Of a stretch of DNA of 64,000 nucleotides, positions 1-64,000 are shown piece by piece. The notes under the pieces were generated by a model. It did not search any database. It was not told where the DNA came from and saw only the letters and a list, made by a program, of their open reading frames with translations. The stretch lies in IMG/VR virus record IMGVR_UViG_3300033489_000007, positions 1,342 to 65,341 of that record. The stretch is one strand, 5' to 3'. Position 1 is the stretch's first letter, and each line of letters starts with the position of its first letter. This DNA comes from a virus. Position numbers and translations under genes: made by a program.

Positions 1-392
1 TTGGAACTAGTAGTACTGCTAGAATTTTAATAAGTTCTTCTGGGGCTATCAGGTTCTTGACGTATGGCGCTGGTACGATCACCTCAGACGCTTCTGGTAA
101 TTTAACATCGGTGTCTGATGAGCGGTTAAAATCGGATATACGCCCCTATCGCGCCGGTATTGCGGAGCTTATGAAGCTAGATCCAATCATGTACGGGTAC
201 ACCCCGGACTCTAATCTAGATCAATCGAGGTCTGACTATGCCGGGTTTTCGGCCCAGAATGTCAGAGAGGTATTACCCGAGGCTGTCGATATCAACCCTA
301 GTGGTTATCTATCTTTAAGTGATCGACCTATTATCGCGGCTTTAGTTAATGCCATAAAAGATTTGCAACAACAGATGAGAATTTTACAATGA
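1..392 (+). CDS. 3' end of tail fibre/tailspike gene (partial; C-terminal intramolecular-chaperone, peptidase S74-like domain)
   Basis: The frame is open from position 3 to the stop at 392. The motif SDERLKSDIRPY followed by L..V.Y is typical of the self-cleaving C-terminal chaperone domain of phage tail fibres and endosialidases. Confidence 0.6.
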   Translation, partial: GTSSTARILISSSGAIRFLTYGAGTITSDASGNLTSVSDERLKSDIRPYRAGIAELMKLDPIMYGYTPDSNLDQSRSDYAGFSAQNVREVLPEAVDINPSGYLSLSDRPIIAALVNAIKDLQQQMRILQ

Positions 393-697
393 AGTACGAT
401 TTGACTCAAACATTGAAAGCATTCGACGGTCGGGACATCACCGATGTTACTTCTGGGGCTGAAGTAGCAGCCACCGTCCGCTTGACCCTGGAGCGAGCTT
501 GTATCAATTGCGATCCTCGTGCTCACGCCTCGGGCGACGAGAAGTACAAGATCTATAAGCTTCTGCAGAAAATTCACGCCGCAGAAGTTGAGGTGGAGCT
601 GACGGTCGAAGAGGTTTCGTTGTTGAAGACCATCGTCGGTGAGGTATACCCAGTGGCGGTGGTTGGCCCAATTTATGAGGTTCTGGAACAAAAATGA
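389..697 (+). CDS. hypothetical protein (102 aa)
   Basis: ORF tightly coupled to its neighbours with a 4-nt overlap. No recognisable motifs. Confidence 0.4.
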   Translation: MKYDLTQTLKAFDGRDITDVTSGAEVAATVRLTLERACINCDPRAHASGDEKYKIYKLLQKIHAAEVEVELTVEEVSLLKTIVGEVYPVAVVGPIYEVLEQK

Positions 698-1137
698 CTC
701 TCCGCGAGAAACAATCTCTGTTTATGAAACTGTATGGCCAGTTGATTGCTTGGGCGTATGCTAACGGCTACGAGCTAACTGCGGGCGAGTTAAAGAGGTC
801 CGATGAACAGGCACATATCAACGCCCTGGGTAGTCAGGGGCGTGAAAAAGTGGCCCAGGCTATCACGCCTATCTCAAGTGAGCTGGCCTTGGCGCTCCGC
901 AATAATGGTAATAATAACGGGATCGTTGGTAGCCTACATGAGTTGGGGTTGGCGGCTGACATAAATCTATTCAAAGACGGGATGTATTTAACTACGTCAG
1001 ATCATCACAAACCGCTTGGGGAACATTGGAAGTCACTACATCCTTTATGCAGTTGGGGTGGTGATTTTAAGGATAAGAAGGGAAACTCCAAACCGGACGG
1101 AAATCATTACAGCATTGAACATGGTGGTATAAAATGA
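694..1137 (+). CDS. endolysin, peptidase M15 (L-alanyl-D-glutamate peptidase-like)
   Basis: 147 aa. SLHELGLAADI and DGNHYSIEHGG resemble the zinc-ligand H..G.A.D / DGxH.E motifs of T5-type LAS/M15 endolysins, as recalled from memory. Confidence 0.6.
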   Translation: MTLREKQSLFMKLYGQLIAWAYANGYELTAGELKRSDEQAHINALGSQGREKVAQAITPISSELALALRNNGNNNGIVGSLHELGLAADINLFKDGMYLTTSDHHKPLGEHWKSLHPLCSWGGDFKDKKGNSKPDGNHYSIEHGGIK

Positions 1138-1454
1138 GCGACCCCGTACAGCCAATAGTTCCTCACGCCCCCTGGTATACGTCCACAGCTCAAGTAGCCG
1201 GGGTGATTGCGGGGTTGTCTCAAGTTGCCTCTATTCTTATTCGTTGGTTCCATTTGGGGATCACCGATGAGCAGTTGCAGGTGTATAGTGCCGATGCCCT
1301 GCAACTAATCACGATCGGAGCGGGGGTTTGGGCTATGGTCAGTAGGCAGCAGTCGCCGATAGCCCCGTTAACGCTTACACGAAAGGGGGCCGACTCCCTC
1401 AATCAGTTGAACCCCCCTATACTAGAAGCAGACCCTACTAAGGGTAAGAAGTAG
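1134..1454 (+). CDS. holin-like small membrane protein
   Basis: 106 aa with two hydrophobic helices (AGVIAGLSQVASILIRWF and LQLITIGAGVWAMV). Immediately downstream of the endolysin with a start/stop overlap. Confidence 0.45.
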   Translation: MSDPVQPIVPHAPWYTSTAQVAGVIAGLSQVASILIRWFHLGITDEQLQVYSADALQLITIGAGVWAMVSRQQSPIAPLTLTRKGADSLNQLNPPILEADPTKGKK

Positions 1455-1503
1455 CGCCTGCAGCGGTATTTAATGGTTCCCACGCTAAAACTAAGGTTAA
1501 TAT

Positions 1504-1842
1504 ATGAAAGCACTAAAACTAAGTTTACTTACGGTTCTGATATCACTGATGGTAGCCTGCTCTACATTAGGGGTTCCGTCACCCACTACCTTTAACTCCA
1601 AGGTTGAGGTCGGGTACGTTACGGCTGAGACTTTAGCTAATACTACCACCGTGTTATATAACGGCGGCAAGTTGTCAAAGGCTGACGCCCAGAATATCCT
1701 TGATCAAGTTGTTAATGTCAAGGCTGGCCTAGATATAGCTCGATCTGTTCACGACACGTCCCCCGAGCTGGGCGATTCAAAGTTAGCGGCTGCTCTGGTT
1801 GCCCTACGAGCGTTACAGACATATATCGGAGGCGTTAAATGA
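1504..1842 (+). CDS. lipoprotein (possible spanin component)
   Basis: Signal peptide MKALKLSLLTVLISLMVAC with a lipobox-like MVAC. Sits in the lysis cassette. Confidence 0.45.
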   Translation: MKALKLSLLTVLISLMVACSTLGVPSPTTFNSKVEVGYVTAETLANTTTVLYNGGKLSKADAQNILDQVVNVKAGLDIARSVHDTSPELGDSKLAAALVALRALQTYIGGVK

Positions 1843-2027
1843 ATAGTAGCAATGTTGCCTTAGCCCTACAGATACTGATTGACCTGACTACCCAGGGCCT
1901 TAAACTCCAACAGATACTCCAGCAAGCGCAGGCCGAGGGCCGCGATATTACCGCAGCCGAATTGGATTTAGCGTCTCAATCAACTAATGACGCCATAGCT
2001 CGGCTTAAAGCCGCTATTAACTCATAG
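1839..2027 (+). CDS. hypothetical small protein (62 aa)
   Basis: Coupled ORF with a helical/coiled-coil sequence. Confidence 0.3.
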   Translation: MNSSNVALALQILIDLTTQGLKLQQILQQAQAEGRDITAAELDLASQSTNDAIARLKAAINS

Positions 2028-2037
2028 GAGGGGTACC

Positions 2038-2328
2038 ATGTATTTGCCAGCGTGGGTTCAAGTGTTGGCCCTTTTTGGTTTGCCCGCGCTTGGGGTTTAT
2101 ACGGGTATGCGAGTAGCGCTTGCCGAAATTAAGGGGGACATGAGAAAGTTGGAGGCTACTACGGCTTTAAAATTCGATGGAGTGATAGATAGGCAGGAGG
2201 AGCATTTAGCCGAAATTAGGATTTTAAGGAAGCGATCGCACCAACATTCCAATATTTTGGGGCGGTTGGCTCTTAAGGTTAATTTGACAGGCGGATTCCA
2301 TGTGACTGAGGAAGATACAGATGCCTAG
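2038..2328 (+). CDS. membrane-anchored coiled-coil protein (i-spanin-like?)
   Basis: N-terminal transmembrane segment (VQVLALFGLPALGVYTGM) followed by a charged helical region. RBS GGAGGGG upstream. Confidence 0.35.
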   Translation: MYLPAWVQVLALFGLPALGVYTGMRVALAEIKGDMRKLEATTALKFDGVIDRQEEHLAEIRILRKRSHQHSNILGRLALKVNLTGGFHVTEEDTDA

Positions 2329-2968
2329 CGCGATGACGTTTACTAGTTTGCAGCAGGACCTACGCGGTTATTTGGAGCGCGGCGAGGTGTCGGATACTAT
2401 AGTATACAATCAATTGCCCTCCTTAATTAACTTAGCCGAACGGGCCATCGTAACCGAGTTAAAACTACTTGGATTGTTAAATGTTGTAACCACCGATTTA
2501 GTTGCGGGTACTTCGGTATATCAGAAGCCAGACCGATGGCGCGTCACTGTTAGCATGAATTTCGGGACGGGGACTGATAGTAATGCTAGAGTGGCGTTGT
2601 TCCCGCGTAACTATGAGTATTGCCGGATGTATTGGCCGAATTCGAATGAGCGGGGTATCCCAGAGTTTTATGCTGACTATGGTTATTCACATTGGTTGGT
2701 TGTACCCACACCAATCGCCGTATATCCGCTTGAAGTTAATTATTATGAGCAGCCCGCTTTGTTAGACGAGACCAACGAGACCAACTGGCTGACAGACTAC
2801 CAACCAAATTTGTTACTATATCGAGCCTTGTTGGAGGCTACACCCTTTTTGAAGGATGATAAGCGCATCAGCACGTGGGAAGGGATGTACACAACAATCA
2901 AAGATGCGGTGAATGTTCAAGATTTACAGAAAATCATTGACCGTACTACGACTAGACAGGCGGCGTAA
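2321..2968 (+). CDS. virion structural protein (215 aa)
   Basis: Located between the lysis genes and the tail-fibre gene. Overlaps both neighbours. Confidence 0.4.
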   Translation: MPSAMTFTSLQQDLRGYLERGEVSDTIVYNQLPSLINLAERAIVTELKLLGLLNVVTTDLVAGTSVYQKPDRWRVTVSMNFGTGTDSNARVALFPRNYEYCRMYWPNSNERGIPEFYADYGYSHWLVVPTPIAVYPLEVNYYEQPALLDETNETNWLTDYQPNLLLYRALLEATPFLKDDKRISTWEGMYTTIKDAVNVQDLQKIIDRTTTRQAA

Positions 2969-2970
2969 TC

Positions 2971-4797
2971 ATGCCAGGATTTACTCAAGTATTTGGTGGG
3001 TCGACGATTTACCCGTCTGACACCACCTATTTAGCGCTGGCCCTCACGGTTGATGTTACGCTCGCATGGCCGATAGAACAACAGGTCAGCGGCAGCAACA
3101 TCGTAGCGGACATAATCGACTTGAGCACGTCCACACCTGGGTTGTCGATTACGATGCCAGATGCTACGCGAGCCACCACCGGTTTTACTTCCTTATTTAA
3201 CAATGTGGGCGCTCAAACTGTAACTATTAAGGACTCAGCTGGCGGCACTATCGTGTCTTTGGTGTCGGGCACGGCGTGGCAAGTTTACTTGACAGACAAT
3301 TCGACGGCGGCGGGCACGTGGCGTACATTCCAGTATGGCGCGTCGGTGTCAGTGACCAATGCGGCGGCGCTCGCTGGGGCGGGCCTAAAGGCTATCACCA
3401 CTACCCTCAATGAGCAGATCACTATTTCGGCAAAGACTATCAACTATGTGATAGTCGAGGCGGACCGGGCTAAAGCTATACAATGGACGAGCGGCTCTGG
3501 CGCGTTTACGCTGCCCGACCCCACCACTGTGGGTTCTGACTGGTTTGTTATTGTTAAGAATAGCGGTTCCGGTGATTTGACGGTGACACCGACCGCAGGA
3601 CTTATTGACGGCGCGGCCTCTAAGACTTTTTCACAGGCCGATTCAGCTTGGGTTATAACAGATGGCGCTAATTATTATTCATTAGGGTTTGGGGGTTCCG
3701 GTGGCGCAGGTACTTCATTCGCGTACACTACAGTTAATGTAGCTGGGTCTGGCGATTACACCCTATCTGGGGCGGAGCTGAACAAAATCAGCTATAAACT
3801 AACTGGGGTGTTAACAGGAAACAGGAATGTAATAGTCCCCACTGCAGTTCAAGAGTATTGGGTCAATAACGCCACTACTGGCGCTTTCACACTTACAGTT
3901 AAGACGGCGGCGGGAACTGGTATCACCATCACGCAAGGGTCCTCCGCTATTTTGTACTGCGACGGAACTGATGTTGTTATTGCCCAGTCAACCGGAACAT
4001 CTTTTCCTATATCTGTTGCGAATGGCGGCACGGGGGCCAATAATGCGACCACTGCTCGCACTAATTTAGGAGCTACCGCCACCGGCGATGCCTTGTTTAC
4101 GGCTGCTAGTGCCGCAGCTGGTCGGTCGACGTTGGGGGCTGCGGCTTCAGCCACCACAATTACTGGGACTAACGGGGTTTCTGGTGGAGGAGACCTGTCG
4201 GCTAATCGGACGTTGTCGTTGGATATCAACGGTTTGACCACGGACGCGTCCCCCGATCCAGCGGCTGACTTCATCCCGACTTATGACACCTCAGCTGCGA
4301 CTAACAAAAAGATTGCCGTATCTACTTTCGTAACGCAACTTAGAAAGACCAAGGCAGTTGATACAGACCGGGCCAGTACGACCGTTCTGTCAGACGATCC
4401 CGAGTTGAGCGGCTTGGCGCTGTTGGCTAATACAAAATATCTGATCGAGTATGTACTCAATATTGGTAATACAACTGCCACCCCCGGTATTAAATTGTTG
4501 CCTGCATATTCAGGCACCATTCAGAACGGCAATGATCGGAGCGGAGGGAGAACCGGGTCTTTCCTAGCTGTTAACAACGGCAATGTTGGCCTCCTTGCTA
4601 CGACTGTCGAGATTGGGACCGTCAACTCAGTCAACGCTAACGGTGGCACGCAGCCCCAAGGCACTGTGGTGATTAAGGGAGTTATCCAGACTAATTCCGC
4701 TGGTAATTTATCATTGCAGTGGGCGCAGCAAACATCAAGCGCCAGTAATGCTTCTGTTTTAATTGGGTCCACCATGTCAGCTCAAATCATCACTTAA
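2971..4797 (+). CDS. tail fibre protein (608 aa)
   Basis: Gly/Thr/Ser/Ala-rich beta-rich sequence with GT/AG-rich repeats, typical of fibre shafts. Confidence 0.55.
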   Translation: MPGFTQVFGGSTIYPSDTTYLALALTVDVTLAWPIEQQVSGSNIVADIIDLSTSTPGLSITMPDATRATTGFTSLFNNVGAQTVTIKDSAGGTIVSLVSGTAWQVYLTDNSTAAGTWRTFQYGASVSVTNAAALAGAGLKAITTTLNEQITISAKTINYVIVEADRAKAIQWTSGSGAFTLPDPTTVGSDWFVIVKNSGSGDLTVTPTAGLIDGAASKTFSQADSAWVITDGANYYSLGFGGSGGAGTSFAYTTVNVAGSGDYTLSGAELNKISYKLTGVLTGNRNVIVPTAVQEYWVNNATTGAFTLTVKTAAGTGITITQGSSAILYCDGTDVVIAQSTGTSFPISVANGGTGANNATTARTNLGATATGDALFTAASAAAGRSTLGAAASATTITGTNGVSGGGDLSANRTLSLDINGLTTDASPDPAADFIPTYDTSAATNKKIAVSTFVTQLRKTKAVDTDRASTTVLSDDPELSGLALLANTKYLIEYVLNIGNTTATPGIKLLPAYSGTIQNGNDRSGGRTGSFLAVNNGNVGLLATTVEIGTVNSVNANGGTQPQGTVVIKGVIQTNSAGNLSLQWAQQTSSASNASVLIGSTMSAQIIT

Positions 4798-4811
4798 ACT
4801 GGGAGATTTCA

Positions 4812-5054
4812 ATGACTCAACTGTCTACGGGATTTGTAACGCTGGGTGTAGGCCCGACTTTAATTGTGCCAGCTCGGGTTGGTAGGAAAGAATTAAGACT
4901 CATTCCCTCCACTTCTCCCGCCCCAACGATAGGAGATAGCACTTTGAATTCTACTAATGGGTTTCCCGTGGGAGCTAGCGGATTGGTCCTACTGGATATG
5001 GAGGGTGAGGTGTATGGGAAGAGTGGATACATGAGTTATTTAGAAATTTACTAA
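4812..5054 (+). CDS. hypothetical protein (80 aa)
   Basis: ORF with RBS GGGAG upstream. Confidence 0.3.
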   Translation: MTQLSTGFVTLGVGPTLIVPARVGRKELRLIPSTSPAPTIGDSTLNSTNGFPVGASGLVLLDMEGEVYGKSGYMSYLEIY

Positions 5055-5055
5055 T

Positions 5056-6579
5056 ATGGAAAACTCTCCAGTAATCATTCGGTCTCTTCCTGGCATCAAA
5101 CGAGACGGGACCGAGTTTGAAGGTGATAACTACATCGACGGCCAGTGGTGTAGATTTAATCGTGGTCTGCCTAGGAAGATCGGGGGCTACCAAGGCTTAA
5201 CGTCTACCCAGCCTGAAATCGTGCGTGGAATGACCTCATTTTCTTCAGGCGGAGTACAGTATCTTCATACGGGCGGGGCCAGTACTTTAACTCAGCTACG
5301 AGCCGATTCACAGGGAGTATTCATAGGTCAGTCCAATCGTACTCCGGCTGGTTTTCCATCATCCACCGATATTCTATGGCAATTCGAGACGATGTATGAT
5401 TCAGTGGGAGTGGTTAACACTCTCTTAGCCCACCCCGGTCTTAACTTAAATGATATCAGTAATTCAGCAACATCAGACATATATTATGCCCAGGTTGATG
5501 CTGCTGGAGTGTTGGTGGCCGGGGCTGTTACTGATCCCGAGAGTGGCGGGATAGTGGCCCTGCCGCCTTATTTGATTAAGTTCGGCAATTCGGGTAGGGT
5601 AGGCTGGAGCGCCCCAAACAAACCTTTAGATTTTTCTACTCCGTTATTGTCAGGGGTGGCTTTTGTTACCGGACAGAAAATCGTTCGTGGTCTTCCTCTG
5701 CGCGGCACCGGCACTGGGCCCGCCGGGTTATTGTGGTCTCTCGACTCTCTAATTCGAATGACCTTTAATTCCACTAGCACTTGGGCTTTCGATACAATCT
5801 CTAGCGAAACATCCATCCTGTCTTCACAGGGTGTCATTGAGTACGATGGGGTGTATTATTGGGCGGGGGTTGATCGGTTCTTGATGTTTACAGGCGTCGT
5901 GCGCGAGGTGCCGAACACGATGAACCAGAATTACTTCTTTGACAACCTAAACTACACGCACCGTCAGAAGGTATTTGCATTTAAGGTGCCGCGATGGGGC
6001 GAGATTTGGTGGTGCTACCCTCGGGGCACGGCTACCGAGTGCACCCATGCCGTCATATTCAATGTGCGCGAAGGCACATGGTATGATACGCAATTGCCGG
6101 GGGCCGGTCGTTCAGCTGGTGTGTTTGCTAAGGTATACAACAAACCTTTCATGGCGGACTTAGATTTAACTACTTCAGGGTATTCTGTGTGGCAGCACGA
6201 GACTGGTGTGGACTCAATTAATGGCAGTGTTATTCATCCTATTGAGTCTTATTTTGAAACGTCTGAACTCTCAATGTTGGTTGGTGATCAGGCTCAAGAC
6301 GCTTCTTTACGCATTTCTAGGCTGGAGCAAGATTTTGAGCAAGTTGGCGACATGACACTAACGGTGACGGGCCGCGCAAATGCCCGCGCTCCTGATCAAT
6401 CTTCTAGCATTCACACCTTCCCTGATGCTGCTACAACTGCTGACGAGCAGACTATAAAGCTTAAAGAAGTGCGCCGACTCATGCGTTTTAAATTTGCCTC
6501 TAACACCGTCGGGGGTGACTATCAGATGGGTCAAAATATCGGCCATATTGAACCAGCAGATTCGAGGATTACATCGTGA
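5056..6579 (+). CDS. virion structural protein (507 aa)
   Basis: Long ORF in the structural block. No recognisable catalytic motif. Confidence 0.45.
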   Translation: MENSPVIIRSLPGIKRDGTEFEGDNYIDGQWCRFNRGLPRKIGGYQGLTSTQPEIVRGMTSFSSGGVQYLHTGGASTLTQLRADSQGVFIGQSNRTPAGFPSSTDILWQFETMYDSVGVVNTLLAHPGLNLNDISNSATSDIYYAQVDAAGVLVAGAVTDPESGGIVALPPYLIKFGNSGRVGWSAPNKPLDFSTPLLSGVAFVTGQKIVRGLPLRGTGTGPAGLLWSLDSLIRMTFNSTSTWAFDTISSETSILSSQGVIEYDGVYYWAGVDRFLMFTGVVREVPNTMNQNYFFDNLNYTHRQKVFAFKVPRWGEIWWCYPRGTATECTHAVIFNVREGTWYDTQLPGAGRSAGVFAKVYNKPFMADLDLTTSGYSVWQHETGVDSINGSVIHPIESYFETSELSMLVGDQAQDASLRISRLEQDFEQVGDMTLTVTGRANARAPDQSSSIHTFPDAATTADEQTIKLKEVRRLMRFKFASNTVGGDYQMGQNIGHIEPADSRITS

Positions 6580-6797
6580 TAATCCCGTACGGCATGCCGG
6601 AGCCTGATTGGTTTGACACCACCACCCTCGATCTGGTTCAATATGGGCCATTGGCTCGGTATGAGGGTTCATGGCGGGAGTGTGCTGTGCAGTGGCTACA
6701 GAACCCGCAAATCGCCGCTTTTGACGTGCCTCGTCCAGACGGGTTTGACGATTGGCGTCAATGGGCCTCTAGATTTAATCAAGCTATTTTCGGGTGA
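6576..6797 (+). CDS. hypothetical protein (73 aa)
   Basis: Coupled ORF with ATGA-type overlap. Confidence 0.35.
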   Translation: MIIPYGMPEPDWFDTTTLDLVQYGPLARYEGSWRECAVQWLQNPQIAAFDVPRPDGFDDWRQWASRFNQAIFG

Positions 6798-7738
6798 CAA
6801 ATATGGCTGACGACACATCCTGGACTAAAATACCCGACTGGGGCCAGAAGCTGGGCGAGATGTTCGGTCTGGAGGGCGACCGGGCCAAAGCTGTGGGGAC
6901 TGCGCTCATGGGGTCGGGCTTAGGTGCCCTGCTCGACGGCGGCCACGGAGCGGTATCCGGGGGCGCTCTCGGAGCCATGCTGGGCGGCGGCGGTGAACAG
7001 CTCGGCAGCTTGGTAATCAAAGACCCTACAGCGGCAAAATTGGCCGGTAATGCCCTGTTGGGCGGCATTGCAGGCAATCAAATAAAGGGGGTGGGTGGGC
7101 AAGGCGGCGCTACCCTTGCTGGCTTGGGTACGGCTCTCACCACTATGGGGGGTGAGGGTGCTGAGGCCGACCCGGCCGACCCTGACTCAGCGGAGTCAAT
7201 GCGCGCGTTCATCCGTAAGTATTGGCCCGTGTTAGCCCTTGGTGGCGCTGGCATGTATAGTAGTTATGAGGATAAGCAGAAAGCTGCTAAGGCGTCGCTG
7301 CCGTCCGTCGACAATTACGCCCGGGGCCCCGTGCCTTCATTATCTGATATTGCCCCGCAGGGGGCTTATACTCCGTATGAAGGTGACTATTTTACGTACG
7401 GGCAAGCCCCCCAACACAATTTTTTTAAGGCAGGGGGTGGCTCGGTCGGGTCCGGTCTGGGGTCGGCTATGGATGAGTTAACTAGTTCTACTACCCCCTA
7501 TGTGCGTGGCCCGGGTTCGGGCCGGTCTGATAGTATTCCGGCCCGACTATCTGACGGCGAATACGTAATCGACGCTGAAACAGTTGCCCTGCTGGGTGAC
7601 GGCAGCTCGGATACTGGGGCTAAGAAGCTGGACTCATTGCGGGCTAGAATTCGCAAGCAGAAAGGCAAAAAGCTCGTTAAAGGTGAGATAAGTCCTGATG
7701 CTAAAGACGCCGAGCATTATCTAGGCGGTGAAGTATGA
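6794..7738 (+). CDS. Gly-rich virion protein (314 aa)
   Basis: Gly/Ala-rich N-terminal half (GSGLGALLDGGHGAVSGGALGAMLGGGG). Confidence 0.4.
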   Translation: MTNMADDTSWTKIPDWGQKLGEMFGLEGDRAKAVGTALMGSGLGALLDGGHGAVSGGALGAMLGGGGEQLGSLVIKDPTAAKLAGNALLGGIAGNQIKGVGGQGGATLAGLGTALTTMGGEGAEADPADPDSAESMRAFIRKYWPVLALGGAGMYSSYEDKQKAAKASLPSVDNYARGPVPSLSDIAPQGAYTPYEGDYFTYGQAPQHNFFKAGGGSVGSGLGSAMDELTSSTTPYVRGPGSGRSDSIPARLSDGEYVIDAETVALLGDGSSDTGAKKLDSLRARIRKQKGKKLVKGEISPDAKDAEHYLGGEV

Positions 7739-8325
7739 GTGAAGCCTCGGTCCGCAATAAAGCGTATCGGATGACGTTACAAATACCGGGCACCTCTCGG
7801 TTCAAGGGGTGGCTATGCTCTAAACACCCCGAATGTGAAGGGGTGCGGTATATAGCCAATTCGCGCTGTGTCGGATGTCATCGGGAGAAGATGATAGCAA
7901 AGAAGGCTAAACGACGCGAAAGTCCTGAATTTAGGGCAGAAGAAGCCCGCAAGTTCAAGGAGTATATAACGATCCCCGCTATTCGCAAACGATACGCCAA
8001 TAACAGGGCTATCCCGGAAAACAGGGAGCGTAAAAATGCTGTTAATAGGGCTAGGCTTGCTGACCCGGATGTTAAGTCTAAACACGCCAGCAGACAAAGA
8101 TTGCGTACAGCCCAATGCAGGCGGGCGATGCCTCCTTGGGCAGACCGTGAAAAAATATTAGCTGTTTATAAGGAAGCACGGCGGTTGGGTTTGACCGTTG
8201 ATCATCAAATCCCTTTAAACGGGGTTAATGTTTGTGGCTTACACGTTCATTATAATTTAGGACTTGCTACCCGATCCGATAATTCGGCGAAGGGCAACAG
8301 GGTGGGTGCGTTATCAGCGTTTTAG
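7735..8325 (+). CDS. HNH homing endonuclease
   Basis: The signature DHQIPL..G..VCGLHVHYNLGLATRSDNSAKGN is an HNH motif, with an N-terminal Cys-cluster. Paralogous to 18096..18653. Confidence 0.75.
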   Translation: MSEASVRNKAYRMTLQIPGTSRFKGWLCSKHPECEGVRYIANSRCVGCHREKMIAKKAKRRESPEFRAEEARKFKEYITIPAIRKRYANNRAIPENRERKNAVNRARLADPDVKSKHASRQRLRTAQCRRAMPPWADREKILAVYKEARRLGLTVDHQIPLNGVNVCGLHVHYNLGLATRSDNSAKGNRVGALSAF

Positions 8326-8387
8326 ACTTTCTCTTTGGGAACCAACCCCCACCATCCGTTACTACTTATGGTAGTTCGACGTCGTCA

Positions 8388-10217
8388 ATGCCTGCGTGGA
8401 TGTCCGACTATTCACAAGCATTGATGGGGCGCGCCAACCAAATAGCCGCTGAGCCCGCGCCGCTTTATTCCGGGCCGCGCATCGCTAGTGCCACGCCGGA
8501 CCAGAACAAGGCATATGATTTAACACGTGCCAATATCGGTTCGTATCAACCCGCTGTTACTCAGGGCACAGGCATGATTACGTCCGGTGCTAATGCTCTA
8601 GACCCGTCTAATATTAACAAGTATATGAACCCGTATACTCAAAACGTTATCGATCGGGCCGCGCTAGAGGCTAATCGCAACTACAGTGAGAAAATCCTGC
8701 CGCAATTGCAGAATATATTCACAGCGTCGGGCCAATATGGTTCGTCGCGGATGGCGGAGGAGGCGGACCGCGCAGGCCGTGACGTTACCGAGGGTTTGCA
8801 GTCGCAGTCCTTAGCTGCCCTGTCCGATGCGTACAAACAGGCCACCACTACGGCGGGTCAATCCGGTCAGTTGCAGATGACGGGCGGCCAGAGCATGATC
8901 AATGCTGGTAATGCTATGCAAGGAATGGGTCTAAAGGATGCCGCCTCGCTTGAAACGATCGGTAAGGAGCAGCAAGCACAGAATCAGGGTAATTTGGACC
9001 TAGCGTACTCCGACTGGCAACGTCAGCAACAGTACCCAAAAGAGATGACTGATTGGTTGTCAACGTTACTTGGCAATCAAGCGGCTAATGCTCCGCGTAC
9101 GACTAACACCACGCAGACTGGCCCGCAGGCTGGGGCCACGGGATCTTCATCCGGATTGTCGGATATTGCCTCCTTGCTCAGTAGCGCTAAGGGTATTTAC
9201 GATATATTCGGGTCGCGGGATGGGGGCCACGTTGAATATGCTGATGGCGGCGCTGTCGATCGAGGAGATAAGAAGTTCATAAATTCCTCTGGGCTACCTC
9301 AAATGATGGCCGCCTCTGCTACACCGCAGGCCCCGGCTATGGATGCCAATTGGTTTAACACTTATGGTGAGGGGCCGGAACACCAATGGGCCGCACCTAA
9401 AAATTATTCGTTTGATATGACCGGACTTACCTCCGGTCAGGGCGATCAAATCCCTGCCGAGCAGCAAAGCCAAAATCCTGGGTTGGTGGACTATATGAAG
9501 CTGGCTAAAAATGGCAAGGATGCCTATGATAAATATCAGGAAATGTTTGGTGACACAGGGAGCACGGCGGGATTTAGTTCAATAGCCTCCCCGACTTTAG
9601 GCGCGACAACCGGGCTAGGGGCTGCCACCGGGGTAGGTGCGGCCAACACAGCGGCTGAGTTGGGGGCTGGCTATAGTAATGCCGCAACCAACTTAGGCAG
9701 CCAATTCGGGACTTCTGCTAGTGAGGCTGGTCTTGAGGCTTCCTCTACGCAGCCAGGGCTAGGGTCATCGCTCGGTGAGATGTTGGGCGGTAATCTGGGT
9801 CAAGGTATTCTAGGGGTTCTTGGCCTATATCAAGGTTACAGAACGGCCCAAGACACTGGTGAGGATTTGGTGAATAGCGGCATAGGCCAAGTGTCTAGTG
9901 TCCTAAAGCCAATATCGAATAGCGAATTTTACAATTCACCATGGACGTGGGCCACAGATTACTTGAGCCCTACTAATTATGCCGCTGGTTCAACTTTGGA
10001 TGATGGGGCTCTAACTAGAACGTCAACTGAGCTGACTCCGCTGGGGGGCCGTTTTCAGTCCGAGAAATCGGCTTTAGACGCGCAACTGCAGGCTTTAGAC
10101 GCGCAAGGACCATCGACTCGTAATACAGTAAGGCAGATCAGAGATGATTTCAATAAGAAATGGGCAGCTTCCGGGCTTACACCCAGGGATTTCGGCTGGG
10201 CTATTACTCAACCCTAA
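8388..10217 (+). CDS. virion structural/internal protein (609 aa)
   Basis: Long Gln/Gly/Ala-rich ORF. Contains a YADGG motif. Confidence 0.45.
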   Translation: MPAWMSDYSQALMGRANQIAAEPAPLYSGPRIASATPDQNKAYDLTRANIGSYQPAVTQGTGMITSGANALDPSNINKYMNPYTQNVIDRAALEANRNYSEKILPQLQNIFTASGQYGSSRMAEEADRAGRDVTEGLQSQSLAALSDAYKQATTTAGQSGQLQMTGGQSMINAGNAMQGMGLKDAASLETIGKEQQAQNQGNLDLAYSDWQRQQQYPKEMTDWLSTLLGNQAANAPRTTNTTQTGPQAGATGSSSGLSDIASLLSSAKGIYDIFGSRDGGHVEYADGGAVDRGDKKFINSSGLPQMMAASATPQAPAMDANWFNTYGEGPEHQWAAPKNYSFDMTGLTSGQGDQIPAEQQSQNPGLVDYMKLAKNGKDAYDKYQEMFGDTGSTAGFSSIASPTLGATTGLGAATGVGAANTAAELGAGYSNAATNLGSQFGTSASEAGLEASSTQPGLGSSLGEMLGGNLGQGILGVLGLYQGYRTAQDTGEDLVNSGIGQVSSVLKPISNSEFYNSPWTWATDYLSPTNYAAGSTLDDGALTRTSTELTPLGGRFQSEKSALDAQLQALDAQGPSTRNTVRQIRDDFNKKWAASGLTPRDFGWAITQP

Positions 10218-10236
10218 CCAATGCGAGTAGAGAAAT

Positions 10237-13200
10237 ATGCCGTATGATGACACTGATTTAGAGACAGTCGACGATTTGGGCTATGACGAGCCGCCCGCAT
10301 CGGCGCTTGACGCCGTGTTGGCGTCAGCTCGGACCACCACGCCTGAAGCTAAGCGCTATGCCCAACAAATTCTAGACGCGGGTCTCGCGGCTAAGGACAC
10401 CACTACCCCTGTGGTTATTACTGGGATGGAGGACTCAGCTGAGGCCACTCGCAAAGCGTTACAAGAAGCACGCGCCCGACTGGTAGCGCACCGCATGAAC
10501 CCCGGCGGCCGTTGGTTGTCTATGGCGGCGGGTTTCGGTAAGCCCGCCAACACTATTGGTCAAACGATGGGTAACGTCGCCAGTAGCATGCTCGATTACA
10601 ATGCGACCACTGACAAAAATGTGGCGGGCCGCAACAAAGACTTGTTGGGGTTGGATACAGCCGAAATCGGTGCCGGTGCCCCTGTTCTTGACGCTAAGAT
10701 GAAAATGGAACAGCTCCGCCAAAAGAATCAAGCAGCTTTAATGGCTCAAGCACTGCGCACCATGGGAACCAGCACAGCGAGCACCACTACCGTTCCTAAA
10801 TCGTTGAGTGCCTATGGCAAGCAGGCGCAGGACGAGGGCCTTACGCCGGGTACGCCACAATTCGCTAATCGCGTACGTCAATTATACGGCACTGCTACTA
10901 AGCAAAGGAATGCAAGCGCCGGTATCGATGTGGAAGAGTTGGACACGCAGGAGCGTGTACGAATTGCCGCAGATTATGGCGTGCCGGTAGCGCCCGATTT
11001 AGGGGCAGGATTGTCTACTAAAGAGCGCGCCGCACGCCGTTCGATTGAATCCCGCCAAGCTCAAAAGAAGTTGGATGCGCTGGCTACCGACGCCGAGGCC
11101 GCGCAGACTGATATTACCGACGCCGATCGGTTTATGGTCCTCAATGAAGAGGAGCGGTCCGGACCGGCAGTTGGCATGTTGCCTGGGCTATCGGATGCAG
11201 CCCAGGAGATGGACAGTATTTCGTCACGCCTATCGCGTCAAATGCGCAATAAGGGCGAGGGTCAGACCTCCGACTATGATGCTAAACAATTCTTGAAGGC
11301 TACTTTTAGCCGCACAAAGAATTATGATGCTAACGATAATATTGCCACTGCCTTTAAGGTAAAAAAGCAGTTGGTGCTAGATAAACAATCGTATATGGAT
11401 GACTACTTTGCTGTTAATCCGAATGGTACGGCGTCACATGCCGAGTCGATGTGGCGTAGGTATTTGAACGATAACACCATCTTCGACAAGGCGTCACAGG
11501 GTAAGCTAAAATTAAACCCGGATCGTAAGTCGTATAAGGAATACTTCAGCGGCGCTGTTCCGGTTGAGCATAAAGCAGCTGGAGGTAAGGTGGGTTCGGC
11601 TGTGAAAGCTTTAAAGAGCCTGTCCAATACAGTTCAAGGAGCGGAGCCCGATGTCGAGGAGATGGTGAGGGGCACAAAACATATGGAGGGAGTGCCAACT
11701 TCAACCCGTGAGCGCCTCAATGCGTTGTACTACCAGATGAAGGAGGCGCAAGCAACTGGTCAAGACCCATCTGTGGCCCGCGAGGCGCTGCTCAACCATT
11801 TAGGTGAGTTGTATTTAACTAATAGCCCCTCGTTGAAATTGACTTCTCCGGAATTAGCCCCTCAACCGCCTCAAATTGATATGCGGTCACGACCGAGGAC
11901 TCTAGAGGAAATTGCCCGTTCGGTTGATGCCTTTGGGGTGCAGAAGAAAGCCGGGGGCGGTAAAGTTTCAGAGCCCTCCATACCTGAGGGTATGTTGTTG
12001 TCTGCTTTGCAGGGCGGTACGATGGGCTTGAGCGATGAAATGCTTGGCGCGGGTGATGCCGAGAGTCTTGCCCGCCAACGAGAGTTGTTGCGCCGGTTTA
12101 TGCAAAAGTATCCGATGCTGTCTGGCGCTTCGGCTACTGCCGGTACATTGCCGCTAGCTATGGTTCCCGGGGGCTCTGGCCTGACTGGCATGGCGGCCCG
12201 GGGCGCGGGTTTTGGGGCGGCTTCTGGCGTCGGCGGGGGTGAGGGTCCGGAGGATCGTCTGTATGCCGCCATGCAGTCGGGTGCATTGGGCACGGGTGCT
12301 GGGGTGCTGGGCGGTTTAGCTGCTAAATACGGGACGTCTGGCGCACTCTCTATGGCCGACCATGCGCGGGGTATGCCAACACTCACTAGTGCCGACCGGC
12401 GCATGGTCGGGGCTTTGCAGCGCGATAAAACTGATCCAGCCACAGTGTTGGGTGCCCTGCGTAGCGCACAGCGCCAAAAGGTTCCGTCAACTGTTTTTGA
12501 TGAAGCTGGTCCCAACACGCGGGCGTTGGCCAATGCTGCTATTGCCAAGGGCACCCCGCAGGGTGAACAGTTGTCCACCGATTTGGCCCAGCGCCAGATG
12601 GGTGCCCGGGGCCGCGTTAATGAGCGTATTAACCAATCCTTAAAGCCCAACGAATATTTCGACGAGTTGGATAAGTTGAAGGGCGATTTGTATACTAACG
12701 CCAAACCATTGTATGACGCTGCGTACAAGAACGCGCCCCCGGTGCCATTTAATACTGTCGGGCCGATCCTTGATAATGACTTTGGTCGCAAGGCCCTCAA
12801 AGACGCGGTTAAATTAATGAAGGCCGATCAAGTGCCGGTGTCGAAGGGCGCGGTAATGGGGGCCGGTAAGAAAGCCGGGGTGTCTTCGCTTAATTTGCAA
12901 ACACTAGACTACACCAAACGCGCTCTTGATGACATGATTAACGCTGAAGAGGCGACCGGTTCGACCAATAAAGGCCGCATCCTGCGTAAGATGCGCAATA
13001 ACTTAGTAGCTCAACTCGACGCCGTCAGTCCCGACTACGTTCAAGCCCGTCAGCAGTATGCCGGTGACCTTGAGATGGTGGACGCCTTGAAGTCGGGCCG
13101 CGAGGAATTCAGCCAGATGACGCCCGAAGAAGTGCGCCGTAAAGTGGCTAAGATGGGTTTCTCGGAGCGGGATGCGTATCGATCGGGGGTGGCCCAAAAC

Positions 13201-13764
13201 CTATATTCAATGCTTAATTCACCGTCGACCGACATCAACGCCGCGCGCCGCTTAGTCGGTTCTCCTGACATCACCGATAAGTTGCAAGCGGTGTTCGACA
13301 AGCCAGCAGAGTTTAAGGTGTTTAAGGCGGCACTTGACCGTGAGATGCAAAACTTTGAGCACACTAAACCGTTGCTTACTGAGGCGGCGCGGGCGCGCAA
13401 AACTACAGCGGCTGGGGGTACTTCGATCCTGGAGACCATGGACCCACATTTGCGTGAGGCCCCTGGCGTCGGGGCCTTATCATGGCTTACCCGTAGCTTG
13501 AACATTCTGCGCCATCAGTGGCCGATGACGGACGAGACCGCCGATAAGGTAGCTACGGTATTATCTAAGGGCGACCCTAAAGACGCCAGCGCCGCTTTGT
13601 CCAAGTTGGAAGACGCTGCCGTGCGGCTGTCCAAGCGCAAGAAATTATCCGGTAAAGCCGCTATGGTTGGTGCTGCGGCTGCCGGGGCACTTGCCCGTCC
13701 GACGCCATTACCGCACCCGGACGCTCTACCGGAGGAGCAGGAGGAAGCCGATGCCGTCCCGTAG
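10237..13764 (+). CDS. large internal virion / ejection-type protein (1175 aa)
   Basis: Very long Ala/Gly-rich alpha-helical ORF comparable in size to podovirus core/ejection proteins or a tape-measure protein. Contains AGGKV motifs. Confidence 0.5.
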   Translation: MPYDDTDLETVDDLGYDEPPASALDAVLASARTTTPEAKRYAQQILDAGLAAKDTTTPVVITGMEDSAEATRKALQEARARLVAHRMNPGGRWLSMAAGFGKPANTIGQTMGNVASSMLDYNATTDKNVAGRNKDLLGLDTAEIGAGAPVLDAKMKMEQLRQKNQAALMAQALRTMGTSTASTTTVPKSLSAYGKQAQDEGLTPGTPQFANRVRQLYGTATKQRNASAGIDVEELDTQERVRIAADYGVPVAPDLGAGLSTKERAARRSIESRQAQKKLDALATDAEAAQTDITDADRFMVLNEEERSGPAVGMLPGLSDAAQEMDSISSRLSRQMRNKGEGQTSDYDAKQFLKATFSRTKNYDANDNIATAFKVKKQLVLDKQSYMDDYFAVNPNGTASHAESMWRRYLNDNTIFDKASQGKLKLNPDRKSYKEYFSGAVPVEHKAAGGKVGSAVKALKSLSNTVQGAEPDVEEMVRGTKHMEGVPTSTRERLNALYYQMKEAQATGQDPSVAREALLNHLGELYLTNSPSLKLTSPELAPQPPQIDMRSRPRTLEEIARSVDAFGVQKKAGGGKVSEPSIPEGMLLSALQGGTMGLSDEMLGAGDAESLARQRELLRRFMQKYPMLSGASATAGTLPLAMVPGGSGLTGMAARGAGFGAASGVGGGEGPEDRLYAAMQSGALGTGAGVLGGLAAKYGTSGALSMADHARGMPTLTSADRRMVGALQRDKTDPATVLGALRSAQRQKVPSTVFDEAGPNTRALANAAIAKGTPQGEQLSTDLAQRQMGARGRVNERINQSLKPNEYFDELDKLKGDLYTNAKPLYDAAYKNAPPVPFNTVGPILDNDFGRKALKDAVKLMKADQVPVSKGAVMGAGKKAGVSSLNLQTLDYTKRALDDMINAEEATGSTNKGRILRKMRNNLVAQLDAVSPDYVQARQQYAGDLEMVDALKSGREEFSQMTPEEVRRKVAKMGFSERDAYRSGVAQNLYSMLNSPSTDINAARRLVGSPDITDKLQAVFDKPAEFKVFKAALDREMQNFEHTKPLLTEAARARKTTAAGGTSILETMDPHLREAPGVGALSWLTRSLNILRHQWPMTDETADKVATVLSKGDPKDASAALSKLEDAAVRLSKRKKLSGKAAMVGAAAAGALARPTPLPHPDALPEEQEEADAVP

Positions 13765-15184
13765 TGCTAAACAAGCCCGATTTATGGCTGCCTGCAGTCA
13801 CGGTGCTAAATATTCGTCGTGCCCGCCCTCTAAAGTGTCGCATGAGTTTAATCAAGCGGACAAGGGCACCGGGGTATTCAAGAAAGCCGATGGCGGCCTA
13901 GCTAAGTTGCGTACACGCTATCGCGGCTCTAAGCCCGCCACGCCCGAAGATGAACTCACGGTCAGTGAGGGTGCCCCCACGCCAAAGTTGAAGGCGCTCC
14001 GGGCCGCGGCGGGCACGCTGACCGGTAATGAGAAACACGAGTATTTGCCCAGGGCTCTGCGCTCACTAGTGACTCAATTCGCCACTCTTGGGCCGGATGG
14101 CCAACCGGCGTTACCCGGTATTCACGGTAAGTCGGTCGACCAACCCGGGTTGGTCGACTCGGCACTGTCGTTGCCCGAGTTGGGGCCACTCTTGGGGCAA
14201 TTATTGGTGGCCGCTGATCAAAAGTGGCCTTCGACCACGCCGCTCAAGAACCTTGACTTTGGGTTCGAAAAGCTCGCTAATTGGGACACACCGCAGTGGT
14301 CGAAGGACGCCGCCGAGCGATACAGTCGCCTAGACACCGCCACCCGCACGGGTATGGGCCTGTCCCGTCCCCGTGGCTTCGGGGAGCACGCCGCCGACTC
14401 GCTCGGTGTGATGGCGGGGCAGATACCGCTGATTGGCGGCGTACGCGAGGCGGGGACGGCGGCGAAGGGTGTCCGGAGGGTACTTGGTGCTGTCCCTGAG
14501 TATCTTGGGCCGACCATTACCCCTAGCGTGGGGGCATATTCATCTGGTACAATCGGCGGTGGTGCGCTAGGGGTACTTGGCGACCCGGATCAAGGCGCTG
14601 AATCGAACGTAACACATTGGTCCAAAGGTGGCTATATGAGCAAGACTCTAGGGCAATTACGTAATAAATATGCTGACGGCGGTAAAGTCGGTAAGTCAGC
14701 TGAGGCTGTCAAGGCAATCAAGAACGCCATGTCGCATCTTGCGAACCGCGACAACCAGTCAGCGGTGTCGGCCTTGCAGTCTAATAAAGAGGCGGCGTCC
14801 GACCCCAATGTTAAAGCGGCGATCGGCGACCTAATGAAAGCCAAGCAAAACTCGGCAGCTCAGCGCCTAAATAGGATATTAGAAAGTGACTCCAATGTTA
14901 ACGCTATGCCGATGCTGGCCAAGGGTGGCAAGGTGGGGGCGGTGACCGCTGGGACGCAAAAAATGATTGATAGCTTAAAGGCGCTGGGCCATTCCGACGA
15001 GGAGGCGTTAGTAATAGCTAAAGCAGCTAAAGCTAAAGACTCGGTTATGCGAAGCCGGGCCACCCGGCACCATGGGGTCGACGCGGACATCGATTCTGAT
15101 TTTAACGATGACTACCCCCCGTTTGATAAGGCCGATGGCGGCTCTGTTTCATTCGATGATTATGTTTCATCACTTTTAGGATAA
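13751..15184 (+). CDS. virion protein (477 aa) with repeated ADGG / KGGKV motifs
   Basis: ATG at 13751 overlaps the upstream stop (ATGCCGTCCCGTAG), suggesting translational coupling. Four ADGG/KGGKVG motifs. Confidence 0.45.
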   Translation: MPSRSAKQARFMAACSHGAKYSSCPPSKVSHEFNQADKGTGVFKKADGGLAKLRTRYRGSKPATPEDELTVSEGAPTPKLKALRAAAGTLTGNEKHEYLPRALRSLVTQFATLGPDGQPALPGIHGKSVDQPGLVDSALSLPELGPLLGQLLVAADQKWPSTTPLKNLDFGFEKLANWDTPQWSKDAAERYSRLDTATRTGMGLSRPRGFGEHAADSLGVMAGQIPLIGGVREAGTAAKGVRRVLGAVPEYLGPTITPSVGAYSSGTIGGGALGVLGDPDQGAESNVTHWSKGGYMSKTLGQLRNKYADGGKVGKSAEAVKAIKNAMSHLANRDNQSAVSALQSNKEAASDPNVKAAIGDLMKAKQNSAAQRLNRILESDSNVNAMPMLAKGGKVGAVTAGTQKMIDSLKALGHSDEEALVIAKAAKAKDSVMRSRATRHHGVDADIDSDFNDDYPPFDKADGGSVSFDDYVSSLLG

Positions 15185-15194
15185 ATGAGGTTTT

Positions 15195-15803
15195 ATGAAT
15201 AAGTTAATTGCAAGCGCGTTGGGGCTGTTGCTAGCCCTGCAGAACATTGCCGTAGGTCAGGCCGCGCCTACTCTCACTTTCACCGCTCAGACTACTACAG
15301 GCAACGGGTCGGTTGTCCCGATTCTAACGTGGTCAACCACTCCAGCTGCCACCTCATGTACCGCGTCGGGGGACACCACTTGGACCGGAACTAAAGCGGC
15401 ATCGGGCACCGCAACCCTATCAGCTGTTACCAGCAGTAAGACTTATAATCTTACCTGCACGTGGCCTGCCGACTCTTCAGCTGTTTTAACTTGGGTTCCT
15501 CCTACTCAAAATACCGATAATTCACCCTTCACTGACCCGAACGGGTACAACATCCACTACGGTACGTCAAGTACAGCGTTATCACAGACACTGAAAATCC
15601 CCAGTCCTACCACACTGACCACTACCATTAGCAATCTAGCAGTCGGCACGTGGTTCTTTTGTATCGGCACGGTTAATCTCAATAATGTTGAAGGACCTTG
15701 TTCAAACATCGCCAGTAAAGTTTTTGCCACCGGATCGGTGTCGCGTAGTGTCGGAATCACCGTCAACCCTGTGCCAGCGGCTGGCGTTTTGACCGTATCT
15801 TAA
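15195..15803 (+). CDS. secreted Ig/FN3-like beta-rich protein
   Basis: Signal peptide MNKLIASALGLLLALQNIAVGQA followed by a Thr/Ser-rich beta sequence with conserved W/C positions. Confidence 0.5.
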   Translation: MNKLIASALGLLLALQNIAVGQAAPTLTFTAQTTTGNGSVVPILTWSTTPAATSCTASGDTTWTGTKAASGTATLSAVTSSKTYNLTCTWPADSSAVLTWVPPTQNTDNSPFTDPNGYNIHYGTSSTALSQTLKIPSPTTLTTTISNLAVGTWFFCIGTVNLNNVEGPCSNIASKVFATGSVSRSVGITVNPVPAAGVLTVS

Positions 15804-16372
15804 TCCATCGGGTCCGGGCCGCCCAGCTCTGGGAACACCTCAACTATGTAGTTGACCGCCCGGACCCATTCTATTTGTGGATACCGCTTTTGCGTGGTAT
15901 CCAAGTGTTTCCATAGGCTCCGCTTGATTACGGCTTCCACGTCCTCACAGGCACCACCATATTTCTTAATGTAAGTTAGAGCTTCCATATGGTCCGCCAG
16001 CTTTACGATAGCCTGACCGGGGGTATTAACAACCGCGCGGTTGGTGTTAATAGCTTGGGGGTACACCAGTTGTAGTGACATACCCTCCAACTTATCTAGC
16101 AAGCCTGGGTTAATGCTTTCTATCATAGCCTTGGCGGGCGTCGGTATGTCGCCGGTTATTGTTTCAGCTAGGTCATGAGTTAGGGCGTACTCAAGCGTTA
16201 ATTGTTTCTCTGGCGAGTTGTGTGGTGTCGGATATAGAATGTCGTAAAGCACGCTAGTAATCAGCCATACGTTATAGCTGTGTTCCGCCACTGATTGCGT
16301 GCGGTTGACAGCGACTATAGACCAACGTGGTACACCGCCCACGCGTAGGCATTTGACTAGATCCGCTTTCAT
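15800..16372 (-). CDS. datZ: HD-domain dNTP phosphohydrolase, YfbR/DatZ-like
   Basis: RTQSVAEHSYNV and HDLAETITGDIPTP match the HD motifs of YfbR-type 5'-deoxynucleotidases. Start chosen at the ATG with ATGA overlap to the MazG-like gene. Confidence 0.65.
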   Translation of the reverse strand: MKADLVKCLRVGGVPRWSIVAVNRTQSVAEHSYNVWLITSVLYDILYPTPHNSPEKQLTLEYALTHDLAETITGDIPTPAKAMIESINPGLLDKLEGMSLQLVYPQAINTNRAVVNTPGQAIVKLADHMEALTYIKKYGGACEDVEAVIKRSLWKHLDTTQKRYPQIEWVRAVNYIVEVFPELGGPDPMD

Positions 16373-16725
16373 TCTTTCTGCTCCACTGGCGGGTGCTTGA
16401 TGGCTACGTGTTGATACACCCCAGCCACCGGGTCGAAGTTCCACATGCGCCGGTCGTTCACTTCCATTTTGTTAGCCAGTGCCGATGGTATGTCAACCCC
16501 CCACATCATCGCCAAGTCCATAAGTAGGATGAAAGTATCAGCCAGCTCCGGGCCAATGTCCTTGACACCTTTTTCCTTTTTATGTTGAATTAGCTCCGGT
16601 ATTTCCTCCATGACTAATTTAGTGAATGCGCCGTAGTCGGTGCGCTTCGGGAAAGTACGGTTGGCCCACGCGTGGATTTCCTGCTGGACTTCACGGATGT
16701 TGTTCCAATCGATATCTTGTCTCAT
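16369..16725 (-). CDS. mazZ: MazG-like nucleoside triphosphate pyrophosphohydrolase (MazZ-like)
   Basis: 118 aa all-alpha protein with EEIPEL ... ELADTFILLMDLAMMWGVD, the pattern of dimeric MazG/HisE pyrophosphatases. Confidence 0.65.
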   Translation of the reverse strand: MRQDIDWNNIREVQQEIHAWANRTFPKRTDYGAFTKLVMEEIPELIQHKKEKGVKDIGPELADTFILLMDLAMMWGVDIPSALANKMEVNDRRMWNFDPVAGVYQHVAIKHPPVEQKE

Positions 16726-16961
16726 TTAAGTACTCTCTTATCGTATTCCGATATTAATTTACTGGCGTTGGGGTGCTTCATCCATCTCAAAACTAGACGA
16801 TTTATAGCTGCGTCACAATTGCCACACAAGGGTCTATAGTTATTCCCGTCACTACATATCTGCCATTGGTATTTTGCGGGACGACCACACCGGATACATT
16901 TTAACTTGACTATCCCGATAGCAGTATAGGGAGTATTACGTTTAGTGTTCCAATCAGCCAT
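16722..16961 (-). CDS. zinc-ribbon protein (79 aa)
   Basis: CIRCGRPAKYQWQIC ... LCGNCDAAIN is a Cys4 arrangement. Confidence 0.4.
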   Translation of the reverse strand: MADWNTKRNTPYTAIGIVKLKCIRCGRPAKYQWQICSDGNNYRPLCGNCDAAINRLVLRWMKHPNASKLISEYDKRVLK

Positions 16962-16968
16962 CTTAACC

Positions 16969-18099
16969 TCAAAACGGCATTAAAATATCACCGTCGACAG
17001 GCGTCAAGGTCCCGTTTTCCATGTTGACGCCGCACACGTCGGACGTGTCCGGACCGAACGACAGCAGTCGAACATAGGCGTCGGTGGCTCCTTGCACTAT
17101 GTTCATTTGAGCTAACACGTATTCAGGAATTGGGTCGCCAATCTTCACGGTTTGGCCGGGCTCCAACAGGTAATCGCAAAAAGTCAAAGCCATAATTGTT
17201 GGGTTGTTGATGTAAGCCGATTCGTGCAGTTGTTCGCGGCTTAATGAAAACACACGCCGGGGCAGTTTTGTTACCGTGGTCAACTCCGGTTCGCGGCCCA
17301 AGTCTTTCTTCCAATCCAATTCCTCTTGGTCCTCGTAATAACCGCCCGACGTTCCTATCTGATTACCGTCGGCGTCGAAGCGGTTAGCAACGCGGATCGG
17401 GAAGGTGCGGCACACACCTATCACTGTCGTTGGTGTACTCCATGGCAGTCTGCAGTCGGCTAAAATTTGATTTACCGATACGTCGCGGGATGTGGTGTAT
17501 GGGTAGAAGCGCGAATGGATTGACAAGCTGGAGCCTTGTGCGCCCTCCACTAACATGTGTCGCGATGTTTTAACGGCATGGTTGTAGCTGTCCTCGTCGA
17601 TCATTATTTCAACGCCTAACCCAGACAGCGACATTAGCACGTCACGGTTAAGGTGGCCCACTATGTTGTTGCACCCCGGGTCTCGGTGCATTTTTTGAAT
17701 TACAGCCGCCGCGCTGCCCTTCATGGTGCTGCCTATTCGCACATACTTTTGTTCCTCCTCCGAATGATGCGGCAATAGCAACGCCGCGTTGGGGTGGATA
17801 ATAATATTTTTACCCTTCATAGCATCACCGGCAGCTACGATTTCATTAAGCAGGGCGTTGACGTTCAGTACGGAGCCCGGGCCGATCAAGATGGTGTGCA
17901 CTGAGGGGGCCACCGCCGATGACGCCAGCATGGTGTGCACATATTTCTTGTCACTGTCTCGGAAGGTGTGACCCGCGTTAGGTGCCCAGGCGGTCGCTGC
18001 GGTGTCAAACATGCCCGACTTAGAGGCCAGGGAACCAGCAATTTGGCCTTTACCGCAAGAACCCCATTGCATGTCAACAATAACTGTGCGCTCGGTCAT
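16969..18099 (-). CDS. purZ: adenylosuccinate synthetase homologue, PurZ-like (N6-succino-2-amino-2'-deoxyadenylate synthase)
   Basis: 376 aa. The N-terminal P-loop VIVDMQWGSCGKGQIAG matches PurA (QWGDEGKGK) but with Asp-Glu replaced by Ser-Cys. A PurA-like fold is recognisable throughout. Lies inside a DatZ/MazZ/DpoZ neighbourhood. Confidence 0.75.
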   Translation of the reverse strand: MTERTVIVDMQWGSCGKGQIAGSLASKSGMFDTAATAWAPNAGHTFRDSDKKYVHTMLASSAVAPSVHTILIGPGSVLNVNALLNEIVAAGDAMKGKNIIIHPNAALLLPHHSEEEQKYVRIGSTMKGSAAAVIQKMHRDPGCNNIVGHLNRDVLMSLSGLGVEIMIDEDSYNHAVKTSRHMLVEGAQGSSLSIHSRFYPYTTSRDVSVNQILADCRLPWSTPTTVIGVCRTFPIRVANRFDADGNQIGTSGGYYEDQEELDWKKDLGREPELTTVTKLPRRVFSLSREQLHESAYINNPTIMALTFCDYLLEPGQTVKIGDPIPEYVLAQMNIVQGATDAYVRLLSFGPDTSDVCGVNMENGTLTPVDGDILMPF

Positions 18100-18653
18100 A
18101 TAAATTCCTCTAATAATTTGTTGCCTTTAGCGGCGTTTTCTTTGAAACTAGTGATTCTCAAGTTGGTTTCTACATGCAACCCACACACTGAAATGCCTCT
18201 CAATGGTATTTCATGGTCTACTACTTTACCTTGTCTGCGGGCGTCTGCGTATATTTCGGCTATCTTGGACCGATCAGCCCATGGGGGTATTCTGGCTGTC
18301 ATTACTATCTCTCTTTCTCTGGCTGCGGTTATATATCTATCTCTAACTTTATTATAGTTATCTCTATGCCATTGGGCCCTAGCCTCATTTGATTTTTTGC
18401 GATATTCTGAGTTTTCTCTTAGTTTGATCATCCTTATCCTAGCCAAGTTCAGCATCTTATCGCGATAAGGGTGGCCTGCCGTGGCCCTCTTTAGGGCCTT
18501 CGACCGGTTAATCATGCCTTTATGGCACCACACACAGCTGCGCGTCTTGATATACCGCACACTATGGCCGCATTTAGGGCAAGGTTTACCTATTATTCGG
18601 GCCGAAGTCAAGTTGGGTTCACCCGGTTTTCGTATCATTTGCTTGCCGCCCAC
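18096..18653 (-). CDS. HNH homing endonuclease (paralogue of 7735..8325)
   Basis: PPWADRSKI ... VDHEIPLRGISVCGLHVETNL ... NAAKGN. Same architecture and motif order as the other HNH. Confidence 0.75.
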   Translation of the reverse strand: MGGKQMIRKPGEPNLTSARIIGKPCPKCGHSVRYIKTRSCVWCHKGMINRSKALKRATAGHPYRDKMLNLARIRMIKLRENSEYRKKSNEARAQWHRDNYNKVRDRYITAAREREIVMTARIPPWADRSKIAEIYADARRQGKVVDHEIPLRGISVCGLHVETNLRITSFKENAAKGNKLLEEFI

Positions 18654-20467
18654 CAGTTTTCTCCTATGCCTAGGTCGGCCCGTATAGGTATCCTAAATTT
18701 AATCGGGGTGTCGACCCCATCAAACTTCTGAAGAACGTTTCTTATTTCTTCTGACAATTCTTTACGCCTATCCCTTCTGGCTGAAATGTCGAACTCGTCA
18801 TGTACAACGACCATCAATTCCGCCTCTCCTGATTGTTTTAATAGTTTGTCCACCTCTATCATTTTTACCTTCATACAGTCGGCGGCAGTGCTTTGGTACA
18901 GCAAGCCAGCTGCTTTGTGTGCGCCGTCCCCGTCCGGAAAGCGGATATGCCTACCTACTGGCGTCAGGATATAGCCACGCGATTTAGCCACGGATTCTAC
19001 GCTATTTTGTAGTTTACGCACTCCCTTGATATTGTCGTGATACTTGGCAAAAAGTGCTTTAGCCTCAGGACCCGCGACCAAGTAGCGTCCGCTGGGGTGC
19101 AGTGAATAAGGTAGACCGCATTGCTTTGCGAGTTCCCCCGCCCCCATCCCGAAAACGCATGCAAGGTTAATTTGTTTAGCGTTGGCCCCACCGGTTTTCT
19201 GGTCACGGTCACGAGGCAACCCCGTAAGACTGGCGATGAGCGAATGAAAGTCGGTCTTGTCGTCTTGGGCATACATTTCGTTGATACGGTAATCATTGAG
19301 GTATTGGGCGAATATGCGAAAGTCCATCTGGCTCCAATCATAGCATAGCCAGTCGTCCCCCTCGTCAGGAACAAAACATGCCCGGACAATGGCAGCCATT
19401 TTTTTGTTGCGTTTATGAATCTGTTGTAACGCTGGTTCTGTAATAGAAAGTCTTCCAGTATAGATTCCATTACCGTCTTCGGTACGCGTTTGGTTGATGT
19501 TGGCATATACGTAACCCTTGTGATTCATTTGTAGGATGTATTTACCGATGAACACATCACGGGCCTTGATGTAGCCGCGCAGATCTACAATCATCTGGGC
19601 CTCGGGTAGCGTGCATTGTTGCAATTTCACCGAGTCTAATGATGCCGCTCCTTTTTCCGTTTTCTCAAGTTTAGTGCCGTCTTTCAAGTGCCAGTTGCCA
19701 TCCTCTTTTTGATGGCAACCTAGTAGGTCCTTTACTTGTGGCCCTGAATTGACGTTCATCGGTCGGCGCGCGATTTCTTCCAATTTGTTCTGTAAGTCAT
19801 ATATGATTTCACCCATCTTGCGGTGGGCTTCCTCGGCGGCGGGGATGTCGACCCGCACGCCGCGCCGTTCCATCCCGATAACTACCGGCAGTAAGTCATG
19901 CTCAAGGCGGTTTACTTGGTGAAGGTTGTCCGACTCGATTATCTTTTCCTGCTCTTCCCATATGAGGTAAGCCAGCTCGGCGTCGATCTTGGCGTATTTA
20001 GCCACCACCGACTCAGGTGCCCTGGGAAGGTTACGGATTTGTGTGTCCTTATCTGGCTTGCCACCAAAAAGACGGGCCAACTCAACCCAGATTTCTTCCT
20101 TGTGCCGTTGTAGGTATTTAAATGCGACGGCATCGAGCCCGTATTCATATTTGTTCTCTTCAATAATAGCTTCACGGATCATTGTGCAAGCTAGTCGGCC
20201 CATCGGGAACTCAATACCGGTCTCCCTAAAGAAATGGGCGTCGAATTTGATGTTGTGGTTAATCCATAGCTTTACGCTAGCGAACGCGTGCCGCGCCCAT
20301 ATTAAGTTGTTACCCTTACGCAAGTCAAAATACTCGGACTCAAGCGCGCCAGTTTCCGATCGGAACGCGATAGCAACCCCGAATAGTTTATCCCGCTGCC
20401 AGGATAGCCCGGTGGTTTCACCGTCGGCTGCTACTACGCGGCCGTTAAGATTGGGGTACTCAACCAT
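18635..20467 (-). CDS. dpoZ: family-A DNA polymerase with 3'-5' exonuclease domain (DpoZ-like)
   Basis: Exo I DGETTGL, Exo II KFDAHF, pol motif A DWSQMDFRIFA, motif B KTGGANAKQINLACVFGMG and motif C VVHDE are all present. Confidence 0.85.
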   Translation of the reverse strand: MVEYPNLNGRVVAADGETTGLSWQRDKLFGVAIAFRSETGALESEYFDLRKGNNLIWARHAFASVKLWINHNIKFDAHFFRETGIEFPMGRLACTMIREAIIEENKYEYGLDAVAFKYLQRHKEEIWVELARLFGGKPDKDTQIRNLPRAPESVVAKYAKIDAELAYLIWEEQEKIIESDNLHQVNRLEHDLLPVVIGMERRGVRVDIPAAEEAHRKMGEIIYDLQNKLEEIARRPMNVNSGPQVKDLLGCHQKEDGNWHLKDGTKLEKTEKGAASLDSVKLQQCTLPEAQMIVDLRGYIKARDVFIGKYILQMNHKGYVYANINQTRTEDGNGIYTGRLSITEPALQQIHKRNKKMAAIVRACFVPDEGDDWLCYDWSQMDFRIFAQYLNDYRINEMYAQDDKTDFHSLIASLTGLPRDRDQKTGGANAKQINLACVFGMGAGELAKQCGLPYSLHPSGRYLVAGPEAKALFAKYHDNIKGVRKLQNSVESVAKSRGYILTPVGRHIRFPDGDGAHKAAGLLYQSTAADCMKVKMIEVDKLLKQSGEAELMVVVHDEFDISARRDRRKELSEEIRNVLQKFDGVDTPIKFRIPIRADLGIGENWWAASK

Positions 20468-20714
20468 CTACAAACCCAATATCGCGGGCGTAACACTTGA
20501 TCTTCAAACACACAAGCATCTTTTCTATTTCCCATTGTATAAGGTCGCGGCACTCGTATGAATTAATCAACTCTTTAAATGTGAACCTAGATATTTTACG
20601 CTCCTCACACAGCCCCGTCCCAGGGTCCTCTAAACACACTACATAATGGTCGGAGCACATATCCCAATGCTCCCATACTATCAAGGTGCGCCGGTCCATT
20701 CTAGTCTTCGACAC
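20460..20714 (-). CDS. hypothetical protein (84 aa)
   Basis: Coupled ORF between the exonuclease and the polymerase. Confidence 0.35.
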   Translation of the reverse strand: MSKTRMDRRTLIVWEHWDMCSDHYVVCLEDPGTGLCEERKISRFTFKELINSYECRDLIQWEIEKMLVCLKIKCYARDIGFVDG

Positions 20715-21402
20715 GGGTTTTACCCAGCAGTGCCGCCCGCAAGTATTGGTCCACGTCCTCTTGTCGCAGTAACCATGTTTTATAACTGTATGGGAGGTCT
20801 TTGATCAACTCGCCCTTGTGCTTGCCGAAGTTGATGCGGCTCGGGACGCGGGCCATCTCGCAGAAGTCCCATAATTTCTCCAGCGTATCGATATGTGATG
20901 GCAACTCCCGTAAGATTATGTCGAAAATCATGAAAGTAATCATCACGTCGACTTTGGCTCCATGGGCTTCTTTTAGAAGTGTCCGCAGAGCCCCGCTATC
21001 GTTTCTTTCCTCGTATATCGGCCCTAGCAATTTATAAGCTAGAGCCCCTAGTTTGTGGCTGGCGTCCGGCCAGAAATGGCGGGCCAGGGCTAACGTGCAA
21101 ATTCGTTTAATTTTGGGCTTTCCTATTACTTCCCAATCAAAATCAATATTGTGCCCTATTAAATAATCAGTGTTGGGGGGTAGTTCAAAACTCGCTGCGG
21201 GCGGTTCGTCTACCAACTCGCTATCAAAAATATGGTGGGCGGCCATTGCGTCGAACTCAATCGGTTTGCCTGGATTGAATCTACGACACCAGATATCGTC
21301 CATTTTCTCGATCGGGATCGGTGCGTGGGCTATTTCGATAGCAACCGGCCGATCAAAGCCGGTAGTTTCGGTGTCAATAATCAACGCCTTATCAAATTTC
21401 AT
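20701..21402 (-). CDS. DnaQ-like DEDDh 3'-5' exonuclease
   Basis: Motifs IIDTETTG, GHNIDFD and H....D. Start taken at MKFDKALI, 5 nt after the helicase stop. Confidence 0.7.
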   Translation of the reverse strand: MKFDKALIIDTETTGFDRPVAIEIAHAPIPIEKMDDIWCRRFNPGKPIEFDAMAAHHIFDSELVDEPPAASFELPPNTDYLIGHNIDFDWEVIGKPKIKRICTLALARHFWPDASHKLGALAYKLLGPIYEERNDSGALRTLLKEAHGAKVDVMITFMIFDIILRELPSHIDTLEKLWDFCEMARVPSRINFGKHKGELIKDLPYSYKTWLLRQEDVDQYLRAALLGKTRVED

Positions 21403-22783
21403 AACTTTGCTCACCCTCGTAAATGAAAAGATTATGGCGGGCTCGCGTCGCCCCCACGTAATAAACTCTATGTTGCGAGTCAGGGTTGATAGACGCCTCA
21501 CGTAGTGCTGCTTGCGATTGCGCCGTAACCAAGTGCACCTCGTCCGCCTCCATGCCTTTAGCGCCGTGGATCGTACTTATCCTTACTTTAGGCTCGGATT
21601 TGACGTCTACGGCATGTAAGTACTCCTCATGCTTCCAGAACACGTTGACTATCGACAATTCCCGACTGTGTAACTTATCCACGATTGCATCAATACCAAT
21701 CGTGTCATATATGGCCTTCCCTTTGGGGTTCAAGCATGACACGATGTGGTTAGCCGCCTCCTGTGACCCGTCGAATTTCTCAGCTAAGCGTAGCGCACGC
21801 CCGGCTTTAGTGTCAAGGGGCGCGGGCATGCCGCCGAGCGCCGTATAGGGTACGACCATATCCAATAATCCCGCTTCAACCTCCTCGCGGGTAAACCGGT
21901 CGCCGTACAGGATAAGGCTATCAGCGCCGGGAGTGATGACGATGTCATACGGACCACCGGCGCGCTCCACGCGGCCCGGCTCACTGGTGGGGGCGTATTG
22001 CTTCGGGACGCGGCGCTCGACTCGTTCGATGATTTGTGTGGCCACTTCGTGCACTTTCTGCGGCACCCGGTAGGACTGCCCCAAAACCTCGACTGACGCC
22101 CCGTGGCGGTTACCGAAGTCGTCCATAAGGTGGGGGTCGGCCCCTGCAAATGAGTACAATGCTTGGTCATCGTCGCCTGCGATGATTACTTCGATGTTGG
22201 GGTTCAAGCGGATTATATTGTCCACCACAGCCCAGTGCAAACGTGACAAGTCTTGGGCTTCGTCTATGAACAACATCGGGATTGGGCGGGGGCTGCGCTT
22301 CAATTTGCTGCCATCTTCTAGCATATCTGAGAAATCTTTGTAGCCAAACTTGGCCTTCCAGGCGGCGTAGGAGGTGACGAAGGTATTAAACTCGGCGAAA
22401 GTGCCAGGGTGACTGGTGTATTTGTGGTAGGCTTCGATCGGGCTCACTTGCTTGGCTCGCGCAAACGACATCAAGTCTACGTACTTGCGGCCCTCGCCGT
22501 CGTCGGACATATCCAAGCCGAACGCCTCTGTAAATTCAGTGAGTTTGGCGTCATCCACCGTCTGGGCTTTGGACATGGATAATGCTTTGAAGCACCAGCT
22601 ATGCAATGTCTGAATGTCTACGCCGCGTGTGTTGTTCGCGCCGAATCGATTAACTGCCTCAAACGCTGCTGCCCGAGTGTGCGACACGAACATCGTGCCG
22701 GGCGTGGCCTTATTGTTCAACACTTCGATCAACCGGCGAGTCTTGCCGGTGCCCGGGGGACCGTATATAACGTTTGCTTTCAT
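21392..22783 (-). CDS. SF1 UvrD-like DNA helicase
   Basis: Walker A GPPGTGKT. Motifs FIDEAQD, IIAGDDDQALYSF, TIHGAKGME and YVGATRAR. Confidence 0.8.
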   Translation of the reverse strand: MKANVIYGPPGTGKTRRLIEVLNNKATPGTMFVSHTRAAAFEAVNRFGANNTRGVDIQTLHSWCFKALSMSKAQTVDDAKLTEFTEAFGLDMSDDGEGRKYVDLMSFARAKQVSPIEAYHKYTSHPGTFAEFNTFVTSYAAWKAKFGYKDFSDMLEDGSKLKRSPRPIPMLFIDEAQDLSRLHWAVVDNIIRLNPNIEVIIAGDDDQALYSFAGADPHLMDDFGNRHGASVEVLGQSYRVPQKVHEVATQIIERVERRVPKQYAPTSEPGRVERAGGPYDIVITPGADSLILYGDRFTREEVEAGLLDMVVPYTALGGMPAPLDTKAGRALRLAEKFDGSQEAANHIVSCLNPKGKAIYDTIGIDAIVDKLHSRELSIVNVFWKHEEYLHAVDVKSEPKVRISTIHGAKGMEADEVHLVTAQSQAALREASINPDSQHRVYYVGATRARHNLFIYEGEQSYEI

Positions 22784-23040
22784 GTTATTGCTACTCTATC
22801 CAGTACGTAATAAGCCGCATGTTTCCGGCAGTAATATTTGCCATCGATCAAATACCGTGAGTTCATACCGCAGTGTTCTTGATCTAACTGACGGCTAGTG
22901 CGAAGTCGAAACTGCGCACCTCCACCTTTATTTCTAGCGGTCCATTTACGGTTCTGTTCAACGGTACTCCGACTTAGTTCCGCTTCACATGGCGGGCGCT
23001 CTTCAATACTCGCCGATGGATAACGGTCTACAACTTTCAT
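22780..23040 (-). CDS. hypothetical protein (86 aa)
   Basis: Coupled ORF. Confidence 0.3.
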   Translation of the reverse strand: MKVVDRYPSASIEERPPCEAELSRSTVEQNRKWTARNKGGGAQFRLRTSRQLDQEHCGMNSRYLIDGKYYCRKHAAYYVLDRVAIT

Positions 23041-23196
23041 TCTCTATTTCCAAAGTCCCCTCGGGCCGCACCTGAGCAACCGTGCGTTTAGCTTCTAACT
23101 CGCCCTTGGGGTGATTGCGCCCAGTACCGCGTCCGCCAGAGAAATGGGAGACACTACGCCCCAATCATTTCAAAGTATTAGCCGCGCCTCGCGGGT

Positions 23197-24000
23197 TCAG
23201 TATGGCACCACCTTGTCGGCCATTTTCATCTGCTCTTCGTGGTCGGTGTCCAACACCACCTTGCGGTTGCCGCTGGCGATAGAATCGTACATCTTTTCGG
23301 CTTGTTCATATACTTCACGCGCCGGGAATCCCGAGATACCAAACGAGTAGTTGTAGTAGTCGTCGCCGTTGGCGTTCTGCTCCTCGACGCCCATCGCAGT
23401 GTAGGTACGGCTGAACCGGTCGCCGCCCGCGATGCGCACCAACGAATTAAGCTGCCGCGATACTTTCAACTTGGTGCGGGACATCGAAATTACCGCCTCG
23501 TCGATTGTGCCATCCTCGCAGATAACCAACACGATTTGTTGGCCGGTTTCAATTGCCTCGAACTCTTCCGGCGCTTCCTCCTCTTCCTTTATGCGCTGTT
23601 GCGCCTCAGCGTTGGATTGGAACGCGCCCCGAAACCCGCCACCCTTTTTGCGGTCACGCCACACCAAATATTCGGTGCGGTAATAGACAGGGCAGATCAG
23701 GGCCGCGTGACCATACAACTTACGGGTGAGTGAATTGAACAGCATGCCGGGTTCCGCGCCCTCGATGTATTCAGGGTCGGATTTCTTGAGGCACGGCGAC
23801 AGCGCCTGCACCAAATCGAGCCGTGGGATGATAATATCCGTGGCTTTGACGTTTTCGCTACCTCGATTGCTGCCCTGCTTAATGTAGTCGGGCACGGCGA
23901 CAGCGGTCTGATTCGGTTTGACGGGGGCGTTGACAGCGCCGGACGCTGGGGCGGTCATTTTTTCAGCTTTAGACATATTAGCCTCGTGTGATTTGAGCAC
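23197..24000 (-). CDS. hypothetical protein, possible ssDNA-binding/recombination function (267 aa)
   Basis: Sits in the replication block. Has an acidic EEEEAPEEFE segment but no confident family assignment. Confidence 0.4.
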   Translation of the reverse strand: MLKSHEANMSKAEKMTAPASGAVNAPVKPNQTAVAVPDYIKQGSNRGSENVKATDIIIPRLDLVQALSPCLKKSDPEYIEGAEPGMLFNSLTRKLYGHAALICPVYYRTEYLVWRDRKKGGGFRGAFQSNAEAQQRIKEEEEAPEEFEAIETGQQIVLVICEDGTIDEAVISMSRTKLKVSRQLNSLVRIAGGDRFSRTYTAMGVEEQNANGDDYYNYSFGISGFPAREVYEQAEKMYDSIASGNRKVVLDTDHEEQMKMADKVVPY

Positions 24001-24484
24001 GTTGGATGGGGGTAACTTTCAAAATATCGTCGGTCGGGATCGGTTTACCGTCCTTGATGCGGCCACGGACGAAGGCGGCCAGAGTTTGAGCGTTAACGTT
24101 GCGGGTGATCATGTCCTCCAGCTCGTTTTCGCTAAGCCAATTAAACAGGCCATCTTTGTCCAACTGCTTGACTTGGACGTCCGGCACTGTATTGCATCTA
24201 CCAATACCGTCCACCTTTACGCTAGTGATGTCTTCAGCATCCATGCGGGCTGGGATGATCGCAAAGCGCAACATGTCGTAAATTTCTTCAAGCGGCGACT
24301 TTACTGCCTCGGCGATGCGTGATTTAAGGGTGTTTACCTCGTCCATGATCTTGATGCAATCCACTGCGCCGTTGGTCGGCCTCAGGGCGCGCTCTTTAAG
24401 ATCGGCCACGTAGCTCTGTAGAAATGCGATGGCGGCATTGGCCTTCAGGGCGCGCGGGTCAGGCTTGTATTCTGCTTCAGTCAT
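23978..24484 (-). CDS. hypothetical protein (168 aa)
   Basis: Start taken at the ATG with ATGA overlap to the upstream gene. Confidence 0.4.
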   Translation of the reverse strand: MTEAEYKPDPRALKANAAIAFLQSYVADLKERALRPTNGAVDCIKIMDEVNTLKSRIAEAVKSPLEEIYDMLRFAIIPARMDAEDITSVKVDGIGRCNTVPDVQVKQLDKDGLFNWLSENELEDMITRNVNAQTLAAFVRGRIKDGKPIPTDDILKVTPIQRAQITRG

Positions 24485-24825
24485 TTCGACACCCCCATCG
24501 TGTGGCACATGTATCGTTGCGTGCGGTCATCCCACTTCAGGATCTTGTGGTTGCCTCCTTTGCTGGTTAATAGCATCCCGACCATCATGATTTTAACGGG
24601 GGACCCGGTCGGCACGAGGTAGTCATAACCGGGGATGTAATCAGCCAGTTGATGCGCGGCCTCGGATACTATCGCCGCGTTCAATTTGCACATACCATCT
24701 TCATTAGGGGCGTCCGGGGCCAGCTTTTGGCTTTCCATGAACACGACTTCACCGAAGGTGGCTGCCGCTGAGTAGTCGAAGGGCATACGCTCCACGATGT
24801 ACACGTTTGGTTTACTTCTAGACAT
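24481..24825 (-). CDS. hypothetical protein (114 aa)
   Basis: Coupled ORF. Confidence 0.4.
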   Translation of the reverse strand: MSRSKPNVYIVERMPFDYSAAATFGEVVFMESQKLAPDAPNEDGMCKLNAAIVSEAAHQLADYIPGYDYLVPTGSPVKIMMVGMLLTSKGGNHKILKWDDRTQRYMCHTMGVSK

Positions 24826-24869
24826 AAAATCCTCTATCGAATATGGACGTAGTATATCACAGTCGAAGG

Positions 24870-25079
24870 CTACGGAATAGATTCAATCGCCTTTTTCTCT
24901 GTAATAATCCAAGCTACGGGTAGATTCTGCGGGTCGGCCAACATATGTATCACGATTGCCTGAATTTCAAGTTTGTCATTATCTAATAAATTAGACCACA
25001 ACGCTCTAGCTTCGTTTTCGGATGCATAGGCTGTTTTATACACGATATCTGGATTACTCATGTTCTTCCTCCAGTTCAA
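24870..25079 (-). CDS. hypothetical protein (69 aa)
   Basis: Small ORF. Confidence 0.3.
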   Translation of the reverse strand: MNWRKNMSNPDIVYKTAYASENEARALWSNLLDNDKLEIQAIVIHMLADPQNLPVAWIITEKKAIESIP

Positions 25080-25494
25080 GCTGCAATAACAATAGGGCGT
25101 TCCATGCTATTTGAGCTCTGTGTCGCATACCATCCTTATCGAATTTGCCCTCGGCGTGGCGCTTCAAAGTGTGACGCCCCAAGGCGTTGGCATAACGCTT
25201 CTCCTTGTTTTCAACTTTGCGCCAGCCGCCGAATCCCTTATACTTCTCTGCCCCCGCGCCCGACACTTTCGCGACCTCCAACAGAGCTAGGGCAAAGTAA
25301 TCAAACAGACCCTCGTCAACCGGCTCCTTACCCGCGTCCGTCTTAGCGCCGGGGGTTGAGGGATGCAAGCCAGCTGGGTCTATTTCACGTGGCACTAAAT
25401 CAATGATCCGACTGGGGTGGTGCTCTTTGCAATATTCTATAGCGGGGCTACCGCACTTGGTACAATACCATGTGATAGGTATTTTATCACTCAT
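25054..25494 (-). CDS. DUF550-like putative dATP/dGTP pyrophosphohydrolase with N-terminal zinc ribbon
   Basis: CTKCGSPAIEYCKEH, then EKYKGFGGWRKV ... ALGRHTLKRHAEGKFDKDGMRHRAQIAWNALLLLQLEL, matching the KY..W / RH..G.D..G..H.A.A..N.L.LL.L pattern I recall for DUF550. GGAGGG RBS upstream. Confidence 0.5.
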   Translation of the reverse strand: MSDKIPITWYCTKCGSPAIEYCKEHHPSRIIDLVPREIDPAGLHPSTPGAKTDAGKEPVDEGLFDYFALALLEVAKVSGAGAEKYKGFGGWRKVENKEKRYANALGRHTLKRHAEGKFDKDGMRHRAQIAWNALLLLQLELEEEHE

Positions 25495-27181
25495 TATCAT
25501 CGCCCTCCAAAATTTTGTCAACCGATTGCCTCTGTGCGAGCCGGTCGGCCACATAATCGGCCAAGTCGCGTTTTTCGTGAATCGAGGTAATAATGCCTAT
25601 GTCGACAGTCTTATCCATCAACAAGTCTATGTACAATACCCCATGCACCAATCCTTTACGGTGCGCGCGGTCTTCGGATTGAATTCGATCGCGGTATGAG
25701 TTGGTGTTGCTGTAATACACCACAGTGTGCGCCGCCGTCAGGGTGATACCTATACCGCCCGCCTGTTGGGTGCCTACAAAGAACTTCGCCTCGCCCGCCT
25801 GAAAAGCCCGCTGCACCTCCTCCTTTTCATCGATGCTCATGCCGCCCACCATATTGACGACGCGGCCTAATGGTCTGAGCATTTTAGTGATGGCTTCTAC
25901 TTCAGCTTTATAGCGCGCCCAAACGATCATTTGCCTATTATCCTGTTCGGCGATGCGCACCAATTCCGCTATTTTTGGGTTCTTCTCGGGCGGCACTAAC
26001 TCCACCAATTCGCGAGTGTCCTCCATAAAATAATTATCGTCTTCCTTTTTACCTGTGCCTAAATATCCCCCCACCACTTGCTGTAAGCGCAGCGCCTTGG
26101 TGAGGGTGTTTTTGACATCCACTTTCTCCATTTTATTCTTCTTTATTTTGGTATAGGCTTCCTTCTGCGCCTCGGACATTTGAATCGTCCGGACCGTGTA
26201 AGTTTTAGGGGGTAGGTATGCCATTACCTGCTCCTTGGTGCAACTATAGATGTATGGGTTAATCAAGCCCATCAATTCGTCTATATTGTCATATCCCACG
26301 ATCTCCTTTCGCTTATATCCGCCCATTATACAGTAGCGATTCCGAAACGCGTAATAGTCACCAACGCCGATGATGTTCGGGTCTAGGAATTCGAACTGCG
26401 CATATAGGTCAATAATATTTTTGATGACCGGCGTGCCTGATAGTATCATTTTCATGGGCGCGTGTTTACCCATTTCGATCACAGCCCGCGTCCTAATCGT
26501 GGCGTGGTTTTTGATGTCGGACGATTCATCGACCACCATCGCCGGTCGATGTGCCCGCACAAACCCCAATAAATTTTCGCCTGCCTTACCCTGAGATAGT
26601 GACTCTACACCGACCACCAATACATTTAACTTGTCTTGCGATAGTGCGATTTTATGCAGTGGGGTGTTACTGCGGACGTAGGTTACTACGTGGGGGCACG
26701 GGCAGTGTGTGGCCATTTCGTTTTTCCAGACGGACGACACCGTCAGGGGGCACACCACCACCACCGCCGATATCTTATGCGCGTAGAACGCCGCGACCAA
26801 AGTATCGATAGCCGACTTAGTCTTGCCGGTGCCCATATCCATAAACAGCGCTGCAGTGCCGGTTGCAAATGCGTGGTGGGCCGCCTCTATCTGTTGTGGC
26901 ATTGGTCTGGTTTTATACGCGTACCAATCCGGAAATTTGTCGCCGTTTCCTTTGCGTGCCGTTAACTCCTCTAGTTTGCTTTGCACGGGTCTATCCAGGC
27001 TCAATTGACTGCTGGCTTCCTGCAACCTCAAGGCATTAAGGCGCGTCCAGGGCACAACAAACGTCTGACTGGCCGCCATCCACCGCCGTGACGGTAGCTT
27101 AAGTAGGACGGTGTGCGCCCCGATATCCGGGCCGGGTTTAAATAGAAAACGGCGGCGCTCTTCGTCGATTGTAACTTCCAT
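25487..27181 (-). CDS. SNF2-family (SF2) helicase/ATPase
   Basis: Motifs MGTGKT, VVDESSDIKN, SGTP, QQAGGIGITLTAA and EDRAHR. Confidence 0.8.
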   Translation of the reverse strand: MEVTIDEERRRFLFKPGPDIGAHTVLLKLPSRRWMAASQTFVVPWTRLNALRLQEASSQLSLDRPVQSKLEELTARKGNGDKFPDWYAYKTRPMPQQIEAAHHAFATGTAALFMDMGTGKTKSAIDTLVAAFYAHKISAVVVVCPLTVSSVWKNEMATHCPCPHVVTYVRSNTPLHKIALSQDKLNVLVVGVESLSQGKAGENLLGFVRAHRPAMVVDESSDIKNHATIRTRAVIEMGKHAPMKMILSGTPVIKNIIDLYAQFEFLDPNIIGVGDYYAFRNRYCIMGGYKRKEIVGYDNIDELMGLINPYIYSCTKEQVMAYLPPKTYTVRTIQMSEAQKEAYTKIKKNKMEKVDVKNTLTKALRLQQVVGGYLGTGKKEDDNYFMEDTRELVELVPPEKNPKIAELVRIAEQDNRQMIVWARYKAEVEAITKMLRPLGRVVNMVGGMSIDEKEEVQRAFQAGEAKFFVGTQQAGGIGITLTAAHTVVYYSNTNSYRDRIQSEDRAHRKGLVHGVLYIDLLMDKTVDIGIITSIHEKRDLADYVADRLAQRQSVDKILEGDDNE

Positions 27182-27183
27182 AC

Positions 27184-28767
27184 TTAATACTCCGTCTTAA
27201 ATTCGCGGGCTGGCACTGCCTCCATAACCACGGCCGACTCCGGCACAAACCACACGTTACGGGCCTCGCCATGTTTGTGCTTCACTCGGTCACGTTTACT
27301 ATCCTCACCTAATATCTTAACTAAGTAAGAATACACAGTGTGTTCCGGTAGCGTCAGTGATTTTTGCCGTTTTAAGTGTTCTATGAAGTCCGGCCCTCTA
27401 AATGCGTAATACCAATCCTTGATCTCCTTTTCGCCGATAGAACCCCCGGGGCCAAACTTCACTTGACTGGTAGAAATTAGGGCTGGCCGGTGCCGGTTGA
27501 GGTCCGACCGGCGCTCGTCCTCGTCTAATGATTTATCGTCGCGCGCCTTGCTCAGGAATCTACACAACTTTTCAAATAGGGTGTCTTCGTACGTGATTTC
27601 TTCTTTTATTTCAATCTTGCGCATCATGTCACGCAAATATAAGTCCCATTCGTCGCGCTTCATCAACGGCAGAACTAAGTGGAGGCGCTCACCGACCGCT
27701 ATTCGTACTTTCTGATAGTCAAACAATTCGGGGGTGGTCAACTCGATGCTGCTGCCTTTTACGTGAATCACCCATCTGATTGGGGTCGCAATAATCTTCT
27801 CAACCTTATCGAACAACGGCACTTCTGTGGCCTTGCTGTCGTCCAAGGTTATACCAAATTCTCGTAGTCGGCAGGTGTCGCGGTCGCAGAAATCTTTGCA
27901 AGGCGACTCGCGACACTTATAGTTGTAATCTTTGCGGGATACTGAGCCGACGATAGTTTTCATCTCGTGGCTGGATAGGGGTGCATCGGTAGCAGTCTGA
28001 TTAAACTCGTTGAGCAACCCGCGCCACGTTTCCGGCGCTGCGCGCTTCAAGAAAATACCCGCCTGAAACACCCCTGTGTTGCGTGAGCCCTCCGGAATGG
28101 CTCCTTTGATCATTTTCTGAATGCAAGGCGGCCCCCGAGAGTACAAGTCGTCGTCTAATAGGTCTTTGTCTTCTACTTTGTATCGCTTGGCTTTGGCGCG
28201 GGCCAAGAATTCATCAAGCGACAAGCGTCTGCCGTCGACTTGGGCGTACCGCACTGTGTCCTCGGCCTTACAGTATGGTAGGTTGATCCAATTACCCAAC
28301 ACCCCGGGGGTGTTTTCAGGGTCCAGGGTCTCTTGCTTCGGGAAGATTTCAGCGCCGGTCACGCCTAGTCGCGCTGACCACCGACTAAGCAATAAGCGCA
28401 CTTTGGAGGCGGCCGTTGGTTCGGTGAGGAACAGGTAGCAGTGTACGCCGCCCGATTTCGATCGACACGGGATCAGCGGCAGATTATATTTTAGAATTTT
28501 CGCATCAAGCTCCGCAATATCAATCGGCTTTGCGTTTTTACCGTGGGTGTCGATATCGATGGCTGCCCAGGCGCATTTGCTGTCGTCGGTGATTGCCACC
28601 ATCCCGATCCCAATCTCTCCTTCAAGGTGGGCGCGCGCGTGGATGGCTTCGTAGGCGCGTTTAACCGTGTACATCTTACCAGTGTCTGGCATCCACGACC
28701 CGAATGACCGTTGGTTGCTGACGTACAAAGCCATAAATTGCTTGACTTGATCGTCTGTGATCGGCAT
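27184..28767 (-). CDS. primase-polymerase (archaeo-eukaryotic primase / PrimPol domain + C-terminal domain)
   Basis: AAIDIDTHG ... SGGVHCYLF matches AEP catalytic motifs. The 527-aa length fits bifunctional phage PrimPol proteins. Confidence 0.65.
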   Translation of the reverse strand: MPITDDQVKQFMALYVSNQRSFGSWMPDTGKMYTVKRAYEAIHARAHLEGEIGIGMVAITDDSKCAWAAIDIDTHGKNAKPIDIAELDAKILKYNLPLIPCRSKSGGVHCYLFLTEPTAASKVRLLLSRWSARLGVTGAEIFPKQETLDPENTPGVLGNWINLPYCKAEDTVRYAQVDGRRLSLDEFLARAKAKRYKVEDKDLLDDDLYSRGPPCIQKMIKGAIPEGSRNTGVFQAGIFLKRAAPETWRGLLNEFNQTATDAPLSSHEMKTIVGSVSRKDYNYKCRESPCKDFCDRDTCRLREFGITLDDSKATEVPLFDKVEKIIATPIRWVIHVKGSSIELTTPELFDYQKVRIAVGERLHLVLPLMKRDEWDLYLRDMMRKIEIKEEITYEDTLFEKLCRFLSKARDDKSLDEDERRSDLNRHRPALISTSQVKFGPGGSIGEKEIKDWYYAFRGPDFIEHLKRQKSLTLPEHTVYSYLVKILGEDSKRDRVKHKHGEARNVWFVPESAVVMEAVPAREFKTEY

Positions 28768-28790
28768 GTGGGCCTCTTAAACTATCCGCT

Positions 28791-28831
28791 ATTAAAAAGG
28801 CCCCCTCGTCCTTGCAACGGGGGAGGGGGCC
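28791..28831 (-). terminator. rho-independent terminator (− strand)
   Basis: Perfect GC stem GGCCCCCTC / GAGGGGGCC followed on the − strand by TTTTT. Lies between the 105-aa gene and the primase gene. Confidence 0.55.
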
Positions 28832-28942
28832 GCCTCGACTTGGTCAACTGTTATCTGGTGAGCTACGATAGACTTCCGTCAGTTTTCGCCCCATGACCAC
28901 GCCAGTTGACCGCTCCTAGCACCGTCCTTGACGGGGTGGGAG

Positions 28943-29260
28943 TTAAGCCGCTGCCTTTTCGCGCAGAGCGCGCCGTAGCATATTACCCAGGTTCATGCGC
29001 TGCATGCCGGGGTTCAAGTGTTTGAAACGCTTGCGTAGATCAACCTCTTCCTCTTTGATCTTCTTTGCTACGAGTGTATAAACTTCGTCGATCGTCTTGC
29101 CTCCCAACATCTGGGCAACGTCGTCACCGCTATCTCGGGACGTGGCTCCCTTGGCATTCTTCACAGTACGATAGTGGCTGATGTCGTGTTCAATGCCCGC
29201 GATGGCACGTACGCCTGCCGATGTCTTGTCAGTCTTGGTAGACTTTTTCTTACTAGCCAT
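28943..29260 (-). CDS. small basic protein, paralogue family member 1 (C-terminal HLNPGMQRMNLGN motif)
   Basis: 105 aa, Lys-rich. Shares its C-terminal ~45 aa with 34803..35228 and 48107..48643. Confidence 0.5.
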   Translation of the reverse strand: MASKKKSTKTDKTSAGVRAIAGIEHDISHYRTVKNAKGATSRDSGDDVAQMLGGKTIDEVYTLVAKKIKEEEVDLRKRFKHLNPGMQRMNLGNMLRRALREKAAA

Positions 29261-29306
29261 TTCATTTACCTCAATAGTTCAATTAGCGTGGGGACCCACA
29301 TGCTCC

Positions 29307-29336
29307 ATGATACCACGCCTAAAACATCCGCGTCAA
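29307..29336 (-). promoter_or_regulatory. putative sigma70-type promoter (TTGACG-18-TATCAT) for the paralogue-1 gene
   Basis: Read on the − strand upstream of the 29260 start. A GGGTCCC motif lies adjacent. Confidence 0.35.
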
Positions 29337-29339
29337 TGT

Positions 29340-29723
29340 TCAAGTACATAGTGCGCTTAGCCATTGAACATGATTTATCGCTAATTTCCAATCCTCCGCC
29401 CTAAAAGCCCGCAACACTCTTGCGCTCTTAGTAAAGGGGTAGCGCGACAGCGTCAGGAGGTATCCGCCACGGGGATTAGGGCCAGCCAGCTCAAACCGTA
29501 TCAACGCGGCGGTTGATTGGTGATACTTGGCGAACTCCTCCTGACTTGCCTCCAACTTATTGTCGCTCATTTTAAGCTCGGCCCAGGCGATCAGCCAAGT
29601 GTCTTTATAGATCAACAAGTCAAACACGCCGGGATTTTCCGTCTCCCGCACGTGCATACATTTCATGCCTTGCCGCTTGAGCGCTGCGCGCATCTCGGCG
29701 TTGAATTCGGTTTCACCGATCAT
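29340..29723 (-). CDS. PD-(D/E)xK nuclease, VRR-NUC-like
   Basis: VRETENPGVFDLLIYKD ... WAELKM fits the D...E.K pattern. Confidence 0.45.
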   Translation of the reverse strand: MIGETEFNAEMRAALKRQGMKCMHVRETENPGVFDLLIYKDTWLIAWAELKMSDNKLEASQEEFAKYHQSTAALIRFELAGPNPRGGYLLTLSRYPFTKSARVLRAFRAEDWKLAINHVQWLSALCT

Positions 29724-30018
29724 CTGTTGCCTCAGGAGGTGTGCACTGCTTTTTTAACTGTTCCAAGAAGCGCTTGGGTAAAGTCAGCTTGATTACAGTC
29801 TCGAAATCGTCCGGCATCACCTTTCCGCAGCAGGGACAATAATGCTTCCCTTCTGCGTTGCGCCGTACCTCATTAAATCCGCAGAAGCTGCGTAGCCACT
29901 TAACCATGTGATGCATCTCCTGCCTCAAGAGGTGGTATTGGCTCAAAAGGCACATCAAGGTATCGGTGCGCCGATACTTCCATTGACAGCCGAGTGTCTG
30001 GTCTCCCGCGTCCGTCAA
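29713..30018 (-). CDS. zinc-finger protein (101 aa)
   Basis: HYCPCCGKVMPDD Cys cluster. Confidence 0.35.
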   Translation of the reverse strand: MTDAGDQTLGCQWKYRRTDTLMCLLSQYHLLRQEMHHMVKWLRSFCGFNEVRRNAEGKHYCPCCGKVMPDDFETVIKLTLPKRFLEQLKKQCTPPEATDDR

Positions 30019-30176
30019 TCAATGCGCCATGAAACTTAACTGAAACGCCTTGCATATCTGCATTGCGCCACTCCGGCTCGATGTCCAGCTCAAACTTGCC
30101 GATGCCATGCTTACGACTTAGATTCAATAAGTCGCGCGCAAACGCCTCGTAAGCGGCTGGGACAGTGATGGTGGTG

Positions 30177-30419
30177 TCACTCATGACTGGGTATCTCGTG
30201 TGGTCGCAGGTTTGAAGTTAGATTATCAATAGTCTTTGCTATCAGCAGTCGCTTGCCGCATCTATCACATTCACTGTAAACATCTCGATGCGCTCGACCA
30301 ACCCCATCATAATAGGGAGTGCTCAACTCCCCCCACGCGGCTTCACTCGCGTATGCCTTGTGAGGTCTATGCCCGAATAGCCAGCACCTGATCATATTAC
30401 CTTGTCCCACATGTACCAC
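30177..30419 (-). CDS. hypothetical zinc-binding protein (80 aa)
   Basis: ECDRCGKRL motif. Confidence 0.3.
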   Translation of the reverse strand: MVHVGQGNMIRCWLFGHRPHKAYASEAAWGELSTPYYDGVGRAHRDVYSECDRCGKRLLIAKTIDNLTSNLRPHEIPSHE

Positions 30420-30807
30420 TTATTCTTGCCGGTCTTCGCGTCTTGGTGCTGTCGCCACCGATACAAACGCCAATCCTGAAACTTCCAGTTGCCGACGCGG
30501 ACGCAAAAATAGCGGATCACAAGTGTTTATCTTCAAAATCTATCGCATAAAAGGGCATTTCGTGTGGTCATTGGTGGTGCCTCAGTTGGGCAGGACGTCA
30601 ATCGTTACCCCGGGTCCCCATATGACTATCCTGTGACCCGGCACATACCGGCGTATCGTGCTTGGTTGTCCCGCTATCATTATTGTTTCTATTATTTCAA
30701 TGTTGGTCGGCGCGGCATCATCAGTGAGTTTATCTAGGGCGGCCCGTGCGTCCTGCGCCCTAGCCTCCAATTCCTGGATATAATCCTGCGCCCACTGCGG
30801 CAGCGAT

Positions 30808-31215
30808 TTAATGTTTTGTCTGGCAACCGTCATCATCCTCATCCTCGGGCGGGCAAGTGCAACCGGGGCCATGGGGGCCTTCTTCTCGGCCTATTACAAC
30901 CACGTGCACCTTGGCCTTGTTGCTGCGGAAAAATTCAATAACGTCGTCCACCATAGTGGCCTTGAACGAGGTGCAATCGGTCCGCTTAGTGATGGCGAGG
31001 GACATAGCTAATACTAATAGTTGCATGCGCTGCAATGCCCGCAACTCCTCTGGCTCCCGGCCTGACTTCATCGCGTGTAGCATGCTCTCATGGATAAGAA
31101 CATCAACCGCGCGGTTCACTCTATCGGCATAGTTTTCATCATTGAGCGTTGACACGACATCAGTGATGTCTTCAACCACTTGGCGCTCAACAGCCTCTTT
31201 GGCTAATTTGTTCAT
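30808..31215 (-). CDS. hypothetical protein (135 aa)
   Basis: Start at MNKLAKEAV with ATGA overlap. Acidic, Cys-containing C-terminus. Confidence 0.4.
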   Translation of the reverse strand: MNKLAKEAVERQVVEDITDVVSTLNDENYADRVNRAVDVLIHESMLHAMKSGREPEELRALQRMQLLVLAMSLAITKRTDCTSFKATMVDDVIEFFRSNKAKVHVVVIGREEGPHGPGCTCPPEDEDDDGCQTKH

Positions 31216-31596
31216 GCCGCCACCGCTTGATGTTCGTACAGACGCACGACCGAACCGCACGCTAGGGTGTTAGCCATAGTGCGCGCTTCGACTTCCGATG
31301 CCTCCTCGATCCAGACGCGGTGCTCCCTGCCGTCTTCATCTTTCCACACGGCCTCAAAGACCCTCAGGCGCACCGGGACCCGAGCCAACAAATAATTTCC
31401 CATGGTCATAACCCTCTATCAGCTATCGCTATTAGAACACCATAAGTCCCATCTTGTCAATCCTCAAGTCCCTCACAGGGTCGGATGTCCTTTCGTGGTT
31501 CGTCAGTGCCGTCTGACTTGACTACCTCAGACACCTCACCAAATATTTGCTCGATATACTCGATATGGCGTTGACTCAAGTGTCTAGGCAAGTTGA

Positions 31597-31944
31597 TTAT
31601 ATGGTTTTTCGCTTCCTGGACCGAGTTGGCGATCGGGAGTTCCTCGACTCTACCGATAATTGTTCCTTGGTCGTCAATGAAGAACGGTATAAGGCGCATT
31701 GTTTGATACCTTTATCGGTTAATTTAAACTTGTGCCAGGGGTAGTCGTCTTGGTTCCGCTCGACTAATCCCTGGTTCTCTGCTTGTTTTATCAACCGGCG
31801 CAGCCAACCGCTCTGCATATCCCACGTGCTTATCCGGGCATGGTCAGATAACGCCAGCAACAAACTATCCACGGTTCTATTCTTGCCCTTCAATTCGGCG
31901 GCTGCGGACGACCAACTAGTCAGTATCAAACCAGTCTTATCCAT
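31597..31944 (-). CDS. hypothetical protein, possible winged-helix DNA-binding (115 aa)
   Basis: GWLRRLIKQAENQGLVER helix and a basic tail. Confidence 0.3.
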   Translation of the reverse strand: MDKTGLILTSWSSAAAELKGKNRTVDSLLLALSDHARISTWDMQSGWLRRLIKQAENQGLVERNQDDYPWHKFKLTDKGIKQCALYRSSLTTKEQLSVESRNSRSPTRSRKRKTI

Positions 31945-32287
31945 GCAGATCCCATTCCCATAGGTGGAAGCAAAAATTGTGAATGTTGACGTAATCCTCG
32001 GGCTTCGGGAAAATCATCACCATTGTCAAGTCGTTAGGCGTCAGCGAGTATTTCGCATCCTTTATTTCATCCCACGTCGGATAACGATCCTCACACGATA
32101 TCGACAAATGCAAACTCAACGGTGGGTTGGCTAATAAGATTCGGCCGGGACGTGGCTCCTTGCTCAACATAACTCGGCAATAGCCCTTAACAAAAAAGCG
32201 AGTGTGTGTAGCCTTCAACGTCGCCGCATGTTCCGGCCGCATTCTGGAGATGTAAAGATCAGCCTCTTCCCAACCATTGATGCTCAT
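31937..32287 (-). CDS. hypothetical protein (116 aa)
   Basis: Coupled ORF. Confidence 0.4.
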   Translation of the reverse strand: MSINGWEEADLYISRMRPEHAATLKATHTRFFVKGYCRVMLSKEPRPGRILLANPPLSLHLSISCEDRYPTWDEIKDAKYSLTPNDLTMVMIFPKPEDYVNIHNFCFHLWEWDLHG

Positions 32288-32637
32288 GTTCCGGCGCGCT
32301 CCCGCTCCTCGATTCTGTCCCTGAGGAATGTTCCCATACTCGCTTTTAGCTCGGCAACCAGCGTATCCTTATCAACATCCTTTAACTTTAAATGTAACAC
32401 GGCTGTGACCACCGTAAAACAAACGAAAGCCGTGTCGCGCTCCTCATCGCTGGCAAATTTCTCCGGGTCGGACACCAGGACAAATAATATCCTTTCGAGC
32501 AGCCCATAAGAAGTTTTTATTTCCTTATTGGCTGCCAGCCCCTCCAGTACTGCCAATATCATTTGCTCACGCTTAATAAACCGGTCTCCAGTATTGCTCA
32601 TAACCCCTCTGCCTTTAAGTCGTTGGCTTGGTGCCAC
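32284..32637 (-). CDS. hypothetical protein (117 aa)
   Basis: Coupled ORF. Confidence 0.4.
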   Translation of the reverse strand: MAPSQRLKGRGVMSNTGDRFIKREQMILAVLEGLAANKEIKTSYGLLERILFVLVSDPEKFASDEERDTAFVCFTVVTAVLHLKLKDVDKDTLVAELKASMGTFLRDRIEERERAGT

Positions 32638-32927
32638 AGTTGCTCACGCAGTAAATAACCCTCCAATTCCCATATTTTGCTGCGGGCTCTATAGTACGAA
32701 ATTTTACGGCCCAACTCCTCGTTGAAGTTCTCCGGACTCGCGCAAGCCGACTCGCCGGTCACTGTGAAACCGTTTCGGAGAGTCAGGCAACAAACTGTTA
32801 GGGTCGCTCCCAATAAATGATACTCGATTTTAGCTATTTTTGCTTCTATCAAGGTCAGCGTGACTCTGGGTGCGATTAATCCTTTGTCTTGCATTTCTTG
32901 TTCAATTTCTGCGTCGTTCATCATCAT
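32598..32927 (-). CDS. Gp49/Gp66-like phage protein
   Basis: ASPENFNEELGRKISYYRARSKIWELEGYLLRE resembles the conserved core of the Phage_gp49_66 family, as recalled. Confidence 0.45.
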   Translation of the reverse strand: MMMNDAEIEQEMQDKGLIAPRVTLTLIEAKIAKIEYHLLGATLTVCCLTLRNGFTVTGESACASPENFNEELGRKISYYRARSKIWELEGYLLREQLWHQANDLKAEGL

Positions 32928-33175
32928 GCTCCCTTCATTAAATCGGTTGCCGAAAAAGTTGACGCGCCACGTGGCGCTGTGGCTGCCAGCACCTCCAGAC
33001 GCGAACGGTCAACGTCTTTTGATAATTCCGCACCTAACACGGCATTAATGGCCGCTGCCTGCTGATCGCGGGCTACTACCGCTTTGGGGCCGAATACTAA
33101 TTTTTGATTGGCTCCCTCCTCGGCGGCTTTCTTGGTGGGGTTTTCAAGGATTGCTACTTCAAATAATGGCATGTG

Positions 33176-33649
33176 TTACCTCTTGACTTTTGACGTTTCG
33201 ATCGATTTTTTGATGGCCGCCCGACACCGCCCGGGATGTAGGTTGGTCGCTGTGGGGGCCTTGAGGACTAGTTTAATGCTTATCGCCTGTTTTATCATGT
33301 TGGGGCAGGGCACCCCGCCAGAGTTGCCACAGAACGCACACACACCGCTAGGGCTAGCGCTGGACGTGGCTACCTTTACATCCCCCCTATTGACTGGGGT
33401 GCCCCGCGAGCTGCCCCACAGGTCGACTTGTGACAACTTTTTGCCGCGCTCCACCTGATTCAGGGCGGTGCTAAGGTCGATGTCAAAGCCTGTGGTCATT
33501 AAAAACACACCTGGGTCGCGCAACTCCCACCACCTCCAGCGCGTGCCCTTGACCGTTAGTGTTAGCCCCGCCTTTTCAGCACGTGGTCGATACTCTTTTA
33601 ACTTATCATCAGAGCATTGGTCGGGAGTCAATTGATGTGCGCTGCTCAT
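33176..33649 (-). CDS. hypothetical protein (157 aa)
   Basis: ORF with a Cys cluster CAFCGNSGGVPCP. Confidence 0.4.
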   Translation of the reverse strand: MSSAHQLTPDQCSDDKLKEYRPRAEKAGLTLTVKGTRWRWWELRDPGVFLMTTGFDIDLSTALNQVERGKKLSQVDLWGSSRGTPVNRGDVKVATSSASPSGVCAFCGNSGGVPCPNMIKQAISIKLVLKAPTATNLHPGRCRAAIKKSIETSKVKR

Positions 33650-34080
33650 TCCGGTGGCCCTACGTTTGTGATTGTGCGACCACGCGCAAACTCATCGAAT
33701 CTTTCATATGGTCCCCACCAGCATTGACAGCCCCACACCACCCCAGCCCCGTCATCTAGTGTTATCTTTGGGTTCGGTATTCCCCCGAGCGGCGGGCATG
33801 GCTGAAATCCTTCGTAAACACCCCAGCCGATCAAGTTGACTGTCTCGTCATCGGCGTCCCTTACAGCGAAAACCCTCGACCCCACACTGGTGCTTGTCAT
33901 TGCCGTTATCCTCTATCTGCCCTAGCCGTTAGTATACCACAGTCAGCGCCGGTGTAGAAGTCTAAAGCCCCTCGCGGAGCCCCTCGTCGACCAGAATGCT
34001 GCAGACCCCAGCCAGTATGCCCCACGGGCCGAAGAGCAGCGCCAGCACCACGACGACAGCCAGCCTGGACAGCCAGAAGA

Positions 34081-34557
34081 TCATGGGTCGGCGCTCAGCA
34101 TTCGTTCTAACATCGGCTCTGTGCCTAATTCCTCCATCTCTGTAGGGGTCGGCACGAAGCTTTCACATTTGGTCTCATACACCGGCACTTGCTGCGTGGT
34201 GGTGCCTACTTGCACCCTGCGACATACGGTGGAGGTGAATTGAACATAGATATCTACGCCATCCTTAGATAAAAACCACTGCGCCATCGTCGCATCTTTA
34301 TCAGGCATGTCAGGCTTGAAGCCATGTCGACGATGCAACCTGACCAGCGATAAGAATTTGCTCTTATCCCCGGCTACGGTGAAATTGATCCATCTATCCG
34401 AATAATTGTGGTCGCATCCTAACAACACCATATCGCGCACATAGGGCAGAAGCGCGGCGCGGGCCTTTACCCACGCCGTCGCTTTACGCGCCAATTTGTC
34501 GTGCTCAGAGCGCAACGTTTCCAGGATCGGGTCGATTTCATCAACAGTGTGATTCAC
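34081..34557 (-). CDS. hypothetical protein (158 aa)
   Basis: Coupled ORF. Confidence 0.4.
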   Translation of the reverse strand: MNHTVDEIDPILETLRSEHDKLARKATAWVKARAALLPYVRDMVLLGCDHNYSDRWINFTVAGDKSKFLSLVRLHRRHGFKPDMPDKDATMAQWFLSKDGVDIYVQFTSTVCRRVQVGTTTQQVPVYETKCESFVPTPTEMEELGTEPMLERMLSADP

Positions 34558-34802
34558 TTAAAGTCCCTACCACCCCACCCGGGGCTAAATCGTTGGAACA
34601 CACCCGCCATGTGCACAAGCTCGTCTTTACACCCATCGGAGTCGATGTAAAAGATACGCTTATCGCCGAAGTGCTTATAAAGGTCCTTACACACAGCCTC
34701 GGCGTCGTTGGTTATCGACACCGGGCCGTCCTCGTCTTTTATAAACACAGAGTCGTCCGTGACTTTTAGGATATCAAAGATGGCGCGCAGGCCGCGCGCC
34801 AT
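34554..34802 (-). CDS. hypothetical protein (82 aa)
   Basis: Coupled ORF. Confidence 0.3.
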   Translation of the reverse strand: MARGLRAIFDILKVTDDSVFIKDEDGPVSITNDAEAVCKDLYKHFGDKRIFYIDSDGCKDELVHMAGVFQRFSPGWGGRDFK

Positions 34803-35228
34803 CTAGGCTGCCGCCTGTTGGTTCAGCGCCGCACGGATTCGGTTGCCCAAATTCATGCGTTGCATGCCGACGTTGAGGTGGGCGTACTTGGTCTCAAGTT
34901 CTTTCTTGCTGACCTTCAGCATCTTTGATGCCTTCTTATACACTTCCTCCAGCGGCGTGCCGCGCAAGTCTTTGGCCACCTTGTCGGCGCAGTCCAGGGA
35001 TGAATTGCCCTCGGCGCTCACCACGCCTTCGTAGCGGCTGGTGTCATAGCGCTTGTTACCGATCCGGCGCAAGCCGTCCTTTTCGGTAATCAGCAACTGC
35101 GAGGCGCGGGCCTTTTTGGTCTCGCCCTTCGCGTCGGTGTAGGTAACCCAGCCGCGTACAGTTGCTTGCACTTGCGACGCCGCGATTCTCTTCAACTTTT
35201 TAGCGCTCATTGCATTCTCCTCTATCAA
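34803..35228 (-). CDS. small basic protein, paralogue family member 2
   Basis: 141 aa. C-terminal YAHLNVGMQRMNLGNRIRAAL. Its N-terminal half is also similar to member 3. Confidence 0.5.
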   Translation of the reverse strand: MIEENAMSAKKLKRIAASQVQATVRGWVTYTDAKGETKKARASQLLITEKDGLRRIGNKRYDTSRYEGVVSAEGNSSLDCADKVAKDLRGTPLEEVYKKASKMLKVSKKELETKYAHLNVGMQRMNLGNRIRAALNQQAAA

Positions 35229-35264
35229 CTATTACATTCCAGCGGAGCATACCGCCATAGTGTT

Positions 35265-35270
35265 ATTATA
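35265..35270 (-). promoter_or_regulatory. putative extended −10 (TGtTATAAT) for paralogue-2 gene
   Basis: The − strand reads cgTGtTATAATaacac about 35 nt upstream of the RBS AGAGGAG and the ATG. Confidence 0.35.
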
Positions 35271-35467
35271 ACACGTTATGGGTAGCCACACAAGTATCAA
35301 GCCCGTCTGAACCGTCGCCATAATCTGTTGGTTGATACCGCCACTAACGCTTCAACTAAGGTGTCTCTAGCCAACATGGCGACTGGCGATCGAGCTGTTC
35401 TTGACGAAAACACCCTCAACAGGACTCGGCCTTCTCTAAAAGAGTAACTAATCTTTATATGAGGCTT

Positions 35468-35526
35468 CAAGGAGACCGCCCCCGGCCCGCGCCTTTGATT
35501 AAGTGCCGCCACTGGCGGTCTCCTTG
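35468..35526. other. large perfect hairpin (13-bp stem CAAGGAGACCGCC/GGCGGTCTCCTTG, 33-nt loop) in a 270-bp non-coding region
   Basis: Read directly from the sequence. There is no flanking T-run, so not a canonical terminator. Confidence 0.5.
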
Positions 35527-35810
35527 ATGATGCCACAGCGTATTGCATACCGGATTACAGCATATAGTACGAAGGGTTCCAAATAAATAGTGTCGTGCGC
35601 CTCAATCCCGTTTTCGGCGGTTAACTTTATTTGGAACCCGTCGAACGTTGCATACACACCGTCACCCATGTAGTCCCGGTCAACAGGTTGCTTTACGGTT
35701 ACGTCAGCGGTCATTTCTTTGGCTCCTAGTCGGGTACGGCCACACTCATAATGATTACTCCAGCTATTATCACACTGATAGCGGTCACTAGTGCCGGTAC
35801 AACCGCCCAT
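35499..35810 (-). CDS. hypothetical protein (103 aa)
   Basis: ORF. Confidence 0.35.
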   Translation of the reverse strand: MGGCTGTSDRYQCDNSWSNHYECGRTRLGAKEMTADVTVKQPVDRDYMGDGVYATFDGFQIKLTAENGIEAHDTIYLEPFVLYAVIRYAIRCGIIKETASGGT

Positions 35811-35898
35811 GTGTCAGCTACTAGGTGAATCAGGTATGAGCCACCCCATAGCCCGAATAGAGATAGGCAAAGTCCCACTGTGAACAACACCTCTGGTT

Positions 35899-36207
35899 TC
35901 ATGCTTCCACCTTTACAGGTATTCCGCCGATGTTAGGGTTGCTGCGCTCGACGCCACCTTTTTGTTTGATCCATGGCCCGGGCGGGTCACCGTGACCGTC
36001 CCACTCTATTAAGGCTAATATCGCGTCGCCGAACGTAGGGTAACAATATCGCGTCCGGTAGCCCGTATCGTCCAACCCGACGCACAGGCCATAAGTAAAT
36101 AAGAAAGCCATAATACCGGCCAGTTCACCGGTCGCGGGCAGGTGGCAGACAAAACCATAACCGTAGCTTTCCAACCGTAACAACAATTCATCTGTTGGCG
36201 GTGTCAT
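35899..36207 (-). CDS. hypothetical protein (102 aa)
   Basis: ORF. Confidence 0.35.
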   Translation of the reverse strand: MTPPTDELLLRLESYGYGFVCHLPATGELAGIMAFLFTYGLCVGLDDTGYRTRYCYPTFGDAILALIEWDGHGDPPGPWIKQKGGVERSNPNIGGIPVKVEA

Positions 36208-36502
36208 CAGTCACCTCTACGTCGCGCTTTAAATAGCGTTGATTGCGCTCTACCTTCTTTTTCCACTCCACCTTGTTTTCCTTCCAGCGCTCCTCGCCGC
36301 TGATGTTCTCAATGTAAACCATGCCGAACGAATCGACCATAGTGATCCGCATCAAACAACCGAACTCACACCAAATTTGACCCGGTGCCGGGGTAACGTA
36401 TTTAGTCTCACAGTGCCTGCGCCAATCCCGAAATTGAACATACGCAACATATGTTACAACCCAAACCAAAAGCCCTATGATGATTTTAATAGACAGCAGC
36501 AT
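36188..36502 (-). CDS. membrane protein (104 aa)
   Basis: N-terminal transmembrane segment LLSIKIIIGLLVWVVTYVAYV. Confidence 0.35.
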   Translation of the reverse strand: MLLSIKIIIGLLVWVVTYVAYVQFRDWRRHCETKYVTPAPGQIWCEFGCLMRITMVDSFGMVYIENISGEERWKENKVEWKKKVERNQRYLKRDVEVTDDTANR

Positions 36503-36865
36503 GACTAAGCCTTTGTTCCAATAAGTATAAGCCGTTTAAATCCGTTAATAGTCCTGAATTGAAATTCCCTGTGGCACGGCTTCAATAAAGTGTGGTAATA
36601 GTGACGCGTACATTTATCCAAGACGATGGACACCGGGCCGCGTTTATACTTAACCATTGGGAGTCTAACCGTCACCACCCGCGCGATTTTCCTCAGCGCC
36701 TTTGCCTTACTTCCGCGCATGGTTCTTTCTCCTCGACATCACTGCTATTTCATTACGACGGCGTTGTCGCCGCTTGTTTGGGAAGAACCATGCCTGATAG
36801 TCGCTCATGGAGCCTTTGGGTCGATTACTGCCCTTGTTCTTACGGTGCATCGGCATTGGGTGGTC

Positions 36866-37141
36866 CTACTTGTTGTTAGCGCCCGGTGGCAAATTGATGA
36901 TCCCACCGGCGGCAGTCATCCATGCGCCAAGCTCAAGTCGCAGCTCCAATACAGATTGCTCGTATTGCAGGCATTGCTGTTTCGTCGCCGCCAATGAGGC
37001 TTGCAGCTTATCGTTGAGCGCAGTCAGCCGCGCTACTTCATCCTGTGATCTGTTGTATCGCAATGTCTGTTTTGCGTATGCGTCTTCAATGCTCATAGTG
37101 CTTCCCCGTCGTCTGTAGCGGTGACTACTTGTTGCTGCCAC
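36866..37141 (-). CDS. coiled-coil protein sharing a C-terminal tail with the SPFH protein
   Basis: Ends in TAAGGIINLPPGANNK, against TAAGGIVNLPAGGSNK at the end of 37125..38114. Confidence 0.4.
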   Translation of the reverse strand: MAATSSHRYRRRGSTMSIEDAYAKQTLRYNRSQDEVARLTALNDKLQASLAATKQQCLQYEQSVLELRLELGAWMTAAGGIINLPPGANNK

Positions 37142-38114
37142 CAGCAGGAAGATTCACGATGCCGCCAGCCGCAGTTAGTGGCACATACTCAGGCACATAC
37201 GCACCGTTCCAGCGAGTAGCCTTAATCTTGTCGATTTCAAGCTGGCGGAACTTAAGCTCAGTGTCTAGGTTCTGTGCAATAAGGCGGTTGTAGTCGCTGA
37301 TGCCTTGACCTTCCGAGCGCTTCGCAGCAGCACGAAGCTCAGCGGCTGCTTTCTCACCTTCGGCCTGTGCAATGAGCGCCTTGGCCGACGCCTCTGCCTC
37401 AATAGCCTTGGCTCGTTGCTCTTGTTCTACGCGGTCTGCATTCGCCTTCGCAGTTGCTACCTTCTGCTGTGCATTCATCGTGGCTTTGATCTGCGCATCA
37501 AAGTCATCCGACCAATCCCAGTTGGTCAGGTTGAATTGGTTGAGCACGACCGGGTACGGCTCCAGCTTTAAGGCTGCTGCCTTGCGCGTTTCTCCAGCAA
37601 TTTTACCGGCGTTGGTGGCAAGGTCATAAATACGGTATCTGCCGATTTCAGCCTTGAGCGCCTCGTATACAGTGTTAGTGACGATTGACGCCAACTTGTC
37701 GGTATCGGGGTACTTATCCACAATCAGCCTAATTTGATCGCTGTTATAGGACCACACGACCTTCGACCCGATGCCCACAGTTTGGTTGTCAGACGTTACT
37801 GCGCCTTGCGGTCCAACTTCAATATCCATGTCTTCAGTGTGAGGGGCTAGGTTGTAAGTACGGAACGACGACACAATCGGCCATTTGTACTGCAAACCCG
37901 GGCTGTAAACTTCATTTGATACGGTGCCCAATGTCACCTTGACTGCGCGTTCCGAAGGGGCGATTACCGTAAAGCTGCCGTAGGCAAGAACTAACAGCGC
38001 CAGCGTCACGGCCGAGTCACGGAGTACTGCAAACTCGTTTAGGTCCTGTACTTTTCGTGGCGGCGAGTAGCTATTGTCCATTCGCTCTGTGTAATAACGA
38101 CTGAATATTGACAT
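37125..38114 (-). CDS. SPFH/band-7 (prohibitin/HflC-like) membrane protein
   Basis: N-terminal transmembrane segment, then ERAVKVTLGTVSNEVYSPGLQYKWPIV ... followed by a long Ala/Glu/Lys coiled coil. This is the typical SPFH domain layout. Confidence 0.7.
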   Translation of the reverse strand: MSIFSRYYTERMDNSYSPPRKVQDLNEFAVLRDSAVTLALLVLAYGSFTVIAPSERAVKVTLGTVSNEVYSPGLQYKWPIVSSFRTYNLAPHTEDMDIEVGPQGAVTSDNQTVGIGSKVVWSYNSDQIRLIVDKYPDTDKLASIVTNTVYEALKAEIGRYRIYDLATNAGKIAGETRKAAALKLEPYPVVLNQFNLTNWDWSDDFDAQIKATMNAQQKVATAKANADRVEQEQRAKAIEAEASAKALIAQAEGEKAAAELRAAAKRSEGQGISDYNRLIAQNLDTELKFRQLEIDKIKATRWNGAYVPEYVPLTAAGGIVNLPAGGSNK

Positions 38115-38134
38115 ATTGTTTGTTCCTGTTTATT

Positions 38135-38182
38135 AAATAAAAATGGGGTTAGCCAGCCCAGCCCGTGAATCTAAGGCTAACC
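38135..38182 (-). terminator. rho-independent terminator between the AAA+ and SPFH genes
   Basis: Stem GGTTAGCC/GGCTAACC followed on the − strand by CCATTTTTATTT. Confidence 0.5.
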
Positions 38183-38210
38183 AACCCCACCCAAGTCCCG
38201 TGAGGGCTTG

Positions 38211-39683
38211 TTACTTGTTGACCGCCCTCAGCACCATCTTGGCGTTGTCATGGGCGGTCGGCACGCGACCCGAGACCACGTCGTCCATTGCAGCGCGCAT
38301 CAAGCCGTCAATGGTCGGCGCAGCATCGGGCGGCGTCATCGCACGCTTGAGCAGCTCGGTCTGACCCTTGATGGTATGCGCGGCATCCACCAGCGCGTCC
38401 GACGTCAACTTGGTGATTGGTTCACCCTTCGGCTGATACGTCATCTGAGCCAGCTTAGCCCGCTTGACTACCTCGGCAATCACTGCAGGGATTTGTCCTT
38501 CCAGCAATGCAGCGACCGGCGCAAGGTCCGCGCCCTCGACCAATGAGCCGCCATACAGCCGCACCAACTTTTGTACCGCTTCGGCGTCGGGTGCCGTGAC
38601 TTCGATCACGGCGTCCAGGCGGCCCGGTCGCAACATAGCTGGGTTAATCAGCTCCATGTGGTTGGTCGTCAACACCACGATAGTGTGGGAACGTTTCGAG
38701 TCGATGCCGTCGATAATGTTGAGAATGTCGTCCATTGCTACTGACCGCTCGCCCGCTACCACTCGGTCGATGTCCTCGCAGAACACCACGCAGGCAGGAG
38801 ACTGGTACTGCTGGGCGAATTGGATCGCCATGCTCAGTTCGTCGGCGCGCGGGATGTAAATGTACGTGATACCCGCCTCGACCGCCAGTTTGGCTGCGGC
38901 GGTCGCCGCCAACGTCTTGCCGGTGCCATACGGGCCACCCAACAACACGCCGCGCTTGATCGGGATACCGTTTTCCAAGCACTCTTGGGCGCGGCTGATC
39001 GGCGTAAACAGGTTGGTCGTTACCATTCGCATCAACGTCTGCGAGAAAATCAAATTCTCAGGGCCGAGGTCCGCAGTCATGAATTTGATGTCTGGCATCG
39101 ACATCACATCGCCGTCGTCACCCTTGAAACGAATCTTCAATGCCTTACCTTTGTAAATGCTGTTGCCCTTCAATTCGGCAGTCACGGCGTCAAAGATGCG
39201 GCGCACAGTGGGCTCGTCACGCCGCACGATTTCGGCAGTTATGGCGAACATAACACGGCCGTTCTTGTTGGTCACATGGGTCTGGATGAAGCCCTTGACG
39301 TTGGGTACTTCGAACCGGCCCCAGGGAATCAACTTGGTCTTACCCACGCCGACTTCAACGTCGATCATTTGTGGGGGCTCATCGCCGAAGAACCCCGGTG
39401 TCGGGATGCCCTGCGCCCAACCGTAGATGTTCGACAGTACAGTCACCAAAGCGTTAGCGCCGTCGAACGGGTGCACATCAATGGTCGTGCTCATTTGGGT
39501 TACTTTGTTTTCGTACTCGGCGCGCTCCTTGATGGTACGGATGGCATCGGCATAGTCCATTTCTTCCGGGATCAAAATTTTGTCGCCAAGGCGGACGATG
39601 TCCGCCGTAACCATCTGTGTGGGCATGGCGGCTAAGGTGCGACCGTTATGCTCACGTACGAATTTAGAGTTGTCTTCGGGCAT
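38211..39683 (-). CDS. AAA+ ATPase (classic clade, FtsH/CDC48-like ATPase module without a protease domain)
   Basis: Walker A GVLLGGPYGTGKT, Walker B VVFCEDIDRV, second region of homology VLTTNHMELINPAMLRPGRLDAVIEV. Confidence 0.8.
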   Translation of the reverse strand: MPEDNSKFVREHNGRTLAAMPTQMVTADIVRLGDKILIPEEMDYADAIRTIKERAEYENKVTQMSTTIDVHPFDGANALVTVLSNIYGWAQGIPTPGFFGDEPPQMIDVEVGVGKTKLIPWGRFEVPNVKGFIQTHVTNKNGRVMFAITAEIVRRDEPTVRRIFDAVTAELKGNSIYKGKALKIRFKGDDGDVMSMPDIKFMTADLGPENLIFSQTLMRMVTTNLFTPISRAQECLENGIPIKRGVLLGGPYGTGKTLAATAAAKLAVEAGITYIYIPRADELSMAIQFAQQYQSPACVVFCEDIDRVVAGERSVAMDDILNIIDGIDSKRSHTIVVLTTNHMELINPAMLRPGRLDAVIEVTAPDAEAVQKLVRLYGGSLVEGADLAPVAALLEGQIPAVIAEVVKRAKLAQMTYQPKGEPITKLTSDALVDAAHTIKGQTELLKRAMTPPDAAPTIDGLMRAAMDDVVSGRVPTAHDNAKMVLRAVNK

Positions 39684-39741
39684 TACTGCTAATCTCCTGC
39701 TCAGGGGTGTTATTGACTATCGACTATCTGACAGCTCGGGT

Positions 39742-39770
39742 AGTATAGCACGGGACGACAGCCCCGTGAA
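39742..39770 (-). promoter_or_regulatory. putative promoter TTCACG-17-TATACT upstream of the AAA+ gene
   Basis: − strand reading of the 39684–39772 intergenic region. Confidence 0.3.
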
Positions 39771-39772
39771 GA

Positions 39773-40285
39773 TTAAACGTCGGTGAAGATGGCGTCAAGC
39801 AGCTGTGATTGTAAGACGTCACCTTCTTTGGCAAGCTGGGGTGGCGTGTCGTCAAACACTATCTTGCCCTCGGCACCGCGGTCAAAGCGCCTGTTGATAT
39901 AAAATGTGTCGCCATGAAGGGTTTTGGCCTCTATGATGTAACACTCCCACCGGTCGTCGCGCTCCGACGGCGGGCGGTCGTCAGTTACGCCCTTTACCAA
40001 TTCCGCGCCCCACGCCTCGCTCATGTGCACAACCATACCGATGGCCATAGGGGTGCCCTTGGTCATTCTGATCATTTTATTGAGGGCGAGGGTAACGCGC
40101 TCCGGCGGCAAACCAAACGCTGGCTTGAGCACATGTCCGTTATTACCCTCGTGGTCGAACAGCAAGTACATATTCAGGAGCTCGCCATTTTTTTCTAGGA
40201 TCGCCTCCACAAACACTGCCAGCGTCAGCATAAACCGAGTCAACGCCGCCTTATCACGTATATCAACTTGCCACTTGTTTATCAT
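39773..40285 (-). CDS. hypothetical protein (170 aa)
   Basis: ORF. Confidence 0.4.
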   Translation of the reverse strand: MINKWQVDIRDKAALTRFMLTLAVFVEAILEKNGELLNMYLLFDHEGNNGHVLKPAFGLPPERVTLALNKMIRMTKGTPMAIGMVVHMSEAWGAELVKGVTDDRPPSERDDRWECYIIEAKTLHGDTFYINRRFDRGAEGKIVFDDTPPQLAKEGDVLQSQLLDAIFTDV

Positions 40286-40685
40286 GTTGTTCTCGTATTG
40301 GTTGCTCGATACAAGTCGAGGATGTGGTCACGGGACTGCATCGGCGTCATCACATGATACCAATTGCCCGATTTGAAGCGGCGGAAGCGCACCGCACGCC
40401 CGTGGTTTGTGCCGACACGCCACAGTTCGATCACCATCAACTTGTTGGCGTACGGTGGGAAAAATATGACTGTTGCACTCATACCGGGATGCCCTCGTCG
40501 TTTGCGATCTTGCTGATGTGCCTACCTTTTAACCGCACTAGTTGCAGCAACTCGTCACCGCTAAAGTCACTCCTAAGCGCTTTGATTATTATCTCCCTGA
40601 GGTCTGGCGGCATTTCCCCATCGGGCAAGTCGTCACAGGCTAGGAGCAATGATTCGAGTGGTAAGTTATTGAGCGCCATAAATGG

Positions 40686-40892
40686 TCACCGCTTCAATCT
40701 GAGCGTATGGGGACCGTGGGGGGTGTCCGCGTCTTTTTCTTTTCTAGCGCGTACCTCCTCTCTATCCACTGCCGTTTCAGCGGGGGCGACTATGCCCAGT
40801 TTGACCTGTGACCCGAATACGCTCAACACTGTTACTACAATGTCGTCGCCGATGATGATTGACTCACCGGGCCTTCTAGTTAATATCAACAT
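40686..40892 (-). CDS. csrA: CsrA/RsmA-family RNA-binding translational regulator homologue
   Basis: [47 protein letters not shown] aligns with the CsrA N-terminus (MLILTRRVGE..IGD...TVL...G..V.IG..AP....V.REE). Strong RBS AAGGAGAG 6 nt upstream of this ATG. Confidence 0.75.
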
Positions 40893-41223
40893 CACTATCT
40901 CTCCTTTTGCGTTGTTCCAACTCAAACACGTGCCGCACTATTTCACCCCATCCGTCGGGCCTAACCCTCAACAAACATGTGTCTATGAAACGCATGATCG
41001 TGTTCGGTCGTTGGGGTCGGATATCATGGCCTGTGCCAATCAAGATAATGTTGCGGAGGCTAAGCTCAGCAGCCTCGGTGTCGCATATCGCCCACAGACA
41101 TACGCGGTCATTACCGGCGTCGTCGGGCTGTACTTTAGCGCTTATTATGTGCGCGTCGTCGGGCATCCACACTTCCTGTTGGTGGACGGTGACTAGGGGG
41201 AACTTCCAAATTTGCGGCTTCAT
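40876..41223 (-). CDS. hypothetical protein downstream of sigma factor (115 aa)
   Basis: ATGA-coupled to the sigma gene. No recognisable motif. Confidence 0.4.
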
Positions 41224-41717
41224 GTTTTGCTATTTCTGAGTGTGCGGGTCGTGTCGCGCAGGCCGCGCGCTATGTGGTGTTCGATGGTCTTTTCGCTTAG
41301 ACCGAAGCGTTGAGCTAGCTGCCGGTACGACATCCCGTAAAACACCCGCAGCGAAAATATGGCCCGACATTTAGGTGGTAAATACCTAACAGCTTGCAGT
41401 AAAAGGTCGGACTGCTGCGCCGCTATCATCAATTCTTCCAGCGATTCGTCGCCCGACAAGTGGTCATCAAAATCACCGCGCGGCTCTGTTTTGATTATGC
41501 TATCGTGGCGGTGCGAGTTAATGGCTAGATGATGAGCCACGGTGAACAGAAATGCGCGCGGCACGTCCGCCCTGTCCGCGTTTTGATGGGTCCTCAAAAA
41601 AGCTTCCTGCACGATGTCGTCAATAGCCTGTTCATTGATCCCCAGACGCCTGATGTAACAACGCAGGTCAACATAGCTGCTTTTAAACAGCTCGGTTATC
41701 GTGTTTGTTGCGCTCAT
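41220..41717 (-). CDS. ECF-type sigma-70 family sigma factor
   Basis: Region 2 (IDDIVQEAFLRTHQ) and region 4 HTH (KCRAIFSLRVFYGMSYRQLAQRFGLSEKTIEHHIARGL). Confidence 0.8.
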   Translation of the reverse strand: MSATNTITELFKSSYVDLRCYIRRLGINEQAIDDIVQEAFLRTHQNADRADVPRAFLFTVAHHLAINSHRHDSIIKTEPRGDFDDHLSGDESLEELMIAAQQSDLLLQAVRYLPPKCRAIFSLRVFYGMSYRQLAQRFGLSEKTIEHHIARGLRDTTRTLRNSKT

Positions 41718-41747
41718 TGCTGCCTGCCTCCGTCATCCTGTACTGTT

Positions 41748-41778
41748 ATTATAGCACGCGCGACCCGCGCCGCCAAGA
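41748..41778 (-). promoter_or_regulatory. putative sigma70 promoter with extended −10 (cTTGGCg-17-TGcTATAAT) upstream of the sigma factor gene
   Basis: − strand reading. A GC palindrome GCGCGacCCGCGC sits in the spacer. Confidence 0.4.
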
Positions 41779-41811
41779 TTCAATTATGTGGGTGCCGTCT
41801 TTACTATCATT

Positions 41812-42108
41812 TTAAACTTCCTTCCTCATTAAATACACGACCCTTAAATAGCCCACCTGTGGCGTCGGCGGGTGGAGGTGCACTTCGCTTGGGGCTAACC
41901 CGTGGCGGCTCGGGATGAGGGTATAATAGCTTGGGGCTGATCCCTGCCTAGTAATGCACTCCTTGGTTGCAGCTACCTCAAAATCGCCCGGGGCCAACTG
42001 CTGCAGTGAATATGACACCTTATTATAGCGTTGACGGTAGGTCACGTACAATACCTGCTCGCATCCGAGCGGCATCGCTACCTTAGACACCCCTGCTTTG
42101 ATTTTCAT
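41812..42108 (-). CDS. hypothetical protein (98 aa)
   Basis: Coupled ORF. Confidence 0.35.
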   Translation of the reverse strand: MKIKAGVSKVAMPLGCEQVLYVTYRQRYNKVSYSLQQLAPGDFEVAATKECITRQGSAPSYYTLIPSRHGLAPSEVHLHPPTPQVGYLRVVYLMRKEV

Positions 42109-42350
42109 TTACCCTCCGGTATTAGTTTTCCGATCCTGATGTCCAATACAATTGCCGCGCGCCATATCTGATCGACATAGATACGTGACCGACCAGCCTC
42201 AAGATTAGCAAGCTGCGATCTTGTTATCCCCATGCGTGCCGAAAGTTTTTCTTGAGTGACTTTCTTGAGCTTACGGGTAATAGCCAATCTTAAACCGATC
42301 TCCTGCTGAAACCCTCGCTGATCGAAAGACGGCTGTTTGGTATTTTTCAT
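42105..42350 (-). CDS. XRE-family helix-turn-helix transcriptional regulator
   Basis: LKKVTQEKLSARMGITRSQLANLEAGR is a classic Cro/CI-type HTH. Confidence 0.6.
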   Translation of the reverse strand: MKNTKQPSFDQRGFQQEIGLRLAITRKLKKVTQEKLSARMGITRSQLANLEAGRSRIYVDQIWRAAIVLDIRIGKLIPEGK

Positions 42351-42622
42351 TTACCCTCCAGACAGCGCAACGCTAACATGCACAACAAATCCGACTCGGT
42401 GAACTTTTCCTTGGTGCGGATCGAGCGCTCGGCGTTGCGCAGAAACAGGATGGCGTCGCTTACCCGCGTAGACCGCATAGCCTCCTTCGCGTGTTTAAGC
42501 GCGGCCCGCGATGGAATCTCGATCGGGGCTAACGCTTTATTTGCGTTACGCGTCGCTTGATATCTGGCCCGCGTTTCGTCCGACCACTTACGCCCTTTCA
42601 ACGGGTGCGGTTTCTTTTTCAT
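42347..42622 (-). CDS. hypothetical basic protein (NUMOD3-like GRKWSDETRARY motif)
   Basis: Short basic ORF. Confidence 0.3.
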   Translation of the reverse strand: MKKKPHPLKGRKWSDETRARYQATRNANKALAPIEIPSRAALKHAKEAMRSTRVSDAILFLRNAERSIRTKEKFTESDLLCMLALRCLEGK

Positions 42623-42968
42623 CCTGCTTCTCCTCTATGTCGGCATGTTCTCGCTGATGCGGATCGACGGTAACGTTGAACAACATCAAATATTTCTCGG
42701 GGCAAATAGGCGTGGCCGGTAGCGGCCTCATGGTGGTCAGGCACTTGACTGGCCGGTCTAACAGCCAGAGGGTGCCTCGCGCGTCGTCACGTATTGCCAA
42801 CGTGCCTGGGCGACGACCATATAGTAATTCGATAATGGCGACAGCCTCGTGGTCGGGTATTTTACATATACACAACACTTCAGCGACCTCAAATTTACCG
42901 AAGGTGAGCGCCCTGCACCCCGGGACGATGGGTAATAACTTAGTCATAGCGTGTTTGAGTTGGAACAA
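42588..42968 (-). CDS. hypothetical protein (126 aa)
   Basis: ORF. Confidence 0.35.
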   Translation of the reverse strand: MFQLKHAMTKLLPIVPGCRALTFGKFEVAEVLCICKIPDHEAVAIIELLYGRRPGTLAIRDDARGTLWLLDRPVKCLTTMRPLPATPICPEKYLMLFNVTVDPHQREHADIEEKQDEKETAPVERA

Positions 42969-43837
42969 CGCAAAGCGTCCTCAACACTATTGGTACTAAC
43001 GAACCGAAATCGTCGGTGATCCAAAACCCCAAGTAACTTTCACCATTGGTCCCAAGCCACACTTGAAAGGTTGACGACCAAATAAAAAGATAGCTGCCGA
43101 TCCTCAGGTATTGGCTGCCGAACTGTTGGTAAAAATAATAGGTCATAACCGCTTCTCACTGGGTTTAGTGAGCGCCCTCACCATCAAATTCCACGCGTTG
43201 GCGGCGGCTTTCTTTCCAACCAGTTCAACACTCAACGCGTGCGACGTTTTCATAGCTTACTCCGCGCCCTGTGATAGCCGAGGCGCGCCAGTCGACAGCC
43301 CGCGACGACAATGAACAGCGCCCAAACGAGCGGGCCGCCGTACACCACTTGCAACAACGCTTCCCGCTTCGACTCCGGTGGCGGCAACTGAGTGAAGATG
43401 AAGCACATAATCAAAGATAACACAAACTCAATCATTTCTTGGCTCCCATGTTAGGGTTTAACCTTGTTTCCCTTGGTTCCGTAAAAATGATCCAACCTGC
43501 CGTTGTACATAGTCAACTTGCGGCGGCGCTCGACAATTTCTGCGGGCCGCTTCTTGTTCCAGTAATACAGAGACCCGCGACATAGCGCACACGCCTCGTG
43601 CTTCGAGTCGGCTGGCAACGTGTTGAGGCACTTGTCTATTATGCATTGTTTGTAGGTCATTTGAAATGCGCCTCCCATTCAGCCATTTGTTTAACTTTTT
43701 CACCCAGCAGGCGTAGACCGGCGGCTAGGCGCATCCAATGTTCAATGCTGGCCAACAAGGCTTGTTTGACGTCTTCGTCCATCTCATTTAGCTCCGGCCT
43801 ATAGATGACATTACCGCGAACGTGAAATCGTACTCGC

Positions 43838-44110
43838 TCACAGCAATTCGGCCAAGGGGTTGGTGGCAACGGTGGGTCGGCCCTCAACGCTCAGAGTGAA
43901 GCGCGCCCCCCGGCCCATGTCGCAATCGATCCCGTGGCTCGGCGGTGATTGCCAGTCGCACACGGGGCAATTGCCGCGAACGTTAGCCGCGTACCGGCGC
44001 ACAGCCCGCCCAAACCGGCCGACAGTGCGAATGGTGGAAAAGAGCTTACGGTGTCTCATAATTCTCTTCCCCGTCCTTGTCAATGCTGTAGAAAGAGTTA
44101 CCATTGTCAT
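43838..44110 (-). CDS. hypothetical protein (90 aa)
   Basis: ORF. Confidence 0.3.
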   Translation of the reverse strand: MTMVTLSTALTRTGKRIMRHRKLFSTIRTVGRFGRAVRRYAANVRGNCPVCDWQSPPSHGIDCDMGRGARFTLSVEGRPTVATNPLAELL

Positions 44111-44178
44111 ATGTTTCCTCGGGCGTGTCGTCCGGGCAACCCTTTACATACGCCTCGGCGCGGGTGAATGCAGGGCGG

Positions 44179-44457
44179 TCACGGCCCATACCACGGAAAA
44201 AGTTGACAGCACTCGCTCATTGTTAGCACTAGGCGCAACGCTTCGTACATGTCCGGTGCGGCCTTAATTAGCGCCGCGTTGCCCCGTGCTACATCGGTCG
44301 GGTAATAGGAGTATGAGCCGCGCGCATCGTTTTTAATTTCACAGACGATAGTCGCGGGCACAAAGCCGACGACGTCCGACGCATGCGGCCGGTGTAACGG
44401 CGTGCCTAGAATTTCACAACCAGCGACAACCCACGGCCCGGCTGTATAGGCGCTCAT
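44179..44457 (-). CDS. hypothetical protein (92 aa)
   Basis: ORF. Confidence 0.35.
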   Translation of the reverse strand: MSAYTAGPWVVAGCEILGTPLHRPHASDVVGFVPATIVCEIKNDARGSYSYYPTDVARGNAALIKAAPDMYEALRLVLTMSECCQLFPWYGP

Positions 44458-44744
44458 GATTGCACCTCACGCGCTTCCGCGATGCTGTTTAGGCGGTCTC
44501 GCAATGGTTTATTTATCTGTAGCGTACCGTCGTGCGCCCACACCCACGGACCGTTGTAGAAAATAACCCAATCAGTTAGCCAGCCGTCAGTAACGCAATA
44601 CCGGCCGGCCGCGGTACGTTCAAGGGTCTGTTTGCCGCTTTTAGCGATTAGTGTAGCCGCATGTTCAGCGGCCAACTGCGACTCACCGGCAACAGCCAGC
44701 ATGCGCCATTCGCGACGCTGCTTAAGTGTGATTTTGTTGCTCAT
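44454..44744 (-). CDS. hypothetical protein (96 aa)
   Basis: Coupled ORF. Confidence 0.35.
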   Translation of the reverse strand: MSNKITLKQRREWRMLAVAGESQLAAEHAATLIAKSGKQTLERTAAGRYCVTDGWLTDWVIFYNGPWVWAHDGTLQINKPLRDRLNSIAEAREVQS

Positions 44745-45011
44745 GTTTGCACCCGGCGAACCAAGTCGCCTGCAATCTCTATTGAGAAGGTACGCCCGTT
44801 GTGCTTGATCGTTTCTATGTTCATTTGGTCACCTAATTAACTGTTAGTTGAAATTGCGGGCGCGGCTAAACCATGTCGCGTTTACGAGCGACTTCGCGAA
44901 TATCTTCGCGTAGCTCTATGCCTCGCTCTTTGCAATACACGCTGAACTGTTGTGTTTCGCGCTTATCGCGAAAGTGGCCCGCCTGTTGTGCCAACTCGCA
45001 CAACCTCTGCA

Positions 45012-45506
45012 TTACATATGAGCCACTTCCGCGCTCGCACTTACTAACGCGCGCCACTTCTTCGCCGTCAATCTGCAAATAACCGGTAAATTCTGCGCCG
45101 TACCGGCTGCCCCAAATACTGCCCACAATCCCTTGACCGCCTCGGCGACCGCCTCGGCGACCGCCGCCTTATCATAAGGATTGACAGTGACCTCGATCAA
45201 CTCCTCGTAGAGGACCCTGACCACCACCTTTTGCGGGACTGGGTCCGCCTTTGGCTTGTTATCCCAGTCGGAGTCATAATCCGTGTCCTCGTTGATACGG
45301 AATGAAAACACTGGACGGCCCCCATGCGTGGTCGTCTGTTTATCCTCGTCAATGTGGACGGCATCATCACCCTCACGCACTCGATAGACAGACGATACCG
45401 GATTTAGCTCCCCCGAGCTGTTGGTGTCCCATATCCCGATCAGGCCGTCGGGCGGCAGCTCGCTTAAAGCCTTTATTAAGTCAGCGATTTTAAGGCCAGA
45501 TGACAT
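45012..45506 (-). CDS. hypothetical acidic protein (164 aa)
   Basis: Contains the AEAVAEAVK repeat encoded by a 12-bp tandem repeat. Confidence 0.4.
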   Translation of the reverse strand: MSSGLKIADLIKALSELPPDGLIGIWDTNSSGELNPVSSVYRVREGDDAVHIDEDKQTTTHGGRPVFSFRINEDTDYDSDWDNKPKADPVPQKVVVRVLYEELIEVTVNPYDKAAVAEAVAEAVKGLWAVFGAAGTAQNLPVICRLTAKKWRALVSASAEVAHM

Positions 45507-45549
45507 TTTGGCACCTCTATTGACTATCAGTTATCGAACTCTATACGTC

Positions 45550-45578
45550 ATTATAGCATGGGCCTAGGGGCCACACAA
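45550..45578 (-). promoter_or_regulatory. putative sigma70 promoter (TTGTGT-17-TATAAT)
   Basis: − strand reading upstream of 45506. Confidence 0.3.
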
Positions 45579-45805
45579 GACTAAAGGCAGTCACGGAGCT
45601 AACTTGGCCCCGGCACCCGATAACAGTGCCTCAAAGTCTGACAACCCCAACACCACATATTGCTCATCGGTGGCGGGGTGGGTCAACACAGCAACAGTGC
45701 CCGGCGGCAGTTTGGTAAGGGTTTCCCACAGTTCAACAGTGACGTCAAGCCTACCCCGATAGTTGACTTGCCCTGCTTTACACGCATCGTCAAAACTTGA
45801 CATGA

Positions 45806-46438
45806 CTACCCCTCACTTGGTAACGAATCGCGCGCGTGCTGCTGAGCGACTAACGCCGCCTGACGCAACTTGTCATTCTCCATGACCCTGCGCGCCAACA
45901 ACGTATCATCGCGCGGATTTGGCTCACGCATCAACATGCGGCGATAAGCCACGATGCGGCGATTAGCAGCACGCGCGATGACGACAAACTGGGCGGCAAG
46001 AGAAGCATTACCCTCCTCCAACTCCATGCGCGCAAGGCGCATATGCTTATTGCGATACCACCGAATGCGACGTACCGACGGGTGGCTGCCGCGCCGTGCC
46101 GGGCTGGCAAACTCCTGACACAATTTATGGTTTAGCGGAAAATCGTGATGCGGGAGCCTGTGCAACGCCCCTAACTCCTGAGTTAAACGCTTGAACTCCT
46201 TGTAAATATCGTTGCGAGTGACGGAATTCTTAGCAGCGGCCCAGTCGATCAACGCGCGATCCGCATCCCACAACCTGACCTGCATTGCAGTATGCACAGT
46301 GACGTCAAGCTCATACTCGCGACACTGTGCATCGTAACCTTCTTTATAATGCAACTTACCCGCGATCGACGACCACTTTGCCGCGACCTCGCACGCTAAC
46401 GAGTTGCGCTCTGCCAACAAGACTCTATAAGAAACCAT
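45806..46438 (-). CDS. hypothetical protein, first gene of leftward early operon (approx. 210 aa)
   Basis: Start chosen at MVSYRV, which has a GGAG upstream. The longer 46522 start is also possible. Confidence 0.4.
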   Translation of the reverse strand: MVSYRVLLAERNSLACEVAAKWSSIAGKLHYKEGYDAQCREYELDVTVHTAMQVRLWDADRALIDWAAAKNSVTRNDIYKEFKRLTQELGALHRLPHHDFPLNHKLCQEFASPARRGSHPSVRRIRWYRNKHMRLARMELEEGNASLAAQFVVIARAANRRIVAYRRMLMREPNPRDDTLLARRVMENDKLRQAALVAQQHARDSLPSEG

Positions 46439-46692
46439 AATGGGCGGCTCCGCGCGAGAGGAAATTGAAGTAGGTGGGGTGAGTGTAGTATAGCACATAG
46501 GCGACGCCGCGCATAGATTCAAAAGGCCGCGAACGTTGTTCAGCCGGTCTGGCAGCGTTACACTTCAGAGGTATATTCGGTGTTTTCTGTTATATTCAAA
46601 CACAGGGGGTGAATAGGCGAAGTATGCGCATTGGACATCATTGATGTTTTGATGGTCTCGACAGCAGCCTGGGTGGGGGTGTGAGCCCGGCA

Positions 46693-46714
46693 CTCAAAAA
46701 AGTTGTTTTTTGAG
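46693..46714. promoter_or_regulatory. perfect 9-bp inverted repeat CTCAAAAAAgttgTTTTTTGAG in the divergent control region, next to TTGACA (46719–46724)
   Basis: Read directly. Candidate operator or bidirectional element. Confidence 0.4.
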
Positions 46715-47001
46715 ATACTTGACAAAGAGAGAGAACCGGAGAAGAACGGACGACGAGAGAGAGAGGCGGCATACCTTAGTGGCTCAGTGCTAACCACGCG
46801 ACCCGAGACCCACATGTCTGACCGATCACTGAAGCTGATATCACCATTATACTTCCGAGAGCCTAGTCGTCAGGGCGTCTTTTTTCGGGAACCCGTAATG
46901 AGTGCCCGTGCGAACGGGCGTGCGTCGGTTGTGCTACGTGGTGAAGTTCGCACAACAACTACTTGACGCGGGTCGCGGGGTGTGCTACCCTACGTGCGCG
47001 T

Positions 47002-47460
47002 ATGAGCACGAACGAACCACAAATCCTAGATTTCCCGTTGCATATTCCAACGGCCGACTCGCGTCAACTAGTTGAGCACTTAGTTGCGTGCGACATCGAT
47101 CAAGAGTCGATTTGCTACATAATTAAGGCAACGCCGTTTGAGTTGCGTTTGCATTACGCAGGCGAGCTTAAACACGGGCTTGCGAACGCCACTGCGCAAA
47201 TGGCGCAAAGTGTGTTTCGTGCGGGTATTGCTGGCGACATGAAAGCCGCGACTTTCTGGCTCCGGTCGCGTGCGGGTTGGCGTGAAACCGTGCGCATCGA
47301 CAACCCTGCCGAAACCCCACAAGTGCAAGCCAAGGACAAGCAACAGCTTATCGACCGCATTGTTGGCTTGCTAACACCTGCACAAGCCGTTGCAGTGCTC
47401 AAGGCAGAGGCGGGCGAGACTTCGCAGAGCGCTGCGAAACCCGGGCCAACGCTCAACTAA
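47002..47460 (+). CDS. putative terminase small subunit
   Basis: KAATFWLRSRAGWRE resembles the conserved AA.FWLK.RAGW motif of Terminase_2-type small subunits, as recalled. First + strand gene after the control region. Confidence 0.4.
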   Translation: MSTNEPQILDFPLHIPTADSRQLVEHLVACDIDQESICYIIKATPFELRLHYAGELKHGLANATAQMAQSVFRAGIAGDMKAATFWLRSRAGWRETVRIDNPAETPQVQAKDKQQLIDRIVGLLTPAQAVAVLKAEAGETSQSAAKPGPTLN

Positions 47461-47665
47461 CCAGCTGTGCGAAATCCGCGACCTCAGACACGGCCGCGCC
47501 CACTTGATCCCAGGCCCGGGCTGTTTGCCTGTCGTTGTAGCTGGCCCGCACGTGTTCAGCTTTGCTGGCGCAAATAGCTGCGATCAGGTTAAGGGTTTCC
47601 TCTGCGCCGACTCGGTCAATAAGGGCCTCAAGTGTTTCTGCATCTTGCTGTGTAGACTTTAACAT
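47453..47665 (-). CDS. hypothetical protein (70 aa)
   Basis: ORF. Confidence 0.3.
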   Translation of the reverse strand: MLKSTQQDAETLEALIDRVGAEETLNLIAAICASKAEHVRASYNDRQTARAWDQVGAAVSEVADFAQLVS

Positions 47666-47776
47666 GTTACGCGTCCTTAGTCAGATAAGCCAATACCAAC
47701 AGCCCGCAACCCGGGACAAACGCCCCGGCCACAAAGGCTACCACCGCGAAAACTACCCACACGTTGCTGGGGTGCA

Positions 47777-48058
47777 TCACCGAACCTCAAGGTAGAAGTC
47801 GCTCAAAGCTTCCTCTAGGTCTGAGGTAGCCATGTCCTCGTTATCCGGCTCGGTGCTGTACACCAATTCTAGCTCCTCAGTCACGCTGATGAGGGCAACG
47901 CCGTCCATTAGCACCTCAACTAGGTCTTGGGCGTTGTAAGATTCAGCTATTTCCACAGCGGTGCGGTAAGCAAAGAACCGGCGCAAGTCGCGCTCTTCGT
48001 TGTTGGGGTTGGGTAAAGTAGCCACAAAGGCGGCCAAGGTTTCAGGCGTGTGTTTCAT
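47777..48058 (-). CDS. hypothetical acidic protein (93 aa)
   Basis: ORF. Confidence 0.35.
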   Translation of the reverse strand: MKHTPETLAAFVATLPNPNNEERDLRRFFAYRTAVEIAESYNAQDLVEVLMDGVALISVTEELELVYSTEPDNEDMATSDLEEALSDFYLEVR

Positions 48059-48106
48059 GTGTTTCTCCAGTTAAGGCCCGGGTCGCGGTCCCCGGGCAGC
48101 GAGTGT

Positions 48107-48643
48107 TTAGGCGTTCTTCGGGTCGTTGACGATCGCACGCTTGCGTTGCGCGCCCCGAATCCTGTTGCCTAGGTTCATGCGTTGCATCCCAGGGTTGAGC
48201 GCCTTGTATTGGGCACGCAGGCTGGTTTCGGTCACGCCCAGGTCTTTAGCCGCACGGGCGTAGACGTCGTCCAGCTCCAAGCCGCGCAGCTCAACAGCCA
48301 ACGCGTCACCCGAATCGAGCGTCTTGTTGCCGGTGGCTGACTTGGCCTTGACGTAGCCAGAGCAGTCGTGCTTGGTGTTGCCGACCCGGCGCAGCTTGAC
48401 GCCCGCGTCCTCTTCCTCGCCCTCGTCGTCTACCTTGCTTTTGCCCGCGTCCAACGCCTTTATGGCCGCTGTGACTGTTTTGGCAGTTAGCTGGGGTTTC
48501 GGGCTTCGGGCCGATTGCTCCTCGCCCAGCACCTCGATGTCCTTGTTGCGGACCTTGCACACAGTGCCCGCCTCGTTGTAGTAGGTCGTCCAGCTGCCTT
48601 TGCGCTCGATGAACTGCTCTTTGGTGATCTGTCGCTTTGCCAT
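48107..48643 (-). CDS. small basic protein, paralogue family member 3
   Basis: 178 aa. C-terminal YKALNPGMQRMNLGNRIRGA. Confidence 0.5.
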   Translation of the reverse strand: MAKRQITKEQFIERKGSWTTYYNEAGTVCKVRNKDIEVLGEEQSARSPKPQLTAKTVTAAIKALDAGKSKVDDEGEEEDAGVKLRRVGNTKHDCSGYVKAKSATGNKTLDSGDALAVELRGLELDDVYARAAKDLGVTETSLRAQYKALNPGMQRMNLGNRIRGAQRKRAIVNDPKNA

Positions 48644-49240
48644 ACTTGCTATCCTCTATGGGGCCGTGCACAATACCCGACCTGTTGTTAGTGTAACACA
48701 GTCGTTATCGCCGCATAACCCCTCGAACCATGATCGTTCACGATGGTTATCATCGTCGACAACGATGGTTCGAGCCCCTCGTTTCGCAGCGGCCTGCTAA
48801 AACAGAAGAAAAGAACGCGCCCGCGCACGCGTTGCAAGGCTCGTGCCAGCGTTATGCGGCGTTTGGCTCGGGCTGCGGGTTGGTTGTGCGGCGCAGCAAG
48901 ACTGGGGCGGGGCGACATGCAAGCCTCGTGCCAAAAGGGGCGATGGAGGGCAATCGCAGCTTGGGCGGCAACAGCCTAGGCAGAAACCGGGGCGAAAAAC
49001 CCGGCACCCCCTCGCGAAGCGACGTATAATGGGTCCCATCGTTCGTGTCGCGCTGAGACCGATAAGCTCTAAGATATATGTTATATCGTCCCGGGTCGCG
49101 GGCAATTCGTCGGGGGTCCCGGGCCGGGCCTTCATTATCGCGGGGTAAATGTCTCGGGTCCCTTCCTGCCTATTCCTATCGTATATGTGATCGTGCTATA
49201 CTTCGGTCATCTTTCTGTTCGCTTTGTGGGGTCCCATCGT
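48644..49240. promoter_or_regulatory. GC-rich non-coding control region with TATAAT (49025–49030) and repeated GGGTCCC(ATCGT) / CCCGGGTCGCGG motifs
   Basis: No credible ORF. Motif copies at 49031, 49090, 49114, 49156 and 49229. Confidence 0.5.
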
Positions 49241-49540
49241 ATGATTTCTCCTACTCCCGGTCGTATCGTTTGGTTCCGTCCCAATGGCTTTTATGATAGT
49301 ATTAACCATTACAATATTGGCGAGCCGTTGGCTGCGATGATTGTGCACGTATGGAATGATCGGATGGTTAACATCGTGTTGTTCGATTCGTCGGGTATGT
49401 CTTATCCATTCACGTCGGTGCATTTGCGGCAGCCGGAGGACCCGGTTCCTGTCGGCACGGGTTATGCTGAGTGGATGCCGTATCAGGTTGGGCAGGCCAA
49501 GCCTGCTGATGTCGTTACTGGTGCGGGTAGCGTCCCGTGA
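49241..49540 (+). CDS. hypothetical protein (approx. 99 aa)
   Basis: The ATG lies immediately after the GGGTCCCATCGT motif. The longer ORF from 49187 is also possible. Confidence 0.35.
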   Translation: MISPTPGRIVWFRPNGFYDSINHYNIGEPLAAMIVHVWNDRMVNIVLFDSSGMSYPFTSVHLRQPEDPVPVGTGYAEWMPYQVGQAKPADVVTGAGSVP

Positions 49541-49854
49541 GCAATTCGTTGGTCGACCAGGATATAATGACGTTTGAGGGCGAGTCGGACGTACTGGCTA
49601 TTGCCCCGATCAAATTTTGTGACGATCACCATGCTGAGTTGTTAGTGATCATGGCACGGCATGGTGTTACTGATGAAATGAAAGTGTCGCATGCAATTTT
49701 CTCGCTCGCGGCCCGTACTGTCGGCACCGATGTGTTATGTCAATACCGCTGCCCGATTTGCTTGTTCCAAAATTTCAATTTTATGACCGCGATGGTTGAG
49801 GTGTTTGCAACACCCGTTGCCCCACTGCATCCCGGCATAGTGTTGTCGTCATGA
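49537..49854 (+). CDS. hypothetical protein (105 aa)
   Basis: Coupled ORF. Confidence 0.35.
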   Translation: MSNSLVDQDIMTFEGESDVLAIAPIKFCDDHHAELLVIMARHGVTDEMKVSHAIFSLAARTVGTDVLCQYRCPICLFQNFNFMTAMVEVFATPVAPLHPGIVLSS

Positions 49855-50086
49855 ATTGGTTGCGCCAGAGAAAGATAGCACCGATCCGTTCTGGCGATTC
49901 GGGTCCCGTTGCATATTTAGCTCAATTGCTGGAGCAAGCTCAGGCTGGCCACATCAAGAGTGTTGTGGTGTCAGTGCAATATGATAATGGGTTCATAGCC
50001 GGTTCCATGAAGATGCCGATTTCCGACTTGTTGATGCATAAGGCCACGATTGATGAACATGTAGATGACCACTTCCGGGGTTCTAA

Positions 50087-50488
50087 ATGAGTCTGCAGGC
50101 TATGATCGACAGGATTGAGGCCACCTTCGATTGTAGTGTCGGTGATCCTTTTGCATACCACACTTTAGATGATGGTAATAAAGTGTGGTATTGTACGTTT
50201 GCGGTGCGTGGTAAAAGTTCTGTGCCCCATCCCGGGCTTGGTACCCCTATAATCTGGGGGGCTGAAGAAGATAAGCTTTGTGAAGCCATCCTACAGATGT
50301 TATTCGATTGGGCTAAGTTGAAATTGACGGCAGAGCGTAAAAGGTTATTTTGGCGTTATGCGGATAAGGTGCGCATAGAGTCGTACGGCTCGACTTATCA
50401 TCAAATTAGAATGAGGGTAGGTATTGAGGGTATAGAGCCTTCGGTGCACGACAGTTATGAGGGCAAGCTCCCCCAGTTGGTCATATGA
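50087..50488 (+). CDS. hypothetical protein (133 aa)
   Basis: Coupled ORF. Confidence 0.4.
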   Translation: MSLQAMIDRIEATFDCSVGDPFAYHTLDDGNKVWYCTFAVRGKSSVPHPGLGTPIIWGAEEDKLCEAILQMLFDWAKLKLTAERKRLFWRYADKVRIESYGSTYHQIRMRVGIEGIEPSVHDSYEGKLPQLVI

Positions 50489-51966
50489 GTGCCTCGGCCG
50501 ACTTCATTGATTTGCATCCGGAATTAGTGGACGTCCATCACGCCCTTGCCTCATTGGATAAATACGATCTTGCGGTCCTTGAATGGCGTTTACGTTGGCA
50601 GAAGCAGGCGCGGGCTAAGCAATTAGCGCCTCCCGGCAAATGGAACACGTGGGGCATCATGTCCGGTCGTGGCTTCGGTAAGACCCTTACCGGTGCTAAT
50701 TGGCTTGGGATCGAGGCCGCGCTGCAACCCGGCTCATTTAATGGAATGATCGGCCCGACCGGCGATGACGTGCGCGCGGTGATGATCGAAGGCCCGACCG
50801 GACTGCTCAACGCTATTCCACCCCTCCTCGTTGATGATTATAACGTTACCCTACACAAATTGACGTTGTGGAACGGCTCCACTATCCGTGGGTTTTCTGC
50901 CGAGGAACCCCGTAGGTTGCGCGGCCCGCAACATCATAACGTGTGGGCGGACGAGGTCGCGGCTTGGACGGACGGGGTCGACACCTGGGACATGATGAAA
51001 TTCGGTCTGCGCCTCGGTGTGCACCCCAAAGTGTTGTGGACGTCTACTCCAAAATATGTGGAGCTAGTCCGAAAACTTCTTCGTGACAAGAAGGCTGTTG
51101 TTGTTCGTGGTACGACTTATGAGAACCGCGACAACCTATCGGACTCATTTTACGACGAACTGCGACAATATGAAGGAACCAAGCTAGGGCGTCAAGAACT
51201 AGACGGCGAATTGATCGACCCGGAAGAAGACGGCATCGTAGAGCGCAGTCAGTGGCAACTGTGGCCCGCTGACGCGCCGTTACCACGTTTTCGTTTCATT
51301 TTAATGTCGCTTGATACTGCTTTCACTGAGAAAGCAATGAACAAGAAGACCAAGGAGCCCGATTATACAGCGTGCCAAGTTTGGGGGTTGTGGGATCATG
51401 ACGGTCACCCAAACATGCTATTGTTGGACGCGTGGCGCGATCATCTCGGCTTTCCACAATTGGTGGAGCGGGTTAAGAAGGAGCGAGCTTTTACTTATGG
51501 CGATTCCGACGAACCCCTTATTAAAACATACCTGGGCCGCAATTCTGCAGGCCATCAGGGGCGTCAACCGGACTTGATTCTGATTGAGGACAAGGGCTCC
51601 GGTATTTCGCTTCGCCAGCAATTGGCGGTGGAAGACATTATTGCTACACCTTATAATCCCGGTAAGATGGACAAATTGTCGAGATTGCATGCTGTATCCC
51701 CTCTGTTTGCCGCGAAGCGCGTGTGGGCGGTCGAATCCGACCGGCACCCCGGCCGCCCGCGCAGCTGGGCTGACCCCGTGATCACTGCTGTGTGCTCGTT
51801 CCACGGCGCGGGCTCGATTCGGCACGACGACGAAGTAGACGTGTGCACCCAAGCCTTGCGCTGGTTTAAGGATAACTACTTCGGGGCGCTGTCCGAGAAG
51901 GGGCCGCCGGTGTATCGCGAGGACGTGGTCGAAGACCTTGACATCAGAAACCCTTACGCACAATAG
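50485..51966 (+). CDS. terL: terminase large subunit
   Basis: Walker A GRGFGKT, Walker B HNVWADEVAAW and a C-terminal nuclease domain (LMSLDTAF ... IEDKGSG). Confidence 0.85.
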   Translation: MSASADFIDLHPELVDVHHALASLDKYDLAVLEWRLRWQKQARAKQLAPPGKWNTWGIMSGRGFGKTLTGANWLGIEAALQPGSFNGMIGPTGDDVRAVMIEGPTGLLNAIPPLLVDDYNVTLHKLTLWNGSTIRGFSAEEPRRLRGPQHHNVWADEVAAWTDGVDTWDMMKFGLRLGVHPKVLWTSTPKYVELVRKLLRDKKAVVVRGTTYENRDNLSDSFYDELRQYEGTKLGRQELDGELIDPEEDGIVERSQWQLWPADAPLPRFRFILMSLDTAFTEKAMNKKTKEPDYTACQVWGLWDHDGHPNMLLLDAWRDHLGFPQLVERVKKERAFTYGDSDEPLIKTYLGRNSAGHQGRQPDLILIEDKGSGISLRQQLAVEDIIATPYNPGKMDKLSRLHAVSPLFAAKRVWAVESDRHPGRPRSWADPVITAVCSFHGAGSIRHDDEVDVCTQALRWFKDNYFGALSEKGPPVYREDVVEDLDIRNPYAQ

Positions 51967-51991
51967 GATAACATAATGTCAACCCCAGAAG
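51960..51991 (+). repeat. 32-bp exact direct repeat ACAATAGGATAACATAATGTCAACCCCAGAAG, copy 1 (copy 2 at 52190–52221)
   Basis: Identical strings cover the RBS and first five codons of both the 76-aa ORF and the portal gene. Confidence 0.9.
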
Positions 51992-52206
51992 TAGATAATG
52001 AATTGATTAATAGGCGTCTGAGGGAGGCTTTGCCACTTATGGATAAGGCTTTGTTAACTGGTGTTGCATTAGAACGGATTAAAATAGCTAGGATGATAGC
52101 GGGCGATATAGGGATCGATAGCGGTAGGGTGCTAACGTACTGGAACCAACATTCATGTGCTGATATTATAGACAGAGCCCTAACGACCGACAATAGGATA
52201 ACATAA
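51976..52206 (+). CDS. hypothetical small protein (76 aa) beginning MSTPE, same as the portal
   Basis: The 32-bp exact repeat spanning its RBS and start is repeated at the portal start. Confidence 0.35.
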   Translation: MSTPEVDNELINRRLREALPLMDKALLTGVALERIKIARMIAGDIGIDSGRVLTYWNQHSCADIIDRALTTDNRIT

Positions 52207-54797
52207 TGTCAACCCCAGAAGACCAATTAGAGCCGACCAGCAGCATCGAGGACGTAGACGTTGATGAGCCCGAGTACGAAACGCTAGACGACGGCTCAAC
52301 TGTTTTCTCAGTGGACGACGAGGACGACTCCGTGCCGGTCGGCGATGCGGGTTTCTATGATAACCTAGCCAACCCGGCGCTGGGCATCATAGGATTTACT
52401 GACCTTAACGATATCGCCGTAGATTTGCTGTACAAGATCGAGATCGACCGGCAGGCGCGGGCTGATCGCGATAAACAATACGAAGAGGGACTGCGTAGAA
52501 CCGGGCTGGCGGACGATGCCCCCGGTGGCGCGTCATTTTTAGGCGCTGCGCGCACCACTCACCCAATGCTGATTAAGGCGACGATCGACTTCGGCTCGCA
52601 CGTAATGAAGGAGTTGTTTCCCCCGGATGGGCCTGTCAAGACGTTTATCCCGGGCACCGAGACTCAAGCGCGCTTGGAGAAGGCAAAGCGCAAACAGCGT
52701 ATGCTCAACTGGCAACTGACCGTCCAGATGCAAGAGTTTCCAAACGTATTGGAGAAGACGATAATTCAAGTGCCGCTGGGGGGTGTGCAATATATTCGCT
52801 TGGTGTGGTGCTCTCAGATGAAACGCCCCATATCGCGGTTCGTGTCAGTGTCCGACATATTACTACCGTATGACGCAGTGGACTTTTACAGCGCCGAGCG
52901 TATGACGTATGTCGAGCGCGTTACCGAGGATGAGTACTTACAGCGTGTTAAAGACGGCCTATATCTGGACGATTCAATTACGCTGGTATCATTGTCGCCG
53001 GAGCGCACTAAATCCGGACAACAACAGGATAAGATTACCGGCGCGTCGCCGGATGACCAAAACATCGACGGCACACGTAATGTGTTCGAAACTGTTACCT
53101 ATCTCGACATTGAGGGCTTCCGTGCGCCCTATATAGTGCGGCTGGACGACAGCAGTCATACCGTCAAGGCGATCGTACGCAATTGGGAGGAGGAGGATGA
53201 TTTACGCAGGCCGATGGATTGGATCATCGAATTTCCATTCATTCCGTGGGATGGCCCACAAGCGATCGGCTTATCGCACATCATCGGCGGATTGTCCGGG
53301 GCTGCAACAGGCGCATTGCGCGCGTTGCTCGACTCGGCACATATTAACAATTTCCCCACTGCTTTAGTGTTGGATGGCACTGCAACGTCCGGGCAGACCA
53401 TCGCGCTACAGCCGACCACTCTGCAACGCATTAAGGGCGGCTCGACATCGTCGGACGACATTCGCAAGGTGGTTATGGGCCTACCGTTCAACCCGCCATC
53501 GCAGGTGTTGTTCTCGCTGCTAGAATTCCTTGTGCATTCCGGTGAAGACGTAGTCAAGACAGTGTTTAGTGATTTACAAGGCGCTGCCACTAATGCTGCA
53601 CCGGTCGGCACGACCATGATGATGGTCGAAAACGTATCGAAAATCATCGCCGCCATCCACTCGCGCCTGCACCGCAGCTTCCAACGTTTGCTGTTGACGT
53701 TGTCGCGCATCAACCGAATGTATCAGACCGACTCGGAGATCAAGGACGAAGCTGGCGAAGTGCTGGCGTATCGTGAGGACTTCGACGGCCCGCTGGATGT
53801 GGTGCCGGTGTCCGACCCTAATATTTTTTCAGAGGTGCAGCGTTACTCGCAAATGCAGGCGATCGTGGCGCGCTCCGACACGCACCCTGGGATGTACGAC
53901 CCGTGGGCCGTCGAGGAATTGATATTGCGGCAGTTAAAGGTGCCGGACGCCGATAAACTGCTCAAGAAGCCTAAAGAGCCGACCCGGATGAACCCGGTAA
54001 ATGAAAATATGTCAATGGTTATGGGAAACCCAGTAATGGCGTTTCCGGACCAGGATCACTTGGCGCACATGCAAGTTCTGTTGGATTTCTTAAAATCACC
54101 AGTGTTAGGTATGTTTTCTATCATCGCCCCGACGTTCCTACCGATGGCGCTGGGCCATTTGAAGGAACATGTCACTATGTGGTATATAGTGCAAATGGAC
54201 GAAGTGCTAACCAAAGTTACCGGTAAAGACACGTCGATTCTCATGAAATTTAATGACCCTGAAACGGCCAATGAGCTTGACAAGACCCTAGCGTCGGCGT
54301 CGCCGATCGTCACTAGCCTGATGGAGAAGACGTTAAGCTCATTGCCGCCCATCGTGCAGCAGGCACAACAATACCTGAAGCAGGTCGCGCCGCCACAATT
54401 GACCGACCCGTCACAGGCGCAAATTCAAGTGGAGGGTATGAAGCAGCAAACGGCTCGCGAGAAGATGGACGCGCGTCGTCAAGAGGTCCAGGTGCAGAGC
54501 GGCGTTGATTTGCAATTGGCTAATTTAAAGGCTAAACAACAACTTACGCAACAGCAGCAGGAGGGCCAGCAGGCCACCCAACTGGAGCAAATGCGGACTC
54601 AACGCGCTATGCAGCAGGAGGGGATGCGGCAGGGGCATGAGGACCAACGTGCGGAAGACTCCAATCAAGTAAAGATGGATATCAACTCTGATGATAATAT
54701 GACGGCCCTCACTATTGCCCAGGCGGAGCTTGCTCATGATGACAGTGCGAACGTTTCAACCGGGTCGGGAATCAATCCTCGCCCATCTTCAACCTAG
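52206..54797 (+). CDS. portal protein (863 aa)
   Basis: Position immediately after the large terminase, large size, and a Gln-rich coiled C-terminal barrel-like tail. Confidence 0.6.
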   Translation: MSTPEDQLEPTSSIEDVDVDEPEYETLDDGSTVFSVDDEDDSVPVGDAGFYDNLANPALGIIGFTDLNDIAVDLLYKIEIDRQARADRDKQYEEGLRRTGLADDAPGGASFLGAARTTHPMLIKATIDFGSHVMKELFPPDGPVKTFIPGTETQARLEKAKRKQRMLNWQLTVQMQEFPNVLEKTIIQVPLGGVQYIRLVWCSQMKRPISRFVSVSDILLPYDAVDFYSAERMTYVERVTEDEYLQRVKDGLYLDDSITLVSLSPERTKSGQQQDKITGASPDDQNIDGTRNVFETVTYLDIEGFRAPYIVRLDDSSHTVKAIVRNWEEEDDLRRPMDWIIEFPFIPWDGPQAIGLSHIIGGLSGAATGALRALLDSAHINNFPTALVLDGTATSGQTIALQPTTLQRIKGGSTSSDDIRKVVMGLPFNPPSQVLFSLLEFLVHSGEDVVKTVFSDLQGAATNAAPVGTTMMMVENVSKIIAAIHSRLHRSFQRLLLTLSRINRMYQTDSEIKDEAGEVLAYREDFDGPLDVVPVSDPNIFSEVQRYSQMQAIVARSDTHPGMYDPWAVEELILRQLKVPDADKLLKKPKEPTRMNPVNENMSMVMGNPVMAFPDQDHLAHMQVLLDFLKSPVLGMFSIIAPTFLPMALGHLKEHVTMWYIVQMDEVLTKVTGKDTSILMKFNDPETANELDKTLASASPIVTSLMEKTLSSLPPIVQQAQQYLKQVAPPQLTDPSQAQIQVEGMKQQTAREKMDARRQEVQVQSGVDLQLANLKAKQQLTQQQQEGQQATQLEQMRTQRAMQQEGMRQGHEDQRAEDSNQVKMDINSDDNMTALTIAQAELAHDDSANVSTGSGINPRPSST

Positions 54798-55255
54798 AGG
54801 TAATCAATATGACTACGGTCAAGGCAACACCCTTGCACAAAAATTTGGCGACGGGCAAGGGGGCGGTTCAACGGGCGGATGGTTCGAAGTCTCTAATTTC
54901 TGGTGGCGGTGCGTCCAGGTCCAAGGGGGGTCCTCTCAAACAAGACGCGGTTGATACCACCAAGAAGGTAAACAGATAGTAGGTACTTGCGTCACGCCCC
55001 CTCAAGGTGATCTAATGTCAGACATAGAAAGCCTCATCGCCAGTGTTGATAGACTTCGTAGTAGCCATGTGCGTAGTTCTATTGCTACGCCGCGTGATAA
55101 GACCGAATTTGAATTCGGTAGAGTTTGTGGCTTTGACGAAGCAATCGGCGCGGTACTTGAGCTAATTAACAATTTACTCGAAGAATCAACAGATGACGAA
55201 GACAAGCACCATTCGAACAATTTCGGCAGGCCCCTCATCGGGTAAACAGTCCGAA

Positions 55256-55663
55256 ATGGATTGGTATTTCCCGAAGAACGTTGATCATGGTCACGGCAAG
55301 CCATTCGGGTCGCGGGTCCTGTTACAATTGAAAAAACCTGAGGTGGTGTCACGTGGCGGCATCCATTTAACCAATGAAACCATCGAAACAGACCTATGGA
55401 ACACTGAGGTGGCGTTGGTGTTGGACGTTGGTGCGTTGGCTTTCAAAAATCGCGACACGATGAAGGAGTGGCCTGAGGGCGCGTGGTGTAAGCCCGGCGA
55501 TTTTGTGCGGGTCCCCAAGTATGGTGGCTCACGTTGGACGGTTAGTGTCGATGGTCCTGCTGAGGTGGGGTCGTATAATAAGGTAATGTTCTTAATCTTG
55601 AATGATTTGGACATCCTTGCCCATGTGGTTGACCCGCTTAAAGTCCGTGCATTCATTCTTTGA
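55256..55663 (+). CDS. GroES-like co-chaperonin (Cpn10 homologue)
   Basis: FGSRVLLQLKKPEVVSRGGIHLT ... EVALVLDVGA ... KPGDFV ... YNKVMFLILNDLDILAHV aligns with GroES (RV.VK..E.E.KS.GGI.LT..A.EKP..G.V.AVG ... VKVGD.V.F ... E.DILAIVE). Confidence 0.6.
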   Translation: MDWYFPKNVDHGHGKPFGSRVLLQLKKPEVVSRGGIHLTNETIETDLWNTEVALVLDVGALAFKNRDTMKEWPEGAWCKPGDFVRVPKYGGSRWTVSVDGPAEVGSYNKVMFLILNDLDILAHVVDPLKVRAFIL

Positions 55664-55688
55664 TATTGGCTGTAGGAGTCAGTAATTT

Positions 55689-56777
55689 ATGGCAGATGAC
55701 AAAAATCAAGGCGAGGAGTTAGTCCTCGTTGAAGTGCCTAATGAGATAGGCGCTGAGCCCCCCGTTGTTCCCGCCGACAGTAGGGAAAAGGAGCTAGTTG
55801 ATGACGAACACGATGACGAACACGCAGGCGGCGAACAGGGGCGTGATGACGAGTTAGACGAGCGTCGCGCGGGGCATGACCCAGACGAGGGCGGTGAAAC
55901 TGACGAACAGAAGCGCGCCAGACGACGGGCTGAAAAGAAGCGTCGTCGCGAAGCCCGTCGCCGTCATACTGAGGCCAATCAAGCTGAGCTAGTAAGGCTG
56001 CGCCGCGATAATCAAATATTTGCCGAGCGTCTTCAAAGCATTGAGGGCCGCACCGTCCAGCAGGAAGGAATCCTATTAAACAATAGGATAACACATTTAG
56101 AGGGGCAAATTCGCGAGGCTGATGAGATTATTGTGCAGGCGCGCACTCTCGGTAATCATGCCGATTCGCTGGAGGCCGAGCGCATTAAGGCGGGGCTACA
56201 GAATGAAATAGCTGGGTTAAACAACTATAAGCAGCGATTAGCCCAGCAGCGGCCGCCCGAGGCTGCCGAGGGCGGCCAGCAGAGGCAAGCCCCCAAAATC
56301 GATCCTGCTGTCCAACATTTGGCCCAGGATTGGCTTAGCGACAATAAGTGGGTATTGGACAACCCAGCAGCACAGAAGAAGGTGCGGGACATCGACGCCG
56401 CGCTGCTTGCTGAGGGTTTCAACCCTAAGTCGAGAAAATTTTGGAACGAATTGGACAAACGTGTAAGCAAGTCAATTCCGAATCGTGACGATGATTTGGA
56501 TGACGATGACGATGACGTTGATCATGACGAGTTAAGTAACGAGCGAAGCGGTAACGGTTCGCGCATTAATGGTGGAGGTCCTAGTATGTCCGGCGGAAGT
56601 GGCGGGGGTGGCAGCAGGCGTTTGAGGCCGAATGAGGTCTTGATCACGCCAGAGCGCAAGAAGGCCATGGTTGAAGCCGGGGCTTGGGATGACCTAGTTA
56701 AAAAGAAGCGCATGCTTCAATCTTTCCATGAGTGGGATAAACAGAACCCGCCCAGCAAACAAGCTGCAGCTCGCTGA
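55689..56777 (+). CDS. scaffolding-like protein (362 aa)
   Basis: Highly charged, acidic N-terminus, long coiled-coil, Asp-rich segment. Position between portal and capsid genes. Confidence 0.5.
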   Translation: MADDKNQGEELVLVEVPNEIGAEPPVVPADSREKELVDDEHDDEHAGGEQGRDDELDERRAGHDPDEGGETDEQKRARRRAEKKRRREARRRHTEANQAELVRLRRDNQIFAERLQSIEGRTVQQEGILLNNRITHLEGQIREADEIIVQARTLGNHADSLEAERIKAGLQNEIAGLNNYKQRLAQQRPPEAAEGGQQRQAPKIDPAVQHLAQDWLSDNKWVLDNPAAQKKVRDIDAALLAEGFNPKSRKFWNELDKRVSKSIPNRDDDLDDDDDDVDHDELSNERSGNGSRINGGGPSMSGGSGGGGSRRLRPNEVLITPERKKAMVEAGAWDDLVKKKRMLQSFHEWDKQNPPSKQAAAR

Positions 56778-56788
56778 AGGAGTGAGTT

Positions 56789-57430
56789 ATGTCCAAATTA
56801 AATGACAGTCGTTCAACCAAGGCCGATGATCAAGCCCGCAGTTCACGCGGGAGTCAAGATCGCCCAGTTACCGAGAACAGGGAGATTTCTGATCGTGACC
56901 GTCTTGATGCATTTAGGCAGTCGTTTTTCCAGTCAGCACTACCTGACTTGCCTAAGATTCAAGGATTTCACATTTGTTGGCTGACCACCACCAACCCCCG
57001 TGACTCAATGCAGTTCCGTGCGCGGCTGGGCTATACGCCCGTCACGATGGACGATGTTCCGGGTTGGGATTACGCTACGTTGAAAACCGGCGAATACGCT
57101 GGTTGTATAGGCGTTAACGAGATGGTCGCTTTTAAACTTCCGAACCGCCTTTACCAGGAATACATGCTCGAAGCGCATCACCGGCAACCTGCTGCAGAGG
57201 AAAGCAAGTTATCCAGTGTGATCGACACTATGAGAAATGAGGCCGCTGCAAAGGGTATTCGGGCTGTTGAAATCAAAGCAGAATCGGGCACAGCTAGTCT
57301 TGGCAAAAGAATGCCACGCACACCTGATTTCGTTCGATCGGATCAAGTTCAGCCAAACGCGATTATCCCTCAAACTGAGGGCCTATTCGAGGATGGTGAC
57401 TTGGTGCCGGTTGAGGACGACCCGGAGTAG
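56789..57430 (+). CDS. head-assembly region protein (213 aa)
   Basis: ORF with RBS GGAG. Confidence 0.4.
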   Translation: MSKLNDSRSTKADDQARSSRGSQDRPVTENREISDRDRLDAFRQSFFQSALPDLPKIQGFHICWLTTTNPRDSMQFRARLGYTPVTMDDVPGWDYATLKTGEYAGCIGVNEMVAFKLPNRLYQEYMLEAHHRQPAAEESKLSSVIDTMRNEAAAKGIRAVEIKAESGTASLGKRMPRTPDFVRSDQVQPNAIIPQTEGLFEDGDLVPVEDDPE

Positions 57431-57467
57431 CTGCGTGGGGTTTTAACCCTTTCGGAGTCAATTAATC

Positions 57468-58028
57468 ATGTCGAGTACAGCTGCTCCTTTCGGGTTGCGA
57501 CCGGCCTTCCACCCATCGGGCTATGTTCGCAACACAGCTGGCACCATAACTACCGGTTATGCTGTCAATATCTTTCAACATTCACCGGTTCAGATCATCG
57601 CTGACGGGTCGATTGCTATGGCGGCTGCGGCTGCCCGTGCTATCGGCGTGTTCCTGGGCGTAGAGTGGACCGATTCTGATGGCCGTCGTCGTGTCAGCAA
57701 TAAATGGACCACGGGAACCGTGGCAACTGCTATTGTTGCGTACTATACGACCGATCCAGCTATCGTCTATGAAATTCAGAGCAACGCGTCTCTGGTTCAG
57801 GCCGATACCGGTTCGCAGTATGACTGGACCACCAATAACACTAGCAGTGGTAACACCACTACGGGGCTATCCAATGTTGCCCTGGACGTGGCGTCAGTTG
57901 CTGCTAATAACGGCCTGCAAGTACTGGGTCTGGCTCCGGATATGGATAACGCATGGGGTGATACCTATGTCAATGTCTTCGTACGGATTTCTGAACATCA
58001 GATGGTCGCGGATATCGCGGGCTTCTAA
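57468..58028 (+). CDS. capsid-associated protein (186 aa)
   Basis: ORF immediately upstream of the putative major capsid gene. Confidence 0.4.
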   Translation: MSSTAAPFGLRPAFHPSGYVRNTAGTITTGYAVNIFQHSPVQIIADGSIAMAAAAARAIGVFLGVEWTDSDGRRRVSNKWTTGTVATAIVAYYTTDPAIVYEIQSNASLVQADTGSQYDWTTNNTSSGNTTTGLSNVALDVASVAANNGLQVLGLAPDMDNAWGDTYVNVFVRISEHQMVADIAGF

Positions 58029-58066
58029 TGGTCAAAATCTAAACACAACATACTGGAGTAACGATC

Positions 58067-58981
58067 ATGGCCTTACCAATGCGCAGTACAGACTTCCGCT
58101 CTATCGTAGAGCCGATTTTGAACGAAGAGTTCAACGGTATCTACGATCAAAGGGACGATGAGTGGAAGATGATTTTCAAGGAGCAGACGGGCATTCCTCG
58201 TTCGTATCACGAGGAGCCCGTTCTTTATGGGTTTGGGGCGGCCCCTGAGGTCCCCGATGGTTCACCTATCACCTATCAGGGTGGCGGCGTACTATTCATT
58301 AAACGTTACGTGTATAAGGTGTATGGGCTCGGCTTCGCGCTGACCCGGGTGTTGGTGGAGGACGGTGATCACATTAAGATCGGCCAAATCTACTCGCGCC
58401 ATCTTGCACAATCGATGATCGAGACTAAGGAAACGTTGTGCGCCAACGTGATGAATCGTTCTTTCAATGGTTCGTATGTGGGCGGCGACGGCGTGTCCCT
58501 GATCAATTTGTCCCACCCAATCGTTAACGGCGTGGCATCCAATCAATTGACGACAGCGGCTGCATTGTCGCAAACGTCTCTTGAACAGTTGCTTATTCAG
58601 ATTCGTAATGCTGTTGATAATAATGGCAAGCGTATTCGTCTGAATCCAGAGAAGATCGTGGGTGGTCCGTCCCAAGTGTTCCAGGCTGAAGTGTTGCTGA
58701 AGAGCGTGCTGCGTACCGGAACTGCTAATAACGACATCAATCCCGTTAACTCGATGGGCTTGCTGAAGGGCGGTCAGGCCAACTTGTCTCGTATCACCTC
58801 CACCACCGCATGGTGGATTGAAACCAACGCCCCAGAAGGCTTGAAGTTGATGAAGCGTCGTGGCTTGGAAAAGGCCATGGAAGGCGATTTCCAGACCGAC
58901 AGTATGCAGTACAAGTCGACAGAACGTTACAACGAAGGTTGGACCGACTGGCGCGCGATGTACGGCACCGCTGGCCTGTAA
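58067..58981 (+). CDS. putative major capsid protein (304 aa)
   Basis: Size and position after the scaffold. RBS GGAG. GC-rich stem-loop after the stop (GCCCGCCCCC ... GGGGGCGGGC, 59004–59030). Confidence 0.45.
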   Translation: MALPMRSTDFRSIVEPILNEEFNGIYDQRDDEWKMIFKEQTGIPRSYHEEPVLYGFGAAPEVPDGSPITYQGGGVLFIKRYVYKVYGLGFALTRVLVEDGDHIKIGQIYSRHLAQSMIETKETLCANVMNRSFNGSYVGGDGVSLINLSHPIVNGVASNQLTTAAALSQTSLEQLLIQIRNAVDNNGKRIRLNPEKIVGGPSQVFQAEVLLKSVLRTGTANNDINPVNSMGLLKGGQANLSRITSTTAWWIETNAPEGLKLMKRRGLEKAMEGDFQTDSMQYKSTERYNEGWTDWRAMYGTAGL

Positions 58982-59071
58982 TTTGAGTGTTAGATGACCT
59001 AGCGCCCGCCCCCGATGTAAAGGGGGCGGGCCGCGTTCCAGATGATAATGGTTATTAACTAGGAGACCGCA

Positions 59072-59773
59072 ATGTTTATCGATAATCAAGTAACTCGGTT
59101 TGGGAGTGGCGTCACTAACAACGAAGTGGCGAGCATCTTCAACTCGATGACGATGCTCGACCCAACCAAGTTTCACGTTTTTTTGGAAGATTTTGACTAC
59201 TTTACGGCTGGTGATTGGACGATCACGGAAGTCGGGGCTGCGGGCACCGAAGCTTTGGCCGACGGTGACGGTGGTCTGCTGCTGCTGACGGTTGATGCCG
59301 GTGCCGCCGATTCTATTGCCATGCAAAAGGTCGGTTCATCTTTCTTGATGGCTGCGGGTAAAAAGGCGTTTGGCAAATTCCGTTTAAAGCTTAATCTAGC
59401 CACCCAATCCAGGTTTTTGATCGGTCTGGCTATTACCGATACGACTCCGGAGGACGCCACTGACGGCATGTACTTTATCAAGGCTGACGGCTCTACCGAC
59501 ATCTCAGTGGTTTGTCGTAAAAACGCTACTACGGGGTCTACAACTGCTGTAGCGACCACGTTGGTTGATGACACTTTCATTGATTTGTGTTATTTCTATG
59601 ATGGAGTCGATCGACTGTACTATGGCTACAACACTACGGTGGTCGGATATTTGGATGCATCCGCGTCTTTCTTGCCTGACATCGTCCTTACTCCAACTAT
59701 TTTCGTTGGCAATGGCGAGGCTGTCGCTAAGATTGGTACGGTTGATCTGTTTTTTGCGGCCAAAGAGCGCTAA
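59072..59773 (+). CDS. virion structural protein (233 aa)
   Basis: RBS AGGAG. Confidence 0.4.
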   Translation: MFIDNQVTRFGSGVTNNEVASIFNSMTMLDPTKFHVFLEDFDYFTAGDWTITEVGAAGTEALADGDGGLLLLTVDAGAADSIAMQKVGSSFLMAAGKKAFGKFRLKLNLATQSRFLIGLAITDTTPEDATDGMYFIKADGSTDISVVCRKNATTGSTTAVATTLVDDTFIDLCYFYDGVDRLYYGYNTTVVGYLDASASFLPDIVLTPTIFVGNGEAVAKIGTVDLFFAAKER

Positions 59774-59803
59774 CCCACCTATCAGCACTTTAGGAGGTGC
59801 GTT

Positions 59804-60454
59804 ATGCGTCCTGTCAATCTCAGGTTGGGCATCATTGATGTAGATGGTGTCTGTTTGTCACAGACAGTGGGAGCGGCGGGGGATGCCGTCATTAATGGCA
59901 CGCTGAGTCGGGGGGGTGTGGCATATATTACTGCCAACACCAACCTCATTCCCAGTGGGTATGAGCAGTATTTCTTGCGGATAGGCACTGCGGCTAATCT
60001 TAGTGGTATTAATTTCACTATTTATGGCTTCGATGCCCAAGGCAACACTATAGAGGAGGTCATAGTAGGCCCAAACGCCACCACTGCCGACTCAACTGAG
60101 TTGTATCAAGTAGTCACTCGGGTGGCTGTTGATGGGGCTACCGTTGGCGCTTTTATAATCGGCACAATAGGTTTGGGTGAAACAGCCCCAATTCCTCTTG
60201 ACTCATATATTTCACCCTTCCAGGTTACTATAAGTGTCGAGGCTGCTGTGGGAGATAACATAGACGTTGAATTCACCAACGACAATGTATTTGACCCCAA
60301 TCAAAATTTGACGTGGGCAGCGGTGTCCGGCATGTCGAATCTGGCAGCCCCCACTGTAGCTACTTTAGTGTCCCCCGTTAGTGCCCTGCGGGTAGTAACT
60401 CAGGCGGTGGTTGGAACAGTGACCGGTTCAATCCGTCAGGCAGGGTTGACATGA
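59804..60454 (+). CDS. virion structural protein (216 aa)
   Basis: RBS AGGAGG. Confidence 0.4.
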   Translation: MRPVNLRLGIIDVDGVCLSQTVGAAGDAVINGTLSRGGVAYITANTNLIPSGYEQYFLRIGTAANLSGINFTIYGFDAQGNTIEEVIVGPNATTADSTELYQVVTRVAVDGATVGAFIIGTIGLGETAPIPLDSYISPFQVTISVEAAVGDNIDVEFTNDNVFDPNQNLTWAAVSGMSNLAAPTVATLVSPVSALRVVTQAVVGTVTGSIRQAGLT

Positions 60455-61281
60455 CCGGGATTGTGGGGGAGCCGGACCCCACTCCATTTAACTCGGTCAT
60501 AGCTCAGGATCAATCTTCTGAGCTTGTTAGGTCTATTGACCATGAGACGATGCTTGTTGAGAATTCGTTTGCTGGGCGTCATATTTTTCATCTATTTGGC
60601 CGCAATAACGATGTGGACGCCGCTGAAGATATTTGGCCCGGTGGCGGCGATTACACTGGGTTCCCGACGGGAGCAGCGGACACTTTCACAACTGTTAGTA
60701 GTTCTGCCGCAGATGCTGCAGCTGGTACTGGTGCTCGCACGTGGCGGTGGTTTTATTTAGATGAAAATTTTCAGGGTTTTGATGCTAACGGTATACCTCT
60801 TTTCTTTGATGTTACCTTAAATGGCCTCACTCCGGTTACTTCGGTGGTTACTGGTAAGAGGCTATACGGGGGGTATTGTGTCTCTGCCGGATCGGGCCTG
60901 ACAAATGCCGGGAACATAACAGTATATCACACCGCTGCGCCAGCTGAGATATTTGCAGTGGCTCGGGCTGGGGTGGGGCAGGCTGAGATGGCTGTTATGA
61001 CCATCCCTTTAGGCTATACTGGGTTTATTCGTCGTTATTCCGCCTCAATGTACGATAACACCGCTAATTCCGCCGCAATAGCTATTAAGGTTATTACCCC
61101 GGCCAGGGTTCAAATTCTTCTTAGATCATTCCATATATCAACTACATCGGGTTATGACTCTAGGCCATATAGCGGGTTTTATTTTTCGGAGATGGACGAC
61201 GTTGTTATGCGCGCCCTTTCGGTACTAAACGCCAATGCTGATATCGACGCGTCTTTCGATATTGAACTAGTTAAGAATTGA
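60451..61281 (+). CDS. virion structural protein (276 aa)
   Basis: Coupled ORF. Confidence 0.4.
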   Translation: MTGIVGEPDPTPFNSVIAQDQSSELVRSIDHETMLVENSFAGRHIFHLFGRNNDVDAAEDIWPGGGDYTGFPTGAADTFTTVSSSAADAAAGTGARTWRWFYLDENFQGFDANGIPLFFDVTLNGLTPVTSVVTGKRLYGGYCVSAGSGLTNAGNITVYHTAAPAEIFAVARAGVGQAEMAVMTIPLGYTGFIRRYSASMYDNTANSAAIAIKVITPARVQILLRSFHISTTSGYDSRPYSGFYFSEMDDVVMRALSVLNANADIDASFDIELVKN

Positions 61282-61290
61282 GGTGCAATC

Positions 61291-61578
61291 ATGAAAGGTT
61301 TCAAAAACACTACTAAGACAAAGATAGGCCATTCGTTCCCGTCTAATAATGTGTCGGTTAAATCGCATACTAGGGCTAAGCCTATGTGTAAGGGCGGCAA
61401 GGCTATGTATGCGGACGGGGGTTTGGTCGGTCATCATGACAACCCATCTAAGTTCGCCGAGAACATGAATTGGTCCGACTACAAGAAGGGTGGGAAGGTA
61501 AAGCACCCCGATGTAGCGGAAGATAAAAAGTTGATCAAGAAGGAATTGGATAAACGGATGGGCCACAGTTCGAAGTGA
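61291..61578 (+). CDS. small basic virion protein with YADGG / KKGGKV motifs (95 aa)
   Basis: Lys-rich. Shares the short motif with the internal virion proteins. Confidence 0.4.
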   Translation: MKGFKNTTKTKIGHSFPSNNVSVKSHTRAKPMCKGGKAMYADGGLVGHHDNPSKFAENMNWSDYKKGGKVKHPDVAEDKKLIKKELDKRMGHSSK

Positions 61579-61677
61579 TTGCGGCGGGCCGCCTGGGGTG
61601 GTATACTTCGGGCATCTCCTACGAGTGGGCTGAACAAGCGCGCTGACTGGTTCAGGCTGCTGTAAGGGGCGACCGTC

Positions 61678-62748
61678 TTGGCTACTTCCGGAACAGTTTC
61701 GGCAACATCATTCACAACCAGAAAGTTGCTGGACCACGCCTTCCGTCGGTGTAAAATCCCTAATCAGGGCATCACGGCGGAGATGCTCAGCAACGGGTTG
61801 TCGTCCCTCTATCTGTTATTGAATGACCTATCCGTCCAGGGTATACCCCTATGGACTATCGAAACCGATTTGCTCGGTATAACGCTCGGTCAGCCGGTGG
61901 TGTCCACCCCCCAGGGCACGGTTGACATCCTTAATATTAATGTCAGGAATATGGCGCGGGTTACGGGGACCTATTCGTCCACTACCGGCACCGCTGATAA
62001 CGCCTTTGATGGCGATGTAGAAACTGTTTGTACTGAGTCGGCCCCGGCCGGTTCCATTACTTTGGATACTGGTGCTACCGGCACGGCATATGTGACTACG
62101 GTTGGGCTGTTGCCGGGTGCTACGGCTACGTGGTCCATATCGTTGGAGTTTTCTGATGATAATGTGTCCTATACTCAATACTATAGCGATACTGCTTTAA
62201 GCGTCACCGATCGCACGTGGGTGTGGCTCGACTTCAACACTATCTCAAGCACACATAGGTATTGGCGTATAACGGGTGGTGCGGCCACTACCCTAATATT
62301 ACGTGAGTTGTACTATGGTAACACTCCGAATGATATTTTGATGGGAGTGTTGAATCGCGACAATTACTTCCTATTACCCAACAAGACGTTCCGGGGCCTA
62401 CCCCTGCAATACTGGCTAGATAAGCAGGATGATGTGCCATTGGTCCGGATGTGGCCAGCGCCGGACACTGCCTCGCAGTTCCGGGTGTTAGTAATTCAGC
62501 GACAGCGCTATGTGGAGGATGTGGGCACGTTGCAACAGACTATTGAAGTGCCGCAGCGCTGGTACGACGCCGTTATTTGGGCACTGGCTGAAATTCTGGC
62601 CATAGAAACCAAGGAGGTGGAGACCGATAAGGTGTTGCCCGCTATTCAAAAGATGAAAGATAAGGCGTGGGCGCAGGCGTGGGCGGCAGAACACACGGCT
62701 GATCCCTTGCAGATTCAACCCGACATCAGCATATACACGAGGTGTTAG
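61678..62748 (+). CDS. virion structural protein (approx. 356 aa; TTG start, may begin upstream at 61588)
   Basis: ORF with a non-ATG start. Confidence 0.4.
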   Translation: MATSGTVSATSFTTRKLLDHAFRRCKIPNQGITAEMLSNGLSSLYLLLNDLSVQGIPLWTIETDLLGITLGQPVVSTPQGTVDILNINVRNMARVTGTYSSTTGTADNAFDGDVETVCTESAPAGSITLDTGATGTAYVTTVGLLPGATATWSISLEFSDDNVSYTQYYSDTALSVTDRTWVWLDFNTISSTHRYWRITGGAATTLILRELYYGNTPNDILMGVLNRDNYFLLPNKTFRGLPLQYWLDKQDDVPLVRMWPAPDTASQFRVLVIQRQRYVEDVGTLQQTIEVPQRWYDAVIWALAEILAIETKEVETDKVLPAIQKMKDKAWAQAWAAEHTADPLQIQPDISIYTRC

Positions 62749-63072
62749 GTGCCACGCTTTCTAAACACTGAAGGTAAGTCGCTGCTTGGGATTGGGGTGT
62801 GTGATCGTTGCCATCTAAAATTCCCCATCATAGACTTGATGCCCGATAAAAATTTCCCTGGGCTGCGAGTGTGCAAGCGTGACTCCGACCAATTAGATCC
62901 TTGGCGTTTACCTGCCCGCATCCCCGAGAATATTGCGCTGCCGTTTACGCGCCCGGATGTTCCAATCGATGGGCCGCCCGCGCCGCCCGCGCCGGATGTT
63001 CGTATAACTGAAGATGAGCGTATTCGTATCACCGAGGTCGGTGATGTTCGTATTACAGGCATACCAGAATGA
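62749..63072 (+). CDS. hypothetical protein (107 aa, GTG start)
   Basis: CDRCH Cys motif and Pro-rich PPAPPAP. ATGA overlap with the next gene. Confidence 0.35.
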   Translation: MPRFLNTEGKSLLGIGVCDRCHLKFPIIDLMPDKNFPGLRVCKRDSDQLDPWRLPARIPENIALPFTRPDVPIDGPPAPPAPDVRITEDERIRITEVGDVRITGIPE

Positions 63073-64000
63073 CTGATGTAAAGATACCAGCATTACCTCT
63101 AGGCGTAGCTCTTACAGGCAACGAGTTGTTTGAGTGTGTTCAAGCTGGGGTTAGTGTCCATGTCCCGTCGTCGTTTTTCCCAGCTAACACTGAAAGTTAC
63201 TTAACGTTGACAGCAGCCCCCCTGTTGTCTGCTTCGCGCCGTCTAGTTAACGGCACTGGTATAACGTTTACGGACGGTGGCCCAGGCGGTACTCTAACGA
63301 TTTCATTCGCAACCGAAACCATCAGCCTTGGCGATTTGTCGGATGTTACGTTAACGGCTCCGGTAGCCGGTCAAGTGCTTGGGTATGATGGAGCAGCTTG
63401 GGTTAACACCTCTTCCCCTGGTGTGGTTTTTGCGACACCGACGGGTGTCATAGGGTTGGCAGCCGTTGCTGGTGTTGCTACTACTTCTGTCCGATCGGAT
63501 TCATCTCCAGCGTTAAGTCAGGCAATTATTCCTACTTGGACCGGAGTGCATACGTTCGACGTTGCCCCTCGGGCTTCGTCTGTCGCAGTAGACTTGGGCC
63601 TTACGGGTGCTAGGTGGGGAACAATCTACGGGAGCGGTCTAGTCCTAACTAATCCCGTAAACGTCGCGAACGGGGGAACGGAAATTACGTCGTATGCTAT
63701 AGGTGATTTGATTTATGCTTCTGGTGCCACTACACTATCGAAGCTTGCGGATGTGGCGGTAGGCTCTTATCTAAGATCAGGTGGTGTTGGCGTTGCACCA
63801 TTGTGGTCCACTACTGTACTGCCTAATTCAGCTACGACTGGTGATCTGTTGTATGCTTCAGCCAGCAATGTTTACTCAAATTTGGCTGATGTTACCGTGG
63901 GGAGCTATCTAAGATCAGGTGGTGTTGGCGTTGCACCATTGTGGTCCACTACTGTACTGCCTAATTCAGCTACGACTGGTGATCTGTTGTATGCTTCAGC
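63069..64000 (+). CDS. tail fibre protein, 5' portion (partial, runs off the window)
   Basis: ORF open to the window end. Gly/Thr/Ala/Val-rich fibre-like sequence with a 138-bp in-frame tandem duplication. Confidence 0.5.
   Translation, partial: MTDVKIPALPLGVALTGNELFECVQAGVSVHVPSSFFPANTESYLTLTAAPLLSASRRLVNGTGITFTDGGPGGTLTISFATETISLGDLSDVTLTAPVAGQVLGYDGAAWVNTSSPGVVFATPTGVIGLAAVAGVATTSVRSDSSPALSQAIIPTWTGVHTFDVAPRASSVAVDLGLTGARWGTIYGSGLVLTNPVNVANGGTEITSYAIGDLIYASGATTLSKLADVAVGSYLRSGGVGVAPLWSTTVLPNSATTGDLLYASASNVYSNLADVTVGSYLRSGGVGVAPLWSTTVLPNSATTGDLLYAS
63768..64000 (+). repeat. 138-bp near-perfect tandem duplication within tail fibre gene
   Basis: 63768–63905 and 63906–64000 are identical over at least 90 nt (…TATCTAAGATCAGGTGGTGTTGGCGTTGCACCATTGTGG…). 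Confidence 0.8.

Follow-up and report, generated by a model that had tools for sequence, protein, structure and literature searches.

Gene content and organization of the locus

Six open reading frames lie on the − strand between positions 15800 and 20467 of the window, i.e., the whole 64,000-nucleotide stretch analyzed here, which belongs to the viral record IMGVR_UViG_3300033489_000007. By ascending position they encode DatZ, MazZ, a 79-aa protein labeled a zinc ribbon, PurZ, an HNH-like protein and DpoZ, and publicly available gene calls on this contig agree with the coordinates. ATGA overlaps are found at four of the five junctions, which indicates a single expression unit; all six ORFs are coupled in translation and form the 3' end of a long replication operon that runs leftward. 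The family assignments far exceed what chance would give. In PDB searches, the top solved-structure match of every one of the four enzymes was a characterized protein of the 2-aminoadenine (Z) pathway, and the claim of the first-pass annotation that DatZ-, MazZ-, PurZ- and DpoZ-type genes occur together on this strand was upheld at the residue level and by phylogeny. The gene order also supports its view of a signature Z gene set: purZ–mazZ–datZ is common to S-2L and this contig, and helicase–polA–x–purZ–mazZ–datZ is common to PMBT28, PSA28, SH-Ab 15497 and this contig.

The datZ gene (15800..16372, − strand) encodes a predicted HD-domain dATP triphosphohydrolase that matches PHROG 7076 (‘dATP triphosphohydrolase’, E = 1.6e-25) and the Pfam YfbR-like family (E = 1e-13), with S-2L DatZ (6ZPA, E = 3e-12) as its top PDB match. 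The metal ligands are all retained, as are all determinants of S-2L DatZ, i.e., R16, W17, I19, Q26, A29, H31, H66, D67, E70, G74, P79, K81, K124 and D127 (lists taken from PMC8065100 and preprint 10.1101/2025.10.22.683976). The ORF itself is real; its start had been listed at GTG 16444, producing a 76-nt overlap with mazZ, and almost certainly lies instead at ATG 16372 (190 aa), which overlaps the mazZ stop as ATGA and is also the start in the public gene calls.

MazZ (16369..16725, − strand) is a predicted small, all-alpha, unfused MazG-like (d)NTP pyrophosphohydrolase of the MazZ-1, S-2L-like type. Its top PDB match is S-2L MazZ (7ODY, E = 6.6e-10), and it shares 42% identity with the DUF550 domain of SH-Ab 15497 gp40 (E = 2e-22), 44% with PMBT28 and 38% with S-2L. 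The metal ligands E40, E41, E44, E60 and D63 are all conserved, together with the guanine-N2 contact D70 (determinants from PMC8342488). However, the Asn that contacts O6 in the S-2L enzyme (N20) is a Phe here, likewise in PMBT28, and the specificity (dGTP alone, or dGTP and dATP) is thus not predictable. A Pfam search returned no match for MazZ; we counted both points against assigning the locus to the Z pathway.

While the four enzymes of the cluster described as complete-looking were confirmed, a fifth predicted pathway gene had been missed, i.e., a standalone DUF5664 (PF18909) gene at 25054–25494 (− strand), a putative dATP/dGTP pyrophosphohydrolase recognized by Pfam (E = 2.7e-20) and recorded with the same domain in the public gene call. 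In PMBT28 and SH-Ab 15497 the MazZ/DUF550 domain and DUF5664 form one fusion protein, whereas DUF5664 is separate in this contig, an architecture shared with Wayne gp51; the Wayne DUF5664 enzyme converts dATP, dUTP and dGTP to monophosphates with a kcat roughly ten times higher for dATP than for dGTP (PMC12884076).

The polymerase, DpoZ (18635..20467, − strand), is a family-A enzyme with a 3'-5' exonuclease domain that scores 677.9 bits against the NCBIfam model NF038380 (‘aminoadenine-incorporating DNA polymerase DpoZ’), passing its cut-off of 500. The best PDB match was 7PBK (E = 1e-110), labeled ‘DNA polymerase I’ by the search tool and taken by us to be ΦVC8 DpoZ, vs 4e-36 for Klenow. A neighbor-joining (NJ) tree places it inside the ΦVC8-like DpoZ subfamily (100% bootstrap) with the polymerase of Wayne outside. 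DpoZ-type features comprise insertions 1 and 3, L435/F439 in motif B and a motif-6 deletion with G521, alongside exonuclease residues D15/E17 and K140/I144 of helix E2 (determinants from PMC8599892).

The two ORFs said to interrupt the cluster do lie inside it, and their labels are putative. Between dpoZ and purZ (18096..18638, − strand) is a putative free-standing HNH/His-Me-finger-like endonuclease, a label drawn from a match to PHROG 1035 (‘endonuclease VII’, E = 5.5e-7) and a DH…N…N motif; it also matches PHROG 26577 (E = 6e-16) and gave no sequence match in Pfam, NCBIfam or PDB. Its start is most likely ATG 18638 (180 aa), overlapping the dpoZ stop as ATGA, and a paralogue (36% identical, E = 1e-26) occurs at 7735–8325, with no homologue between dpoZ and purZ in the loci of relatives. 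The 79-aa ORF between purZ and mazZ (16722..16961, − strand) is termed a putative zinc ribbon from its CxxC…CxxC spacing; it is annotated as a gene in public data, overlaps the mazZ start as ATGA and had no significant match in family-profile searches (including NCBIfam), and L009 and L008, the closest relatives, lack it between purZ and mazZ. Both ORFs are lineage-specific passengers outside the pathway.

Placement and residues of PurZ

The 376-aa product of 16969..18099 (− strand) is a predicted N6-succino-2-amino-2'-deoxyadenylate synthase (PurZ). It matches PHROG 1211 (E = 1e-71) and, in PDB, PurZ of ΦVC8 (E = 1e-63) and of S-2L (E = 4e-52), vs 6e-16 for 7VF6 (‘PurA-like adenylosuccinate synthetase’), which we take to be PurZ0, and 1e-8 or weaker for bacterial PurA. 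The NCBIfam PurZ model was the top match at 277.8 bits, more than 140 bits above the PurA models (131 bits or less, with cut-offs of 368 or more); this score is just under the curated PurZ cut-off of 300, and we counted it against the assignment, as we did the low identity to any PurZ from a deposited phage (45% at most). Overall identity is 25% to E. coli PurA, 33% to Wayne PurZ0 and 39–45% to PurZ proteins, and an NJ tree places the protein within the PurZ clade (99% bootstrap) with Wayne PurZ0 outside. Thus, the profile and phylogenetic placement proposed as a check yielded PurZ rather than PurZ0 or PurA.

Both P-loop sequences quoted in the first-pass annotation, QWGSCGKG for this protein and QWGDEGKG for E. 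coli PurA, are correct, Asp13 of PurA being replaced by Ser14. Alignment of the substrate contacts extends this, with the PurZ state present at S14, P141, P234, Y255, W263, G268, T274, S285, F307 and Y310. A word-indexed search with PurZ recovered 2,883 homologues (E ≤ 1e-20), and in the closest 120 of these, from which all residue counts derive, S14, T274, F307 and Y310 are invariant (120/120). Two states were counted against the assignment: Trp at position 12, as in PurA vs Phe in ΦVC8 (Trp in six of the 120), and Cys15, unique among the 120.

The phosphate-donor site carries a hybrid motif, TFCDY, that marks a metagenome-only subclade of PurZ standing apart from all cultured PurZ (93% bootstrap, NJ tree). 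Position 309 is Asn or Gln in the characterized ATP-using cultured PurZ whereas it is Asp here and in 100 of the 120 closest homologues; given that this Asp is retained from the GTP-recognition motif of PurA, the phosphate donor could differ, a point that we also counted against the assignment.

Upstream replication genes and the ‘QRMNLGN’ domain

Directly upstream of dpoZ lies a separate DEDD (ExoX/DnaQ-like) 3'-5' exonuclease (20701..21402, − strand; PHROG 192 ‘DNA polymerase exonuclease subunit’, E = 2e-51; NCBIfam ExoX and DnaQ models under cut-off); the loci of PMBT28, SH-Ab and L008 yielded no homologue of it. Next comes a UvrD/PcrA-type SF1 helicase belonging to the shared replication module (21392..22783, − strand; Pfam UvrD-helicase, E = 3.5e-19), which has 34% identity to the helicases that PMBT28 and SH-Ab 15497 carry immediately upstream of DpoZ. 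Beyond it are Pam3 gp32/gp33/gp34-like genes (23197..24825, − strand; PF23992, PF23984 and PF23977, E down to 2e-67), part of a replication or recombination block that Z-phages share, with syntenic homologues in SH-Ab 15497, PMBT28, BCSR129 and L008. The upstream end of the module is formed by an SNF2-family helicase (25487–27181, − strand; Pfam SNF2-rel_dom, E = 4.5e-32), which shares 38% identity with its correspondingly placed homologue in SH-Ab 15497, and an AEP primase (27184–28767, − strand; Pfam AEP-TOTE, E = 9e-13, and PriCT_1).

An uncharacterized domain of ca. 75 aa (‘QRMNLGN’) occurs in three paralogues in this genome, all on the − strand: 28943..29260 (by alignment), 34803..35228 and 48107..48643 (by alignment and PHROG 8941, E = 9e-17 and 4e-19, respectively). 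The third has an N-terminal ‘GxWTT’ region in common with the SH-Ab and PMBT28 versions, and the AF2 model of its residues 90–178 has a mean pLDDT of 81. The domain was present in 57 of 50,697 phage records, every one of them (57/57) PurZ-positive.

Predicted pathway and alternative explanations

We consider, at a probability of roughly 85%, that the locus is a PurZ-type 2-aminoadenine genome module of an uncultured, virulent-looking phage of ca. 65 kb; the enzyme activities, the host-supplied steps and the presence of Z in DNA are what we infer from gene content, gene order, conserved residues and clade membership. MazZ, which the standalone DUF5664 enzyme probably assists, would hydrolyze dGTP to dGMP and, very likely, dATP to dAMP. 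PurZ would join dGMP and aspartate into dSMP; its phosphate donor would be ATP or dATP, and the 2-amino group would find room because Ser14 replaces the catalytic Asp of PurA. Three host enzymes, i.e., adenylosuccinate lyase (PurB), guanylate kinase and nucleoside-diphosphate kinase, would then carry dSMP via dZMP to dZTP. DatZ would degrade dATP to deoxyadenosine but leave dZTP and dGTP untouched, with Ile19 predicted to bar 2-amino purines and Trp17 ribonucleotides, and DpoZ, a proofreading PolA, would copy the genome, favoring dZTP kinetically over dATP.

A variant of this scheme, which we regard as possible albeit rather unlikely, is that the TFCDY subclade represents an evolutionary intermediate of the PurZ-type pathway whose synthetase takes GTP beside, or instead of, ATP/dATP. 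The prevalence of Asp309, whose PurA equivalent D333 reads guanine, and the separation from every cultured PurZ speak for it; however, Lys331 of PurA is absent, and the invariant F307 and Y310 correspond to F295 and Y298 of ΦVC8 PurZ, reported stabilizers of the adenine ring of ATP (preprint 10.1101/2025.10.22.683976), and Asp309 may merely be tolerated.

It is less probable still that the genes are intact and substitution is partial or the cluster poorly expressed, leaving virion DNA mostly canonical. The S-2L triad by itself puts Z into E. coli DNA, with partial substitution only (PMC8342488), yet here five enzymes retain every catalytic residue, their genes form a tightly coupled part of the replication operon, and a Z-preferring polymerase with two or three dATP-depleting activities is the set-up of phages reported to show complete A-to-Z replacement (PMC12884076).

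We find very little room for a PurZ0-type system, i.e., the alternative pathway of the Wayne/Ghobes-like kind, in which the synthetase is GTP-dependent and works with DutZ and DmtZ. Thr306 and Asp309 are retained as in Wayne PurZ0 (LTMLDQ) and PurA (LTKLDV), and a standalone DUF5664 gene and an HNH gene between polymerase and synthetase are likewise found in Wayne, but tree, identities and the weaker match to the presumed PurZ0 structure all group the protein with PurZ, and the polymerase is ΦVC8-like (the Wayne-type DpoZ model reached only 24 bits). Moreover, DatZ and MazZ, accessory genes of the PurZ lineage, are present, no dUTPase-like or NDT-like gene occurred among the ORFs scanned, and the DUF5664 protein matched by BLAST the PMBT28 fusion domain, not Wayne gp51.

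A PurA homologue alone had been held diagnostic, which is wrong, as 481 occur in phage genomes (NCBI viruses), ca. 150 of them in the PurZ group and most outside it (PMC12884076); it is the Ser for Asp13 and the clade placement that are diagnostic. That a host-derived auxiliary metabolic gene (IMP + Asp + GTP) sits here among ordinary phage nucleotide and replication genes is nonetheless effectively refuted by the sequence, in spite of the PurA states Trp12 and Asp309, by Ser14, by Leu and Phe in place of R303 and K331 of PurA, by the PurZ-type loop LTTVTKLPRR in place of GATTGRRRR, by the low PurA model scores and identity, by clustering with PurZ (99–100% bootstrap) and by the flanking DatZ, MazZ and DpoZ.

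Returning to the PurZ-type module, metagenomic contigs with Ser14-type PurZ have been physically enriched as dZ-DNA by restriction digestion, and 28 of the 29 proteins of this type fell into a cluster with known PurZ (preprint 10.1101/2025.10.22.683976), which provides independent experimental support. The introduction of Z into E. coli DNA by the S-2L triad on its own (PMC8342488) supports the module as well. The resistance to restriction foreseen for such DNA would be partial: Z-DNA was resistant or partly resistant to 53% of 147 enzymes tested (PMC12944874). The pathway has been known since 2021, in hundreds of phages, and the contig itself is already public; thus, what we describe is a new and divergent case of an established type of system, in a mosaic genome that combines a Z-phage replication module with Caulobacter-phage-like structural genes.

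The synthetase and its place among PurZ proteins

The 376-aa PurA homologue of the ORF listing (PurZ; 16969-18099, − strand) carries the P-loop QWGSCGKG, as the first-pass annotation had read it from the sequence, and the canonical PurA (adenylosuccinate synthetase) motif QWGDEGKG, given there for comparison, is exactly what E. coli PurA has. Pfam returns the generic Adenylsucc_synt family only, and PHROGs return the family '2-aminooxy adenylosuccinate synthetase' (E = 1.2e-71). Among PDB sequences the best match is the PurZ of phage ΦVC8 (E = 1e-63, 219 bits), S-2L PurZ comes next (4e-52, 181 bits), and far behind are 7VF6 (6e-16, 62 bits), which we take to be PurZ0, i.e., the alternative synthetase type of phages Wayne and Ghobes, and bacterial PurA (1e-8 or weaker, at most 59 bits). 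The top NCBIfam model is likewise that of PurZ (NF038379), 146 bits over any PurA model, and its score of 277.8 bits falls below the curated cut-off of 300, an annotation threshold that does not define PurZ biochemically. We read this shortfall as reflecting the divergence of a metagenome-only subclade from the cultured sequences and not as disqualifying. In a bootstrapped neighbour-joining (NJ) tree (200 replicates; small, with one PurZ0 and one PurA sequence) the window protein lies inside PurZ, with Wayne PurZ0 excluded at 99% and the outgroup, E. coli PurA, at 100%. The score gaps in PDB and NCBIfam agree with this placement, and together with the tree they bear out the first-pass suggestion that the protein belongs with PurZ and not with PurA. 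Within PurZ it joins an all-metagenomic subclade (93%), apart from ΦVC8, SH-Ab 15497, PMBT28, PSA28 and S-2L, and none of the seven cultured reference sequences of the tree falls in that subclade. An identical sequence is already public, on contigs of up to 65,341 bp (JGI, ENA and Logan, e.g., SRR10376092), of which the window is nearly the whole, and the identity to any PurZ of a deposited phage is at most 45%.

For the residue comparisons, each window protein was aligned with references drawn from the deposited genomes of ΦVC8, S-2L, PMBT28, PSA28, SH-Ab 15497, Wayne and E. coli, and the determinants given in the structural papers were located on the alignments. The catalytic core shared by the synthetases is complete (K17, N41, H44, T125, R139, Q188, T203 and R281). 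Serine replaces the catalytic Asp13 of PurA in 100% of 147 phage PurZ-group sequences (PMC12884076); the window protein has S14 at this position, as do all 120 of its closest homologues. In ΦVC8, with which the window protein shares the Ser14 numbering, Thr262 forms the 2-amino pocket, the PurA Arg303 that contacts the 2'-OH is lost, and F295 and Y298 stabilise the adenine of ATP (PMC8342488; bioRxiv 10.1101/2025.10.22.683976). The window protein has T274, F307 and Y310 in their places and L279 in that of Arg303, and further PurZ states are found at P141, P234, Y255, W263, G268 and S285; all of the 120 closest database homologues share S14, T274, F307 and Y310. The alignment of substrate contacts thus yields the PurZ-specific states, with departures at W12, C15 and D309. 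W12 is the PurA state (F12 in ΦVC8, Y21 in S-2L) and is shared by 6 of the 120 homologues, whereas the P-loop C15, where Thr is usual, is unique to the window protein among them. D309 aligns with PurA D333 (N297 in ΦVC8, Q308 in S-2L), and we ruled it out as an anomaly of this one protein, the Asp being the majority state of the subclade (100/120).

The donor motif around D309 reads LTFCDY in the window, against LTKLDV in PurA, LTMLDQ in Wayne PurZ0 and LNFCNY in the cultured PurZ sequences. On alignment it is a hybrid, with Thr and Asp as in the PurA and PurZ0 motifs and Phe and Tyr as in PurZ, and the TFCDY subclade may mark an intermediate between a GTP-using PurZ0 or PurA and the ATP-using PurZ. 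On the nucleotide donor, the body of PMC12884076 gives the ATP/GTP preference reversed with respect to its own introduction and to bioRxiv 10.1101/2025.10.22.683976; we follow here the version of the latter, in which the use of ATP or dATP is the transition in PurZ. A literature search for the donor specificity of PurZ0 gave nothing directly usable. Tong et al. are said to have found in 2023 that PurZ0 uses GTP. The conversion of dGMP, Asp and ATP into dSMP (the PurZ product) would be the activity of the window enzyme, as assigned by homology.

Two other identities were weighed for this synthetase. The PurZ0 systems of Wayne (Arthrobacter) and Ghobes (Gordonia), built from DutZ, DmtZ, DUF5664-1 and a Wayne-type DpoZ, lead to the same end product, Z-DNA (DNA with 2-aminoadenine, Z, replacing adenine), that we predict for the window, and share with it a standalone DUF5664 gene of like architecture and an HNH gene between polymerase and synthetase. 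However, they have dUTPase/NDT enzymes in place of DatZ and MazZ (PMC12884076), and among the window ORFs scanned neither a dUTPase-like nor an NDT-like gene turned up; in addition, Wayne PurZ0 lies outside the PurZ clade with 33% identity to the window protein, and the Wayne polymerase (21% identity) belongs to another lineage. A canonical PurA can be dismissed, with Asp13, Arg303 and (S/T)KxD replaced by Ser14, Leu279 and TFCD (Phe for Lys) and the best PurA model scoring 131 bits against an equivalog cut-off of 368.

Layout of the cluster and its partner enzymes

The ORF listing places six genes on the − strand, namely the HD-domain protein DatZ (15800-16444 as listed), the 118-aa MazZ (16369-16725), a 79-aa CxxC…CxxC zinc-ribbon ORF (16722-16961), PurZ, a 185-aa HNH-like ORF (18096-18653) and the 610-aa family-A polymerase DpoZ (18635-20467). 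ATGA stop/start overlaps occur at four of the five junctions (DpoZ/HNH, HNH/PurZ, zinc-ribbon ORF/MazZ and MazZ/DatZ); at the remaining one, 7 nt with a GAGG Shine–Dalgarno sequence separate the two genes. On the basis of these ATGA junctions we moved the start of DatZ to the ATG at 16372 (190 aa), a length also found in independent public gene calls for the same contig, and that of the HNH-like ORF to 18638. DatZ adjoins MazZ directly downstream through an ATGA overlap and is a near neighbour of purZ. What the analysis shows directly is which genes are present, how they are coupled, which residues are conserved and to which clades the proteins belong. At the far end, the stops of DatZ and of a convergent 202-aa + strand ORF (15195–15803) overlap in the palindrome TTAA (window 15800-15803), so that the two transcription units have no intergenic space in which a terminator could lie. 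A scan of the region from 15 to 30 kb found promoter-like sites (16 against 14.7 expected) and terminator-like sites (15 against 17 expected) at chance level, and a tRNA scan found no tRNA.

DatZ matches only generic YfbR-like/HD families in Pfam, 'dATP triphosphohydrolase' in PHROGs (E = 1.6e-25), and S-2L DatZ (6ZPA, 3e-12) as its best PDB sequence. The determinants described for S-2L are Trp20/Ile22, Arg19, Pro79, Lys81, Lys116 and the HD metal ligands, I22 excluding 2-amino purines sterically and W20 excluding ribonucleotides (PMC8065100). All of these determinants are kept in the window, where DatZ has R16, W17, I19, Q26, A29, G74, P79, K81 and K124 together with every metal ligand (H31, H66, D67, E70 and D127). 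In a metagenomic enrichment study, contigs enriched as dZ-DNA were the only ones to have the W20–I22 pair (bioRxiv 10.1101/2025.10.22.683976).

MazZ, an all-alpha MazG-like protein of the MazZ-1/DUF550 type, had no Pfam match (PF04447) at E ≤ 0.01, whereas S-2L MazZ and the PMBT28 and SH-Ab proteins do match PF04447, and its homology is supported by BLAST and phmmer instead. It matches 'dATP/dGTP pyrophosphohydrolase' in PHROGs (E = 1.8e-9), and its best PDB sequence is S-2L MazZ (7ODY, 7e-10). The S-2L ligands E34, E35, E38, E50 and D53 and the guanine-N2 contact D60 (PMC8342488) are all kept, as E40, E41, E44, E60 and D63 (the five metal ligands) and D70. The guanine O6 contact Asn20, the basis of dGTP-only specificity in S-2L MazZ (PMC8342488), is replaced by Phe25, as in PMBT28 and PSA28, a change that touches the substrate range and not family membership. 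As far as the account in PMC8342488 goes, the MazZ of Zhou et al. acts on dATP and dGTP while that of S-2L acts on dGTP only. The window protein has a closer match in the DUF550 domain of SH-Ab 15497 gp40 (E = 2e-22) than in S-2L MazZ (2e-14), and from this closeness and Phe25 hydrolysis of dGTP would be expected and that of dATP is likely.

The first-pass annotation had described the four genes as a complete-looking set; the four stand, but a fifth had been overlooked, a standalone DUF5664 (PF18909) gene on the − strand (25054-25494) between an SNF2 helicase and a Pam3 gp32-like gene. We first met the domain in public gene calls and confirmed it in the window at 72.6 bits against the Pfam gathering threshold of 27 (E = 2.7e-20). 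PF18909 is the N-terminal domain of the MazZ fusions of SH-Ab 15497 and PMBT28 and also the domain of Wayne gp51, and the window protein has the architecture of gp51 while its BLAST likeness is to the fused form of PMBT28 and not to Wayne's. With both DUF5664 and MazZ present, the window has the two halves of an SH-Ab-type fusion as separate genes ~8 kb apart. The Wayne DUF5664 pyrophosphohydrolase takes dATP, dUTP and dGTP, with a kcat for dATP about tenfold that for dGTP (PMC12884076). Judged by such homology, the phage probably has three dATP-removing activities, those of DatZ, of DUF5664 and possibly of MazZ.

The polymerase matches generic DNA_pol_A and exonuclease domains in Pfam. Its best PDB sequence is 7PBK (1e-110, against 4e-36 for Klenow), labelled 'DNA polymerase I' and presumably ΦVC8 DpoZ. 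NCBIfam NF038380 (DpoZ) scores 677.9 bits, above its cut-off of 500, and the Wayne-type model NF038381 scores 24 bits. In a small NJ tree with single outgroup representatives it falls in the ΦVC8-like DpoZ group (100%), with Wayne DpoZ and Klenow outside. The ΦVC8-like signature comprises insertions 1–3, Leu455/Phe459 in motif B, Gly548 in motif 6, extended exonuclease helices E1/E2, Arg/Lys161 and Met/Ile/Ala165 (PMC8599892). The window enzyme has insertion 1, a shorter insertion 3 (~12 residues against 20, i.e., 8 fewer), L435 and F439 (F762 and Y766 in Klenow), G521 together with the motif-6 deletion, and extended helices E1/E2 with K140 and I144, variants allowed for R161 and M165. The helix-O region is ΦVC8-like, with insertion 2 not delimitable by sequence alone, and the exonuclease residues D15 and E17 are in place. 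It differs from ΦVC8 DpoZ in the absence of the exonuclease-domain insertion (residues 117–127) and in motif C (HDE, against HDS). A preference for dZTP over dATP is assigned to it by homology. Directly upstream of DpoZ, whose own proofreading domain is intact, lies a separate DEDD (ExoX/DnaQ-like) exonuclease gene (20701-21402, − strand). The loci of PMBT28, SH-Ab and L008 yielded no homologue of this exonuclease; L008, the locus of one of the closest relatives, has a 156-aa ORF and a ThyX gene at the corresponding position.

The first-pass observation that the cluster is interrupted by an HNH endonuclease and a zinc-ribbon ORF holds for both ORFs, but the HNH label is tentative because searches of Pfam, NCBIfam and PDB sequences gave no match. 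We rejected the two as conserved cluster members: the closest relatives have no homologue at those positions, and we thus regard both as passengers. An HNH-like paralogue, 36% identical and with the same PHROGs, lies in the structural module (7735-8325, + strand) next to a gene with tape-measure-like matches, and the two copies are consistent with mobile free-standing endonucleases. Wayne has an HNH gene (36024-36443) between DpoZ and PurZ0, the position of the HNH-like ORF in the window, and its product has no BLAST-detectable similarity to the window protein.

Relatives and the mosaic genome

The highest-identity cultured relatives are PMBT28 (Salmonella), PSA28 (Pseudomonas) and SH-Ab 15497 (Acinetobacter), with 40–45% identity for PurZ, 42–43% for DpoZ and 42–44% for the MazZ domain; for the enzymes of SH-Ab 15497, PMC12884076 cites the characterisation by Zhou et al. 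2021. All three have their block in the order of the window, namely SNF2 helicase, Pam3 gp32–34-like genes, UvrD helicase, DpoZ, small ORF, PurZ, MazZ-type gene and DatZ. However, these are siphoviruses of 43–48 kb against ~65 kb for the window genome, their DUF5664 and DUF550/MazZ domains are fused in proteins of 290–385 aa, and only the window has the HNH-like and zinc-ribbon ORFs within the cluster and the separate DEDD exonuclease. S-2L (6ZPA, 7ODY and 7ODX) has the same purZ, mazZ, datZ order and an unfused small MazZ, with a PurZ 39% identical to that of the window, but it is without DpoZ, the DUF5664 gene and the QRMNLGN domain (a ~75-aa domain discussed below), all three of which the window has, and combines a non-selective PrimPol with reliance on DatZ (PMC8065100). 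ΦVC8 (Vibrio podovirus, 39 kb; PurZ 6FM1 and others) is the best structure-database match for both PurZ and the polymerase; it differs in a short MazZ-2 variant and in a primase gene between dpoZ and purZ. The differences from characterised members are matters of degree, and the system is a known PurZ-type Z module.

A nucleotide search against 50,697 phage genomes gave no match, so that there is no close cultured relative among them. In a whole-proteome comparison, a block of ~13 kb from an AEP primase and the SNF2 helicase to DatZ (15800-28767, − strand) is syntenic with SH-Ab 15497, PMBT28 and BCSR129, while the terminase and many structural proteins match the ~62-kb Caulobacter phages represented by RLK, unlike those of PMBT28, PSA28 and SH-Ab 15497. 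RLK and RW provide the closest terminase (51%) and the closest counterparts of several structural proteins; on the + strand at 1-15800 and 50485-63072, identity to RLK is 35–70% for the terminase, a fragment of the major head protein and several virion proteins. As whole-genome relatives, RLK and RW were rejected since only the morphogenesis module is shared, and the 50 kb of RLK examined contained no PurZ and an unrelated polymerase; the BCSR129 group (Burkholderia, 66 kb, PurZ-positive) shares the replication/Z block and not the structural genes, and KPP25-type phages have essentially one AAA ATPase in common with the window. The window genome is a mosaic of a Z-phage replication block and Caulobacter-phage-like structural genes. 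Many of the PurZ matches come from related metagenomic contigs 64–72 kb long, one of which, GCA_034680565.1 (NCBI, 65,216 bp), has the same architecture. By gene sharing, the Z-phages fall into at least seven groups that arose through horizontal transfer (PMC12884076), to which the window lineage may add another, uncultured one.

Several further genes of the window, all on the − strand, were recorded alongside. The AAA ATPase (490 aa, 38211-39683; phrog_10440, E = 1e-203) is 52–55% identical to proteins of otherwise unrelated phages, among them KPP25, phiR18, phiEaP8, vB_SalP_TR2 and Delftia phage ΦW-14, the DNA of which contains hypermodified thymine, and depositors have annotated the homologues variously, including as FtsH-like. 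A sigma-factor-like protein (41220-41717; phrog_1740, E = 4e-17) may bear on transcription from Z-containing promoters, and S-2L likewise encodes a sigma-70-like gene (S2L_15). The early region also encodes an SPFH/Band-7 family protein (37125-38114; Pfam E = 2.6e-20, PHROG 'lipoprotein') and an N4 gp49/Sf6 gp66-family protein (32598-32927; E = 1.5e-28).

The predicted pathway and the QRMNLGN domain

We propose that MazZ and DUF5664 would hydrolyse dGTP to dGMP, which PurZ would condense with Asp to dSMP at the expense of ATP or dATP, and that the host enzymes PurB, guanylate kinase and NDK would carry dSMP through dZMP to dZTP. DatZ would at the same time destroy dATP, probably aided by DUF5664 and MazZ, and the proofreading DpoZ, with its predicted preference for Z, would replicate the genome. 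All of this, from the enzyme activities and the steps left to the host to the presence of Z in the DNA, is deduced by homology, and the case for it is strong because the S-2L triad by itself introduces Z into E. coli DNA (PMC8342488) and contigs with Ser14-type PurZ have been physically enriched from environmental samples as restriction-resistant dZ-DNA (bioRxiv 10.1101/2025.10.22.683976).

Three − strand paralogues (28943–29260, 34803–35228 and 48107–48643) have in common a C-terminal helical domain of ~75 aa with the invariant motif LNxG(M/Q)QRMNLGNxxR, the QRMNLGN domain, of which PMBT28, PSA28 and SH-Ab 15497 have one gene just 3' of the cluster. It belongs to no Pfam family, is listed under 'unknown function' in PHROGs, gave no informative structural match, and found no mention in the Z-phage papers available to us. 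A count over the 50,697 deposited phage genomes gives 57 records with the domain, all of them PurZ-positive, which make up 57 of the 62 PurZ-type records; no PurZ-negative record has it. The records with the domain are phylogenetically clustered, which makes a Fisher p-value indicative only, and span at least seven distinct lineages of different morphotypes. The carriers are ΦVC8-like phages, the Vibrio crassostreae K-series, ZP6, BUCT555, and SH-Ab 15497-like, PMBT28-like and Burkholderia lineages, and the PurZ-positive records without the domain include, among those listed, S-2L, an Ochrobactrum phage and Vibrio phage JSF9. Within the best 80 QRMNLGN loci of IMG/VR, 47 have a Z-cluster gene within 10 kb (38 have PurZ), and the others include several second copies from contigs that are PurZ-positive. 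A long Lys/Ala/Glu tail is found in the homologue from Burkholderia, and an N-terminal zinc ribbon in those from SH-Ab and PMBT28. This distribution could arise from mere travelling with the Z module. That the domain is instead a component of PurZ-type Z-genome phages which has gone unrecognised and is linked to them in function is a tentative proposal that we regard as rather doubtful. Its restriction to PurZ-positive deposited records nevertheless makes it a testable candidate for a function needed with Z-DNA, and cultured carriers for knock-outs exist in ΦVC8, SH-Ab 15497 and ZP6.

For annotation, the subclade of the window calls for caution, as curated PurZ models under-call it (278 bits against the cut-off of 300), and the natural Asp at the donor-base position of PurZ should be useful for testing the divergence between ATP and GTP use. 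The practical value is modest, consisting of a new PurZ/DpoZ/DatZ/MazZ set for engineering ZTGC-DNA. The window adds to the known Z-genome phages a divergent uncultured lineage with mosaic genomes of ~65 kb, in which the Z module is seen travelling within a longer replication block that has been joined to structural modules of unrelated origin, in keeping with the horizontal transfer described for these phages (PMC12884076).

Follow-up and report, generated by a model that had tools for sequence, protein, structure and literature searches.

The csrA cluster and its carrier phage

The window, i.e., the whole 64,000-nt stretch of DNA that was analysed, contains a small gene encoding a CsrA-like protein of 68 aa, located exactly where the first-pass annotation had placed it (40686-40892) and starting with the 47 residues that were quoted there. 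The gene runs on the minus strand, which that annotation had left unstated, and its ATG (40892-40890) follows the Shine-Dalgarno-like sequence AAGGAGAG after a spacer of 6 nt (ATAGTG), so the excellent ribosome-binding site (RBS) attributed to it is evident in the sequence itself. Gene callers predicted the identical 68-aa product on three independent assemblies (P0001), the longest of which has 65,341 nt. A 79-aa version starting at an in-frame TTG (40925) was rejected because the homologues all begin with MLILTRR, the RBS precedes the ATG and the independent calls give 68 aa. Likewise, an antisense ORF of 290 aa that overlaps csrA (40324-41196, plus strand) was regarded as spurious, with no Pfam match and on the strand opposite to that of the gene block.

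csrA is the third gene of a compact cluster of six, in the order sigma factor, DUF7352, csrA, orf66, a second orf66 and orf170 (Table 1). The first of them encodes a sigma-70 family factor of the ECF type, with matches in Pfam to regions 2 (Sigma70_r2, E 7.8e-10) and 4 (Sigma70_r4_2, E 1.6e-15) but not to region 3 or region 1, and with a score of 74.4 bits against a cutoff of 42.9 for TIGR02937 (sigma70-ECF), in agreement with the ECF identity initially proposed for this neighbour. The DUF7352 gene overlaps both its neighbours, with its start on the stop codon of the sigma gene (ATGA) and with its final 17 nt on the beginning of csrA. The initial description of csrA as part of an operon directly downstream of the sigma gene therefore has to be amended: the compact cluster shared with the sigma factor stands, but the DUF7352 gene intervenes and csrA is located two genes downstream. 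Distant homologues of the DUF7352/phrog_3848 protein occur in Roseobacter, Vibrio, Pseudomonas and Xanthomonas phages, and no match above noise was obtained in Pfam, NCBIfam or PHROG for the products of both orf66 genes and orf170.

Upstream of the sigma gene, a gap of 94 nt harbours a sigma-70-like promoter candidate (TTGGCG and TATAAT separated by 17 nt, with a TG extension), joint best of two in the scanned region (36000-50500), this being a match to the sigma-70 consensus, which by itself is no proof of function. Inside the cluster, the minus strand showed nothing resembling a terminator, and the co-transcription of csrA with the sigma gene is plausible. The cluster is followed by a gap of 89 nt and then by the gene for an AAA+ ATPase, a relative of the FtsH/Cdc48 type in which no protease domain was detected, and the adjoining gene for a Band-7/SPFH (HflK/C-like) protein of 329 aa, an HflKC-like/FtsH-like pair that is curious in a phage. 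The ATPase is shared, at 52-55% identity, by phages as different as KPP25, Pylas, PhiW-14 and Gordonia phages, and it proved uninformative as a marker of relatedness, the neighbourhoods in KPP25, Pylas and PhiW-14 having no annotated csrA.

Table 1. Coordinates of csrA, its cluster and other features of the window (positions refer to the 64,000-nt stretch).
Feature	Coordinates	Strand	Description and basis
csrA-like CDS	40686..40892	minus	68 aa + stop codon; translation, Pfam, NCBIfam, PHROG, PDB, AlphaFold
Shine-Dalgarno-like AAGGAGAG	40906-40899	minus	read from sequence; inside 3' end of DUF7352 gene
sigma-70-like promoter candidate	41776-41748	minus	consensus scan, 10/12 matches
ECF-type sigma-70 family factor	41220..41717	minus	165 aa; first gene of cluster; Pfam, TIGR02937, phrog_1740
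DUF7352 gene	40876..41223	minus	115 aa; PF24043 E 2.3e-15, match from residue 1; phrog_3848 E 1.8e-16
orf66	40479..40679	minus	66 aa; 6 nt after csrA stop; called as gene on Logan contig
second orf66	40282..40482	minus	66 aa; overlaps preceding orf66 by 4 nt
orf170	39773..40285	minus	170 aa; overlaps preceding orf66 by 4 nt; last cluster gene
AAA+ ATPase gene	38211-39683	minus	490 aa; phrog_10440 E 1e-203
AAA+ ATPase and Band-7/SPFH region	37125-39683	minus
HD/YfbR-like dNTPase	15800-16444	minus	could be DatZ
PurZ-like adenylosuccinate-synthetase homologue	16969-18099	minus	phrog_1211 E 1.2e-71; Adenylsucc_synt E 3.3e-32
family-A DNA polymerase	18635-20467	minus	adjoins PurZ-like gene
dATP/dGTP diphosphohydrolase N-domain protein	25054-25554	minus	could be MazZ
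large terminase	50485-51966
portal	52206-54797	plus	starts with ACAATAGGATAACATAATGTCAACCCCAGAAG repeat
head protein	58067-58981
76-aa ORF	51976-52206		starts with ACAATAGGATAACATAATGTCAACCCCAGAAG repeat
ACAATAGGATAACATAATGTCAACCCCAGAAG repeat, two copies	51960-51991; 52190-52221	plus	exact, 32 nt
125-nt unit, two copies	63738-64000		runs into window end
54-nt segment, first copy	28961-29014		inside leftward gene 28943-29260
54-nt segment, second copy	34821-34874		inside leftward gene 34803-35210
54-nt segment, third copy	48143-48196		inside leftward gene 48107-48643

The phage origin assumed for this DNA is borne out by the content of the window, where genes for the terminase, the portal and the head protein, and further virion genes (a virion structural protein, a DNA-ejection protein and an SU10-type adaptor), are found together with replication genes, namely those for a family-A DNA polymerase, a primase and two helicases. 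The carrier is a tailed dsDNA phage of ~65 kb, with a GC content of ~52% and no tRNAs in the window. Its genes between ~15.8 and 49.1 kb, comprising early, middle and replication genes and also csrA, run leftward, and the structural genes run rightward. No integrase was found among the ORFs of at least 150 aa in the window, on which basis a temperate lifestyle was rejected and the phage is considered probably virulent. Its host is probably a gammaproteobacterium. Regarding its relatives, none was obtained when 8 kb were compared with GenBank phages by megablast or when IMG/VR was scanned for peptides of the sigma factor and of the AAA ATPase.

Several other features of this genome deserve a mention. 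The phage carries a gene set of the type associated with Z-genomes (2-aminoadenine) on the minus strand (15800-20467 and 25054-25554), made up of the PurZ-like gene with its adjoining polymerase gene and of the candidates for DatZ and MazZ, and in its DNA A may be replaced by Z. An exact direct repeat of 32 nt (ACAATAGGATAACATAATGTCAACCCCAGAAG), whose copies are 230 nt apart, provides in each copy the RBS and the first five codons of a gene (the 76-aa ORF and the portal gene, respectively), and it may represent a duplication scar or a recombination site. At the right end of the window there are two copies of a 125-nt unit, ~90% identical and spaced 138 nt, in a region of ~700 nt without an ORF call (TRF at its default score detected nothing), and these repeats could be part of an origin, a packaging region or the end of the genome. 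Finally, a 54-nt segment recurs inside three leftward genes with 65-76% identity between copies, which indicates a putative small family of paralogues across the early/middle region.

Family membership and substituted positions

Along with the proposal of a CsrA homologue, the first-pass annotation had suggested an HMM search against the Pfam CsrA family and an inspection of the RNA-binding residues, and both came out in its favour. The similarity is far beyond chance: PF02599 (CsrA) is matched over model positions 1-50 of 53 with E 9.3e-22 (77.2 bits, for a gathering score of 27), the PHROG family phrog_9500 ("CsrA-like regulator") over positions 1-57 of 65 with E 3.2e-27, E. coli CsrA by BLASTP with 51% identity and E 5e-21, ungapped before residue 47, and the CsrA/RsmA/RsmE chains of the PDB with E values of 1e-14 to 3e-16. 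In NCBIfam, the cutoff of NF002469 is barely reached (73.8 bits vs 73) and the score for the equivalog TIGR00202 stays below its cutoff (66.3 vs 70.1). In terms of its sequence, the phage protein is thus a clear member of the CsrA family, not confidently a housekeeping orthologue.

The predicted structure agrees with this assignment. An AlphaFold2 model built on 64 homologues reaches a mean pLDDT of 85, with values above 90 for residues 1-50, and presents beta strands, a helix at residues 45-56 and a disordered tail at residues 60-68, while beta1 and beta5 are left unpaired in the monomer, as expected for a domain-swapped dimer. When the model was compared with the PDB by Foldseek, the top 15 matches were all CsrA/RsmA/RsmE chains, with rmsd values of 1.3-1.8 Å (the range in which the model matches 1vpz, 2jpp and 5z38) and TM scores of 0.78-0.86 normalised to the target. 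By sequence and modelled fold, therefore, the ORF encodes a genuine protein of the CsrA/RsmA family.

As for the RNA-binding residues, R44 and the beta1 residues L2, L4, R6 and R7 are all present in ungapped alignments, V42 and E46 are conserved as well, and the residues that are invariant across the 64 homologues (L2, L4, R6, G33, P37, R44 and E46) are kept without exception. R44 has been described as essential for RNA binding (PMC7366521), and its replacement by alanine abolishes binding in the plasmid homologue RsmQ (PMC9928087). The phage protein is very probably a functional RNA binder of the CsrA family.

The RNA-contact motif VHRE/D (residues 42-45) reads VDRE in the phage protein, due to the replacement of H43 by Asp. 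Set against the 77 best distinct homologues encoded in genomes, which come almost entirely from Gammaproteobacteria and do not exceed 62% identity, the phage protein has ten positions in all at which a residue nearly fixed in the chromosomal homologues has changed: V or I to P at position 8, K to F at 26, R to K at 31, N to V at 35, K to A at 38, V to T at 40, H to D at 43, I to V at 47, Y to R at 48 and I to K at 51. Three of these ten substitutions take positive charge out of the core. Since the substitution H43A reduced the binding of RsmQ (PMC9928087), the affinity or the specificity of the phage protein may differ from those of canonical CsrA. D43 is absent from the 77 best gammaproteobacterial genome matches, but 18 of the 66 viral copies have it, as do many named chromosomal CsrAs. 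Furthermore, P8, D43 and K51 mark a broad natural lineage (its consensus includes AVDREEI..RK) to which named chromosomal CsrAs of Desulfovibrionales and Steroidobacteraceae belong, together with those 18 viral copies. Because the same states recur in this lineage, the substitutions are taken to be characteristic of the lineage, with a possible effect on affinity or specificity, and not to signal inactivation. The C-terminal tail (residues 57-68) is basic and disordered and ends in RLKR, which recalls the C-terminal SRLKP/SRLKR of Steroidobacteraceae-type paralogues, whose genes adjoin a GGDEF/EAL gene.

The same changes could be understood differently, as those of an antagonist or a rewired variant that titrates the CsrB/RsmZ-type decoys of the host, forms mixed dimers with host CsrA or reads an altered motif. 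The alteration of near-invariant positions, the loss of basic residues (K26F and K38A), the H43D change in the VHRE motif with its counterpart in the weakened RsmQ mutant, and the distinct basic tail would all fit such a protein, as would the observation that CsrA homologues differ in specificity in a way that identity does not predict (PMC13443453). This possibility is nonetheless distinctly improbable, given that R44 and the beta1 residues are intact, that D43, P8 and K51 are common in a lineage that includes chromosomal csrA genes, which is compatible with a working protein, and that there is no direct evidence of mixed dimers.

Possible targets and role during infection

CsrA proteins are domain-swapped homodimers. 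They recognise GGA displayed in the loops of hairpins, frequently on top of the Shine-Dalgarno sequence, and so keep the ribosome from binding (PMC7366521, PMC9928087). If the phage protein acted in the same way, would its main targets be mRNAs of the host or of the phage itself? No Rfam family, those of Csr/Rsm decoy sRNAs (CsrB/CsrC/RsmX/Y/Z type) included, reached its gathering score anywhere in the window, so that, as far as Rfam detects, the phage brings the CsrA protein alone; an apparent gap rich in GGA (31261-31596, with 10 motifs) was rejected as a decoy, being covered by ORFs of 65 and 80 aa. GGA counts, AnGGA motifs and simple hairpin-loop tests were then compared between the 111 translation-initiation regions of the phage and the intragenic background. 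GGA was not enriched in the initiation regions, with a mean of 1.13 per 60 nt vs 0.92 within genes and with three or more motifs in 9% of them vs 6.5% of random intragenic windows; neither AnGGA motifs nor hairpin loops exceeded the intragenic background in these 111 regions; and the SELEX-like motif ACARGGAWG occurs once, for 1.8 occurrences expected. The leader of csrA itself presents no significant hairpin or structure (z-score +0.84). Taken together, the absence of GGA enrichment, the lack of over-representation of the motif, the unstructured leader and the lack of a decoy argue, if weakly, for host mRNAs as targets and against a role directed at the phage itself.

These results weigh on the proposal that the protein mainly regulates phage mRNAs, as a temporal switch that would operate with the sigma factor, for example by shutting off early genes or its own operon. 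The location of csrA suits such a switch, since the gene shares a regulatory cluster of the early/middle block with an ECF sigma factor. Three GGA motifs or more are also present close to the start of a small number of phage genes, among them the helicase gene that begins at 27181. Moreover, the initiation region of csrA contains two GGA motifs 14 nt apart, one in TTGGAAC and the other in the Shine-Dalgarno sequence AAGGAGAG. E. coli csrA represses itself, and the two motifs resemble the geometry of that self-repression. However, with GGA not enriched, ACARGGAWG below expectation, no stable hairpin in the csrA leader and a sigma-csrA pairing that is not conserved elsewhere (see below), a protein devoted mainly to phage mRNAs seems unlikely.

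The reading favoured here is that of a genuine RNA binder of the CsrA family, encoded by an accessory gene of the phage and exerting host-directed translational repression, a statement that, taken as a whole, is considered somewhat more probable than its negation. For the part of it that names host rather than phage mRNAs as the main targets, the chances are put at even or slightly above. According to this proposal, the host RNA polymerase would transcribe the csrA cluster early in infection from the host-type promoter, and the phage CsrA would form the usual domain-swapped homodimer and bind GGA hairpin loops at or near Shine-Dalgarno sequences. The resulting increase in free CsrA activity would repress the translation of host mRNAs, in a host that is probably already running a Csr network. 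Stationary-phase, glycogen and biofilm functions are the candidate targets, possibly with defence genes such as cas operons, and the cell would be kept in a condition that favours the production of phage, with transcription being redirected by the phage sigma factor at the same time. The closest genomic CsrA homologues are almost all gammaproteobacterial, with up to 62% identity. The anti-defence part has its basis in the correlation by which phages with rsmA tend to have rsmA-bearing hosts, and in the repression of cas mRNAs by host RsmA (Campa et al., PMC8450108). In the literature searched, no experimental test of the proposed CRISPR-Cas suppression by a phage CsrA was found, and neither was the experimental characterisation of any phage CsrA.

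Are the sigma factor and CsrA partners, or just neighbours? When ten neighbour proteins were searched by tblastn within 4 kb of csrA in 80 other CsrA-bearing loci of IMG/VR, no shared neighbour appeared, and no csrA was found near the four sigma homologues, all of them distant (28-34% identity), that were the only ones recovered from JGI metagenomes. Since the link with the sigma factor is missing in these 80 viral loci and four sigma homologue loci, the operon context may be incidental, and support for the pairing as a module was not found in this comparison. A more ambitious version can still be formulated, in which both proteins would carry out a two-layer takeover: through the sigma factor, transcription would be shifted to the promoters of the phage, and a CsrA variant with a less basic core (D43) and a basic tail would escape the host decoy sRNAs or read a shifted motif, silencing host (possibly defence) mRNAs and sparing the phage transcripts, which show no GGA enrichment. 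This is a long shot but, if true, it would represent a dedicated viral device for translational host shutoff, built from a global regulator of the host.

The interest of the case lies in the position of CsrA as a master post-transcriptional regulator in many bacteria, whose mobile copies can take over host behaviour, as exemplified by RsmQ. The presence of a CsrA copy in a phage would, on its own, neither raise a new question nor surprise specialists. A divergent csrA clustered with a sigma gene, in a phage that is probably virulent and has a gene set of the Z-genome type, could offer a test case for CsrA-based host shutoff by virulent phages, and the natural substitutions at conserved surface positions could inform the work on CsrA specificity.

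Relatives and known systems

The phage protein is at most 71% identical to any sequence found and at most 62% identical to any genome copy. Its two nearest relatives (71% and 69% identity) are encoded on the contigs JBBCBH010005448.1 (L004, 132 kb) and k141_7438061 (L087, 10.6 kb), where csrA is surrounded by many small unannotated ORFs and by genes for ParB-like, HTH (HTH_36) and RecA-dependent-nuclease proteins; these contigs probably derive from other phages or plasmids. The more distant relatives (~59-62%) are chromosomal. This distribution hints at a CsrA lineage (PGE...VDREE) that circulates on mobile elements and has been inserted into different regulatory regions.

A further explanation has to be confronted with these relatives, namely that csrA is a passenger, acquired not long ago and without any role selected for in the phage life cycle. 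The gene has a patchy spread, being carried by ~1% of sequenced phages (PMC7366521), synteny is not conserved among CsrA-bearing loci, and no close relatives of the carrier phage, in which its conservation could be followed, were found in GenBank phages or IMG/VR, all of which would be expected from a passenger. Nonetheless, the low identity to any sequence, and even more to genome copies, speaks against a recent capture, the occurrence of the two nearest relatives in phage- or plasmid-like contexts suggests a lineage of mobile elements, all the invariant residues of the family have been kept, and the ORF is intact, preceded by a strong RBS and embedded by overlapping frames in a compact operon. 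A mere passenger is, in consequence, very improbable.

The novelty that the first-pass annotation implied for a phage-encoded CsrA does not hold, as such proteins have already been described and surveyed. csrA was reported in 30 of 2,517 phage genomes, including F116-like Pseudomonas phages (Sobrero and Valverde 2020, PMC7366521), and many copies were retrieved from GenBank and IMG/VR with an HMM of phage CsrA (Campa et al. 2021, PMC8450108). In the present searches, 83 phage records of GenBank and at least 510 contigs of IMG/VR proved to carry csrA. Most of the GenBank copies already bear an annotation as regulators of carbon storage or translation, and recent papers on phage genomes annotate the gene as a matter of course. 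Phage csrA is therefore known as a kind, and what is new here is this fairly divergent copy, unusual only in the phage that carries it, the genes around it and the substitutions on its surface.

In comparison with the chromosomal CsrA/RsmA/RsmE proteins (E. coli, 1y00; P. aeruginosa RsmA, 1vpz; P. protegens RsmE-RNA, 2jpp), to which it aligns without gaps over residues 1-47 with 51-60% identity, the phage protein shares the MLILTRR N-terminus, R44, V42, E45/E46, G33, P37 and, in its model, the fold (1.3-1.8 Å) and, like the gammaproteobacterial representatives, it is short and devoid of a FliW-binding extension. Unlike them, it is encoded by a phage, bears the ten substitutions and the basic disordered tail ending in RLKR, scores below the TIGR00202 cutoff and is accompanied by no decoy sRNA in the window. 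The CsrA/RsmA homologues of other phages (phrog_9500; the "RsmM" type of F116-like Pseudomonas phages; Vibrio phages; Providencia PSTCR8lys) are likewise short and borne by tailed phages, and the GenBank phage copies show 54-64% identity to the protein described here, the best among isolated phages being 64% over 47 residues. What distinguishes the present locus from theirs is its neighbourhood, with no shared synteny. F116 is a temperate phage, whereas the carrier studied here has no integrase and contains a Z-genome gene set.

CsrA copies have also been found on other mobile elements, such as RsmQ of the plasmid pQBR103 (PMC9928087) and the paralogue CsrT encoded by an ICE of Legionella. These differ from the present case in their carriers, a plasmid and an ICE vs a phage, and RsmQ keeps H43 where the phage protein has D43. 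RsmQ binds GGA/AnGGA hairpins via its VHRE motif and takes over the translational regulation of its host (PMC9928087), which makes it, by analogy, the closest functional precedent for the mechanism proposed for the phage protein.
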